Below, piece by piece: positions 1-40,279 of a stretch of DNA of 40,279 nt. Every line of letters begins with the position of its first letter. Position 1 is the first letter of the stretch. The DNA comes from a virus, in IMG/VR virus record IMGVR_UViG_3300045988_083323, positions 1 to 40,279 of that record; one strand, given 5' to 3'. Made by a program: the position numbers and the translations under genes. The notes under the pieces are model-generated. The model searched no databases and was not told the origin of the DNA. It worked only from the letters and a program-made list of their open reading frames with translations.

Positions 1-119
1 GCGGTTTATTGGATAAATCTCAGGTTATAAAAGTGTAGGGAAATACTACATTTTATTTAATCGGTAAATCGGTTATATAGATAGTTAATGGGTTCGATCC
101 CCACATGTTCCCGCCAAAA
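1..119 (+). repeat. Terminal direct repeat, copy 1 (119 bp).
   Basis: Read by eye, it is base-for-base identical to 40161-40279. The window starts exactly at the repeat. Confidence 0.9.
88..116 (+). other. tRNA 3'-end-like segment (T-arm plus acceptor strand plus CCA); candidate attP core.
   Basis: The sequence AATGGGTTCGATCCCCACATGTTCCCGCCA has the T-loop consensus GGTTCGATCC flanked by a TGGG/CCCA stem and ends in CCA. A terminator follows directly and the integrase gene lies 65 nt away. The same segment recurs at 40248-40276. Confidence 0.5.
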
Positions 120-150
120 AATCCCCTAAATTTAGGGGATTTTTATTTTG
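117..150. terminator. Bidirectional intrinsic terminator.
   Basis: The perfect palindrome ATCCCCTAAATTTAGGGGAT (121-140) is flanked by an A-run upstream and TTTTATTTT downstream. It sits at the 3' end of the tRNA-like segment (+) and of int (-). Confidence 0.75.
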
Positions 151-151
151 C

Positions 152-171
152 AGTACACTCAAAAGTACCCG
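152..171 (+). promoter_or_regulatory. AGTAC(A/C)C repeats; candidate integrase arm-type sites on the int side of the core.
   Basis: AGTACAC at 152-158 and AAAAGTACCCG at 161-171 match the doubled AAAAGTACACG at 40123-40145 on the other side of the core. Confidence 0.35.
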
Positions 172-180
172 TTTTTATTT

Positions 181-1296
181 TTATGTTGATAGGATCTTAT
201 CAAAAGCAGCGGTGTTGTACTGCATGATCCTGTCCCGGTCTCCCTCCATCTCATGGGAGTACACGGCGTCTCCGTCAAACTGGCGGCTGTGCCCGAAGGC
301 CATCTTCTTCAAGCCTTCCGGCATGTCCTTGTTAAGGGAGTAGTTCGTGTGGCGGAATTCGTACGGGGTAATGTACCGTGGATTCCCATCATTTGTCTCG
401 CCCCGTCTGCCTATGCCGACCTCCTCACAGTATAGATACCACTGGCGGCGGAAGTGGTCCTGGGGCATAGGCGCACCAGAAGGAGAAGGGAATACCCACG
501 GGGACAGCATCCCGTCCTTTTTCAGCATTGCCTTCTGCGTTTTCAATTCTTCCTGCGCATATGAGATGAGCTTCAGCGTCCTGTGCGCATTAAAGTTCTT
601 ACCATCTGTCACGCTGTACAGGTCATTGACAGCCCTATGCACGGTAATGGTATCCCCGCTTACATCCTCCCATTTCAGGCCCATAAGCTCACCGGGCCTG
701 AGATCCGTCAGGAGAAGGAACCGGAAAGCATGAATGTACCATGACTCATACGGCTGGAACAAAACCTTTATCTCTTCTTCATTAAGCACATACCGCTTTC
801 CCACTTTTGCAGACTTTGATATGGTAAGCTTTTCATACCACAGATCCGTCTTGTTATGATCCCGGCAGTACCGGATAAATCCGCCCAGACAGGATCGTAT
901 ATTCTGCTGGGATTTTTTCGAGAGCCCGGCTGCATTTGCCCGTGCGATCACGTCCTTGCAATCGCCTACGGTAATGCTCCCGATCTTCCGCCTCCCCAGC
1001 GGCTCCACGATCCAATTTTTACCGTAGCTCTGATACTGCCTCCAGTGCGCCTCAGATGTGGTGAGTTTGAGAGAGCCGATGTATTCATCAAAGAGAGTAC
1101 CGACCCGGTCTGTAACTTTCGTGGAGTTACTGTACAACCAGTCATCTGCCTTCCGCTCTGCCTGCAGCTTCCCCTTCCGGGTGCGCAGACCGACCTCAGA
1201 CGCAAAGGTCTTTCTCTCTCCGTTTTCGTTTGTGACGTTGATCTGCCAGCGGTTTCTGGATTCGATCCACCGCGCCTCCGTTTTCCTTAATTTCAT
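181..1296 (-). CDS. int: Tyrosine integrase.
   Basis: 371 aa. The C-terminal catalytic half carries RPGEL..LKWEDV, HRTLKL, YEFRHTNYS and GHS....VYSH (terminal Tyr). The SD AGGGGG lies upstream and the gene is adjacent to the attP-like site. Confidence 0.9.
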   Translation of the reverse strand: MKLRKTEARWIESRNRWQINVTNENGERKTFASEVGLRTRKGKLQAERKADDWLYSNSTKVTDRVGTLFDEYIGSLKLTTSEAHWRQYQSYGKNWIVEPLGRRKIGSITVGDCKDVIARANAAGLSKKSQQNIRSCLGGFIRYCRDHNKTDLWYEKLTISKSAKVGKRYVLNEEEIKVLFQPYESWYIHAFRFLLLTDLRPGELMGLKWEDVSGDTITVHRAVNDLYSVTDGKNFNAHRTLKLISYAQEELKTQKAMLKKDGMLSPWVFPSPSGAPMPQDHFRRQWYLYCEEVGIGRRGETNDGNPRYITPYEFRHTNYSLNKDMPEGLKKMAFGHSRQFDGDAVYSHEMEGDRDRIMQYNTAAFDKILST

Positions 1297-1304
1297 TTTT
1301 CCCC

Positions 1305-1814
1305 CTATTTATGCAGTGACTTAGTTATAAACCATCCCGTGTCCAGGTTGGTGAGATCATATATTAAAAAAACGATCACCGTCACAAGGAGCACCAGCAG
1401 CGCCACAGAGGACGCTATCGCCCATGTGCGAAACCGGATCTTCTCCTTCGTCAGATCTTCTATTTGTCGGTCCTTTTCCTCTATCCTCTCCAAAGCTGAG
1501 TCAAGCTCGCTGCACACGGCAGACATATTCCTTTGCACTTCGGACAGCCTGCACTCAAATAGGTTCATCAGGTCCTTCATGAGTTCGGATCCGGCGCATC
1601 CAGGAGTGTCCGACCCCATGGCCTCCTCTGTCGTGCAGCCGAATGCTGCGGCTATCTGGCGGGTGGCAGACGCACTGGGCGGTGTCTTCCCACTACGGAT
1701 CCGGCTTACGGTGGATGTGCTTAATTGCACCCGTTCGGCGATCTCTTCCAGCGTTTGCAGGTCATTTCTCCGGATCTGCTCCTCAAAAAACTCCAAAAAT
1801 TGATTGTCTGCCAT
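1305..1814 (-). CDS. Membrane-anchored XRE-type HTH regulator.
   Basis: 169 aa. The N-terminal HTH (LEEIAERVQLSTSTVSRIRSGK) is followed by a coiled-coil segment and a C-terminal hydrophobic helix (WAIASSVALLVLLVTVIVFLIY). The SD AGAGGGGG lies upstream. Confidence 0.6.
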   Translation of the reverse strand: MADNQFLEFFEEQIRRNDLQTLEEIAERVQLSTSTVSRIRSGKTPPSASATRQIAAAFGCTTEEAMGSDTPGCAGSELMKDLMNLFECRLSEVQRNMSAVCSELDSALERIEEKDRQIEDLTKEKIRFRTWAIASSVALLVLLVTVIVFLIYDLTNLDTGWFITKSLHK

Positions 1815-1837
1815 TTTTTCCCCCTCTTTTCATGGTT

Positions 1838-1886
1838 TTGCAGGATCTTGCAAGACCCTGCAAGAAAATTACGTCCTTTTGCAAGG
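1838..1886. promoter_or_regulatory. Array of four TGCA(A/G)G motifs; candidate operators in a divergent intergenic region.
   Basis: The motifs TTGCAGG (1838), CTTGCAAG (1847, a palindrome), CCTGCAAG (1857) and TTTGCAAGG (1878) have spacings of about 9, 10 and 21 bp. They lie between the 1305-1814 (-) and 1953-2087 (+) genes. Confidence 0.35.
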
Positions 1887-1952
1887 AATTTACTATTGGT
1901 TTTATTCCAAATATGTGATAGGGTGAGGCTATCCCAGAAAGGAGCCCCACCC

Positions 1953-2087
1953 ATGGAATACTTAACTGATGAGATAAAAGAAGCGTTTGAATATTATCTG
2001 CTCCGGCTTACCCCGGACAACATGACTATCATGCTGGCCCGCCTGATGCTGGCCGTAAAGGCGCAGGAGGAGGGGATGGAGATCTGA
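1953..2087 (+). CDS. Small hypothetical protein (44 aa).
   Basis: The ATG at 1953 is preceded by AAAGGAG (1938-1944). The product MEYLTDEIKEAFEYYLLRL... looks protein-like. It is a sub-ORF of track ORF 1725-2087. Confidence 0.35.
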   Translation: MEYLTDEIKEAFEYYLLRLTPDNMTIMLARLMLAVKAQEEGMEI

Positions 2088-2132
2088 GGAGTCGAGAAAT
2101 TGATGCCACGGTCATGGATAAACGGCAGTACC

Positions 2133-2456
2133 TCATTTGTCCTCTATCTCCCCGACCACATACCCTAATCTTTCCAACGTTATGCGTAACGCAATATATG
2201 CCGGAAACCATGCGTACATGAGAATTTTTTGAAATAATGTCATTTTGCTGGCTGAGGATACTGTTGTGGATAAGAAAATTATAAACGCATAAGCAAAAAT
2301 TGCAAAAGACATGAACAAAAACATTGCACCAAATGGCTTCCCTATTCGTTCTTTAGCCTTCTGAAGTCCCTTTTTTCCTCTGTAAATAACAAGGTATAAT
2401 ACATGCGCGAATCCACCTGCTACTGCGAGCAGCAGAGCACCAACAAGACCTCCCAT
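2133..2456 (-). CDS. Small integral membrane protein (moron candidate).
   Basis: 107 aa with three hydrophobic segments. The SD AAGGAGG lies upstream. The gene sits in an AT-rich island that contrasts with the GC-rich genome. Confidence 0.6.
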   Translation of the reverse strand: MGGLVGALLLAVAGGFAHVLYLVIYRGKKGLQKAKERIGKPFGAMFLFMSFAIFAYAFIIFLSTTVSSASKMTLFQKILMYAWFPAYIALRITLERLGYVVGEIEDK

Positions 2457-2582
2457 AAAATCCTCCTTATTAAGTTTTATTCATCATATCATAACAGACC
2501 CAAAAAGTAAATAAAAAAGCAAAAATATTATAAATACGAGCGAAAACAATCTGCTAATATACCTTAAAAAGGAGGTACACCC

Positions 2583-2714
2583 ATGAACCAAACGAACGAA
2601 GAACAGTGCCGGCAAGAGATGATCGCCGCTATTGACTTCATGCTGGAGAAACTCTGCTTTAAGAAAATCAAACTTGTATATTATCTGGTACGCGAATACT
2701 ACCAGCAGAAATAA
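2583..2714 (+). CDS. Small hypothetical protein (43 aa).
   Basis: The ATG at 2583 is preceded by AAAAGGAGG. The product is MNQTNEEQCRQEMIAAIDFMLEKLCFKKIKLVYYLVREYYQQK, and a terminator follows. The ORF falls below the track's length cutoff. Confidence 0.45.
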   Translation: MNQTNEEQCRQEMIAAIDFMLEKLCFKKIKLVYYLVREYYQQK

Positions 2715-2726
2715 CGCATGAGCAAA

Positions 2727-2753
2727 GACCCCTCAACCAGAGGGGCCTTTTTT
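2727..2753. terminator. Intrinsic terminator between convergent genes.
   Basis: A CCCCTC/GAGGGG stem (2729-2734 / 2740-2745) is followed by a T-run at 2748-2753. Confidence 0.65.
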
Positions 2754-3123
2754 AATGCTTGCTCAGTTCGTCTATAAAGGCCTCTATCTGTCCCCACATC
2801 TCAGGAGGGATCTTGGACAGGGCCCGGAAGAAGCGCAGCCGGAAGTCGTTGCCGTCTGCGTTCCCGGTGATTTCAGCCACAAAGGCCATGATCTCCTGCT
2901 CCGGATCTCGTTTAACAAACATGTCTCCTTCTCCGGTGCGAAGCCATGCTTCGTTTGCTCCGAATATCCTGCAAACATCGGATATCGTTCTGTCGCTTGG
3001 CTCTATGATGTTGATCTCATAGTTTGCAATCGTGTTTCTTTTTAGGTTTAGTCGATCCGCAAACTTTTGCTGCGTCAGACCGTTCGACTTTCTTACCTCT
3101 TTTATTCTTTCTCCTATAGTCAT
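2752..3123 (-). CDS. CI-like XRE-family repressor (123 aa).
   Basis: The HTH is LTQQKFADRLNLKRNTIANYEIN. The track ORF extends to 3261, but the SD AAGGAGGG (3128-3135, minus strand) precedes the internal ATG at 3123, and the extension would overlap the promoters. Confidence 0.8.
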   Translation of the reverse strand: MTIGERIKEVRKSNGLTQQKFADRLNLKRNTIANYEINIIEPSDRTISDVCRIFGANEAWLRTGEGDMFVKRDPEQEIMAFVAEITGNADGNDFRLRFFRALSKIPPEMWGQIEAFIDELSKH

Positions 3124-3142
3124 AATTCCCTCCTTGCATTTT

Positions 3143-3170
3143 ATTATACCCAGCTCATTGCAAATGTCAA
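3143..3170 (-). promoter_or_regulatory. Leftward sigma70-type promoter for the repressor gene.
   Basis: Read on the minus strand: TTGACA (3165-3170), a 16-nt spacer, then TATAAT (3143-3148). Confidence 0.55.
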
Positions 3171-3202
3171 TACAAAAATGTTGATTGAAGGTCAAAAACA
3201 TG

Positions 3203-3231
3203 TTGACAATAGACATTGAAGGACTTATAAT
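3203..3231 (+). promoter_or_regulatory. Rightward consensus sigma70 promoter for the early operon.
   Basis: TTGACA (3203-3208), an exactly 17-nt spacer, then TATAAT (3226-3231). The repeated motifs ATGTTGA (3177, 3199) and ATTGAAGG (3184, 3215) overlap it as candidate operators. Confidence 0.7.
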
Positions 3232-3278
3232 GGTCGTGAAATCAACAAGCAGCCGCATCACCAGAAGGGAGCGAGAGC

Positions 3279-3428
3279 ATGAGCGATATGGAAAAGGCCG
3301 CAGTAAAGCGGATCGTAGAAAAGCTGAAAGGCCTCAGCAAAGGGGCAGCAGATCAGGTAACGGTATATGCGGAGGGTTTTGCTTCCGGGTATGCCTGCAG
3401 GGACAATGAAAAGCGGGAGGAAGCATGA
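3279..3428 (+). CDS. Small hypothetical protein (49 aa); first gene of the rightward operon.
   Basis: The ATG at 3279 is preceded by AAGGGAG, and the stop overlaps the next start (ATGA at 3425). It is preferred over the Arg-rich track ORF 3185-3409, which starts inside the promoter. Confidence 0.5.
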   Translation: MSDMEKAAVKRIVEKLKGLSKGAADQVTVYAEGFASGYACRDNEKREEA

Positions 3429-3715
3429 GCATAGAGGAAGCCCGTAATCATCTGTATGAGGCAGTGAGCGACTATCTGACCGCCATAGGCCCCTACAGTC
3501 CGGATCTACCGTTCGGTATAAAGGAGTACGCAGACGCCATCGTAGGCCTGCACTCTTTGGTACAGGAGATTAAGATGGGCGTCATAAAGCTCAATTTCCT
3601 GCCGGAGGATGAAGACTACAACAAAGAGATGCTGGAGATCCACCGGCAGGATCTGGAACGATCTATTTCGCTCCTGGCAGTGGGACTTCAATCGGTTAAA
3701 AAGGAGGAAGCATGA
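3425..3715 (+). CDS. Hypothetical protein (96 aa).
   Basis: Track ORF, translationally coupled on both sides. Confidence 0.6.
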   Translation: MSIEEARNHLYEAVSDYLTAIGPYSPDLPFGIKEYADAIVGLHSLVQEIKMGVIKLNFLPEDEDYNKEMLEIHRQDLERSISLLAVGLQSVKKEEA

Positions 3716-3876
3716 ACGTAGAAGAACGTATAGAAAAGAATCGGAAGGTGCGGGACGAGCTCCTGCAGGACCTTATGGCTTTTGTCCATCGTGCAAGCAG
3801 TGAAGAAGCCACCGAGGAAGAAGTGCGAGTTCTCCCTGAGGTGGCCCGTGTGATCATTCAGCTATTCATGATTTAG
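3712..3876 (+). CDS. Small hypothetical protein (54 aa).
   Basis: The ATG at 3712 is preceded by AAAAGGAGGAAG. The product is MNVEERIEKNRKVRDELLQDL... Confidence 0.5.
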   Translation: MNVEERIEKNRKVRDELLQDLMAFVHRASSEEATEEEVRVLPEVARVIIQLFMI

Positions 3877-4043
3877 GCATCGGCATCAGCTGCGGAGATC
3901 TTTATCTTTTCGTACAAAGCATTGAAGAATTCTCCGCACATCTCTGCAAGCTCTGCAGAAAACGAAGATGCTTTCCCGGCAAAGACCGCTGCAGTGATCT
4001 TTACAGCGGCATCGAAAGCTCTTTCGGACGCAGTATCATTCAT
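3873..4043 (-). CDS. Small hypothetical protein (56 aa).
   Basis: The internal ATG at 4043 is preceded by GGAAAGGAGG on the minus strand. The track ORF extends to 4127 with no SD. Confidence 0.5.
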   Translation of the reverse strand: MNDTASERAFDAAVKITAAVFAGKASSFSAELAEMCGEFFNALYEKIKISAADADA

Positions 4044-4097
4044 TTTCTCACCTCCTTTCCGGTGGGATAGAACCAGTATAGCACACAGGAGGAACCC

Positions 4098-4304
4098 ATG
4101 GCCAAGTTTACAAATCTCAAAGAACACCGCATGCGGTTAGGATTCAGCCAGGTGGAGGTAGCCAAAAGAGCTTACATCTCTCAGGTTTACTACTGCCGCA
4201 TCGAGAACGGGAAAAGTATCCCGTCAAAGGAAGTCGCCGAATCCATCATCAAGGTGCTGGGAGTACCCATGGAGTGGCTACGCCCTCAGACACCTACATT
4301 ATAA
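4098..4304 (+). CDS. XRE-family HTH protein (Cro-like, 68 aa).
   Basis: The HTH is LGFSQVEVAKRAYISQVYYCRIENGK. The SD CAGGAGG lies upstream. Confidence 0.75.
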   Translation: MAKFTNLKEHRMRLGFSQVEVAKRAYISQVYYCRIENGKSIPSKEVAESIIKVLGVPMEWLRPQTPTL

Positions 4305-4360
4305 GCGCGGATCCGACCTGAAAAGTGACATCTTTTTAATAAATTAAACGGGGAGAGAAC

Positions 4361-4666
4361 ATGAGAAAGTACGCAAGCCTCCGCGCAAAAATGCAGAAGC
4401 TCAACATGGACCAGGAGTACATCGCCCGGCAGATGAACATGAACGTCATGAGCATTAGCAACCGCTTCACCGGCAAGACTCCGTGGAAGATGGACGAGAT
4501 GTACGCCGTGCTGGACATCATCGGGGAGCCGGACGAAAAGCTGTCTGAGTTCTTCCCCCGGAACGGTATCAACCTTACCCCCGCTAAAAAAGAGCGGGAC
4601 GCAAAGCGGGACAAGCAAAAGCAGGAGATCCTTACCCGCGTAACAGATCTTATTTCCATTCTTTGA
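4361..4666 (+). CDS. Phage regulatory HTH-like protein (101 aa).
   Basis: The segment MDQEYIARQMNMNVMSISNRFTGKTPW resembles the small Cro/DUF739-like regulators of Firmicutes phages; this is a family call from memory. Confidence 0.55.
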   Translation: MRKYASLRAKMQKLNMDQEYIARQMNMNVMSISNRFTGKTPWKMDEMYAVLDIIGEPDEKLSEFFPRNGINLTPAKKERDAKRDKQKQEILTRVTDLISIL

Positions 4667-4673
4667 TTAATTT

Positions 4674-4803
4674 ATCCCCATAGGCAGACGAGCCACGCTC
4701 GCCCTGCCTGGACCTTTGGTGACTTTCTGCCGGGAGGGTGCATGATCAGGTTTTCTGTCAACCTCCTCCCTGATTAAGCAAGCGCTCGTCTGCCTATGGG
4801 GAT
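4674..4803 (+). repeat. 130-bp element closed by 20-bp perfect inverted repeats; a structured leader or MITE-like element.
   Basis: ATCCCCATAGGCAGACGAGC (4674-4693) is the exact reverse complement of 4784-4803. The interior contains ACCTCCT (4761-4767), which is complementary to the SD AGGAGGT (4807-4813) of the next gene. Confidence 0.6.
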
Positions 4804-4817
4804 ACAAGGAGGTACAC

Positions 4818-5156
4818 ATGGTTACAGATGTTATCGAGCGTACAGAGTTAGAGATTGCCGAGGCCGTAACGGCCAACCGGCTGGGCGTGGTGCTGGTAAT
4901 TCTCCTGGGATTGCTGGCGGCATGGCTGATCTACACCAAGCTGACAGACCGCCGGGAAATGCGGGAGGCACAGATCGAGCGGGCCAGGTATCAGGCCATG
5001 GCCACCAAGGCCGGTATGAATGGCCTCAAATGTCAGACCATCACCGATCTGGAGTTTGAGATCGCCCTGCGGGATGAGCGCATCGCCAAGCTGGAAAAGG
5101 ACAATAAGCGGCTCAACACCCTGTTGACCGCAGCCTGTAAGGAGGGAAAGGCATGA
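4818..5156 (+). CDS. Membrane-anchored coiled-coil protein (112 aa).
   Basis: The hydrophobic helix LGVVLVILLGLLAAWLIY is followed by a charged heptad-like region. The SD AAGGAGG lies upstream. Confidence 0.6.
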   Translation: MVTDVIERTELEIAEAVTANRLGVVLVILLGLLAAWLIYTKLTDRREMREAQIERARYQAMATKAGMNGLKCQTITDLEFEIALRDERIAKLEKDNKRLNTLLTAACKEGKA

Positions 5157-5518
5157 TTCAGATGAAGGAGTTCCGGGAGGGTCTGAACCTCTCCCAGCGT
5201 GACATTATCGATGTGGTGCAGGAGAGCGCCCCCGGCTTTGACAAGTATCTGCTGAGCAAGGTGGAGAGACCGGAGAAGTACGGCATCCGCCTCCTCAACG
5301 GCATAGAAAAGGATCTTCTGGAGGCCTACCCCCAGACCGCCCCACAGCCCCGTAAACCCGACCGCAGGAAGAACCCCTGCCGTCTCTACTGCAGGGTAGG
5401 AAAACCTGTGTATGAGCGGTTGCAACGGGCTCTGAGAGCAGACGGCTTTGAGACCGTGCAGGCAGGGCTCAACTATATCATCGGGAAGTATCTGGAGGGG
5501 CGCAAGGAGGACGAATGA
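5153..5518 (+). CDS. Hypothetical protein (121 aa).
   Basis: Track ORF with the SD AAGGAGGG and ATGA coupling on both sides. Confidence 0.6.
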   Translation: MIQMKEFREGLNLSQRDIIDVVQESAPGFDKYLLSKVERPEKYGIRLLNGIEKDLLEAYPQTAPQPRKPDRRKNPCRLYCRVGKPVYERLQRALRADGFETVQAGLNYIIGKYLEGRKEDE

Positions 5519-6426
5519 AAGCCTATAAGAGATTTAACAAGGACATGACTTGTAAAGGGTTCCAGTATGCGGAAGGTAAAACATACGAAACCGACAAGGC
5601 AGAGATGTGCATGTACGGGTTCCACGCTTGCGAAAATCCGTTAGATTGCAGTTCTTATTATTCCCCAGCGAAAAGCGTCATCCGTGAAGTCGAGCTTGAA
5701 GATGTATCGCCAGACCGGCAGGAAGATAGCAAAGTCGTTGCAAGGAAGATCACTATCGGCGCAAAGCTTGATGTTATGGGGTTGTGCAAAGCCCACTTTG
5801 AATATGTAGCCTCCAAATGCACCGTAAAAAAAGGTGGTGAAAACTTGGATAATACTGCCGTTTCAGCTGGCAATTGGGGCTCCGCTGCCGCTGGCTACAA
5901 GGGCTCCGCTGCCGCTGGCAATTGGGGCTCCGCTGCCGCTGGCAATTGTGGCTCCGCTGCCGCTGGCTACAAGGGCTCCGCTGCCGCTGGCTACAATGGC
6001 TCCGCTGCCGCTGGCAATTGGGGCTCCGCTGCCGCTGGCAATTGTGGCTCCGCTGCCGCTGGCAATTGGGGCTCCGCTGCCGCTGGCAATTGTGGCTCCG
6101 CTGCCGCTGGCTACAAGGGCTTTGCTGCCGCTGGCAATTGGGGCTCCGCTGCCGCTGGCTACAAGGGCTCCGCTGCCGCTGGCTACAAGGGCTCCGCTGC
6201 CGCTGGCTACAAGGGCTCCGCTGCCGCTGGCGACAATGGAATTGCATGCGTGCGCGGAGGAAAAGCAAGAGGAGGGATGGGGTGCCTGCTTGCGATTGCA
6301 GAAACAGATGCTGCTGGGAATGCAACGGGTAAATACGCCGTCGGAATCGTGGACGGAAAAACATTAAATCCTGATACGTGGTACATAAGTCGTAACGGGA
6401 AGTTTGTGGAGGCCATAAATGAATAG
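5515..6426 (+). CDS. Repeat protein: a Cys-rich N-terminal domain plus 15 octapeptide G-x-x-G-S-A-A-A repeats.
   Basis: 303 aa. The N-terminus FNKDMTCKGFQYAEGKTYE..MYGFHACENPLDC resembles a phage family I recall as DUF7666. The middle is (GNW/GYK/GNC/GYN)GSAAA repeated 15 times. Confidence 0.75.
   Translation: MKAYKRFNKDMTCKGFQYAEGKTYETDKAEMCMYGFHACENPLDCSSYYSPAKSVIREVELEDVSPDRQEDSKVVARKITIGAKLDVMGLCKAHFEYVASKCTVKKGGENLDNTAVSAGNWGSAAAGYKGSAAAGNWGSAAAGNCGSAAAGYKGSAAAGYNGSAAAGNWGSAAAGNCGSAAAGNWGSAAAGNCGSAAAGYKGFAAAGNWGSAAAGYKGSAAAGYKGSAAAGYKGSAAAGDNGIACVRGGKARGGMGCLLAIAETDAAGNATGKYAVGIVDGKTLNPDTWYISRNGKFVEAINE
5869..6228 (+). repeat. Tandem repeat, 15 copies of a 24-bp unit.
   Basis: The unit GGC(AAT TGG/TAC AAG/AAT TGT/TAC AAT)GGCTCCGCTGCCGCT is nearly identical among copies, and all reading frames stay open across it. 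Confidence 0.95.
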
Positions 6427-6461
6427 CGTATGCATCAACAGCAAGTATCTGGAGGGGCGCA

Positions 6462-6743
6462 ATGGGACGGAAGATAAAGCTGCACACATATGAGATCTAC
6501 CTGATCGTTTCCGGCGCCAAGTCCACCATCCTTACCACCACCGACAAAAGAGAGGCGACACGGAAGTACTCCACCCTCTGCGGCGGCGGTGCATTGCCCC
6601 GTATATCCATAGACGGTAAGCAGCTCACCATAGAGGAGGCGTACAACCTGTACAGCGTACAGGACGCAGCCCGTCATCGTGTAGGCAAGTATGTGCGCAA
6701 GCCCGAGATAAGAGGCACAGACAGGAGGAATTACGATGTATAA
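6462..6743 (+). CDS. Hypothetical protein (93 aa).
   Basis: Track ORF with the SD GGAGGGG upstream. Confidence 0.55.
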   Translation: MGRKIKLHTYEIYLIVSGAKSTILTTTDKREATRKYSTLCGGGALPRISIDGKQLTIEEAYNLYSVQDAARHRVGKYVRKPEIRGTDRRNYDV

Positions 6744-7239
6744 GCTCAAAGCCAGCAATCCCCGTCTGGTCCATGAATATGGCCGGGGCATGATCCTGTC
6801 CATGGAAGTGGACGCAGAAAGCGTGGCGGAAGCCCGAGCCCTGATCAATGACCTGCGTATTGGATACATCAGCGTATCCGCAAGCAGATACAGCGCACCC
6901 AAGAGCCCCACGTCTCTCTCTTACTGCTGGGCGCTCATAGACAAGATAGCACAGACCACCAGGCAGCCCAAGACGGAGGTGTACAAGCAGGTGGTGCGGG
7001 AGATCGGCGGCAACAGCGTACAGCGCAGCATCCGGAAGGACGCCCTGCAGGCCTGGAAACGGTCCTGGGAGAGCAATGGCGCCGGCTGGATCGTGGAAGA
7101 AGCGGGAGAGTTTGACGGGTATGTGGATACCATCAACTATTACGGGTCCAGCGCGTATGACGCCTCCCAGATGCACCGCCTCATTGAGAGCGTGGAAGCA
7201 GAGGCCCGTAATCTGGGGATCCCGCTCAGGAGGTCCTGA
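6736..7239 (+). CDS. NinB/Orf-like recombination mediator (tentative).
   Basis: 167 aa. The pattern SLSYCWALIDKIAQ...EVYKQVV...YGSSAYDASQMHRLIESVEAEARNLGI parallels lambda NinB (RSLDQN..LWA...STSRM.V.EF.ELLE.I.AFG.E.G). This comes from a manual comparison made from memory. Confidence 0.5.
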   Translation: MYKLKASNPRLVHEYGRGMILSMEVDAESVAEARALINDLRIGYISVSASRYSAPKSPTSLSYCWALIDKIAQTTRQPKTEVYKQVVREIGGNSVQRSIRKDALQAWKRSWESNGAGWIVEEAGEFDGYVDTINYYGSSAYDASQMHRLIESVEAEARNLGIPLRRS

Positions 7240-7240
7240 C

Positions 7241-7519
7241 ATGGCAAAGAGCATCCTGCAAAACGGCAAGAACAGTTACCTCTCCGGGGATACCCGGTGG
7301 CTGGAGAAGCACCACATCTTCGGCGGGGCGAACCGCAAGCTGAGCGAGAAGTACGGCCTGTGGGTCTGGCTCACCCATTATGAGCACAACGAGCCTCCGT
7401 ACGGAGTGCATTACAACCTGGAGCTCAGGAGAGAGCTCCAGCGTCAGGGACAGGTGGCATTTGAAGCCGCCCACCCGGATCTTGACTTTGTGGCCATCTT
7501 TGGCCGGAACTATCTGTAA
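7241..7519 (+). CDS. Small phage protein of an HNH/zinc-ribbon-like family that has lost its Cys ligands.
   Basis: 92 aa. The ATG at 7241 is preceded by CAGGAGG. The motifs LEKHHIFGGANRKLSEKYGL and FGRNYL are conserved, but SYLSG and LTHYEH occupy positions where I recall CxxCG and CHxCH in relatives. Confidence 0.55.
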   Translation: MAKSILQNGKNSYLSGDTRWLEKHHIFGGANRKLSEKYGLWVWLTHYEHNEPPYGVHYNLELRRELQRQGQVAFEAAHPDLDFVAIFGRNYL

Positions 7520-7528
7520 GGAGGATAT

Positions 7529-7927
7529 ATGCAGAGGATCACACTTATAGGCAATCTGACTCACGATCCCGAGACCCGCGCCACACCCAATGGAGTGACG
7601 GTGTGCAGCTTCACCATCGCCGTCAACCGCAGGTTTGCGTCCCAGAGTGGGGAGAAGCAGACAGACTTCTTCCGCATCAACGCCTGGCGGCAGATGGGGG
7701 ACGCCTGTGCCCGGTACCTGAGCAAGGGTAAAAAGGCAGCGGTCATAGGCGAGCTGCAGGCCCGTACCTATACGGCCAAGGACGGTACTACAAGGCTGTC
7801 TCTGGATGTGCAGGCAGACGAGATCGAGTTCTTATCCCCGAAGGGGAGCGGCGAAACCGCCAAGGTCGAGGAAAGTAAGGATCCGGAAAACTGGCCCGAT
7901 ATGTCGTCTGATGATATCCCATTTTAG
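7529..7927 (+). CDS. ssb: Single-stranded DNA-binding protein.
   Basis: 132 aa. It has an OB-fold N-terminus (ITLIGNLTHDPETR...FFRINAWRQ), an acidic tail and a C-terminus ending DDIPF. Confidence 0.92.
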   Translation: MQRITLIGNLTHDPETRATPNGVTVCSFTIAVNRRFASQSGEKQTDFFRINAWRQMGDACARYLSKGKKAAVIGELQARTYTAKDGTTRLSLDVQADEIEFLSPKGSGETAKVEESKDPENWPDMSSDDIPF

Positions 7928-7938
7928 CAGGAGGAACT

Positions 7939-8829
7939 ATGAAAGTCACGTCGTTTGTATTTTACGAATCCTTCCGGGATGCGAGCCGGAATCTTGATGA
8001 CGCTACACGCCTTGCTCTGTATGAGGCCATTATGGATTACTCCCTTTACGGTGAGGAGCCGGACGAGGGCAACCCTGTAGCTGCCGCCATGTTTAAGCTC
8101 GTGCGCCCCGTGCTGGATACTAACGCAAAGCGGCGGGAGAACGGCAGGAATGGTGGACGGCATGCAAGCACGGATAACCAAGAGGCATCCAAGCCGGAAC
8201 CGGAGAATGAAAAAGCGGAACCCGAGACGGAAGCAAAGGAAAACCCGTTAGAATCCGAAGATAAACCCGTTGAAAACCAAATCGGAACCAAACCGGAACC
8301 AAACCATAACCAAGAGTTAACCAACCCCGAACCTGATAAAATCTATGATGTAGATGTAGATGGGGATAAGGATGTAGATGTCGATATATATTCTACCCCC
8401 CCTACATTCCCCCTCCGGGGGAGCGGAAGGAAAAAAAGTGCGGATATGGATGGATTCGCCTTGTTTTGGCAGGAATACCCACGTAAGGCCGCAAAAGCAG
8501 CCGCCCTGAAAGCATGGCAAAAGCTTAACCCTTCGCCGGAGCTGGTCGAAAGGATCCTCGCTCATGTGAGAGACCACAAAAGGTCGCAGGACTGGATCAA
8601 AGATGGCGGGCAGTTTGTTCCGTATCCGGCTACGTTTCTCAACGGGCGACGTTGGGAGGACGACATTCCACCGGATACAGGGCCGGGGATGGCATACCAC
8701 GGATATCATGAGCGAACGGCGCACAAAACGCTCGAGGATACAGGAACGGTTGTAGATCTGGATCAAGACGGCGCAGGATGGGAGGCCGAGCTTGCCAAGA
8801 CGCGAGAAAGGAGATCAGGGCGTGAGTAA
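7939..8829 (+). CDS. Replisome organizer / replication initiation protein.
   Basis: 296 aa. The N-terminal FYESF...ATRLALYEAIMDY domain is followed by an acidic P/E-rich linker and the C-terminal FWQEYPRK..K..A...W.....W...GQFVPYPATFLNGRRWEDD motif, which is typical of phage replication organizers. Confidence 0.7.
   Translation: MKVTSFVFYESFRDASRNLDDATRLALYEAIMDYSLYGEEPDEGNPVAAAMFKLVRPVLDTNAKRRENGRNGGRHASTDNQEASKPEPENEKAEPETEAKENPLESEDKPVENQIGTKPEPNHNQELTNPEPDKIYDVDVDGDKDVDVDIYSTPPTFPLRGSGRKKSADMDGFALFWQEYPRKAAKAAALKAWQKLNPSPELVERILAHVRDHKRSQDWIKDGGQFVPYPATFLNGRRWEDDIPPDTGPGMAYHGYHERTAHKTLEDTGTVVDLDQDGAGWEAELAKTRERRSGRE
8190..8395. repeat. Iteron cluster plus AT-rich tract inside the organizer gene; candidate origin of replication.
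   Basis: CGGAACC occurs four times (8195, 8216, 8283, 8293), AAACCCGTT twice (8241, 8263) and GATGTAGATG three times (8347-8385). The tract ATATATATT follows at 8384-8392. Confidence 0.4.
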
Positions 8830-8850
8830 GTACATGGCAAAAAATGACAG

Positions 8851-8949
8851 GTGGATGGGATCAAGTTCGACAGCCTCAAAGAGGCGAGGCGGCTGGAGCG
8901 AGATCCGTGGGAGAATTTCAAGCGCTACATGACGGAGGACAAGAAATGA
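8851..8949 (+). pseudogene. Truncated DUF1064-like fragment (GTG-initiated, 32 codons).
   Basis: This frame reads VDGIKFDSLKEARRLERDPWENFKRYMTEDKK. VDGI.FDS..EARR matches the conserved start of DUF1064-type phage proteins (from memory), but the rest of the domain is absent. Confidence 0.3.
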
Positions 8950-9194
8950 CGAGGAGAGGGATGTCAAACGGCAGGGCAACACTGTGCTGGTCATGCGCCA
9001 AAGCATGCAAAAAGTGCAGCTGGAGCCGTAATTTTGAGCCCGTGGAGGGCTGGGAGGCGGAGGAAACAACACTGCAGCAGCCGCCCTACAGAGTGGTGCA
9101 AAGCTACCGGGTGATCAGGTGCCCGGAGTATGAGTGCGATCTGCCTGAAAAACACATGACCGATGGATGCTACGTCAAGGAGGTGCAACAATGA
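8946..9194 (+). CDS. Cys-rich zinc-ribbon-like protein (82 aa).
   Basis: CWSCAKACKKCSWSRNFEPVEGWEAE...IRCPEYECD. The ATG at 8946 is preceded by GGAGGA. The upstream part of the track ORF (from 8844) is an Arg/Gly-rich off-frame read. Confidence 0.6.
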   Translation: MTRRGMSNGRATLCWSCAKACKKCSWSRNFEPVEGWEAEETTLQQPPYRVVQSYRVIRCPEYECDLPEKHMTDGCYVKEVQQ

Positions 9195-9475
9195 CGCTGG
9201 ATGAGAGACGCAGAGTATACGCCGAGGCCATCGCCGTGTACGGAGAGAAGGCCCAGCTCCAGAAGGTGACGGAGGAGCTGGGGGAACTGATCACCGAGGT
9301 ATCCCGCATAGGGACACCGAGAGAAGAACAGCTGCAGGTGCTGGATGAGCTGGCAGACGTGTATGTGATGCTGGAGCAGCTGGCCATGATCGCCAGTATC
9401 TCAGACCGGGCCCTGGATGACCGGATCACCTACAAGGTGGGCAGACTGGGAGGGAGGCTGGCCAATGCGTACTGA
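9191..9475 (+). CDS. MazG-like nucleotide pyrophosphohydrolase (tentative, 94 aa).
   Basis: All-helical, with EELGELITEV and LDELADVYVML acidic motifs like those of small phage MazG proteins. The SD AAGGAGG lies upstream. Confidence 0.5.
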   Translation: MTLDERRRVYAEAIAVYGEKAQLQKVTEELGELITEVSRIGTPREEQLQVLDELADVYVMLEQLAMIASISDRALDDRITYKVGRLGGRLANAY

Positions 9476-9737
9476 GCTGGAGCAGTACAGACGCGCATCT
9501 GACCGCATGCGTAAGCTGGACCCCTACAGAGGGATCCGGAACGAGGCTGAAAAGCGGCTGAAATCCCTGACGCGCTTGCAGAATGAGGTGATCCGCATGC
9601 GTTACTTCCGGCGCATGGAGTGGGTGGCCGTATCCATGGAGCTGCACTACAGCTTGCGGCAGATACACCGCCTCCACAGGCAGGCGATAAGGGCAATGGA
9701 GGAGGCGGGCAATGCAGGAACGCGAACGGTTAATTGA
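9465..9737 (+). CDS. Sigma-70 region-4-like HTH protein (putative transcription activator).
   Basis: 90 aa. LTRLQNEVIRMRYFRRMEWVAVSMELHYSLRQIHRLHRQAI resembles the sigma r4 / LuxR-type HTH. Confidence 0.55.
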   Translation: MRTELEQYRRASDRMRKLDPYRGIRNEAEKRLKSLTRLQNEVIRMRYFRRMEWVAVSMELHYSLRQIHRLHRQAIRAMEEAGNAGTRTVN

Positions 9738-9870
9738 GATATTAAGCCGTAAGGTACACCCACGGGAGGGAATAGACCCGGCAGTAGTGGTAGCGGATTA
9801 TCTCTTAGACAATGATTATGATTTTTTTGCTACGCTGCTGGGAAAGGAGACCGAGAATGCAGTGGATTAG
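9712..9870 (+). CDS. Small hypothetical protein (52 aa).
   Basis: The ATG at 9712 is preceded by GGAGGAGG. The product is MQERERLIEILSRKVHP...VADYLLDNDYDFF. Confidence 0.45.
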   Translation: MQERERLIEILSRKVHPREGIDPAVVVADYLLDNDYDFFATLLGKETENAVD

Positions 9871-10117
9871 CGTAAAGGACAGGCTGCCGGAGGAACGAGA
9901 GAAAGTAATCATCTTGCTGTTGGATGGTCAAATATTCCGGGCAGAAATCCGTAAAAGAGAACTATTGCCTGAATGGTGGTATTACTACGCTGCTGACTGT
10001 ATCGATATGGACGAACTTGGTTATATGTACCCGAACGAAGGCGGGAATTGGTGGTACGGAAACCCTGTCACCCACTGGATGCCTCTCCCAGAGCTGCCGG
10101 AGGAAGTCGCACAATGA
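9857..10117 (+). CDS. DUF551-like phage protein (86 aa).
   Basis: WISVKDRLPEE near the start and THWMPLPELPEE near the end are the DUF551 signature as I recall it. Confidence 0.6.
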   Translation: MQWISVKDRLPEEREKVIILLLDGQIFRAEIRKRELLPEWWYYYAADCIDMDELGYMYPNEGGNWWYGNPVTHWMPLPELPEEVAQ

Positions 10118-10359
10118 CCCTATACGTCTGCTATTACAAAAACGAAGATTGGTGCTGTTACGTTGCCGCACCCACACGGGGAAAGGCAAAGCACCTGTTT
10201 AACGAATGGTACGGGCACGGATGGTATACAGATGTCCGGACGCAGAAGGTCAAAGACTGTCCCGATACGCCGGAAGGTGTATATGACGATAACTGTCCCG
10301 AACTGGAAAAGCTGGGTGTTAGGTATTTGACGGAGGAAGAAATGGAGGAGCAAGAATGA
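10114..10359 (+). CDS. Hypothetical protein (81 aa).
   Basis: ATGA-coupled ATG at 10114, in frame with track ORF 10048-10359. Confidence 0.55.
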   Translation: MTLYVCYYKNEDWCCYVAAPTRGKAKHLFNEWYGHGWYTDVRTQKVKDCPDTPEGVYDDNCPELEKLGVRYLTEEEMEEQE

Positions 10360-10757
10360 GTTGCAGAGGATTTGAAGCGGTTTGTACAAACAATGAAGCC
10401 CGGCAGTATTTTCGGGATAAAGGGCTTACCTATGATGACATTACCGAGGGCGATATTTTGTCCCTGCTGATGCTGCTAAACCGGGAAATCAAAAAGTCTA
10501 ACAAAGCCGGAGAAACATCAGTCAGCACCATGCACATGAGCAGCAAAATCAGCATGAAAAAGCGCACCAACGGGACGATCATAAAATGCTTTTTGTATAT
10601 TAACTCCCACTACTTTACCCGGCGTGAGGCAATCAGCTTTAACGAGGACGGATATATCGGCTTTGCCGGATGGGCAGATCAGGGCAACACAAACCCACTG
10701 CTCCGGGCGTTTTTGCGGTGGTGTGACGATCTGGCGGAAGCAAAGGAGGCAGCATGA
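10356..10757 (+). CDS. Hypothetical protein (133 aa).
   Basis: Track ORF with the SD GGAGGAG and coupled starts and stops. Confidence 0.6.
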   Translation: MSCRGFEAVCTNNEARQYFRDKGLTYDDITEGDILSLLMLLNREIKKSNKAGETSVSTMHMSSKISMKKRTNGTIIKCFLYINSHYFTRREAISFNEDGYIGFAGWADQGNTNPLLRAFLRWCDDLAEAKEAA

Positions 10758-11200
10758 GGTGTGATTTATGCCCCCTGTCTGACCCGGAAGCAGAAGGAAA
10801 ATTCGGGATCGAGCACAAAGACGGTGTGCTTGGCTGCAAACACCCCCGGAACTGGGTGGAAAAACGAGACAGCGAACATGCCGCCTATTACGGGAAAATG
10901 GGGCTGGATATGGGCATAGAGATGGACTTGACGGCAGAAGAGCTTGTCAGAGCCATAGAGATCTGCAAGCACATGGTTGGACTGGACTCCGAGCGCCCGT
11001 ATCATCGTCACGGCAAGGCTTTTTATCGGGCATATAGGAATTACTACGGAGACGTGCCGGAGGGAAACAGACTGCTGGATAAATTGCCAGAGTGCCTATT
11101 CAGAGTCCACCGGAATGAGCGTGGAGCGACATATCATCTCACAAAAACCGGCTTGGAGTGGCTGGGGAGACAGTTGAAAATAAAGATAACGAGGAGGTAA
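10754..11200 (+). CDS. Hypothetical protein (148 aa).
   Basis: Track ORF with the SD AAAGGAGG. Confidence 0.6.
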   Translation: MRCDLCPLSDPEAEGKFGIEHKDGVLGCKHPRNWVEKRDSEHAAYYGKMGLDMGIEMDLTAEELVRAIEICKHMVGLDSERPYHRHGKAFYRAYRNYYGDVPEGNRLLDKLPECLFRVHRNERGATYHLTKTGLEWLGRQLKIKITRR

Positions 11201-11205
11201 GCAGC

Positions 11206-11253
11206 ATGATCTTATACGGCAAACCAGCGCTCGGCCATATAGCCGATCTATAA
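11206..11253 (+). pseudogene. 15-codon stub that duplicates the 5' end of the FolD-like gene.
   Basis: The stub reads ATGATCTTATACGGCAAACCAG (MILYGKP) behind a GAGGAGG SD, against ATGATACTGTACGGCAAACCAG at 11611. It stops after 15 codons. Confidence 0.45.
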
Positions 11254-11281
11254 AAAACAAAAAACGAAAGGAAACACAATC

Positions 11282-11614
11282 ATGAAAAAAGCAATGTTAA
11301 TTCAGCCTATGGCGGGGAAAACCAACGAGGAAATCGTAGCAACCAGAGAACGGGCAATAGCCACTCTCACCGAAAAGGGATATGAAATCATCAACACACT
11401 ATTTACGGACGAGTGGTACGGCAAGGATGCGATGGAGAGCAGAGGTGTTGTGCAGATACCGCTATGTTTTTTGGCTAAATCACTGGAAAATATGTCTTTG
11501 TGCCATGCAGCATACTTTTGCAGGGGTTGGGAAAAAGCAAGAGGATGCAGGATCGAGCATGAAGCCGCAAAAGCGTATGGGCTGGAAATCATATACGAAG
11601 AGGATCCCGCATGA
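11282..11614 (+). CDS. DUF4406 / nucleoside 2-deoxyribosyltransferase-like protein.
   Basis: 110 aa. The C-terminal GWEKARGCRIEHEAAKAYGLEI matches the GWe.S.Ga..E...A motif of that family (from memory). Confidence 0.6.
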   Translation: MKKAMLIQPMAGKTNEEIVATRERAIATLTEKGYEIINTLFTDEWYGKDAMESRGVVQIPLCFLAKSLENMSLCHAAYFCRGWEKARGCRIEHEAAKAYGLEIIYEEDPA

Positions 11615-12336
11615 TACTGTACGGCAAACCAGTAGCGGATGCCCTACGGGAGCAGTACGCAGAGCGGATTGAGGCAATGGCGTGGAAGAGGACGCTGACG
11701 GTGATTAGAGATGAGACGGAGGATAAGCGTTATCTGGCGGCAATCCAGCGGGAAGCGGAAAAGTGGAAGGCTCACGTTGTGTATGCTGCAAGCGCCATAA
11801 ACGCTGCGCAAAAGGGCGCATGCCGTGTGATAGATATCCGGCGAGAGCCACAGCCCATGATTAGTTTTGTTGCGGTGGACGGGCAGGATAACTGGGGGCA
11901 GCTGCAAGCCTACCGTGGTGTGCTTTGCGAGAGTACCGCTTGCACCGCCGAAGCGATCATCCGTATGCTGGACTACTACGATATCCCAATAGCGGGCAAA
12001 TATGCGGTAGTAATCGGGCGGTCTGAGCGTGTAGGCAAGCCCACGGCCATGCTCCTACTGTCTCGGGATGCCACTGTGACCGTGTGCCACAGCAAGACTG
12101 ACAAGGTAAAACTGATTGGGCAGGTAGGCAATGCGGATATTGTCGTATGTGCATCGGGGCAAAAGGACTTGCTGGACTGGACGTGGGTGCGTCGTGGATG
12201 CACGGTAATTAACGTAGGAGGGGACTATGTTTGTGATGGGTACGATGAGTACGATCCTGGGATCAACCTCATCCCCTTCAAGGGCGGCGTGGGGCCTGTG
12301 ACCACGGCAGTATTGATGAGCCATGTGCTGATGTAA
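11611..12336 (+). CDS. FolD-like protein (methylene-THF dehydrogenase/cyclohydrolase fold), divergent.
   Basis: 241 aa. CTAEAIIRMLDYYDIPIAGKYAVVIGRSERVGKPTAMLLLSRDATVTVCHSKT...ADIVVCASG...INVG....GGVGPVTTAVLM aligns with the FolD NAD(P)-binding domain. The N-terminal domain is shortened. Confidence 0.7.
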   Translation: MILYGKPVADALREQYAERIEAMAWKRTLTVIRDETEDKRYLAAIQREAEKWKAHVVYAASAINAAQKGACRVIDIRREPQPMISFVAVDGQDNWGQLQAYRGVLCESTACTAEAIIRMLDYYDIPIAGKYAVVIGRSERVGKPTAMLLLSRDATVTVCHSKTDKVKLIGQVGNADIVVCASGQKDLLDWTWVRRGCTVINVGGDYVCDGYDEYDPGINLIPFKGGVGPVTTAVLMSHVLM

Positions 12337-12355
12337 TACACTTTTCAATTTCACA

Positions 12356-12382
12356 ACGGGCGCATTTTTGTGCCCGTTTTTC
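12356..12382 (+). terminator. Intrinsic terminator of the early operon.
   Basis: A CGGGCGCA/TGTGCCCG stem with a TTTT loop, followed by TTTTT (12377-12381). Confidence 0.7.
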
Positions 12383-12392
12383 ATTTTGGGTA

Positions 12393-12421
12393 TTGACTTT
12401 TTATTATGCGTATGCTATTCT
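12393..12421 (+). promoter_or_regulatory. Promoter of solitary-repeat unit 1.
   Basis: TTGACT (12393-12398), a 17-nt spacer, then TGcTATTCT (extended -10, 12413-12421). The repeat starts 7 nt downstream. Confidence 0.6.
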
Positions 12422-12427
12422 CTATTT

Positions 12428-12458
12428 GTCCCCCAGAAATGGGGTGTTGGATTGAAAT
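12428..12458 (+). CRISPR. Solitary type I-C-like CRISPR repeat 1 (31 nt).
   Basis: The sequence is GTCCCCCAGAAATGGGGTGTTGGATTGAAAT, with a CCCCA/TGGGG stem, a GAAA loop and a GGATTGAAAT tail. Confidence 0.8.
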
Positions 12459-12515
12459 GTAGCGAATGGTAATTTGACTTTCGCGGAAAAACGGAGCTTA
12501 ATGGCTCCGTTTTTT
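12428..12515 (+). ncRNA. Predicted ~88-nt crRNA-like transcript 1: repeat, 33-nt segment, terminator hairpin.
   Basis: Bounded by the promoter at 12393-12421 and the terminator (CGGAGC 12492-12497 / GCTCCG 12504-12509, then six Ts). The ORFs overlapping it are spurious. Confidence 0.6.
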
Positions 12516-12516
12516 C

Positions 12517-12545
12517 TTGACATTTTGCGTTGCATCGAGTATAAT
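12517..12545 (+). promoter_or_regulatory. Promoter of solitary-repeat unit 2.
   Basis: Perfect consensus: TTGACA (12517-12522), a 17-nt spacer, then TATAAT (12540-12545). The repeat starts 7 nt downstream. Confidence 0.7.
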
Positions 12546-12551
12546 CAGTTT

Positions 12552-12583
12552 GTCGCCCCGGAAACGGGGTGTTGGATTGAAAC
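12552..12583 (+). CRISPR. Solitary type I-C-like CRISPR repeat 2 (32 nt).
   Basis: The sequence is GTCGCCCCGGAAACGGGGTGTTGGATTGAAAC, with 5' GTCGC, a GC stem, a GAAA loop and a GGATTGAAAC tail. Confidence 0.85.
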
Positions 12584-12640
12584 ATGGTGAGAAACAATTA
12601 GTTTTTCGAGGAAAAGCGGAGCCGTTGAGCTCCGCTTTTC
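12552..12640 (+). ncRNA. Predicted ~88-nt crRNA-like transcript 2: repeat, 32-nt segment, terminator hairpin.
   Basis: The terminator is GCGGAGC (12616-12622) / GCTCCGC (12629-12635) followed by TTTTCTATTTT. The hairpin can also terminate the convergent minus-strand operon. Confidence 0.6.
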
Positions 12641-12648
12641 TATTTTGG

Positions 12649-13089
12649 CTAATCATCACACACAATGACCCCAGCGATCGGATGATCCGGTGTCAGCTTG
12701 TCTATCCCATCTCCCATCCATGCGTCCCAATAGATGGTTGTCGGCCAGTCATGTCCGGTAGGGTCATACGCCTCGGCGTGGTACTGACCAAGCGCCCCCT
12801 CACAGTGTATGTCCTCTGCCAGTGTGTATTGCTGGCCTTCAACTTCCACCGTCATCCCCTCGGTGTTGGGGATGACGTCCTCACGGAGGATGCAACGTGA
12901 GATCCTGCGCACATCCTTGACCATGTCTATTGGAATGACCCAACAATGGTTTTCTGGATCTTTGGACGCTCCGATCATGCGGAGCGCCCAAGAAAAGTGC
13001 AGATCGTTATACACGCTGCCATAATGCTCGTCACGATACCCCGTTGAGACATAGGCGACAGGCTTATCACCGTCAAACCAGATGTGCAT
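12649..13089 (-). CDS. Hypothetical protein (146 aa); last gene of the leftward accessory operon.
   Basis: Track ORF with the SD AAGGAGG upstream (minus strand). I recognise no motif. Confidence 0.65.
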   Translation of the reverse strand: MHIWFDGDKPVAYVSTGYRDEHYGSVYNDLHFSWALRMIGASKDPENHCWVIPIDMVKDVRRISRCILREDVIPNTEGMTVEVEGQQYTLAEDIHCEGALGQYHAEAYDPTGHDWPTTIYWDAWMGDGIDKLTPDHPIAGVIVCDD

Positions 13090-13099
13090 GCCTGCCTCC

Positions 13100-13396
13100 T
13101 TACACGTCTGCCGGATCGCCCCCGAAAGTGGAGGTCATCTCCATGGCATAGTCGCTGGAGTAGATGTACTCCGCATCTCCCACAATGGCCGCTGCCAGAT
13201 TGTGATACCGGCACTCCTGCGCTCTCTTCCGCTGCTCCTGGAGCAGCTCATTGTACCGGTCGCTGATCTCCCGCGTGGCATCTTCCCGGCCCATGTAGTA
13301 GGCCATGTAGATCATCTTTTCGATGCCGGCAGGCGCCTCATCCGTCAGGTCTACCTGAGAGTCCACGATGCTCCTTACACGTTCTGCGATAGTCAT
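13100..13396 (-). CDS. Hypothetical protein (98 aa).
   Basis: Track ORF with the SD AAAGGGGAAAG upstream. Confidence 0.6.
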   Translation of the reverse strand: MTIAERVRSIVDSQVDLTDEAPAGIEKMIYMAYYMGREDATREISDRYNELLQEQRKRAQECRYHNLAAAIVGDAEYIYSSDYAMEMTSTFGGDPADV

Positions 13397-13413
13397 ATTC
13401 TTTCCCCTTTCTT

Positions 13414-13581
13414 TTATTTCAGTTCCCCGGACTTCGCTTTTTTGGCGATGTCCCGCATGATCAGGTTAACGATGTACCCGGACACAGTGCGGTTATCCGC
13501 ATCCGCTGCGGCCTGTATCTCGGCCTTAAGGTCAGGAGTTATCCTGACCTTAAGCATGTCTGTCTTGATCGTTTTTCCCAT
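13414..13581 (-). CDS. Ribbon-helix-helix (CopG/Arc-like) DNA-binding protein (55 aa).
   Basis: The product MGKTIKTDMLKVRITPDLKAEIQAAADADNRTVSGYIVNLIMRDIAKK has the beta-strand / helix / helix pattern of RHH regulators. The SD GGAGGAAACC lies upstream. The ORF falls below the track cutoff. Confidence 0.65.
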   Translation of the reverse strand: MGKTIKTDMLKVRITPDLKAEIQAAADADNRTVSGYIVNLIMRDIAKKAKSGELK

Positions 13582-13591
13582 GGTTTCCTCC

Positions 13592-14164
13592 TTATGCGTT
13601 CAACATTTTTTCGATTTCTGCCAGTCTTGCCAGCAGCTTTTCTTTTTCTTCCAGCAGAGCGGCCCGGTCAATACCGCTGTCCTGGATGATCTCCATGGTC
13701 ACGCCCTCGGGCAGCTCGGCCTTGTCCAGCATGGTCTCCGGCACGTTGCGGAGGATCGCCACGCTGCCCTCCTCGACCACGCTGCGCCAATTTTTCGCGC
13801 TGCCGCCGCTGCGCGGCCCGCCTGCCTCAAAGGCTACGTCATCTCCGGGCCTTGCGCCGCTGTCCCGGCCATAGGCCTTGGAAACGGTCTTGCCCAGGAT
13901 CTCAACGGGACGGCACTCCGCGGAGCAGATCTCGCGGAACGTGAGGCGGACGGTGACACGCTTGCAGGTGTCCAGCTGGTCATCCTCACCGAAAACGTCC
14001 CGCATGATAGCTCTCACCTGCGGGAGGCTTGCGGTGGGCACCATCCAGGCCTTGCTGCCTGCGTCCCACCTGGCCCCGCCGATCTTGCGGATGGCGGAGA
14101 CAAATGCAGCGTTGTAAGGAGTGTACACGGCGGTCTGAGTTCCATTGTTTTTCGTGGTGATCAT
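13592..14164 (-). CDS. Hypothetical protein (190 aa) with a GARWD..SKAWMVP motif.
   Basis: The internal ATG at 14164 is preceded by AGAGGAGGAC. The motif resembles the short DUF5710-type K.LGAKWD...K.WY element (from memory). The C-terminus is a coiled coil. Confidence 0.6.
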   Translation of the reverse strand: MITTKNNGTQTAVYTPYNAAFVSAIRKIGGARWDAGSKAWMVPTASLPQVRAIMRDVFGEDDQLDTCKRVTVRLTFREICSAECRPVEILGKTVSKAYGRDSGARPGDDVAFEAGGPRSGGSAKNWRSVVEEGSVAILRNVPETMLDKAELPEGVTMEIIQDSGIDRAALLEEKEKLLARLAEIEKMLNA

Positions 14165-14190
14165 GATTTTGTCCTCCTCTTTTTTATTTG

Positions 14191-14391
14191 TTAGGCACAC
14201 AGCCCCATGTCATCTTCGGAGCGGGTGAGCTCTGCGGCGCGAGTCGCGGAAAAACGTCCTGCGTACTGCACCCGGTCAGCTGCGGGGTACTTTTCGTACG
14301 CCGCCTGTGCAGCCTCTTTGGTCTCAAAGTACAGGGTCTTTGTGGAGTCCCACCCGAAGTTGTTGACGGTCACCTTGTAGAGCTTTTTCAT
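14191..14391 (-). CDS. Small hypothetical protein (66 aa); first gene of the leftward operon.
   Basis: The ATG at 14391 is preceded by AGAGGAGGAC, the same SD context as the next gene. Confidence 0.55.
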   Translation of the reverse strand: MKKLYKVTVNNFGWDSTKTLYFETKEAAQAAYEKYPAADRVQYAGRFSATRAAELTRSEDDMGLCA

Positions 14392-14420
14392 TGTTTTGTC
14401 CTCCTCTTTTTGATGTACTA

Positions 14421-14449
14421 ATCTTACCACATTGTGACCACAAAGTCAA
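14421..14449 (-). promoter_or_regulatory. Leftward promoter with an inverted repeat in its spacer (candidate operator).
   Basis: Read on the minus strand: TTGACT (14444-14449), a 17-nt spacer, then TAAGAT (14421-14426). TTGTG-AC-CACAA (14432-14443) lies inside the spacer. Confidence 0.5.
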
Positions 14450-14519
14450 TACAAAATCGCAAAAAAGATGGCACTTTTTTAATTTTTTTTTATGCTACCA
14501 TGGCAGGGAGGTGAGAGAT

Positions 14520-14954
14520 ATGGCAAGACCGACAAAATACAAAAGAGAATACTGCGACAAGATCATAGAGTATTTTGACGTACCGCCGCAGCGCACGGAG
14601 TACCGGCGCACTTTTTACGCGGACGGCATGCTCAAGAGTGAGGAGCCCGTCACCAAGCCTGCGGTCTTTCCCACTTTTCAGGGTTTTGCAAATTTGATCG
14701 GCGTCAATATCACCACTCTGCATGAGTGGAGACGCAATTATCCGGAGTTTTCCCAAGCTTTTGCGCGCGCAAAGCAGATCCAGGAGAGCATCTGGATCGC
14801 AAACGGCATGAGCGGGGATTACAACCCCCAGTTCGCCAAGTTTTTTGGTATTAACTGCTTTGACGGCTACAAGGATAAGGTGGAGACCGAGCTCACCGGC
14901 GTCAAATTCACGTTTTCTTCCGCTGATGGTCCCGAGGAGGAGATCAGCGGATGA
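14520..14954 (+). CDS. terS: Terminase small subunit.
   Basis: 144 aa. The ATG at 14520 is preceded by GGGAGGTGAG. The N-terminal RPTKY..EYCDKIIEYF and FANLIGVNITTLHEWRRNYPEFSQAFARAK HTH are typical of TerS. The gene lies directly upstream of, and is coupled to, TerL. Confidence 0.75.
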   Translation: MARPTKYKREYCDKIIEYFDVPPQRTEYRRTFYADGMLKSEEPVTKPAVFPTFQGFANLIGVNITTLHEWRRNYPEFSQAFARAKQIQESIWIANGMSGDYNPQFAKFFGINCFDGYKDKVETELTGVKFTFSSADGPEEEISG

Positions 14955-16294
14955 TCCGCACCGTGTCGCTGGGCAAGCCGCCCAACCCCAAGCAGGTGGA
15001 GTTTTTCCGATCCCGCTGCAAGCATACGTGCTATGGCGGGGCCGTGGGCGGGGGCAAGAGCTGGGCTATGCGCACCAAGTTTATCCTGCTGGCCTCCCAT
15101 TACGATGGGCTCAAGCTGCTGCTTTTGAGACGCACCCTGCCGGAGCTGAAGGAGAACCACATCCTGCCCATGCAGGGTATTTTAGCGGGCATTGCCCAGT
15201 ATAAGGAGTCGGATCACGTCTTCATCTTCCCCAATGGATCCCGGATCAAGCTGGGATACTGTGCGGCGGAAAAGGACGTGTACCAGTACCAGGGGCAGGA
15301 ATATGACGTCATCGGGCTGGAGGAGGCCACCCTATTTACGGAGGCTCAGTACAACTTTATTTTGTCCCGATTGCGTACCACCCGTACCGACTTCTCCCCC
15401 CGGATGTACTATACCTGCAACCCCGGGGGCGTGGGCCATGCGTGGGTGAAGAGACTGTTTATCGACCGTCTGTACCAAAAAAATGAGCGCCCGGAAGATT
15501 ATAAGATGATCCGCGCCACCATCTATGACAATACGGTGCTCATGGAGTCGGACCCCGATTATGTCAACCGGCTGGAAAACCTGCCGGAAGACCAGCGAAG
15601 AGCCTTCCTCTTGGGAGATTGGGACGGCTTTGCCGGGCAGTATTTTACAGAGTGGCGGCGGGATCTGCATGTGGTGGAGCCGTTCCCGATCCCCTCCCAT
15701 TGGCAGGTGTACCGCTCCCTGGACTACGGCCTGGACATGCTGGCCTGTCTCTGGACCGCCATAGACGAGCTGGGCAATGCGTACGTTTTCCGCGAGCTGT
15801 GCCGGCCTGACACCGTAGTGTCGGAGGCTGCCAGACTCATACGCGCAGCGGGGAGCGAGAGGGTAGAGGCCACCTACATGCCGGCGGATATGGCCGGACG
15901 CACCCAGGATACCGGCATCAGCCGGTACGAGACGTTTTCACAAAATGGACTGGAGGGCACACTGGTACGGCAGGGCCGTGTGGACGGGTGGCTGAGACTC
16001 AAGGAGTGGCTTAAGCCCGTAGACGATGGCACCGGCACCAGGAGACCAAGACTGAGGATATTTTCTACCTGCACGCAGCTGATCCACGACCTGCCGCTGC
16101 TGCAGTACGCCACCACAGGGGATCCGTCAGACGTGGCCAAGGATCCCCACGACATCACCCACGCACCGGACGCGCTGAGATATTTCTGTGACGGTCGCCC
16201 GGCGCCGGCGGTGATAGTAACACCCAAGGACCCGGACGATCCTCCGGAGTATGAGGATCAGATCGCAGAGATATCGGAGTACGGCACATGGTAG
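14951..16294 (+). CDS. terL: Terminase large subunit.
   Basis: 447 aa. It has the Walker A motif YGGAVGGGKSWAM, the Walker B-like segment DVIGLEEAT and C-terminal nuclease-domain acidic residues. Confidence 0.92.
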   Translation: MIRTVSLGKPPNPKQVEFFRSRCKHTCYGGAVGGGKSWAMRTKFILLASHYDGLKLLLLRRTLPELKENHILPMQGILAGIAQYKESDHVFIFPNGSRIKLGYCAAEKDVYQYQGQEYDVIGLEEATLFTEAQYNFILSRLRTTRTDFSPRMYYTCNPGGVGHAWVKRLFIDRLYQKNERPEDYKMIRATIYDNTVLMESDPDYVNRLENLPEDQRRAFLLGDWDGFAGQYFTEWRRDLHVVEPFPIPSHWQVYRSLDYGLDMLACLWTAIDELGNAYVFRELCRPDTVVSEAARLIRAAGSERVEATYMPADMAGRTQDTGISRYETFSQNGLEGTLVRQGRVDGWLRLKEWLKPVDDGTGTRRPRLRIFSTCTQLIHDLPLLQYATTGDPSDVAKDPHDITHAPDALRYFCDGRPAPAVIVTPKDPDDPPEYEDQIAEISEYGTW

Positions 16295-16503
16295 AGTTTT
16301 GCATAGGCTTTTTAATGGGCGCAGGAGTGCTTTCGCTGGGAGTTCTGTTCGGCTCCCGGCTGACCCACACCGAGGAGCCAAAGGCGGCTCCCGCTCCTGT
16401 TGCAACGCCTGAAGAGCAGGATGATACGGAGCGTCAGTGGCGCAACCTCATGAGATACGATGGCGCAAGCCAGCTGGAGGGCACGGATGAGACAGCATAT
16501 TGA
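16288..16503 (+). CDS. Small membrane protein (71 aa).
   Basis: Track ORF with the N-terminal hydrophobic helix FCIGFLMGAGVLSLGVLFG. It overlaps both neighbouring genes. Confidence 0.4.
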   Translation: MVEFCIGFLMGAGVLSLGVLFGSRLTHTEEPKAAPAPVATPEEQDDTERQWRNLMRYDGASQLEGTDETAY

Positions 16504-18118
16504 GCCAAGGGACGTGGCAAGGGAGCTGGAGGCGGGCAAGAGTTACAAGTCCGCCATCAACCTGTTTGCCACCGTGGATCAAAACGAGGCCTTTTATACG
16601 GGCGACCAGTGGCGCGGTGTGAACGCCCCTGACGTGGATAAGCCCGTCATCAACGTGCTGCAGCGCGTGGTCAGTATGTTTGTGGCCAAGGTCGTGTCGG
16701 ATGACTTCGCCGCAAATTTTACCCCCTTCCATGAGACCCAGGATTCAGCCGCCGTTTGTAAGATGCTCTCCACCGAGGTGGACAGGGTCATAGAGCTGTG
16801 CGATCTCAAGCGGCAGAATAAGGAGCTCATGCGGGACTGTGCCGTAGACGGGGACGCATGCATGTATACCTACTGGGATCCGGACGTTCCCACCGGCCAG
16901 GCCGCCCAGGGAGCAGTGTGTACGGAGATCCTGCCCAACATCAACGTGTTTTTCGGCAATCCGTACAACAAGGACCCACAGGACCAGCCGTATATTCTCC
17001 TGGTCCGCCGCCTCCCTGTGCAGGAGGTGCGGGAAAGAGCCAGAGCCAATAACGTCCCCGAGGACGAGACCATGAGGATCCGACCGGATGAGGACAGCAA
17101 CCAGGGGGAGGAGGGCACGGACGGCAAGCTGGTGACCCTCATCACCAAGCTCTGGCGAGAGGGAGATGAGGTGTATGCGCTGGAGTGTACGGACGAGGTC
17201 ACCGTACGCAAGCCCTACAATACCCTGCTCACCCGGTATCCAATAGCCTGGATGAGCTGGGAAAAGATCCGCAGCTCCTACCACGGCAGAGCGGCCCTTA
17301 CCGGGCTTATCCCCAACCAGATCGCCATCAACAAGATATATGCGGGGTTATTGTACCAGGCCAAAAAGACCGCCTACAGCAAGGTGGTATATGACGGCAC
17401 CAAACTTCCCGGCGGATTTAAAGAGGGGCCCGGTCAGGCAATTAGAGTGACCGGCGGCGTGGGAGGAATACGTGACGCCATCATGTATTTAGAGGGCGCA
17501 CCCATCAACCAGTCAGCGGTCAACCTGATCGATAGCCTCATCAACCTGACCCAGTCCAACATGGGCGCCAATGACGCCACCCTGGGAGAGATCCGACCGG
17601 ACAACGCCTCTGCCATCATCGCCCTGCAGCAGCAGGACCAGATGCCCCTGGAGCTGCACCGGCAGGAGTTCTACTCGTTTGTCGAGCAGCAGATCCGCAA
17701 TATCATTGACATGATGCGCGCCTACTACGGCACCAGAGAGGTCATGCTGGATACGGTGGATCCCATCACCGGGCAGGACGGCAAGCAGGAGAGCACATAT
17801 GATTTCAGCCAGTTAACGGACGAAAACATGCGTGTGCGGGTGGACATCGGCGCCTCTACGTACTGGAGCGAGCAGATGCAGGTGCAGACCCTCAACAACA
17901 TCTTCACGTCAGGGATCATGGACAATCCTGCGGCATTCGCCCTCTTCCTGGAGGTGATGCCGGAGAAATTCATACCCAAAAAGGCTAAGCTCCAGGCGTA
18001 CGCGGAGTCCCTGCTGCAGCAGACCGCAGCGCCAGAGATGACGGAACCAATGCCGGTCCCAACAATGGACCAGGTGCAGCCGCAAGTGGCAGCGCCTGAG
18101 GAAAGTGTAAATATATAA
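16487..18118 (+). CDS. Portal protein.
   Basis: About 543 aa, positioned between TerL and the scaffold gene. The ATG at 16487 is preceded by GGAGGG; the track start at 16460 has no SD. Size and position are typical of SPP1/HK97-class portals. Confidence 0.8.
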   Translation: MRQHIEPRDVARELEAGKSYKSAINLFATVDQNEAFYTGDQWRGVNAPDVDKPVINVLQRVVSMFVAKVVSDDFAANFTPFHETQDSAAVCKMLSTEVDRVIELCDLKRQNKELMRDCAVDGDACMYTYWDPDVPTGQAAQGAVCTEILPNINVFFGNPYNKDPQDQPYILLVRRLPVQEVRERARANNVPEDETMRIRPDEDSNQGEEGTDGKLVTLITKLWREGDEVYALECTDEVTVRKPYNTLLTRYPIAWMSWEKIRSSYHGRAALTGLIPNQIAINKIYAGLLYQAKKTAYSKVVYDGTKLPGGFKEGPGQAIRVTGGVGGIRDAIMYLEGAPINQSAVNLIDSLINLTQSNMGANDATLGEIRPDNASAIIALQQQDQMPLELHRQEFYSFVEQQIRNIIDMMRAYYGTREVMLDTVDPITGQDGKQESTYDFSQLTDENMRVRVDIGASTYWSEQMQVQTLNNIFTSGIMDNPAAFALFLEVMPEKFIPKKAKLQAYAESLLQQTAAPEMTEPMPVPTMDQVQPQVAAPEESVNI

Positions 18119-18149
18119 AGCGCCAACCATAGCGCAGGAAGGAGCGGAC

Positions 18150-18938
18150 ATGACAACTGACACTACCAGCCAGCTGGAAACCGCAGAAGAGATGGACAAC
18201 GATCTGGACTTTGGGTTTGATACAGAAGACTTTGAGTCGGAAACCGAACCGGAAGAACAGACCGCTGCCGAAGGCACCGAACCCGAGGAAAAGCCCGAGG
18301 AAAAAGATGCCGGGGAACAGAAGGATGAGGACTTTCTGACCGTCAAGTACAATAAGGCGGAGAAGAAGCTGACCCGGGAACAGGCTGTGGAACTGGCCCA
18401 GAAGGGCCTGAACTATGACAAGATCCTGTCGGAGACGGAGCGCCTCCGGGGGGCCGTGAAGCCCTTTGCCGATCAGGCAGGGATGACTGTCCAGCAGTAC
18501 CTGGATCACCTGGCCAGCACGGCGGACGAGACCGCCAAAGCGTCTGTGGAGCAGCAGGTAGAAAAAGACTACCCCTACATCACCGAGGACGCGAAGAAGG
18601 AAATCATCCAGGCACGAATGAAGGAAAAGGCAAGAGAGGCGGAGTCAGCTGCCAAGGACGCGGAGAAGGCCAAGTGGGCGGACGCCCTGGCCACCTACCC
18701 CGACATGGCAGACAAGGTGCCCCAGGATGTACTGGACGCAGTACAAGCGGGCAAGGACCCCCTCACCGCTATGCACGAGCATAGGATAGCTGCGTTGCAG
18801 GAGCAGCTTGCAAAGGCCAATGCCCTGGCCACCGCCGCGCAAAAAAACAATGAAAACAGGGCCGCATCGACAGGCTCCATGCAGGGCATCGGCAAAAATA
18901 CCGAGCAGGATCCGTTCCTGGCTGTCTGGAGCGAGTAA
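18150..18938 (+). CDS. Scaffolding protein.
   Basis: 262 aa. It is highly acidic at the N-terminus, helical and coiled-coil throughout, and lies between the portal and major capsid genes. Confidence 0.7.
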   Translation: MTTDTTSQLETAEEMDNDLDFGFDTEDFESETEPEEQTAAEGTEPEEKPEEKDAGEQKDEDFLTVKYNKAEKKLTREQAVELAQKGLNYDKILSETERLRGAVKPFADQAGMTVQQYLDHLASTADETAKASVEQQVEKDYPYITEDAKKEIIQARMKEKAREAESAAKDAEKAKWADALATYPDMADKVPQDVLDAVQAGKDPLTAMHEHRIAALQEQLAKANALATAAQKNNENRAASTGSMQGIGKNTEQDPFLAVWSE

Positions 18939-18956
18939 GGCCCGGAAAGGGCTTAT

Positions 18957-20021
18957 ATGATCAACCTTATTACCAAGTACCTGCCCAAGATGCAGGAGCG
19001 CTTCCAGCAGCGATCCTTCACCGCGGGCAAAGCTGCCAACGACTATGAGTTTGTTGGCGCCAAGACCATCCGGATCCTGTCCATGGTCTCCAACCCTCCC
19101 GTCAACTTCAACCGCACGGGCTCCGGCAACCGCTTCGGCACCGTAAGCAACGTGCAGGACACCATGCAGGAGATGACGCTCACCCAGGACAAGGCGTTTA
19201 CCGGCACCATCGACCGGGGCGACAACTCCCAGCAGGGCTTTTTGAAAAAGGCCTCTGCCTGGCTCAAGCTGCAGCAGGATGAGCAGATGATCCCCATGGT
19301 GGACAAGTACAACCTGGCCCAGTGGGCATTCAACGCCGGGGTGGTCGTGGATGCAGGAGCCACCATCTCCAAGTCCAACATCGTGGACAAGCTGCTGGAT
19401 CTGGAGGTCGAGCTGGACGACAGAGGCGTCACTCCCTCCGACCGGTGGTGCTATGTGGCCAACAGCACCTACAAGATGTTCCGGCTGGCCAGCGAGTTTG
19501 TGGGCTGTGACGGCATCACCGACAAGCTGATCCTCAAGGGCTACAAGGGCGATTTGGGCACCCTCAAGATCGTCACCGTACCCAAGAGCTATCTGCCTGC
19601 CAACTGCGTGGCTCTGGTAGCCACCAAGGCCTGCGTACTGGCTCCCACCACCCTGACCACCGCCCGTATCCTGGAGACCGTTCAGGGATTCGACGGACCC
19701 GTCATTGAGGGCCGACGGATCTACGACGCCTTTGTCAAGGGCGAGATCTCCGATGGCGTGGCCGTGCTCGCCGAAAGCGGCAAGAAAGCAGCCAAGCCCA
19801 CCCTGACCGCTGCCGGCAAGATCACGCCCGGTACCAGTGATGACTACGTCATGTACACCATCGATGGCACCGATCCCCGGTACAGCACCACCGCCGTTAA
19901 GATCACCGCCGAGACTACCCCCACCCACACCGCTGGGGACACCATCAAGGCCGTGTCTTATCAGGATGCCGCAGACGGCGTGTATCACTCCGATGTGGCC
20001 TCCATCGTCACTACCTCCTGA
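18957..20021 (+). CDS. Major capsid protein with a C-terminal Ig/FN3-like extension.
   Basis: 354 aa, in the position after the scaffold gene. The C-terminal ~75 aa contains YTIDGTDPRYS, a motif typical of surface Ig-like add-on domains. Confidence 0.75.
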   Translation: MINLITKYLPKMQERFQQRSFTAGKAANDYEFVGAKTIRILSMVSNPPVNFNRTGSGNRFGTVSNVQDTMQEMTLTQDKAFTGTIDRGDNSQQGFLKKASAWLKLQQDEQMIPMVDKYNLAQWAFNAGVVVDAGATISKSNIVDKLLDLEVELDDRGVTPSDRWCYVANSTYKMFRLASEFVGCDGITDKLILKGYKGDLGTLKIVTVPKSYLPANCVALVATKACVLAPTTLTTARILETVQGFDGPVIEGRRIYDAFVKGEISDGVAVLAESGKKAAKPTLTAAGKITPGTSDDYVMYTIDGTDPRYSTTAVKITAETTPTHTAGDTIKAVSYQDAADGVYHSDVASIVTTS

Positions 20022-20026
20022 CCCAA

Positions 20027-20042
20027 GGGGCCGCAAGGCCCC
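20027..20042 (+). other. GC hairpin after the capsid gene, with no U-tract.
   Basis: GGGGCC-GCAA-GGCCCC lies in a 120-nt structured intergenic region. It may act as an RNA stabiliser or attenuator. Confidence 0.3.
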
Positions 20043-20142
20043 ATACGCTGCCGTAGCTCAAGGGCAGAGCCCCCCGGTACCCCTTACGGGAGATGCGTGT
20101 TCAAGTCGCGCCGGCAGCACAATTTTATCAAGTGAGGACCAT

Positions 20143-20502
20143 ATGACCGGCAAAGATTTATACATCCTGGCCTCCGCTACCCTGTATGAGGGAGACGGGG
20201 AGGACCTGGATTCAAAAAGATTCTCCGTCCCCTTCCTGAACATCCTCCTGCAGGAAGCCCTCAATACGGAGAATAGCCTACGGGCAGCCGAAGGAGGGGA
20301 GATACTTCTCTCCGCTCCCCTCCTTACGGATCTGGATACGGAGATCCCCTACCACGACAGCATAGTGCGTGGCGCATTGCCCTACGGGCTGGCCTGGCAG
20401 TACAGACAGGAGGCCATGGACAACTACTGGGCCACCGTTTACCGCAACCTGTTTACCGAGGCGCTTCAAAACGCCGCAGCATTTACATGGGTGACGATAT
20501 GA
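20143..20502 (+). CDS. Head completion / adaptor-like protein (119 aa), function uncertain.
   Basis: The internal ATG at 20143 is preceded by GTGAGGA. The upstream part of the track ORF is a Pro-rich off-frame read of the capsid gene. Confidence 0.55.
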   Translation: MTGKDLYILASATLYEGDGEDLDSKRFSVPFLNILLQEALNTENSLRAAEGGEILLSAPLLTDLDTEIPYHDSIVRGALPYGLAWQYRQEAMDNYWATVYRNLFTEALQNAAAFTWVTI

Positions 20503-22499
20503 TCAATACGGACAATATACCGAGCGTCTCGCTCCACACCAAAGTCTACTCTCAGTTCCTGGGGGTAGACTTTACTACAGATGACACCAATATCTCAGAT
20601 TCCAGATCTCCGGACGCCCTGAACCTGATCACGGACGCCGCAGGCTTCCCGGAAAAACGGCCCGGATGGAGAGTATTGCAGGACTACTCCTGCGAGCATG
20701 AGGAGCGTAAGATCCATGGATTGCATTACGCTCATATAGGCGGCAAGGCTGCCATATTGGTCCATGCCGGATCTTCCCTGTATGCATTCGACCCGGAGAC
20801 GGAGGAGAGCACCATCATCTGTCAATCGGTCCATGACGGCCCCAGCACCGCCTTTGCCCATGGCGGGTACCTGTACTTTTTGGATGGGGAGCACTACTAC
20901 CGGATCTCCTACACCCCCACCCAGTACAGTATCTTGCAAGTGTCAGGGATAGCCAGAGTCCCCACCACAGGCGTGGGGGGACACTATGAAGCCAAGACCA
21001 CTACGGTAAACGGCGAGGAAAACACCACCTATACCTGGGTGCCATGTGAAGACTATGAAGAACCCAACATCCTCACCAGCAAGCAGATCAATACCCTTGC
21101 CGGTGACGGCGTAAACAAGGATTTCTGGCTGTCTTATGCAGGGTGCAGTGTATCTAAGGTGGAGATACTCAACGGGGGAACCTGGACGGTTGCAACGGGC
21201 TACACCACCACGGAGGACAGCGACAGAGGAAAGACAAAGCTCACGTTTACCACCGCCCCCGCCGCCCATGCAAAGGGCGCAGGGATAGACAACATAAAGG
21301 TGTACTTTGTATCCTCCAAATACACCGCCTCCCCCAGCACCATTGAAAAGTGTACCATCTCCACCCAGTACGGATACTTCAACGACAACCGGTTTTTTAT
21401 ATCGGGCAACCCGGACAAGCCCCATATGGACTGGGCCTGCGCCGTGGATGATCCCACCTATTGGGAGCTTAACCAGTGGACCAAGGTGGGGAGCGACCAG
21501 ACCGCTATAAGAGGATACCTGCATTACGGAGACGCGCTGGCCATTGTCAAAGAGGACGATAACCAGGATGCGGAAATATATATCCGTACCGCCCAGGAGA
21601 CGGAGGACAACAAGGTCCTCTATCCCGTGCAGCAGGGTATCAAGGGCGTAGGCGCTGCCTCCATCCATGCCTTTGCCACATTGAGAGACGATCCCATGTT
21701 TCTTGCCAAGGAGGGGATATTCGCCATCGCCGGTACGGACGCCTCTCAACAGCGGACCGTCCAGAACCGCTCCTACTTTGTGGACAATCGTCTGAAGATG
21801 GAGGCGCGCAAGGAAGACGCCTGCGCCATCATCTGGGACGGCAAGTACCTGGTGGCCTTCCCCGAGTCTAAACACTGCTATGTGGCGGACGCGCGAATGC
21901 GGTCAGGCATGAACGAGAGCTACGTGTATGAGTGGAACTACTGGGACAACATCCCCGCCTGCAGATTCCTGGAGTTTGACGGGAACCTTTACTTCGGGAC
22001 GGAGGACGGCAGACTATGCAGGATGAACACCGACCTGAAGAGCATGCAGAAGTATGCGGACGGGTTGACCCGTGTGACCCCTGTACCGGATGACACCAGC
22101 GAGTACGCCAGGTGGACAGGTGGTGACGCTATCCGTGCCAGGTGGACCACCAAGGCGGACGTGCTGGGGACCATAGCCAAGACCAAGACCATGACCAAGC
22201 GCGGCTGCACCGTCATGCTCAAGCCCTATTCCCTTTCCGGCGTTACCATGCGGTTTACGTCCAATAAGGCCATAGACGAGGACATCAGAGAGGTGATCCT
22301 CAATGTGTGGGACTTTGCGGAGCTGGATTTCAGCCGGATCGACTTCAATGCCATAGAGGCGCCCCAGGTGGTGGCCCTCAGTAAAAAGGTCAAAAAGTTC
22401 GCCTTCCTGCAGCTGATCTTTGAGAACACCAAGAAGAATGAGGCGTTCGGCCTGTACCGGATAGACGTGCAGTACTTTATCAACAACTACATCAAGTGA
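20499..22499 (+). CDS. Large virion structural protein (putative tail/nozzle component, 666 aa).
   Basis: Track ORF 20487-22499; the ATG at 20499 is ATGA-coupled to the previous stop. The composition looks beta-rich. No motif is recognised, so the role is inferred from position only. Confidence 0.6.
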   Translation: MINTDNIPSVSLHTKVYSQFLGVDFTTDDTNISDSRSPDALNLITDAAGFPEKRPGWRVLQDYSCEHEERKIHGLHYAHIGGKAAILVHAGSSLYAFDPETEESTIICQSVHDGPSTAFAHGGYLYFLDGEHYYRISYTPTQYSILQVSGIARVPTTGVGGHYEAKTTTVNGEENTTYTWVPCEDYEEPNILTSKQINTLAGDGVNKDFWLSYAGCSVSKVEILNGGTWTVATGYTTTEDSDRGKTKLTFTTAPAAHAKGAGIDNIKVYFVSSKYTASPSTIEKCTISTQYGYFNDNRFFISGNPDKPHMDWACAVDDPTYWELNQWTKVGSDQTAIRGYLHYGDALAIVKEDDNQDAEIYIRTAQETEDNKVLYPVQQGIKGVGAASIHAFATLRDDPMFLAKEGIFAIAGTDASQQRTVQNRSYFVDNRLKMEARKEDACAIIWDGKYLVAFPESKHCYVADARMRSGMNESYVYEWNYWDNIPACRFLEFDGNLYFGTEDGRLCRMNTDLKSMQKYADGLTRVTPVPDDTSEYARWTGGDAIRARWTTKADVLGTIAKTKTMTKRGCTVMLKPYSLSGVTMRFTSNKAIDEDIREVILNVWDFAELDFSRIDFNAIEAPQVVALSKKVKKFAFLQLIFENTKKNEAFGLYRIDVQYFINNYIK

Positions 22500-22507
22500 G
22501 GATCCAT

Positions 22508-25500
22508 ATGGCAATCTACGATGATACCGTGAAAAAATATAAGCAGTATTTGAAGGACGCGCAGATCGAGGCGCTCATGGAGAAGTCCAGACAGTACAAC
22601 CGGGAGAACGCCGGCAACCGTGCGGACGCCGTGTCTCAGGCAAGGTCCAACTATGACACCGCATACAGAGGCTTACAGAACATGGGCCTGGCGGGAGCCA
22701 AGGGGACCGAGATCACCGGCGAGGTACCCCGGCTGAAAACCAATATCGCCGGCCAGTTTGACCGGGTAAATGCCCAGCTGTATAACCGGGAGCAGCAGGC
22801 CGTGGAAGCATTGGGCGGACAGTATGCCGCCCAGACCAAAGCACAACAGGCAGCCGAGGCGGCAGCCCGGGCATCTGCGGCATCTCAAGTGGAATCGGAA
22901 GAAGCAGCAAAGCGCAACGCCGTAGGCGGACTGGTGACCGGCGCTGTCTCCGCAGCACTGGCGGGGCAGACCAAGCCCAACGCAAACACCGCAACCCTTA
23001 TCCCCTCCAAGGGACAGAGGATCGGCATGGAGAATGCGGCTAAAGCCAGAGGCACCGGAGGCATGGTCACCGCCGCTACCGCTGCCGCTATTGCCCAGCA
23101 GGAGTTTGAGCAGAAAAAAGCCCTGGCGGCTATGCAGGCGCTGGGTATCCGCAGATCCAAATTTGCTTTCAGCCCCACGCAGAAAACCGCAGCCAAGACC
23201 ACCGTCAATGCGCTGCAGAGCTCCCAGGCTGCCCAGCAGGAATACCTCTCCGCTATGGAGATGCTCCGCCGTGCCCAGGCAGGCGCTCAAAAGGATCCCA
23301 GAGCCGGATCCGGTGTGGCCTATTATGCGGATAAGGTGGGTGAGATCCTGAGCAATGCCACCATCCCCACCGAGCAGCGTGTGCAGATGGCCATGGAGTA
23401 CCTGCAGGCAGACGTGGACGAGAAGACCAGCCCCCTGGCGGACCGAAAGGCCAAGGAGATCATTGCCAGTGCCTATGGCTTGAAGGTGCCCAAGAGTGAC
23501 GAGACGTTTGACGCCATGGACAAAGCCAGACGCAGCAAGCCCGGTAAAATGGGGTATGGCGTAGGCGCCACGTATGACAAGGACGCGGAGATCGCCTTCC
23601 GTCAGGAGCAGAGCAACCGGGCGGAGTACAACTATTATATGCCGGCCATTGCCAATAAGATTAGGTATGCGGGCAAGACCGGGAAGGTAAACGATAAGGA
23701 AAACGACTATGTATATAGTGTCATCAACGGGAAGATCACAGAAGAAGACTTCAAAAAGCTGTATGGGCGCTCTGATCCTGGCACCAAGAACAGATACCTT
23801 CTGCTTGATGAGGAGGAAAAGAATGCCTACAACTATCTGTATGAGAAAAAGGGATTAAAAGCTGCCAACAACTATGCGGATTCTCTCATGCCTTTGCTGG
23901 AAATGCGAGGCGCGGAAGCAGATAAAGCAGCGTGGGAGGAATACACAAAGGAACATCCTGTTGCGGCAAACATACATTCTGTCGGTCTATCTGCGGCTGA
24001 AATTGCTCCGGCTATCTCCCGCATTGGGATTGGAGCTTACAACGAAATCAGCGGAACAAAGAACCCTGCGTATGTGGATACAAACAGTACTTTGTATTCC
24101 GGTACGAATCGCCGCACTACCATTCGGACGAAAACGTCCGGAATGATTTTAGGGGACAATCCTACAGGATGGCAGAAGGTCAAGAACTTTGCATACAATA
24201 CCGGTATGTCTATGGCAGACAGCGCTACCATGCTTCCGTTTGCGTATGCTGGGTTGCCTTGGGTAAGTGATCTTGTGTTCTTTTCTTCCGCGTCTAATGA
24301 TGCGTATAAGGACGCTATTTCCAGAGGAGCAAACCAGGCAGACGCTATTCTGGCCGGGTCGGCTTCCGGCATAGCCGAGGCTCTGTTTGAGCATGTATCC
24401 CTTGATAAGGTGGTTAAAATGTCCACGTCCGGAAAAGGGAAATTTATCATGAACATACTGAAGCAAGCTGGCATAGAAGCATCGGAGGAAGCATGCACCA
24501 GTGTTGCGAACCTAATTACGGATAAATTGTTTTTAGGGGAACTGTCCAACAACGAATTGGACAGAAAGAATTATATCCAGGAATACATGGCAACCGGAAT
24601 GAGCCGGGAAGAGGCGGAAAAGAAAGCAGACATTCAGGTTTTCGCGGACACGATAAAAGATATAGGAATGGATGCCTTGGGCGGCTTTGCAAGCGGTCTT
24701 GGGTTTGGCCTGTTTGGGGCAGCAACCAATGCGTACACGCAGAAGCAGATCGGAAAAGAGGTAAAACAAAACAGCGAAGTCCTGGACAATGACTACCGCG
24801 TTGCAGAACTATTGGGGGGAGAAACCGCTGACCTCGCACGGAAGTATGACCAAAGGTCTATAACGGAAATGGAAGCAGGAGATCTCCATACAGCTATTGT
24901 TTCCAAATTGCAGGAGCAGGCGGAGGTATCAGAGAAAAACGCAGAAACTGTGGCCGCAGTTCTGGATGGGCGGGAAATATCTGCAGACCAAGCAGCAGAC
25001 ATGCTCCAATCGTCAAAGGATTTCCTGCAGGAGGCAGGGTATGACACCTCCTCTGCTGAAGCCCTGGCGGCAAGCTATAACCAACGCGTGGAAGAGGTTG
25101 CAACGGCCCAGAAAGAGGCTTTTGATAACCGGGCGAGGGATTACAACATCAAGAGAGCGGAGGAAGTATACACCGACAAGGAAGCCCTGAGAAACGTGCC
25201 TCTCACTCTCCCCACCGGGGTATCCCCCGTGCAGTTTGCCGATGCGGAAAGGAGCAATTTCAAATCCCGTACCACCATTCAGTCTGACGGGGTAGAGCTC
25301 CAGTTATCCCTCATGGATATGGACGGACGCTTCACCAACGAGCAGAAGCTGGAACGCGCCCGTAAGGCCATGACCGCCCAGGCGCAAAGAAAGCTGGACA
25401 TGATCGGTAAGATATCCAAAGCACTGGGTATGGACGTGGTGGTCCATGACTACATGAGAGGATCCAACGGCTACTTCGGGGAGGACGGGAAGATCCATTT

Positions 25501-28500
25501 TGTGCTCTCCGGCCATATGTCCGTGGCCAGAGTCGCCGCCCATGAGCTGACCCACCAGATGCAGTCCGTAGCATCCGAAAAGTATACCGTGGTCCGTGAC
25601 CAGCTGATCGAGGACGTAGGCCAGGACCGCTTTGACAGATTGCTCAAACGTAAAGCAGCTCAGTACGGGTACAACATGGAATCCGAGCAGGGACGGCTTG
25701 CCTGTGATGAGGAAGTCATAGCCGAATTGTGTGAGGGCATGCTGTCTGACAAGGACAGACTGGAACGCTTTGCCGAGCGTCACACCGACACCGCCCTTAC
25801 CTTAAAGGATCGTTTGACCAAGATCCTGAACGCCATCCACGCCACCCTGAAGGATACCTTCGGGCAGAACCAGAACCGGATCTCCGACATGATCACAGAC
25901 GAAAAGACCGCAGACAAATGGCTGGACGGTCTGGATGAAGTGCTCAAAAAGGTGCAGGAGAAGCAGGCGCAGGAAAACAAAAGCGCTATCCAGTACAGCG
26001 TAGATGAAACGGGAATGTCTGCCGAACGGAAAGCTGAGTACGATGAGTATATACAAAACGCATTGGGAGGGCCCGGAAACAACAACGAAAAACAGTTTAC
26101 CATCGGAAAGGTTGACGCACGTGTTGCAAAGTGGCTGGAGCGATTCGGGAAAAAGATAAGCTCTGATGCTGTGCATGTGATCGCAGACAATGACGTCCGG
26201 CATATCCGGAACCGTCATGGAATCGCTAAAGAGGGCCAGTACGGAGTAACTACCGGAGACATTCAGGCGATCCCCTACATACTTAAGAACGCCAATGAAA
26301 AGTATTTTTTCCCAAGATCGGACGGAAAGTCCGGTATTCTGTATGTTACAGACGGCGTGGATACTACCTACTACGTGGAGGAAATTTTCAGCGAGGATGC
26401 CTTAACCGGCAAACAAATGATCAAAACAAAGAAAGGAACGGTTCCGTCTGCATATGAAAATATCATAAATAACAAAGAAGCATTTCTTGCCCCTCTCGAT
26501 AATGCAGCAGATGCTGTTCCCGGGATGTACGTCCAAGACGTTCGGCAATATAATGCTTCCGCTAATAAAATATCACAAGCGGATAAATCCGTCAAGGGGA
26601 AATTTTCTCTGGACATAGATTCCGGCAATTTGCAGGCAGAGCTTTACGAGCTGAAGAATCAGAGAAAGGAAATGCTGGAAGCGGATGAAGCATACCGGAA
26701 GGCCTCTGAACAAAGGCGGTATGCCAATACTTTTGCCGAGAGAGTAGCTGCAAGCCGTGCTCTTCGGGAAGCGCAGGAGAAAATTGACACCGCAGAGATC
26801 GACCGTAAAATTTCCGAATTGCAAGACCGTATTTCCAAGATGCGGGAGGAAGAAGTTCGGAAGTACCGGGAAGAAAAAGAGAAATACGCAGGCACAAAAA
26901 CTGCCGGATATTCTATGGAGCCGGATACCCGTCTGAAATCTCTGGATGCTCCGTATATGGAAGCTGTAAAGAGCGGGAATAAATCGAAAGCGCAGAAGCT
27001 TGTGCAGCAGGCGGCAGAAGCAGCCATGCCCAAGTCTGTTGTCCGTGACAGCAAAGGAAAACTGTTGAAGACGTATCACTACACTAACAGCAACTTCACA
27101 GCCTTTGATCGCAGCACGGCACGAACCGGAAATGAGATGGACGGATTCTTCTTTGCTCCGGACGCAGAATCCACCAGCGAGTATGGAAAAAGACAGATTG
27201 TTGCGTATCTGAACATCACGAACCTTGCGGTGGATCCTGTGTTGGATCGAAAGTTCGATGATTCCGGAACCCTGCTCAGAGAGAAGCTGGCGGCACAGGG
27301 ATATGATGGCGTTGCCAGAACGGAGAACGGAAAGATCTATGAGTATATGGTGTTTGATCCGGAACAGATCAAACTTGCCGATGCCGTGACCTATGACGAT
27401 GCAGGAAACGCCATCCCCCTGTCTGAGAGATTCAACATGGGGAAGAAGGATTTCCGTTATTCCCTGGATACGGAGCAGCTGGAAAAGACCGTCCGTGCCA
27501 TTGACACCAAGGCGCTGGAAGAAGGCCTGCAGAGCATGACCCTGACCAGCAATGTCAACAGCTTCACCATGAAGGATCCCTCCCGGTTCTTTGACGCCAT
27601 CTCAAAGAATAATACGGAGCTGCGGGATGAGCTGCATGACATCTTCGAGAAGCCCCATTCCGAGGCCACCGGCAAATATGCCAGAGGGATCAAGGACATG
27701 CAGGAGCGTGTGCGGAACATCGCCACGGAAGCGGGGATACTCTCAAAGGACGGAAAGAAGTTCGACAAAGCGGCCAGCGCAGCGGTGCAGAACATAGGCG
27801 AAGGGATCGCCCCCATTGCATGCAGCGTAGAAGCCAAAGTAGTGGAAGCAGACACCATATCCCTGAAGGCCACCCGGAACGACTCCGAGATCCTGTCCGG
27901 CGACTTCACACTGGAGGAAGTGGTGGATAAATTTGGGGTCGAGAACGGAAACGAGATCTTGGATAAAGCCTTTGACCAGGCGCAGAAGGACAGCGAGAAG
28001 GGAAGGAAGGCCTCTGCCGTAGAATATGAGAGCACCACCTCTCCCTACACCATTGACGATCTGAAGGCACAGTTCCCAACCTCCTGGGAGCGGCTCAAGG
28101 CTGCGGCAGACGCCTACCGGGAAATGTACGATGAGTACTATGAGAACATGAACGCCATGCTCCGGGAGATCTACCCGAATGCATTTACCAGCAAGGACGA
28201 TACGACCGCCAAGATAGACGCTTTGGTGGAGAAGAAGAAGCACCGTATTGCGGATGCGGAGCAGGCCATACTGGAGAGAGAGAAGACTCTTAAGAAGGTC
28301 GAGAGCGAGATGGCCGGCAAAAAGCGTACGGATACCAAGGCCTACGACACGCTGAGACGGCGTCAGACGCGGCTCAATGAATCCATAGCCGACCTGAACG
28401 AGCTGATAGCCGGTTACAACGAGGATGTCGCGGCTCTGGCGGTGAAGAAGAACGCCATACTGGAAGACAAGAGCGGGGAAAGTCTGAACCGGATGCACAA

Positions 28501-31441
28501 GCTGGAATTCCGGAAGAAGTACTTCCACCACTTTGTCGAATCGGAGAAACGTAACTTCATCGGCGAGGTGTGGGATCTTATCATAAACAAAAACCCGCAG
28601 CAGATATCCCCTGCCATAGTGGGACGCAGCGCCAACTCCAAGGCAAAGTCCAGGTGGGCCGGATTTTTCCAGCAGCGGAAAGGACCGTACCATACGCCCG
28701 ATGCGGTGAACGGTATGCTCAGATACGCATCCCTGGCGGAGTACAAGCTGGCCTTTGACCCCCTGGCGGCATACCTCCGGAATGCGGAGAAGAAGATCCG
28801 GCAGATAAACGATGAGACCAACCGGAACTCCCTGCTTTTGTACCTCAACACCTGGACCAACCAGATCCTGGGCAAGAGCAGCGACTTTGACAGACTCCTT
28901 ACCGACCGCGGCGTGGTGGGACGTAACATCGTAAACGCCCTGCAGAAGCTCAACAGCCGGGTCATAAAAAACACCCTGTACTTTAACGCCCGATCCGCTA
29001 TCGTGCAGATCTCCAACATAAGCAACGCCGTCTCCCTGGTAACCAATCCCAAGGATTGGAAGAACGGCGTGCTGTGCTGGTCCAAGGCTGCCAAAGGGGA
29101 CGAGATGATGCAGAACATCATGTCGCAGAGCAACTTCCTGGCCTCCCGGTTTGCCGGGGTGGAGATGATGGATACCAGCACCATGGCCAAGGCGGAAAAG
29201 TTTGCCAACTGGATGCTGAGTATCGCAGACACGATCTCCGCAAAGGCTACCTGGTGGGCAGCGTACAACCAGTACGTCAGAAATCCCAACTCCAAGAGCA
29301 TCATGAGCATGCCCCGGAAGTACGAAAGCGCCGTAGACTATGCGGATGACGTCACCCGCAGGACCCACGGCGGCAGAGGCGTGGGAGAAAAGGCCCCCAT
29401 CATGACCAGCAAACTGGTGAGCTTCTTTGCGCCCTTCCAGCTGGAGGTAAACAACACCTATCAGCTGCTGAAGGAGAACATCAAGAAGAAGAACGCTCTG
29501 GGCATAGCCACCATGGAGGCCACCGTCTTTGTCATGAATGCAGTGTTTGAGGCCGTCGTAGGAAGCACCATCCTGCCCTTTGACTTTGTCCGGGCACTTA
29601 TAGATATTATCTTTGGAGCCAAGGACATCCAGGACGATGATGACGATGACCACAAGCTTGCATCCACGTTTAAGCTTATCGGGCAGAGGCTCGGCGCAGA
29701 GACGGTAAGCGGCCTCCCGTATGCCGGCATGATCCCGCAGTTTTTAGGCGAGGACACCACCAAGGCAGTCTTCGGCGAAACCGACATGACCAAGTACGGC
29801 AACGTCAACATGGGCGTAGGCGGCGCCGTAGGCATCGGCAAGGTCCTTGCGTCTCTGGCAAAGTGGGGCGCAGAGGGCGTCAAGCCGGACTGGTTCAGCA
29901 TGGTGAACGAGCTGTCGGAAGTCCTGCCTCCCATTGGCGGCAAACAGATAGCCAGGACGATTGGCGGCCTTACCACCGTAGCACAGGGATACTCCGGCAA
30001 AACCAACAGCAAAGGCGAGGACACGGTGCAGTTTGCAACGGACACGAATGTCCTTAACTACCTTCACGCCGGTATCTTTGGAAAGTGGGCGCTCACGGAA
30101 GCTTCCGAGTATTTCGGGGAAGACAGGATCCTGCCCAAGCTCTTTGGGTACTACAACGGGGAGTCTGCCAGTGCAGGATCTCCTGTAAAAGCAGAGGAAT
30201 TCCAAGCGGCCAGAGCGCTGGGTCTGAGCGGCAAGGGATACTTTACCATCCGGAAGGAGCTTAAAGGGTACCGTACCCAGGAGGGCAAGCGCAGCTCCCT
30301 GTACACCACCAACCTGACGCCCGCACAAAAAGCGGGGATGGATGCACTCCTGGTCAGCACCACGGGGAAATCCTCTGAGGCAAAGTCGGAAGGCGCCATT
30401 GTGTATGGCCGCACCAAACAGGAGGACGGATCCTGGGGCGAGTGGAAGGTCAAAGCAGATTACTCCAGCGAGGATCTGTTTAAGCTGTCACTGTACGGAG
30501 ATACCAAGTACAGCGCCGGGACCACGGCCCTGAAGAATGGGGCTGGCATAAAGGACGTGCTGAGCCTGCTGGATACGGTGGACGCCTATAACGATGCCAA
30601 CGAGAAGCCCATGACCGCCACCCAGAAGCGGGACTGGCTCCATCAGAACGTGAAGGATACCAAACAGGCTGCCCTGCTGGATGCGTACATCCTGAGCAAG
30701 AACAAGAGCACCAACGTTAAGGTGGAGGGGAACGTGGTATACACCATGTCTCTGGGCGAGGATGGAAAGCCCTCTGTGGCCAATGATGGCACCGTAGCCG
30801 AGTGGAAAGTGAAAGCTGACTACACGGACGATACCTGGTACGCCATCTCCCAGCATGGGGACAGCAAATACCAGAAGGGTCTGACCGCAGTGCGCAAGGG
30901 AGCCAACCCCAAGACCATCCGGAAGTATCTGGACGATATGCAGGCATACCAGGACAGCCACAAGAACCAGAGCATGTCCTCCGAGGAGCGCGGGCAATGG
31001 ATCCGGAAGAACGGCGGCACACCCAAGGAGCAGGCCATCCTGGATGCGTACATGCTCCGGAAGGACAGCAACACGGACGCCAAGGTAAAGGACGGCATCG
31101 TCTATACACTGGAGCTGGGCGAGGACGGGAAGCCTAAAGTGTATAAGTCCGGGTCTGTGGCGGAGTGGAAGGTGAAGGCCGACTACACCAGCGATGAGTG
31201 GTACGCAGCCTCCCAGACCGATTACTACAACAAGGCCAAGACCGCCTACTCTGCCTGCGGCATAAAGCCCACCGTGTTTGTGGACTTTTACACGAAGTGG
31301 AGCGATCTGTCCGCCAAGGATGCATCCGGCAAGACCGTCAGCGGCCTGAAGAAGAAACGGACTAAAGAGCTGCTGGATAAAATGAAGATCAGCACCGAGC
31401 AGAAAGCATACCTGTACTATAAGGTGTGCGGCTACAAATAA
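22508..31441 (+). CDS. Giant polyvalent virion protein (2,977 aa).
   Basis: The ATG at 22508 follows GTGAGGA. The protein carries the HExxH motif AAHELTHQMQ (25541-25555); a DNDVRHIRNRHG...IPYIL barnase/EndoU/RelE-like nuclease motif (about 26090-26440); a YHYTNSNF.AFD...GFFFAP...EYG...AYLNITN ART-like domain (about 27040-27440); hydrophobic helices and a D6 run (about 29400-29650); and three ~110-aa C-terminal repeats. Confidence 0.85.
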   Translation: MAIYDDTVKKYKQYLKDAQIEALMEKSRQYNRENAGNRADAVSQARSNYDTAYRGLQNMGLAGAKGTEITGEVPRLKTNIAGQFDRVNAQLYNREQQAVEALGGQYAAQTKAQQAAEAAARASAASQVESEEAAKRNAVGGLVTGAVSAALAGQTKPNANTATLIPSKGQRIGMENAAKARGTGGMVTAATAAAIAQQEFEQKKALAAMQALGIRRSKFAFSPTQKTAAKTTVNALQSSQAAQQEYLSAMEMLRRAQAGAQKDPRAGSGVAYYADKVGEILSNATIPTEQRVQMAMEYLQADVDEKTSPLADRKAKEIIASAYGLKVPKSDETFDAMDKARRSKPGKMGYGVGATYDKDAEIAFRQEQSNRAEYNYYMPAIANKIRYAGKTGKVNDKENDYVYSVINGKITEEDFKKLYGRSDPGTKNRYLLLDEEEKNAYNYLYEKKGLKAANNYADSLMPLLEMRGAEADKAAWEEYTKEHPVAANIHSVGLSAAEIAPAISRIGIGAYNEISGTKNPAYVDTNSTLYSGTNRRTTIRTKTSGMILGDNPTGWQKVKNFAYNTGMSMADSATMLPFAYAGLPWVSDLVFFSSASNDAYKDAISRGANQADAILAGSASGIAEALFEHVSLDKVVKMSTSGKGKFIMNILKQAGIEASEEACTSVANLITDKLFLGELSNNELDRKNYIQEYMATGMSREEAEKKADIQVFADTIKDIGMDALGGFASGLGFGLFGAATNAYTQKQIGKEVKQNSEVLDNDYRVAELLGGETADLARKYDQRSITEMEAGDLHTAIVSKLQEQAEVSEKNAETVAAVLDGREISADQAADMLQSSKDFLQEAGYDTSSAEALAASYNQRVEEVATAQKEAFDNRARDYNIKRAEEVYTDKEALRNVPLTLPTGVSPVQFADAERSNFKSRTTIQSDGVELQLSLMDMDGRFTNEQKLERARKAMTAQAQRKLDMIGKISKALGMDVVVHDYMRGSNGYFGEDGKIHFVLSGHMSVARVAAHELTHQMQSVASEKYTVVRDQLIEDVGQDRFDRLLKRKAAQYGYNMESEQGRLACDEEVIAELCEGMLSDKDRLERFAERHTDTALTLKDRLTKILNAIHATLKDTFGQNQNRISDMITDEKTADKWLDGLDEVLKKVQEKQAQENKSAIQYSVDETGMSAERKAEYDEYIQNALGGPGNNNEKQFTIGKVDARVAKWLERFGKKISSDAVHVIADNDVRHIRNRHGIAKEGQYGVTTGDIQAIPYILKNANEKYFFPRSDGKSGILYVTDGVDTTYYVEEIFSEDALTGKQMIKTKKGTVPSAYENIINNKEAFLAPLDNAADAVPGMYVQDVRQYNASANKISQADKSVKGKFSLDIDSGNLQAELYELKNQRKEMLEADEAYRKASEQRRYANTFAERVAASRALREAQEKIDTAEIDRKISELQDRISKMREEEVRKYREEKEKYAGTKTAGYSMEPDTRLKSLDAPYMEAVKSGNKSKAQKLVQQAAEAAMPKSVVRDSKGKLLKTYHYTNSNFTAFDRSTARTGNEMDGFFFAPDAESTSEYGKRQIVAYLNITNLAVDPVLDRKFDDSGTLLREKLAAQGYDGVARTENGKIYEYMVFDPEQIKLADAVTYDDAGNAIPLSERFNMGKKDFRYSLDTEQLEKTVRAIDTKALEEGLQSMTLTSNVNSFTMKDPSRFFDAISKNNTELRDELHDIFEKPHSEATGKYARGIKDMQERVRNIATEAGILSKDGKKFDKAASAAVQNIGEGIAPIACSVEAKVVEADTISLKATRNDSEILSGDFTLEEVVDKFGVENGNEILDKAFDQAQKDSEKGRKASAVEYESTTSPYTIDDLKAQFPTSWERLKAAADAYREMYDEYYENMNAMLREIYPNAFTSKDDTTAKIDALVEKKKHRIADAEQAILEREKTLKKVESEMAGKKRTDTKAYDTLRRRQTRLNESIADLNELIAGYNEDVAALAVKKNAILEDKSGESLNRMHKLEFRKKYFHHFVESEKRNFIGEVWDLIINKNPQQISPAIVGRSANSKAKSRWAGFFQQRKGPYHTPDAVNGMLRYASLAEYKLAFDPLAAYLRNAEKKIRQINDETNRNSLLLYLNTWTNQILGKSSDFDRLLTDRGVVGRNIVNALQKLNSRVIKNTLYFNARSAIVQISNISNAVSLVTNPKDWKNGVLCWSKAAKGDEMMQNIMSQSNFLASRFAGVEMMDTSTMAKAEKFANWMLSIADTISAKATWWAAYNQYVRNPNSKSIMSMPRKYESAVDYADDVTRRTHGGRGVGEKAPIMTSKLVSFFAPFQLEVNNTYQLLKENIKKKNALGIATMEATVFVMNAVFEAVVGSTILPFDFVRALIDIIFGAKDIQDDDDDDHKLASTFKLIGQRLGAETVSGLPYAGMIPQFLGEDTTKAVFGETDMTKYGNVNMGVGGAVGIGKVLASLAKWGAEGVKPDWFSMVNELSEVLPPIGGKQIARTIGGLTTVAQGYSGKTNSKGEDTVQFATDTNVLNYLHAGIFGKWALTEASEYFGEDRILPKLFGYYNGESASAGSPVKAEEFQAARALGLSGKGYFTIRKELKGYRTQEGKRSSLYTTNLTPAQKAGMDALLVSTTGKSSEAKSEGAIVYGRTKQEDGSWGEWKVKADYSSEDLFKLSLYGDTKYSAGTTALKNGAGIKDVLSLLDTVDAYNDANEKPMTATQKRDWLHQNVKDTKQAALLDAYILSKNKSTNVKVEGNVVYTMSLGEDGKPSVANDGTVAEWKVKADYTDDTWYAISQHGDSKYQKGLTAVRKGANPKTIRKYLDDMQAYQDSHKNQSMSSEERGQWIRKNGGTPKEQAILDAYMLRKDSNTDAKVKDGIVYTLELGEDGKPKVYKSGSVAEWKVKADYTSDEWYAASQTDYYNKAKTAYSACGIKPTVFVDFYTKWSDLSAKDASGKTVSGLKKKRTKELLDKMKISTEQKAYLYYKVCGYK

Positions 31442-31448
31442 TCCACGG

Positions 31449-31486
31449 GAGAGGGAAAGATGGCACTTTTCCTCTCTTTTTTTAGT
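31449..31486 (+). terminator. Intrinsic terminator after the giant gene.
   Basis: A GAGAGGGAAA / TTTTCCTCTC stem with the loop GATGGCAC, followed by TTTTTTT. Confidence 0.75.
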
Positions 31487-31512
31487 GTATTCTCATCGGA
31501 GAGGTGACTGAT

Positions 31513-31848
31513 ATGACGATAGATAACCTGGGTATTTTTCCCAACACCATAGCCAACCTGGAGGACAAGCCCAACCTGGCGGCACAGGCCATGAAAGAGG
31601 CGTTGCAACAGGACGTAAAGAGCCTTTGGAACAAGGTCAAGGAAGATGTTATCCCTAATCTTAACAACAAAGAGGACGCCCTTACAAAGGCCACGACCGT
31701 GGACGCCGCCTCTACGGACAACGAGATCCCCACAGCCAAGGCCACGTATGACGCCATCTCCAATGCCATCTCTCAGGGCGCTGCCATAAAGCCCGTGGTG
31801 GACTCCAACGGCGTGCTCTCCTTCATAATCTCCATGGAGGGCGAGTGA
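31513..31848 (+). CDS. Hypothetical virion-module protein (111 aa).
   Basis: The ATG at 31513 lies 9 nt after GGAGAGG. The track start at 31504 is a GTG abutting the SD. Confidence 0.55.
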   Translation: MTIDNLGIFPNTIANLEDKPNLAAQAMKEALQQDVKSLWNKVKEDVIPNLNNKEDALTKATTVDAASTDNEIPTAKATYDAISNAISQGAAIKPVVDSNGVLSFIISMEGE

Positions 31849-31849
31849 T

Positions 31850-32152
31850 ATGTACAGAGGCACTACCCCGGAGTTCAAGTTCACGCTCCCGTTTCAGGCC
31901 AGCGAGATCACGCTGCTCAACATCGCCATGGCCCAGAACGGAACCGTGAAGATCTCCAAAGCGTTGACCGACTGCACCAAGGACGGGAACACCCTGACGC
32001 TCACTCTGACCGAGGCGGAGACGCTGAGCCTGGCGGCTGGGAGCCTGGATATCCAGCTCAGAGTGGGCGTGGGGGAGAAGAGACTGGTGTCTGGTATCCT
32101 CCATGAGGAGGTACAGGACATCCTCAAAGGAGGCGCATTGGCCGATGCCTGA
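31850..32152 (+). CDS. Hypothetical virion-module protein (100 aa), beta-rich.
   Basis: Track ORF with the SD GGAGGG. The product starts MYRGTTPEFKFTLPF, typical of small Ig-like phage structural proteins. Confidence 0.55.
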   Translation: MYRGTTPEFKFTLPFQASEITLLNIAMAQNGTVKISKALTDCTKDGNTLTLTLTEAETLSLAAGSLDIQLRVGVGEKRLVSGILHEEVQDILKGGALADA

Positions 32153-32570
32153 TTTCTGCGTCCAATTCTCCCCGCAGCAGGAAGAGCTTTCCGCTGCGAT
32201 ATCGCAGCAGGGAGCGCATTTTTGTGTCACTATCGCAGCACAGGCGGAGGAGATGGATGCGGGGATCTGCCTGGACCCTATGAGCCTGTCCCCGCCTTTG
32301 AGCGCCGGGGATGAAACCTTTGACCCCTGTCTGTGCAACTACATCCGGGGACCCAAGGGAGATCCGGGAGACAGTTCCGGCGTGGCTACTCCGGCCACCA
32401 GAGACAAGCTGGGCGGGATCATGGTCGGGGATAACCTGTCAATTACAGAAGACGGCGTACTGTCTGTGGACACCGCCTCAGCTGTGGAGCAGGATAACAC
32501 CAGACCCATTACCAGCGCAGCAGTATATACGGAGGTGGGCAACATCAACGCCCTCCTGGCCAGCATTTAA
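32145..32570 (+). CDS. Tail-fibre-like protein with a short collagen-like stretch (141 aa).
   Basis: GPKGDPGD is followed by ATPATRDKLGGIMVGDNLSITEDGVLSV, the fibre motif AT...LGG.K.G..L.I..DG.L.V. The ATG at 32145 overlaps the previous stop. Confidence 0.6.
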   Translation: MPDFCVQFSPQQEELSAAISQQGAHFCVTIAAQAEEMDAGICLDPMSLSPPLSAGDETFDPCLCNYIRGPKGDPGDSSGVATPATRDKLGGIMVGDNLSITEDGVLSVDTASAVEQDNTRPITSAAVYTEVGNINALLASI

Positions 32571-32579
32571 GGAGCATAC

Positions 32580-33473
32580 ATGAGTACACAAACCGAGATC
32601 CTGCGGCTGCAGACCGCGCGAAACACCATCCGGGACAAGGCTGTGGAGCTGGGCCTGGGCACGTCCACCGATAAGATAGACGCCCTGGCCACCGCTATTG
32701 ACGGCATTGTCAATCAGGGAGCCGTAGACGCCAACGTTAAGGAGGGGGAGAGCTACACCATCCCCAAGGGCTACCACAACGGAAGCGGCACCGTCAAAGG
32801 CGTAACCGGCGGCGGCAACTACACCCTGCAGACCAAGACGGCGACCCCTACCAAAAAGCAGCAAAGCATTACCCCCGACCAGGGATACTACGGTCTGTCC
32901 GGCGTTACGGTCAACGCCATCCCAGAGGCGTACCAGAACGTATCCGGCGTCACGGCAGCGGCGGGAGATGTGTTGTCCGGCAAGGTCATTGTCAATGCCA
33001 AGGGCGAGACCGTAGCCGGTACCATGGCAGACAACGGCTCTGTGAACAAGACGCTGGATGCCTCCACCGGAAACCAGACCTATACGGTCCCTGGGGGCAA
33101 GCACAGCGGCTCCGGCACCGTGAAGATCGTGCTGGAAGAGAAATCCATTACCCCCTCCAAGTCCGCCCAGACTGCCACTCCCTCTGCAGGAAAGGTCCTC
33201 TCCAAGGTCTCTGTAGGCGCTATACCCTCCAACTATGGAGACGTCAGCGATGCGGACGGCACAGCTGCTGACCTGCTGGCGGATAAGATCCTGTACGGAA
33301 AAAACGCCAGCGGCGCAGCGGTGAAGATCACCGGCACCATGGCCAACAACGGCGCCATCTCCGGGAGCATTGACGGCCTGAACACCACCAGTTACACGGT
33401 GCCGGCAGGCTACACGTCAGGCGGCAGCGTCTCCCTCACCAGCGATATTGAGGAGGCCCTGGCGGCTATATGA
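32580..33473 (+). CDS. Tail fibre / receptor-binding candidate (297 aa) with internal repeats.
   Basis: Three repeats of a Y-T-(I/V)-P-x-G-(Y/K)-x-x-G-(S/G) segment (YTIPKGYHNGSGTVKGV, YTVPGGKHSGSGTVKIV, YTVPAGYTSGGSVSLT). The N-terminal helix is shared with the next gene. Confidence 0.6.
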   Translation: MSTQTEILRLQTARNTIRDKAVELGLGTSTDKIDALATAIDGIVNQGAVDANVKEGESYTIPKGYHNGSGTVKGVTGGGNYTLQTKTATPTKKQQSITPDQGYYGLSGVTVNAIPEAYQNVSGVTAAAGDVLSGKVIVNAKGETVAGTMADNGSVNKTLDASTGNQTYTVPGGKHSGSGTVKIVLEEKSITPSKSAQTATPSAGKVLSKVSVGAIPSNYGDVSDADGTAADLLADKILYGKNASGAAVKITGTMANNGAISGSIDGLNTTSYTVPAGYTSGGSVSLTSDIEEALAAI

Positions 33474-33730
33474 GCATCAAGAGCGAGATCAACCGTCTCA
33501 GCCTTGCCAAAGAGGACATTATCAACGCCCTCATTGAGCAGGGAGTGGAAGTACCGGACACTGCCACGCTGGATGACATGGGCGATCTGATACGCAGCAT
33601 AGGGGGGACGGGCGTGGTCCGGTACGATGAAGCACAGAGTCTGGATGCCTCCGAGCAGGAGCAGGCCCGGCAGAACATTGGCATAACCCTCCCCGTGGTA
33701 AACACGGACGGGGTATTGATCATCTTTTAG
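33470..33730 (+). CDS. Small fibre-associated protein (86 aa).
   Basis: The N-terminus SEINRLSLAKEDIINALIEQGVEVPDTATLDDMGDLIRSI parallels the N-terminus of 32580-33473 (TEILRLQTARNTIRDKAVELGL..STDKIDALATAIDGI). Confidence 0.55.
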   Translation: MSIKSEINRLSLAKEDIINALIEQGVEVPDTATLDDMGDLIRSIGGTGVVRYDEAQSLDASEQEQARQNIGITLPVVNTDGVLIIF

Positions 33731-33742
33731 TGAGGACAGCAT

Positions 33743-34177
33743 ATGAGCGTAACACCGATCAAAAAAATCAGAACGCAGGACGGCGATGCCCAGATAGACT
33801 ATGCCGCGCTTGTGAATGTGCCCAAGGGAGAGTCTGGAGGCCTGGCGGGGCTGGACGATAACGGCAAGGTGGCAGCAGCACAGGCCAGCGCAAAGGTCAT
33901 ATCCAAGAGCGCAAACTTTACCCTGGCGGCAAGCGACCTGGGGAAACTGCTCCGCGTCACCAACGGGATCACGATCACCATTCCAACCGGGCTGGACGGC
34001 GAAGTGGAGATCTGGCAGGATGGAGGATCCACCGTCACCATCGCCGGAAACGGCGTGACCTTTTATTTCCCCGGCAATGCCGATACCGCCACCAGCTTTA
34101 CCATCAGCGACACATACGGCCTGATTGCCGGTAAGGCCCTCTCCTCCACGGAGTGGCTCTTTGCAGGCAGCGTATGA
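33743..34177 (+). CDS. Tail-fibre-like protein (144 aa).
   Basis: GGLAGLDDNGKVAAAQ matches the common fibre motif GGLA.LD..GKVP..Q. The SD GTGAGGA lies upstream. Confidence 0.55.
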   Translation: MSVTPIKKIRTQDGDAQIDYAALVNVPKGESGGLAGLDDNGKVAAAQASAKVISKSANFTLAASDLGKLLRVTNGITITIPTGLDGEVEIWQDGGSTVTIAGNGVTFYFPGNADTATSFTISDTYGLIAGKALSSTEWLFAGSV

Positions 34178-34938
34178 GGATGAGCAGACTCCTGGGGATC
34201 ATAGGCGGCGGAGAGGCCCCCTTTGATGCATCCAGTTATACGTTTACCGGTATCTCTCAGCTGACCACGGATGAGGACGGCAACTGGGAGCTGCAGCTTA
34301 AGACGGCCGGCACTCTCACATTCAACCGCAAAAAGAAGTTTGCCATAGACGTCTTCTGTGCCGGCGGCGGTGGCGGCGGTGCCAGTACCGAGCTTGCCAA
34401 CTACGGGTCCGGCGGCGGTGGCGGCGGCAGAACGGCCACGCAGAAGAATGTCGAGGTAGAGAAGAACGGAAGCTATACCGTAACCATAGGCGCTGGCGGC
34501 GGAATAGCGGCTACAGGCGGTACGTCCTCCTTTGGGAGTATCAAATCCGCAGCCGGTGGATCTCCCGGTACGGCCAGCTACAGATGGGGCACAGGCTCCG
34601 GCGGTAACGGCGGATCCGGCGGCGGCGCCGGTGCATACTCGGACAACTCCGGATCCACTGGCGGCACGAACGGCGGCAATGGCGGAAGCGCTTCTGCCGG
34701 CAACAACCCCGGTAAAGGCGGTACCGGACAGGGCACCACTACCAAGTCCTTCGGCGAGGCGTCCAGCACAAAGGTGTTTTCTGCCGGCGGCGCTGGCGGC
34801 GGACGCAACAGAGGCAATGGTGCTGCCGGGACTGTCAACACGGGCAACGGCGGCGGTGGCGGCGGTACATACGGATCTTCCGCCCATACGGGCGGCGCAG
34901 GCGGATCCGGTATCGTCATAATTAGAAATGCAAGGTAA
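34174..34938 (+). CDS. Glycine-rich tail-associated protein (254 aa).
   Basis: FCAGGGGGGAS...YGSGGGGGGRT...YTVTIGAGGG...GGAGGSGIVIIR follows the pattern of phage glycine-rich domain proteins. The ATG at 34174 is ATGA-coupled. Confidence 0.65.
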   Translation: MRMSRLLGIIGGGEAPFDASSYTFTGISQLTTDEDGNWELQLKTAGTLTFNRKKKFAIDVFCAGGGGGGASTELANYGSGGGGGGRTATQKNVEVEKNGSYTVTIGAGGGIAATGGTSSFGSIKSAAGGSPGTASYRWGTGSGGNGGSGGGAGAYSDNSGSTGGTNGGNGGSASAGNNPGKGGTGQGTTTKSFGEASSTKVFSAGGAGGGRNRGNGAAGTVNTGNGGGGGGTYGSSAHTGGAGGSGIVIIRNAR

Positions 34939-34947
34939 GGAGACAGC

Positions 34948-35193
34948 ATGAATTACGCAACAAACTTTGCCGTGATAGCGAACGGGAAGGTAACCAACCT
35001 CCTTTGGGGGATGGTATACAATTCTGACGAATTCCCCAACGCCGTGCAGATAGACGGTCTGCCCGTGCAAATCGGGGATGACTATCACGATGGCGCTTTC
35101 TGGCGAAATGGCGTGAAGGTGGAAAAGGCAGAGGACGAAGCAGCCGATATGGCAGAGGCTTTGTCCATACTGGGGGTGAAAGTAGATGGGTAG
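34948..35193 (+). CDS. Hypothetical protein (81 aa).
   Basis: Track ORF with the SD AAGGAG. Confidence 0.55.
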   Translation: MNYATNFAVIANGKVTNLLWGMVYNSDEFPNAVQIDGLPVQIGDDYHDGAFWRNGVKVEKAEDEAADMAEALSILGVKVDG

Positions 35194-35584
35194 ATGGACC
35201 GAGGCAGCAAAGAAGATCCGGGAGATCATGGACAAGGCCGGGCTTATGCTCACGGATGAGCAGGCCCTCACCGTGCCCGGGTTATTTCCGAAATGGGAAC
35301 CGGACAAGGCATATGCCGTGGGAGACCGGGTGCAGGACGAAAACATTTTGTATGCCTGCATAACCGCTCATACCTCACAGGCGAGCTGGAAACCGTCCCT
35401 GACCCCGGCGCTGTGGAATAAGATATCCATAGAGGAGTGGCCGGAGTGGGTCCAGCCTGCCGGCGCACACGATGCATATGCCAAGGGGGACAAGGTCTCT
35501 CACAACAACAAGCGCTGGGTAAGCACCGTGGACGCCAATACTTGGGAGCCCGGCGTGTATGGATGGGAGGAGTCAAATGGTTGA
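35186..35584 (+). CDS. Protein with two CBM5/12-like carbohydrate-binding motifs (132 aa).
   Basis: W.PDKAYAVGDRV..ENILYACITAH.SQ.SW.P...PALW, and again AYAKGDKVSHNNKRWVSTVDANTWEPG. This is the aromatic/G-D-x-V pattern of chitin/cell-wall-binding modules. Confidence 0.55.
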   Translation: MGRWTEAAKKIREIMDKAGLMLTDEQALTVPGLFPKWEPDKAYAVGDRVQDENILYACITAHTSQASWKPSLTPALWNKISIEEWPEWVQPAGAHDAYAKGDKVSHNNKRWVSTVDANTWEPGVYGWEESNG

Positions 35585-36326
35585 TACATTTATCGACTAC
35601 CTGGTCTCCCAGATCGGGCAGCCGTATGTATGGGGTGGGCAGCATACCAAGCTCACCCCCAGCACCTACTCCTCCGTCATTGACAAAAAGGAAGCCAGGT
35701 GCGAGGACAAGACCGATGGCTTCGGGCGGCTGCATGCGGACAGAGCCAAGGAGTTTTGCGAAGAGCTCTTTGACCAGGGAGAGACCGTCCTGTATGGGTA
35801 CGACTGCTCCGGGCTGGGGATGTACTGGATGCAGAACCTCATGGGCCTGTACAAAAACGACATGAGCGCCAATTCCCTGATGGGCAAGTGCCGCCTCTCC
35901 AAGGATCTTCCCAAGCGCGGCTGGTGGGTATTCCGGCTCAATTCCAAGGGCCGTGCCACCCACATAGGCTACATGATTTCCGACACCACATTGGTAGAGG
36001 CAAAGGGACGTGCATACGGCGTACAGGAGACCGTCTTTAAGCCGTCTGCCTGGAATTGCTGGGGAATCCCTGATCTGTTTGCTAAAGAGATCGCAGACCC
36101 CGTTGCAACGCCTCAGGAGGGCAAGCAATATGTGCGCGTGCTGGGAGGCAGCGTATATGTGCGCCGGGAAGGGAACAAGAACGCCAAGGCCATGGGCGTG
36201 GCCCATAAGGGGGACGAGTACCTCCTCACCGGGCAGGCGGAATCCGGATGGCATCAGATCCAGTACAAGGGGCTGCTGGGGTACATATCCAATAACCCCC
36301 GGTATACAAAGGTGGTGGACGCTTGA
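35577..36326 (+). CDS. Endolysin: NlpC/P60 cysteine peptidase plus a C-terminal SH3b-like domain.
   Basis: 249 aa. It carries GQPYVWGGQ, a catalytic-Cys context YDCSGLGMYWM, a later ATHIGYM His and a C-terminal YVRVLGGSVYVRREG....GWHQIQYKGLLGYISN segment. The SD GGGAGGAG lies upstream. Confidence 0.85.
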   Translation: MVDTFIDYLVSQIGQPYVWGGQHTKLTPSTYSSVIDKKEARCEDKTDGFGRLHADRAKEFCEELFDQGETVLYGYDCSGLGMYWMQNLMGLYKNDMSANSLMGKCRLSKDLPKRGWWVFRLNSKGRATHIGYMISDTTLVEAKGRAYGVQETVFKPSAWNCWGIPDLFAKEIADPVATPQEGKQYVRVLGGSVYVRREGNKNAKAMGVAHKGDEYLLTGQAESGWHQIQYKGLLGYISNNPRYTKVVDA

Positions 36327-36721
36327 ATATCTGGGACACCATTTTAAGCGGGGCAGTGATCGCCGCACTGATCGGACTTGTCGAGGTATTATTGAGGCGT
36401 ATGTGGGATAAGCAGGACAAAAAAGACGGCGTGTCTGCCAAGCTGGACAGACTGGAGCAAATGCTGGCGGCCCACATAGCGGACGATGAGCAGTACAAGG
36501 CCGAGACCAAGAGAGCCCGTATCTTGCAGTTTAACAAGGAAGTGCGGGAGAGGGAGCGCCACTCCGAAGAGGAGTTTGTAGAAATATTAAAGGTAATAGA
36601 CGAATATGAAGACTACTGCCGGAATCATCCGGAGTATCCGAACAATAGAGCCGTTACGGCCATTGAGAATATAAAATACGTATACAAAAACGCGAACCAA
36701 GAAAACGACTTTGTAAAGTGA
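36323..36721 (+). CDS. Membrane-anchored lysis-cassette protein (132 aa).
   Basis: An N-terminal TM helix (ILSGAVIAALIGLVEVLL) is followed by a helical cytoplasmic domain. The gene lies between the endolysin and holin genes. Confidence 0.55.
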   Translation: MNIWDTILSGAVIAALIGLVEVLLRRMWDKQDKKDGVSAKLDRLEQMLAAHIADDEQYKAETKRARILQFNKEVRERERHSEEEFVEILKVIDEYEDYCRNHPEYPNNRAVTAIENIKYVYKNANQENDFVK

Positions 36722-36733
36722 AGGGAGTAAAAC

Positions 36734-36946
36734 ATGAAACTGAGTAATAAAGCGTACGACATCCTGAAGTGGGCGGTATGCATCGTCCTGCCGGCACTGA
36801 GCCTGTGCTACAGCACTATCGCGCCTGAGTTTGGCTGGTACTCTCCGGATGTGGTCTCCAAGATCGTATCCGCCGTATGTACCTGCATCGGCACGATCAT
36901 CGGGATCTCCACAGTAGAATACAATAAGCGTCTGCTGGAGGATTGA
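36734..36946 (+). CDS. Holin (Dp-1/SPP1-type).
   Basis: 70 aa. SNKAYDILKWAVCIVLPALSLCYSTIA..FGW......KIVSAVCTCIGTIIGISTVEYN matches the Dp-1-family holin pattern as I recall it, and there are two TM helices. Confidence 0.75.
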   Translation: MKLSNKAYDILKWAVCIVLPALSLCYSTIAPEFGWYSPDVVSKIVSAVCTCIGTIIGISTVEYNKRLLED

Positions 36947-36947
36947 C

Positions 36948-37094
36948 ATGCAGGGGCTGGAGATAGCGGAGGCGGTAGCATCGGAGGCGATCAAACAGCA
37001 TAAAGCCCTCCGAGCCAGGATCCGGCATTGGCAGGTCCTGGCGGCTGTCTCCTGGGGCATCACCATATTGCTGATCATTTGGAGGTGCGTATGA
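36948..37094 (+). CDS. Small C-terminally anchored membrane protein (48 aa).
   Basis: The ATG at 36948 overlaps the holin stop region. The product is MQGLEIAEAVASEAIKQHKALRARIRHWQVLAAVSWGITILLIIWRCV, and the stop is coupled (ATGA) to the next gene. Confidence 0.45.
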   Translation: MQGLEIAEAVASEAIKQHKALRARIRHWQVLAAVSWGITILLIIWRCV

Positions 37095-37345
37095 CCGAGG
37101 AGACCGTCAAGCGCTTCCTGCGCTACCCCTCTAAGCCTCTGGTGGAGTTTGCTCTGTCCATGGTCAACCTGACATGGCAGGAGGAGACCGCCATAACCTT
37201 ATGCGGGCAGCGCAGAATGACGCAGGAAAAGGCGGCAGAAAAAGCGGATTGCAGCGTGGATGCTATGCAGCGCTGGTACAGATCTGCGCTTGAAAAACTT
37301 ACCAGGGCATGGGCCGGAAGTGAGTGGATCTCTAAAATAGTATAG
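37091..37345 (+). CDS. Second sigma-70 region-4-like HTH protein (84 aa).
   Basis: LTWQEETAITLCGQRRMTQEKAAEKADCSVDAMQRWYRSALEKL resembles a sigma r4 HTH. The internal ATG at 37091 belongs to the track ORF. Confidence 0.55.
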   Translation: MTEETVKRFLRYPSKPLVEFALSMVNLTWQEETAITLCGQRRMTQEKAAEKADCSVDAMQRWYRSALEKLTRAWAGSEWISKIV

Positions 37346-37369
37346 GCGGGCTTCGGCCCGTCTTTTTTA
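37344..37369 (+). terminator. Intrinsic terminator (first of a tandem pair).
   Basis: An AGGCGGGC / GCCCGTCT stem with a TTCG loop, followed by TTTTTT. Confidence 0.75.
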
Positions 37370-37377
37370 CGGAAACA

Positions 37378-37416
37378 AAGCGGATTCCTTCGGTGGGAAG
37401 GGACCCGCTTTTTTTA
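37378..37416 (+). terminator. Second intrinsic terminator.
   Basis: An outer GCGG...CCGC stem encloses a TTCC-TTCG-GTGGGAA hairpin and is followed by TTTTTTT. Confidence 0.6.
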
Positions 37417-37444
37417 TACCCTATGGGCAAGGAAGGAGGCAGAT

Positions 37445-37819
37445 ATGTGGATCAAGTTTAATGCGAATCCCGGTGGTCTGAGGGTGGGCGACTGCACCAT
37501 CCGAGCCATATGTAAGGCCACCAACAAAGGCTGGGAGGAGATCTATACGGGCGTAGCCCTGCAGGGATTTACCATGCACGATATGCCCACCGCCAATCAT
37601 GTGTGGGGTGCATACCTGAAGTCCCAGGGCTTCCAGCGGCGCACGCTGCCTCCGACCTGTCCTGACTGCTACACCGTGGAGAAGTTTGCCGAGGACCATC
37701 CGGCAGGGATCTACATCCTTGCCCTCTCCGGTCATGTGGTGTGTGTGCAGGATGGGAACTGGTACGACACGTGGAATTCAGGGGACGAAGTGCCCCTCTA
37801 TTATTGGGAAAGGAGCTAA
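37445..37819 (+). CDS. Cargo protein 1 (124 aa); possible Cys-His-Asp papain-like fold.
   Basis: The SD GGAAGGAGG lies upstream. GDCTIRAI near the N-terminus and GIYILALSGHVVCVQDGNWYDTWNSGDE near the C-terminus give a C...H...D order. The fold assignment is inference. Confidence 0.6.
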   Translation: MWIKFNANPGGLRVGDCTIRAICKATNKGWEEIYTGVALQGFTMHDMPTANHVWGAYLKSQGFQRRTLPPTCPDCYTVEKFAEDHPAGIYILALSGHVVCVQDGNWYDTWNSGDEVPLYYWERS

Positions 37820-37822
37820 CCA

Positions 37823-38209
37823 ATGGCATATCCAATGTACAACCCCTATCAACCGATGTATCAGCCCATGCAGGACCAGCTGGGCCAGCTCAGACAGCCC
37901 TACATGCAGCCTGCACAGCCTCAAAACAACGGGATCACCTGGGTGCAGGGAGAAGAAGGCGCCAAGGGATACCTGGTGACCGCAGGAGACAGCAAGCTGC
38001 TGATGGACAGCGAGAAGTCCGTGTTTTACATCAAGTCCACCGATCAGAGCGGCATGCCCATGCCTCTGAGGATCTTTGACTACACGGAGCGCACCGCACA
38101 GAAACCGCAGGCACAGCCCAGCACCGAATACGTTACCAGAGCGGAGTTTGAAGCAGCCCTGGCGGCACTCACAAAGAAGGAGGTAGAGGATGGCAAACCC
38201 TCTGTTTAA
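37823..38209 (+). CDS. Cargo protein 2 (128 aa) with a P/Q/M/Y-rich N-terminus.
   Basis: The N-terminus MAYPMYNPYQPMYQPMQDQLGQLRQPYMQPAQPQ is followed by a globular WVQGEEGAKGYLV...FYIKSTDQSGMP segment. The SD GAAAGGAG lies upstream. Confidence 0.6.
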   Translation: MAYPMYNPYQPMYQPMQDQLGQLRQPYMQPAQPQNNGITWVQGEEGAKGYLVTAGDSKLLMDSEKSVFYIKSTDQSGMPMPLRIFDYTERTAQKPQAQPSTEYVTRAEFEAALAALTKKEVEDGKPSV

Positions 38210-38408
38210 TGCTTTGGGCGGCAACAAAATGCCTGGTCCTATGGGGAACTTCCAGCAGATGATGCAGCAGTTCCAGCAATTCAAGGCCAACTTCCAGGGA
38301 GATCCGCAGCAGGAGGTGCAGCGGATGATCCAGTCTGGACAGCTCTCCCAGCAGCAGCTGGACCAGGTGCAGAACGTGGCCAGACAATTTGCGGCCTTGC
38401 TTAAGTAG
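38190..38408 (+). CDS. Cargo protein 3 (72 aa), Q-rich.
   Basis: The sequence includes GNFQQMMQQFQQFKANFQGDPQQEVQRMIQSGQLSQQQLDQVQ. The SD AAGGAGG lies upstream and the gene overlaps the previous one. Confidence 0.55.
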   Translation: MANPLFNALGGNKMPGPMGNFQQMMQQFQQFKANFQGDPQQEVQRMIQSGQLSQQQLDQVQNVARQFAALLK

Positions 38409-38458
38409 GCTCTCACCGTGCGCACGGTTAAGCATATATCCATGTAAGGAGACATACC

Positions 38459-39175
38459 ATGACTACCGATACTACTATGACTATGCCCGTAGCCCCCACC
38501 GGCATGATGGGCAACAACAGCTTCGGCTTTGGCGGCGACTGGTGGTTCATCATCCTGTTCGTCATTTTGTTCTGCGGCTGGGGCGGCAACGGCTGGGGCG
38601 GAAATCGCGGCAACGTGACCGACGGATACGTGCTGGCTTCCGACTTTGCCAACATCGAGCGCAAGCTTGACGGCGTCAACAACGGTATCTGTGACGGCTT
38701 CTATGCCCAGAATACCACCATGCTGCAGGGCTTTGCCGGCGTGAACCAGAACATCAGCAACGGCTTTATGTCTGCCGAGCTCTCCCGCTGCAACCAGCAG
38801 GCCGCTCTCATGCAGCAGCTGACCAACATGCAGATGCAGAACCAGGAGTGCTGCTGCGAGAACCGGGCCGCTATCGCTCAGGTGCGCTATGACATGGCCA
38901 CCCAGGCATGCGATACCCGCAACACCATCCAGACCAGCACCCGGGACATCATCGACAACCAGAACCAGAACAGCCGGGCTATCCTGGACTTCCTGACCCA
39001 GAGCAAGCTGCATGATCTCCAGAGCGAGAATCAGAATCTGAAGCTGGCGGCCTCTCAGGCGGCACAGAACACCTACCTGATCTCTCAGCTTCGGCCTACG
39101 CCTATCCCGGCGTACCAGTCCTGCAACCCCTGGGCGGCAGGCGCGTACAACGGCTGCAACGGCTGCGGCTGCTGA
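38459..39175 (+). CDS. Cargo protein 4 (238 aa): G/W-rich membrane anchor, Q/N-rich helical region, CCC motif and Cys-rich tail.
   Basis: It carries FGFGGDWWFIILFVILFCGWGGNGWGGN, QNQECCCENR and a C-terminal NGCNGCGC. The SD TAAGGAG lies upstream and a strong terminator follows. Confidence 0.65.
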   Translation: MTTDTTMTMPVAPTGMMGNNSFGFGGDWWFIILFVILFCGWGGNGWGGNRGNVTDGYVLASDFANIERKLDGVNNGICDGFYAQNTTMLQGFAGVNQNISNGFMSAELSRCNQQAALMQQLTNMQMQNQECCCENRAAIAQVRYDMATQACDTRNTIQTSTRDIIDNQNQNSRAILDFLTQSKLHDLQSENQNLKLAASQAAQNTYLISQLRPTPIPAYQSCNPWAAGAYNGCNGCGC

Positions 39176-39246
39176 CAATCCCATATCATAGCTTTTTCGT
39201 GAGACCACGAAAATGGTCGGCTCAGTGCCGATACTGCAAACACCAT

Positions 39247-39271
39247 GGCGGGGCGTTTGCCCCGCCTTTTT
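39247..39271 (+). terminator. Intrinsic terminator.
   Basis: GGCGGGGC-GTTT-GCCCCGCC followed by TTTTT. Two smaller hairpins precede it at about 39195-39232. Confidence 0.8.
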
Positions 39272-39286
39272 GAAAGGAGACCAATT

Positions 39287-39709
39287 ATGGCCGAGTTTGT
39301 AAATTCCAATATAGTAACCGTGGCTGCCGGGCAGAACGTGCCCCTCACAGAGACCGCTGTCACCGGAAGCCCCTGCATCGTCCATAGGGAAGGCGCAGGG
39401 ATCGTGACCCTCAGAGGGCTTACCAATCAGTGCAAGGCACGTTTTAAGGTAGGCTTTGGCGGCAACATTGCCGTGCCTACTGGCGGCACCGCAGAGGCCA
39501 TCTCTGTAGCGCTGGCTATAAACGGTGAGCCGCTGAATAGCGCAACGGGCATCATCACGCCTGCTGCCGTAGACCAGTATGGCAACATCTATGTGAGCGC
39601 ATTTATCGATGTGCCCCGGGGCTGCTGCCTCACCGTAGCAGCCGAGAATACCAGTACGCAGGCAATCAGCGTGGCCAACGCCAACCTGGTTGTGGAGCGC
39701 GTGGCATAA
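39287..39709 (+). CDS. Cargo protein 5 (140 aa): all-beta, TNF/C1q-like (BclA C-terminal-domain-like) candidate.
   Basis: The ATG at 39287 is preceded by GAAAGGAG. The pattern N..IVTV.AGQNVPL......G..IVH..G..IVTL.G...........F.G............ISV.L.INGEPL.......P......N......ID....C.L.V..EN.......V..ANLVVERV resembles exosporium BclA-CTD-type jelly rolls (from memory). Confidence 0.55.
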   Translation: MAEFVNSNIVTVAAGQNVPLTETAVTGSPCIVHREGAGIVTLRGLTNQCKARFKVGFGGNIAVPTGGTAEAISVALAINGEPLNSATGIITPAAVDQYGNIYVSAFIDVPRGCCLTVAAENTSTQAISVANANLVVERVA

Positions 39710-39723
39710 GGAAGGAGACCACT

Positions 39724-40119
39724 ATGGATAAGTTAAAAGAGATCCTCTGCAAAGAGCTGGAGGAGATCGCCCAGAAGAAGGAACTGAGCGTGGGTGACCT
39801 GGATACGGTCCACAAGATCACGGACACCATCAAGAACATCCTTAAGATCGAGATGCTTGAGGATGGATCCTATAGCCGGGATGACGGCTACAGCAGGGAC
39901 GGAGAATGGGAAGCTGACATGCGCGGCAGATATGGCCGTGGCAACAGCTACCGCATGCACTATGTGCGTGGACATTACAGCCGTGATGATGGCCGGGAGT
40001 ACAGCCGTGACGAGGGCAGAGAAAAAATGATGGAGCACATGGAGCGCATGATGCGCGATGCTTCTGAGGGCGATAAAGCCATTCTCCGCCGCTGCATGGA
40101 GCAGCTGGAACGGGCCTGA
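39724..40119 (+). CDS. Cargo protein 6 (131 aa) with four YSRD repeats.
   Basis: Helical ends (LCKELEEIAQKKELSVGDLDTVHKITD and MMEHMERMMRDA..DKAILRRCMEQL) flank SYSRDDGYSRDGEWE...HYSRDDGREYSRDEGRE. The SD AAGGAAGGAG lies upstream. Confidence 0.6.
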   Translation: MDKLKEILCKELEEIAQKKELSVGDLDTVHKITDTIKNILKIEMLEDGSYSRDDGYSRDGEWEADMRGRYGRGNSYRMHYVRGHYSRDDGREYSRDEGREKMMEHMERMMRDASEGDKAILRRCMEQLERA

Positions 40120-40122
40120 CGG

Positions 40123-40145
40123 AAAAGTACACGCAAAAGTACACG
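40123..40145 (+). promoter_or_regulatory. Tandem AAAAGTACACG repeats; candidate integrase arm-type sites.
   Basis: AAAAGTACACG occurs at 40123-40133 and 40135-40145. Related AGTACAC and AAAAGTACCCG copies lie at 152-171, across the core. Confidence 0.4.
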
Positions 40146-40160
40146 TTTCATTTCTAATCT

Positions 40161-40279
40161 GCGGTTTATTGGATAAATCTCAGGTTATAAAAGTGTAGGG
40201 AAATACTACATTTTATTTAATCGGTAAATCGGTTATATAGATAGTTAATGGGTTCGATCCCCACATGTTCCCGCCAAAA
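40161..40279 (+). repeat. Terminal direct repeat, copy 2 (119 bp).
   Basis: Identical to 1-119. The window ends exactly at the end of the repeat. Confidence 0.9.

Follow-up and report, generated by a model that had tools for sequence, protein, structure and literature searches.

The window, that is, the whole stretch of 40,279 nucleotides that was analysed, belongs to a phage of an uncultured human-gut bacterium. Between positions 12393 and 12641 it holds two tandem units, each having a sigma-70 promoter, a 31-32-nt type I-C-like repeat, a 32-33-nt non-repeat segment (X) and an intrinsic terminator. Both units are separately controlled and encode putative repeat-mimicking RNAs. They lie between the end of a rightward early operon and a convergent accessory operon, and gene calls are absent from 12337-12648 on the public contigs carrying this phage. 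The features of the region are as follows:

Ending at 12336: FolD-like gene, the last one before the early-operon terminator.
12355..12378, + strand: early-operon terminator, stem AACGGGCGCA/TGTGCCCGTT followed by a T-run, closing the rightward operon.
12393..12421, + strand: promoter P1, TTGACT (12393-98), 17 nt and TATTCT (12416-21), with TG at 12413-14 forming the extended -10 TGcTATTCT (12413-21).
12428..12458, + strand: repeat-like element psiR1, 31 nt, GTCCCCCAGAAATGGGGTGTTGGATTGAAAT.
12431-12444: psiR1 hairpin, 5 bp with a GAAA loop; extra T at 12447.
12448-12458: psiR1 handle, 11 nt, of I-C type, TGGATTGAAAT.
12459..12491, + strand: X1, type A pseudo-spacer, 33 nt, internal hairpin at about 12462-12484, fold z -1.9.
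12486..12516, + strand: terminator T1, CGGAGC (12492-97)/GCTCCG (12504-09) and T6 (12510-15), its stem lengthened by an upstream A-tract.
12517..12545, + strand: promoter P2, TTGACA (12517-22), 17 nt and TATAAT (12540-45), matching the consensus at 12/12 positions.
12552..12583, + strand: repeat-like element psiR2, 32 nt, GTCGCCCCGGAAACGGGGTGTTGGATTGAAAC.
12554-12571: psiR2 hairpin, 7 bp including one G-U, with a GAAA loop; extra T at 12572.
12573-12583: psiR2 handle, TGGATTGAAAC.
12584..12615, + strand: X2, type B pseudo-spacer, 32 nt, internal hairpin GAGAAAC-AATTA-GTTTTTC, fold z -3.1.
12610..12641, + strand: terminator T2, GCGGAGC (12616-22)/GCTCCGC (12629-35), then T4; 13 pairs in the terminator scan.
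12649..14430, - strand: convergent accessory operon of small genes of 146, 98, 55 (ribbon-helix-helix), 190-202 and 66-79 aa, the 98-aa gene lying at 13100-13396.

Regarding the promoters, P1 matches the consensus at 9 of 12 positions in the promoter scan, in addition to its TG extension. In both units the -10 box is followed by the first G of the repeat after exactly 6 nt, a distance that is constant across all homologues; P1, including this distance, is kept in the related contigs L050, L054, L058, L067, L068, L071, L084, L086 and L088, and P2 in L066 and also in L084 and L088, there with TATACT. A terminator is present in every unit of the family, and T2, being flanked by A- and T-tracts, appears bidirectional; the convergent 146-aa gene has its stop right next to it. 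The two repeats are separated by 93 nt and the units are 125 nt apart; as a terminator and a promoter stand between the repeats, the locus in the window is not an array. The predicted transcripts fold better than their shuffles, with z values of -5.6 and -6.1.

Type I-C repeats are recognized by their 3' terminal 11 nt, (U)GGAUUGAAA(C/U), which become the 5' handle of the crRNA, and by a 5' GTCGC or GTCAC, a G+C-rich stem-loop ending at the handle and a total length of about 31-37 nt. Both handles of the window carry the former sequence, in columns that are invariant with ten I-C repeats and solitary repeat units (SRUs) from the supplement of PMC10651486, and the alignment with these ten sequences has an invariant 5' GTC and 3' G-TGGATT-AAA common to the whole family. 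At the 5' end, psiR2 starts with GTCGC and psiR1 with GTCCC, and the relatives measure 29-32 nt. Compared with the ten reference sequences, the stem lacks 1-2 bp, and units 1 and 2 both carry an extra T before the handle. One family member, GTCACCCAGAAATGGGTGTGGATTGAAAA, agrees with the repeat I-C:12761, GTCACCCTCCATGCGGAGGGTGTGGATTGAAAT, over its first 7 and last 15 nt, and a family variant without the extra T has the same flanks as this true repeat. The 17-mer common to both repeats, GGGGTGTTGGATTGAAA, occurs in two exact copies in the window; when up to 3 mismatches are allowed, 0.11 matches are expected by chance, and these two remain the only copies of the motif. Meanwhile, in Rfam no score reached the gathering level, the sole CRISPR-DR match having an E of 5.6 and lying on the wrong strand.

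The structure of the repeat is also preserved. In 11 distinct homologues, 95% of the cells of the repeat hairpin are paired, compared to 30-58% in slid controls, and the loop-closing pair covaries, being A-U in six, G-C in four and G-U in one of them. Covariation and conservation point to selection on the structure of the repeat hairpin. Counting against an I-C role, Cas5c might recognize these repeats less well because of their shorter stem and the extra T that parts it from the handle.

X1 and X2 are identical at 16 of their last 20 nt in the alignment and match at only 4-5 of the first 12 positions. Across the family, X ranges from 24 to 36 nt and falls into about eight recurring and conserved types, which are shuffled between repeat and promoter types; the same type never occurs twice within one locus. 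Orthologues of X1 are found in L050, L054, L066, L067 and L068, and that of X2 in unit c of L066, while the 5' ends of types A, B, C, D and G have NTRGTG in common. All 16 segments tested fold better than shuffles (mean z -2.2), and the hairpin of types A and B has 88.5% of its cells paired, against 38-56% in slid controls, leaving approximately 3-5 free nt after the 11-nt handle. Variation within type A is greatest in the 12 nt next to the handle and conservation is highest distally; most changes in those 12 nt (A/G opposite U; U-G to C-G) preserve the pairing of the RNA hairpin, where a fixed DNA target would be broken. By its sequence, X therefore looks structural rather than guide-like; being conserved and having its own hairpin, it is not an acquired spacer.

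Every sequence feature listed in the original prediction was found at its position, and its description of the repeats as I-C-like, of the stem difference as compensatory and of the layout as something other than an array is borne out by the invariant ends, by the covariation analysis it had proposed on homologous loci and by the intervening terminator and promoter, respectively. The view that the "spacers" are duplicated paralogues, about 80% identical in their 3' 20 nt and divergent at the 5' side, also stands, as many related phages carry the same, conserved X types. Their description as spacer-length segments does not hold for the family, given the range of X lengths, the conserved hairpin and the few nucleotides left free after the handle.

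Homologous units, about 20 in number, occur in related gut-phage contigs, either as 1, 2 or 3 autonomous units or as repeat-X-repeat mini-arrays, the form repeat-43 nt-repeat being found in L001, L054, L060 and L076. Their position is always accessory, between the early and late operons or beside the integrase. The 11-nt handle is kept in 19 of the 21 distinct units that have a promoter or mini-array context. Degenerate copies also exist, with the handle GGATTTAAA in L054a and GGATTCAAA in L076a, and unit a of L066 is devoid of the 5' arm of the hairpin. A pattern scan of metagenomes placed all family matches in phage contexts; non-phage matches, considered as possible host CreR copies, were attributed to chance because the loci around them are unrelated and high in G+C, and nothing cas-like shows in their ORF listing.

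In a more distant phage group (L120-L125), 2-3 I-C-like repeats of canonical length are found per apparent transcript, and such mini-arrays start 33 nt past the stop codon of a gene of the same 98-aa family that is encoded in the convergent operon of the window. Two phage groups thus combine this protein family with I-C-like repeat RNAs, and the arrangement of gene and mini-arrays in the distant group resembles the published acrIC5-racrIC1 operon. The neighbouring proteins were considered as known Acrs and rejected, since sequence searches against Pfam, PHROGs, PADLOC and PDB were empty except for the ribbon-helix-helix regulator. The AlphaFold model of the 98-aa protein, built from a 12-sequence alignment, has a mean pLDDT of 55, which does not suffice for a fold search.

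No Cas family was found among 10 window ORFs of unknown function compared with PADLOC, among about 25 window ORFs compared with Pfam (about 15 of them, adjacent to the locus, also with PHROGs) or in the precomputed Pfam matches covering most other window genes. In the parts of the window covered by these searches the locus is thus free of cas genes, as predicted, and among the ORFs searched and the precomputed Pfam matches the units occupy an intergenic viral position away from cas genes and arrays, as SRUs and Racrs do. From the prophage junction, which adjoins the host GDPD and sfsA genes, the host is a Eubacteriales bacterium known as an uncultured gut MAG. Neither the locus nor its surroundings have a DNA match among the cultured phages of INPHARED, and a tblastn search with the terminase matched uncultured faecal phages only.

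A host array repeat in agreement with the units would end in G(T/C)GTGGATTGAAA(C/T). The exact 3' half of the repeats, GGGGTGTTGGATTGAAA, was found in no array of 185,579 GTDB species representatives, its 37 matches being all single and devoid of repeat context, and plasmid and phage collections gave only chance matches for the repeat; no identical repeat was thus seen in arrays beside I-C cas genes in the GTDB, plasmid and phage collections. The comparison of repeats that had been proposed therefore confirmed the I-C-type ends and not an exact counterpart in a GTDB array. Real I-C arrays with the repeat I-C:19402 and AT-rich leaders do exist in IMG/VR, and none of their 53 spacers there matches this phage family; a scan with the repeat I-C:12761 found only another solitary repeat unit.

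Regarding targets of X, none was found within the window, nor any with a TTC PAM and seed in 0.75 Mb of related loci. The IMG/VR scan, in which every sixth position was left free, gave no credible protospacer: X1 had one match, in a coding region and without the TTC PAM, most likely a chance one, and X2 had none. The search for protospacers flanked by TTC, through which the original prediction expected guides to be recognized, was therefore negative in all three sets. A spacer of L121 matches the phage L102 over 16 nt; with neither PAM nor seed in agreement, this match was dismissed.

Two classes of RNA anti-CRISPR have been described to which these units can be compared. As reported by Camara-Wilpert et al. 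(Nature 2023, PMC10651486), Racrs, or SRUs, include RacrIC1, validated against a I-C system, and non-targeting crRNAs likewise inhibit through competition. Cracrs, or viral crlRNAs, join a single psiR resembling a repeat to a psiS resembling a spacer, followed by a rho-independent terminator (Liu et al., bioRxiv 10.1101/2024.10.29.618823, version of July 2026). The decoy and guide hypotheses of the original prediction each correspond to one of these classes, both of them already published.

Our leading reading, held tentatively and somewhat short of an even chance, is that the units are phage genes for non-coding RNAs of about 90 nt, from the viral class of solitary-repeat or crRNA-like anti-CRISPRs, and are aimed at the I-C system of the host. 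That the RNAs act through the host I-C Cas proteins in some way is likely; whether sequestration alone is their mode of action is nearly balanced, leaning slightly against. We infer transcription, binding and cleavage by Cas5c and any effect on immunity from the sequence. Thus, a strong constitutive promoter would drive each RNA, starting at the first base of the repeat mimic or 1-2 nt from it, and the RNA would fold as three hairpins, those of the repeat, X and the terminator. The repeat hairpin may be bound by the host Cas5c and probably cut at its 3' base, leaving an RNA that starts with an authentic 11-nt I-C 5' handle, continues with a short, structured pseudo-spacer and has the terminator hairpin in place of the 3' repeat hairpin. 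This product would load Cas5c, Cas7c and perhaps Cas8c into complexes without a phage-targeting guide, in a Racr-like, dose-dependent sequestration, so that immune crRNAs would be out-competed. By having more than one unit, with repeat stems and X cassettes that differ, the phage may gain in dose and cover a wider range of host variants.

The units resemble RacrIC1 and other Racrs in their intergenic position in a phage genome away from cas genes, in the I-C repeat mimic directly behind a promoter, in their location at an accessory candidate anti-defence locus and in the proposed competition for Cas proteins. SRUs and Racrs have a promoter at most 250 bp upstream, and P1 and P2 lie within this distance. 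However, the repeats are not solitary: SRUFinder requires that no other full or partial repeat be present, whereas two autonomous units are found here, and 1-3 units or repeat-X-repeat mini-arrays in relatives. The repeat hairpin is also cut to 5-7 bp with a GAAA (GNRA) tetraloop, besides the extra T before the handle in both units. In addition, the repeat is placed here at the 5' end of the RNA, followed by the structured X and the terminator, whereas RacrIC1 is carried on a bicistronic RNA, 11 nt downstream of acrIC5, and the repeat of RacrIF1 is located 3'-terminally. The part of the SRUFinder table that was available does not contain the sequence of the locus.

The decoy reading is weakened by the X segments, as about eight discrete, conserved and shuffled types, never doubled per locus, would fit Cracr guides better. 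According to this alternative, which we consider somewhat unlikely although the strongest of the rivals, handle and X would direct the host I-C Cascade to a promoter, either that of the cas operon or that of a toxin guarding CRISPR, which would be bound and not cut; X would be a copy of a host CreR/CreA regulatory RNA, and different cassettes would match variants of different host strains. The layout of both units follows the published definition of psiR, psiS and rho-independent terminator, with an intact 5' handle directly upstream of X. I-C Cracrs and two-spacer I-C Cracr arrays are on record, several different psiS are found per phage and psiS frequently falls short of the length of a real spacer; Cracrs encoded together are directed at different CRISPR-Cas variants, in parallel with the non-repeated X types (bioRxiv 10.1101/2024.10.29.618823). 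The NTRGTG common to five X types also favours guides. On the other hand, Cracr RNAs share one transcriptional unit, whereas each RNA here has one promoter and terminator. Within a type, the seed is the least conserved part of a hairpin-structured X, as seen in type A, which is the opposite of the likely Cracr array L045, where the seeds TAAGGCAnTA are conserved, and the hairpin begins 3-5 nt past the handle.

A Cracr is further defined by its psiS, which matches a host cas or creT promoter at 9 or more PAM-proximal positions and resembles the host CreR/CreA; the likeness drawn here is one of architecture. CreR and CreA themselves are repeat-like regulatory mini-arrays that combine a degenerate repeat with a non-cleavage pseudo-spacer, as do these units (Shmakov et al. 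2023, PMC10120712); however, they are located inside host CRISPR-cas loci, whereas the units lie in a phage, with no cas gene found within 40 kb, and the metagenome scan gave no homologue in a host context.

It is also conceivable, although distinctly unlikely, that X is neither a filler nor an ordinary guide and forms the second functional module of a distinct class of three-hairpin RNA anti-CRISPRs. A hairpin placed 3-5 nt past the I-C handle might halt Cas7c polymerisation after approximately one subunit, with Cas5c, Cas8c and Cas7c then locked into dead-end mini-complexes; alternatively, X might dock a second host factor. Phages would then swap cassettes by recombination at the conserved handle and terminator, giving each phage a non-redundant set.

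The remaining explanations depart further from the decoy reading. RNAs of about 90 nt with three hairpins behind strong promoters have the typical traits of regulatory sRNAs, and together with the absence of a significant CRISPR match in Rfam this would agree with phage sRNAs unrelated to CRISPR, antisense or protein-titrating, whose I-C resemblance is a relic or a coincidence. We regard this as improbable, as the handle is kept in 19 of 21 distinct units at the right distance from a covarying hairpin, together with the 5' GTC, mini-array variants occur, and the distant phage group has canonical-length I-C repeats beside the same 98-aa protein family.

A role in conflicts between mobile elements, in which the host Cascade would use the RNAs as guides against rival phages or plasmids, is very improbable. 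It is suggested by the true repeat-43 nt-repeat mini-arrays of L001, L054, L060 and L076, and the window resembles virus-borne mini-arrays in that these relatives and the distant L120-L125 carry 2-3 I-C-like repeats per apparent transcript and that X is about spacer-sized in the window. However, such mini-arrays have at least 2 repeats around a spacer, in one transcript, with the spacer matching another mobile element, an arrangement not found in the window, where a terminator and a promoter part the repeats. Its "spacers" are conserved paralogous cassettes with internal structure instead of diverse acquired spacers, and no protospacer was found for them, the single X1 match in IMG/VR being a probable chance one and the related phages searched holding no match to X.

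Finally, a decaying captured CRISPR array, as the degenerate copies in L054a, L076a and unit a of L066 might suggest, or a repeat serving as recombination site for integration into host arrays is scarcely credible, in view of the near-consensus promoter and the terminator retained by each unit in many phages, the hairpin covariation and a tyrosine integrase about 12 kb away, integration into arrays being rejected because the prophage junction lies beside the host GDPD and sfsA genes.

As Racrs and Cracrs have already been published, the locus is a new family within a known kind of RNA anti-CRISPR and not a new principle. It is unusual in that each unit has its own promoter and terminator, the repeat hairpin is shortened and has a GNRA cap, and X is structured. 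SRUFinder-like searches, which work at about 90% repeat identity, probably miss this family because its hairpin is shortened and its repeats are not solitary. If the RNAs act as proposed, they would be a compact I-C example, of about 90 nt with defined start and stop, joining the short list of RNA anti-CRISPRs, in phages that infect an uncultured and prevalent lineage of gut Clostridia. The natural variation of the family, which spans 1-3 autonomous units or mini-arrays, different handles and about eight X cassettes, could separate Racr sequestration from Cracr promoter re-targeting in I-C systems, and it could also map what Cas5c requires for recognition.

The RNA locus of the window is a real, well-delimited feature made up of two tandem units, U1 and U2. 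Every element listed in the original prediction (repeats, promoters, terminators and the non-repeat segments 3' of each repeat, X1 and X2) was present on sequence reading of 12100-12900 and signal scanning:

12428-12458, plus strand, repeat 1 (sequence reading)
12552-12583, plus strand, repeat 2 (sequence reading)
3' end at 12421, plus strand, promoter 1, TTGACT-17-TGcTATTCT (signal scan)
3' end at 12545, plus strand, promoter 2, TTGACA-17-TATAAT, perfect consensus (signal scan)
directly 3' of repeat 1, plus strand, X1, 33 nt (sequence reading)
directly 3' of repeat 2, plus strand, X2, 32 nt (sequence reading)
3' of X1, plus strand, U1 intrinsic terminator, CGGAGC/GCTCCG plus T6 (signal scan)
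3' of X2, plus strand, U2 intrinsic terminator, GCGGAGC/GCTCCGC plus T4 (signal scan)

In both units, the -10 box is separated from the repeat's first G by exactly 6 nt, and the gene callers placed no gene between a FolD-like gene (stop 12336) and a convergent 146-aa gene (stop 12649). The two-unit locus is beyond chance, because a 17-mer common to both repeats has two exact copies in the window, compared to 0.11 expected even at three mismatches, and the predicted transcripts fold with z-scores of -5.6 (U1) and -6.1 (U2) against shuffles. Each predicted fold comprises three hairpins: that of the repeat with its GAAA loop, one within X and the terminator.

The window is a P22-like temperate phage from human-gut metagenome assemblies (e.g., ENA ERZ28663801, scaffold_309), with no DNA-level relative among cultured phages, and it carries the following:

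181-1296, minus strand, integrase
11282-12336, plus strand, DUF4406/nucleoside 2-deoxyribosyltransferase-like and FolD-like proteins, end of the early genes, directly 5' of the RNA cassette
13100-13396, minus strand, 98-aa protein gene
13414-13581, minus strand, 55-aa ribbon-helix-helix protein gene, beside the 98-aa gene
14391-16294, small and large terminase
22496-31441, plus strand, single 2981-aa ORF
within the window, P22-type portal and lysis genes

The DUF4406 and FolD-like products have the appearance of nucleotide or folate auxiliary genes, the FolD-like match being limited to the C-terminal NAD(P)-binding domain. Counterparts of the 2981-aa ORF in related contigs have ART-PolyVal and MuF_C Pfam matches, by which its product may be a giant protein of an ejected or toxin-like kind. 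At 20047-20120 (plus strand), within the structural-gene region, ARAGORN called a tRNA-like structure whose anticodon has four bases (cccc); the call is probably a false positive. No Cas family was found among the approximately 25 window ORFs tested, nor in the precomputed Pfam matches of the other genes. The phage was observed both integrated and excised: at the prophage junction (contigs L094, 11117-15426, and L099), the integrase adjoins host GDPD and sfsA genes, while in other assemblies, of circular or excised form, it lies beside lysis and tail genes. The host SfsA at the junction matches proteins from a 'Eubacteriales bacterium' MAG at 99% identity, pointing to an uncultured gut Clostridia lineage as the host.

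Protein-anchored look-ups, together with pattern scans run on IMG/VR and on JGI/ENA metagenomes, yielded about 20 distinct homologous units, all of them in phage contexts and none in a host context. A unit may neighbour the FolD-like gene, an accessory gene (98-aa or 146-aa), the terminase or, in some phages, the integrase. The units are arranged as follows (L numbers are contigs of other phages or loci; a, b and c mark units within a contig):

Single unit: L046, L049, L050, L058, L067, L068, L071
Two autonomous units: window, L084, L088
Three units: L066
Repeat-43 nt-repeat-X-terminator form: L001, L054, L060, L076

Unit 1 of L066 (~14030-14143, minus strand) is a truncated copy adjoining an apparent coding sequence, with neither a promoter nor the 5' half of its repeat stem (..ctattcaGAAATGGGGTGTTGGATTGAAAT..). 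Every promoter-bearing unit of the family keeps 6 nt between the end of the -10 box and the repeat, so that transcription should start roughly at the repeat's first base. Across 11 distinct repeat sequences, 95% of the hairpin cells are paired, compared to 30-58% with the 3' partners slid; the pair closing the loop is A-U in six, G-C in four and G-U in one, three further pairs vary through G-U only, and the observed covariation score was reached by just 5 of 500 shuffles. The repeat hairpin is under selection.

Regarding their class, the window repeats are type I-C-like: when 13 family repeats were aligned with ten sequences, I-C repeats or solitary repeat units (SRUs), listed in the supplement to the Racr paper (PMC10651486), the invariant columns were 5' GTC and 3' G-TGGATT-AAA. 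The family member GTCACCCAGAAATGGGTGTGGATTGAAAA and repeat I-C:12761 (GTCACCCTCCATGCGGAGGGTGTGGATTGAAAT) are identical in their first 7 nt and in the 15 nt preceding the last base, the sole difference being the middle, where AGAAAT replaces TCCATGCGGA, a swap that makes the stem two pairs shorter and caps it with a GNRA tetraloop. U1 and U2 depart from real I-C repeats by one extra T separating the stem and the handle (the 3'-terminal 11 nt of the repeat). Their exact 3' half is in no array among 185,579 GTDB species representatives, where its 37 matches are all single and without repeat context, and the Rfam CRISPR-DR models do not recognise the window repeats.

About eight recurring types of X segment, 24-36 nt long, can be distinguished:

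Type A: U1, L050, L054b, L066a, L067, L068
Type B: U2, L066c
Type C: L066b, L076b, L084a, L088a
Type D: L088b and the long first segment of mini-arrays
Type E: L001b, L058, L060b, L071
Type F: L046
Type G: L084b
Type H: L049

These types are shuffled against repeat and promoter types, and the same type never occurs twice in one locus. Each of the 16 X sequences tested folds better than its own shuffles (mean z -2.2). The hairpin GAnAnAC-AATTA-GTnTTTC of types A and B has 88.5% of cells paired, compared to 38-56% in slid controls, with one pair alternating between G-C and A-U and four varying wobble-compatibly. The most variable part of type A is the 12 handle-adjacent nt, where the changes mostly preserve RNA hairpin pairing. 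X is, then, a conserved, structured cassette and not a spacer.

Two published classes resemble this layout. Promoter-adjacent SRUs in viral genomes were shown to be RNA anti-CRISPRs (Racrs), among them RacrIC1, which acts against a I-C system, and the same study catalogued 2,103 viral SRUs (PMC10651486). Cracrs, defined in a later preprint, are viral crRNA-like RNAs of one repeat-like sequence, one spacer-like sequence and a rho-independent terminator, which compete for Cas proteins and redirect Cas to cas or toxin promoters, with I-C examples and multi-spacer arrays reported (10.1101/2024.10.29.618823). What sets a Cracr apart from a Racr is its relation to the host's cas promoter or CreR. 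The decoys and re-directing guides put forward in the original prediction match Racrs and Cracrs exactly, both classes being already published. By architecture, the window units fall within both definitions; however, they are not 'solitary' in the sense of Racr/SRUFinder. An abundant gut-phage SRU identical to repeat I-C:19402 (L102, L105, L107, L111; IMG/VR 3300045988, 3300029692) has its promoter end ~16 nt upstream and no terminator nearby, unlike the promoter-repeat-X-terminator build of the window, which is thus not universal in I-C SRUs. An unrelated phage (L045, ~3130-3330, IMGVR_UViG_3300013426_000060; L051, IMGVR_UViG_3300001525_000126) has three I-C-like repeats, each with a different stem, and three pseudo-spacers that begin TAAGGCAATA, TAAGATAGTA or TAAGGCAGTA, the last running into a terminator; seeds that are conserved ahead of divergent remainders are the pattern expected of a Cracr array. 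An AT-rich phage (L002, 1868-1950, IMGVR_UViG_3300022697_000115) carries two I-C-like repeats 22 nt apart, GTCGCCCTCCGGGGTGTTGGATTGAAAC and GTCGCGCCTACGGGCGTGCGGGTTGAAAC.

The function of the window RNAs and the host system are inferred. Sequestration alone, as by a Racr-type decoy, is tentatively preferred, at a little short of even confidence, because X is structured and of variable length, its seed varies while its distal part is conserved, the promoters appear extremely strong and host-context homologues were not found. Cracr-type re-targeting guides are a possible, rather unlikely, reading, favoured by the psiR-psiS-terminator layout with an intact handle, the discrete and conserved X types, their non-redundant combination at each locus and the motif NTRGTG common to the 5' ends of X. 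All readings beyond these two, unnamed ones included, are unlikely even jointly. Small RNAs unrelated to CRISPR are improbable.

Guides against other mobile elements are very improbable. Nothing convincing was found as an X target in the window, IMG/VR or 0.75 Mb of retrieved loci. Elsewhere in the window, neither X1 nor X2 has even a partial match; in IMG/VR, with every sixth base free, X1 has one coding-region match with a GAA PAM, most likely by chance, and X2 has none. No site of TTC plus X seed occurs in the 0.75 Mb of loci. Real I-C arrays do occur in IMG/VR, with repeat I-C:19402 and AT-rich leaders, but their 53 spacers include no match to the window phage family. A decaying relic, for RNAs with paired and covarying hairpins, is barely credible.

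Besides a ribbon-helix-helix regulator, the convergent leftward operon codes for small proteins without assigned function. Its 98-aa protein has just 14 homologues in 5.8 billion clusters and is restricted to the window phage group; sequence and structure searches gave no match to a known family, and its AlphaFold model is poor (pLDDT 55). The pair of 98-aa and 55-aa genes recurs in three phage groups and is a candidate Acr-plus-regulator pair. In contigs with distant homologues of the 98-aa protein (L120-L125, 53-55% identity), a mini-array of two to three canonical-length I-C-like repeats begins 33 nt after the homologue's stop (e.g., L120, 2160-2400), with no evident promoter, and looks co-transcribed with the gene. 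Its spacers, of 27-35 nt, differ between strains, and every repeat deviates by one base at or beside its handle (TGTGGGATTGAAAT, TGTTGGATTGAAAT, GCGTGGATTAAAAT). This arrangement resembles the published acrIC5-racrIC1 operon, and by that analogy the 98-aa family is a candidate Acr.

The window units are a new family of an already described kind, putative RNA anti-CRISPRs notable for the own promoter and own terminator of each unit, the minimised, GNRA-capped repeat hairpin, the structured and shuffled X cassette and the uncultured host lineage.
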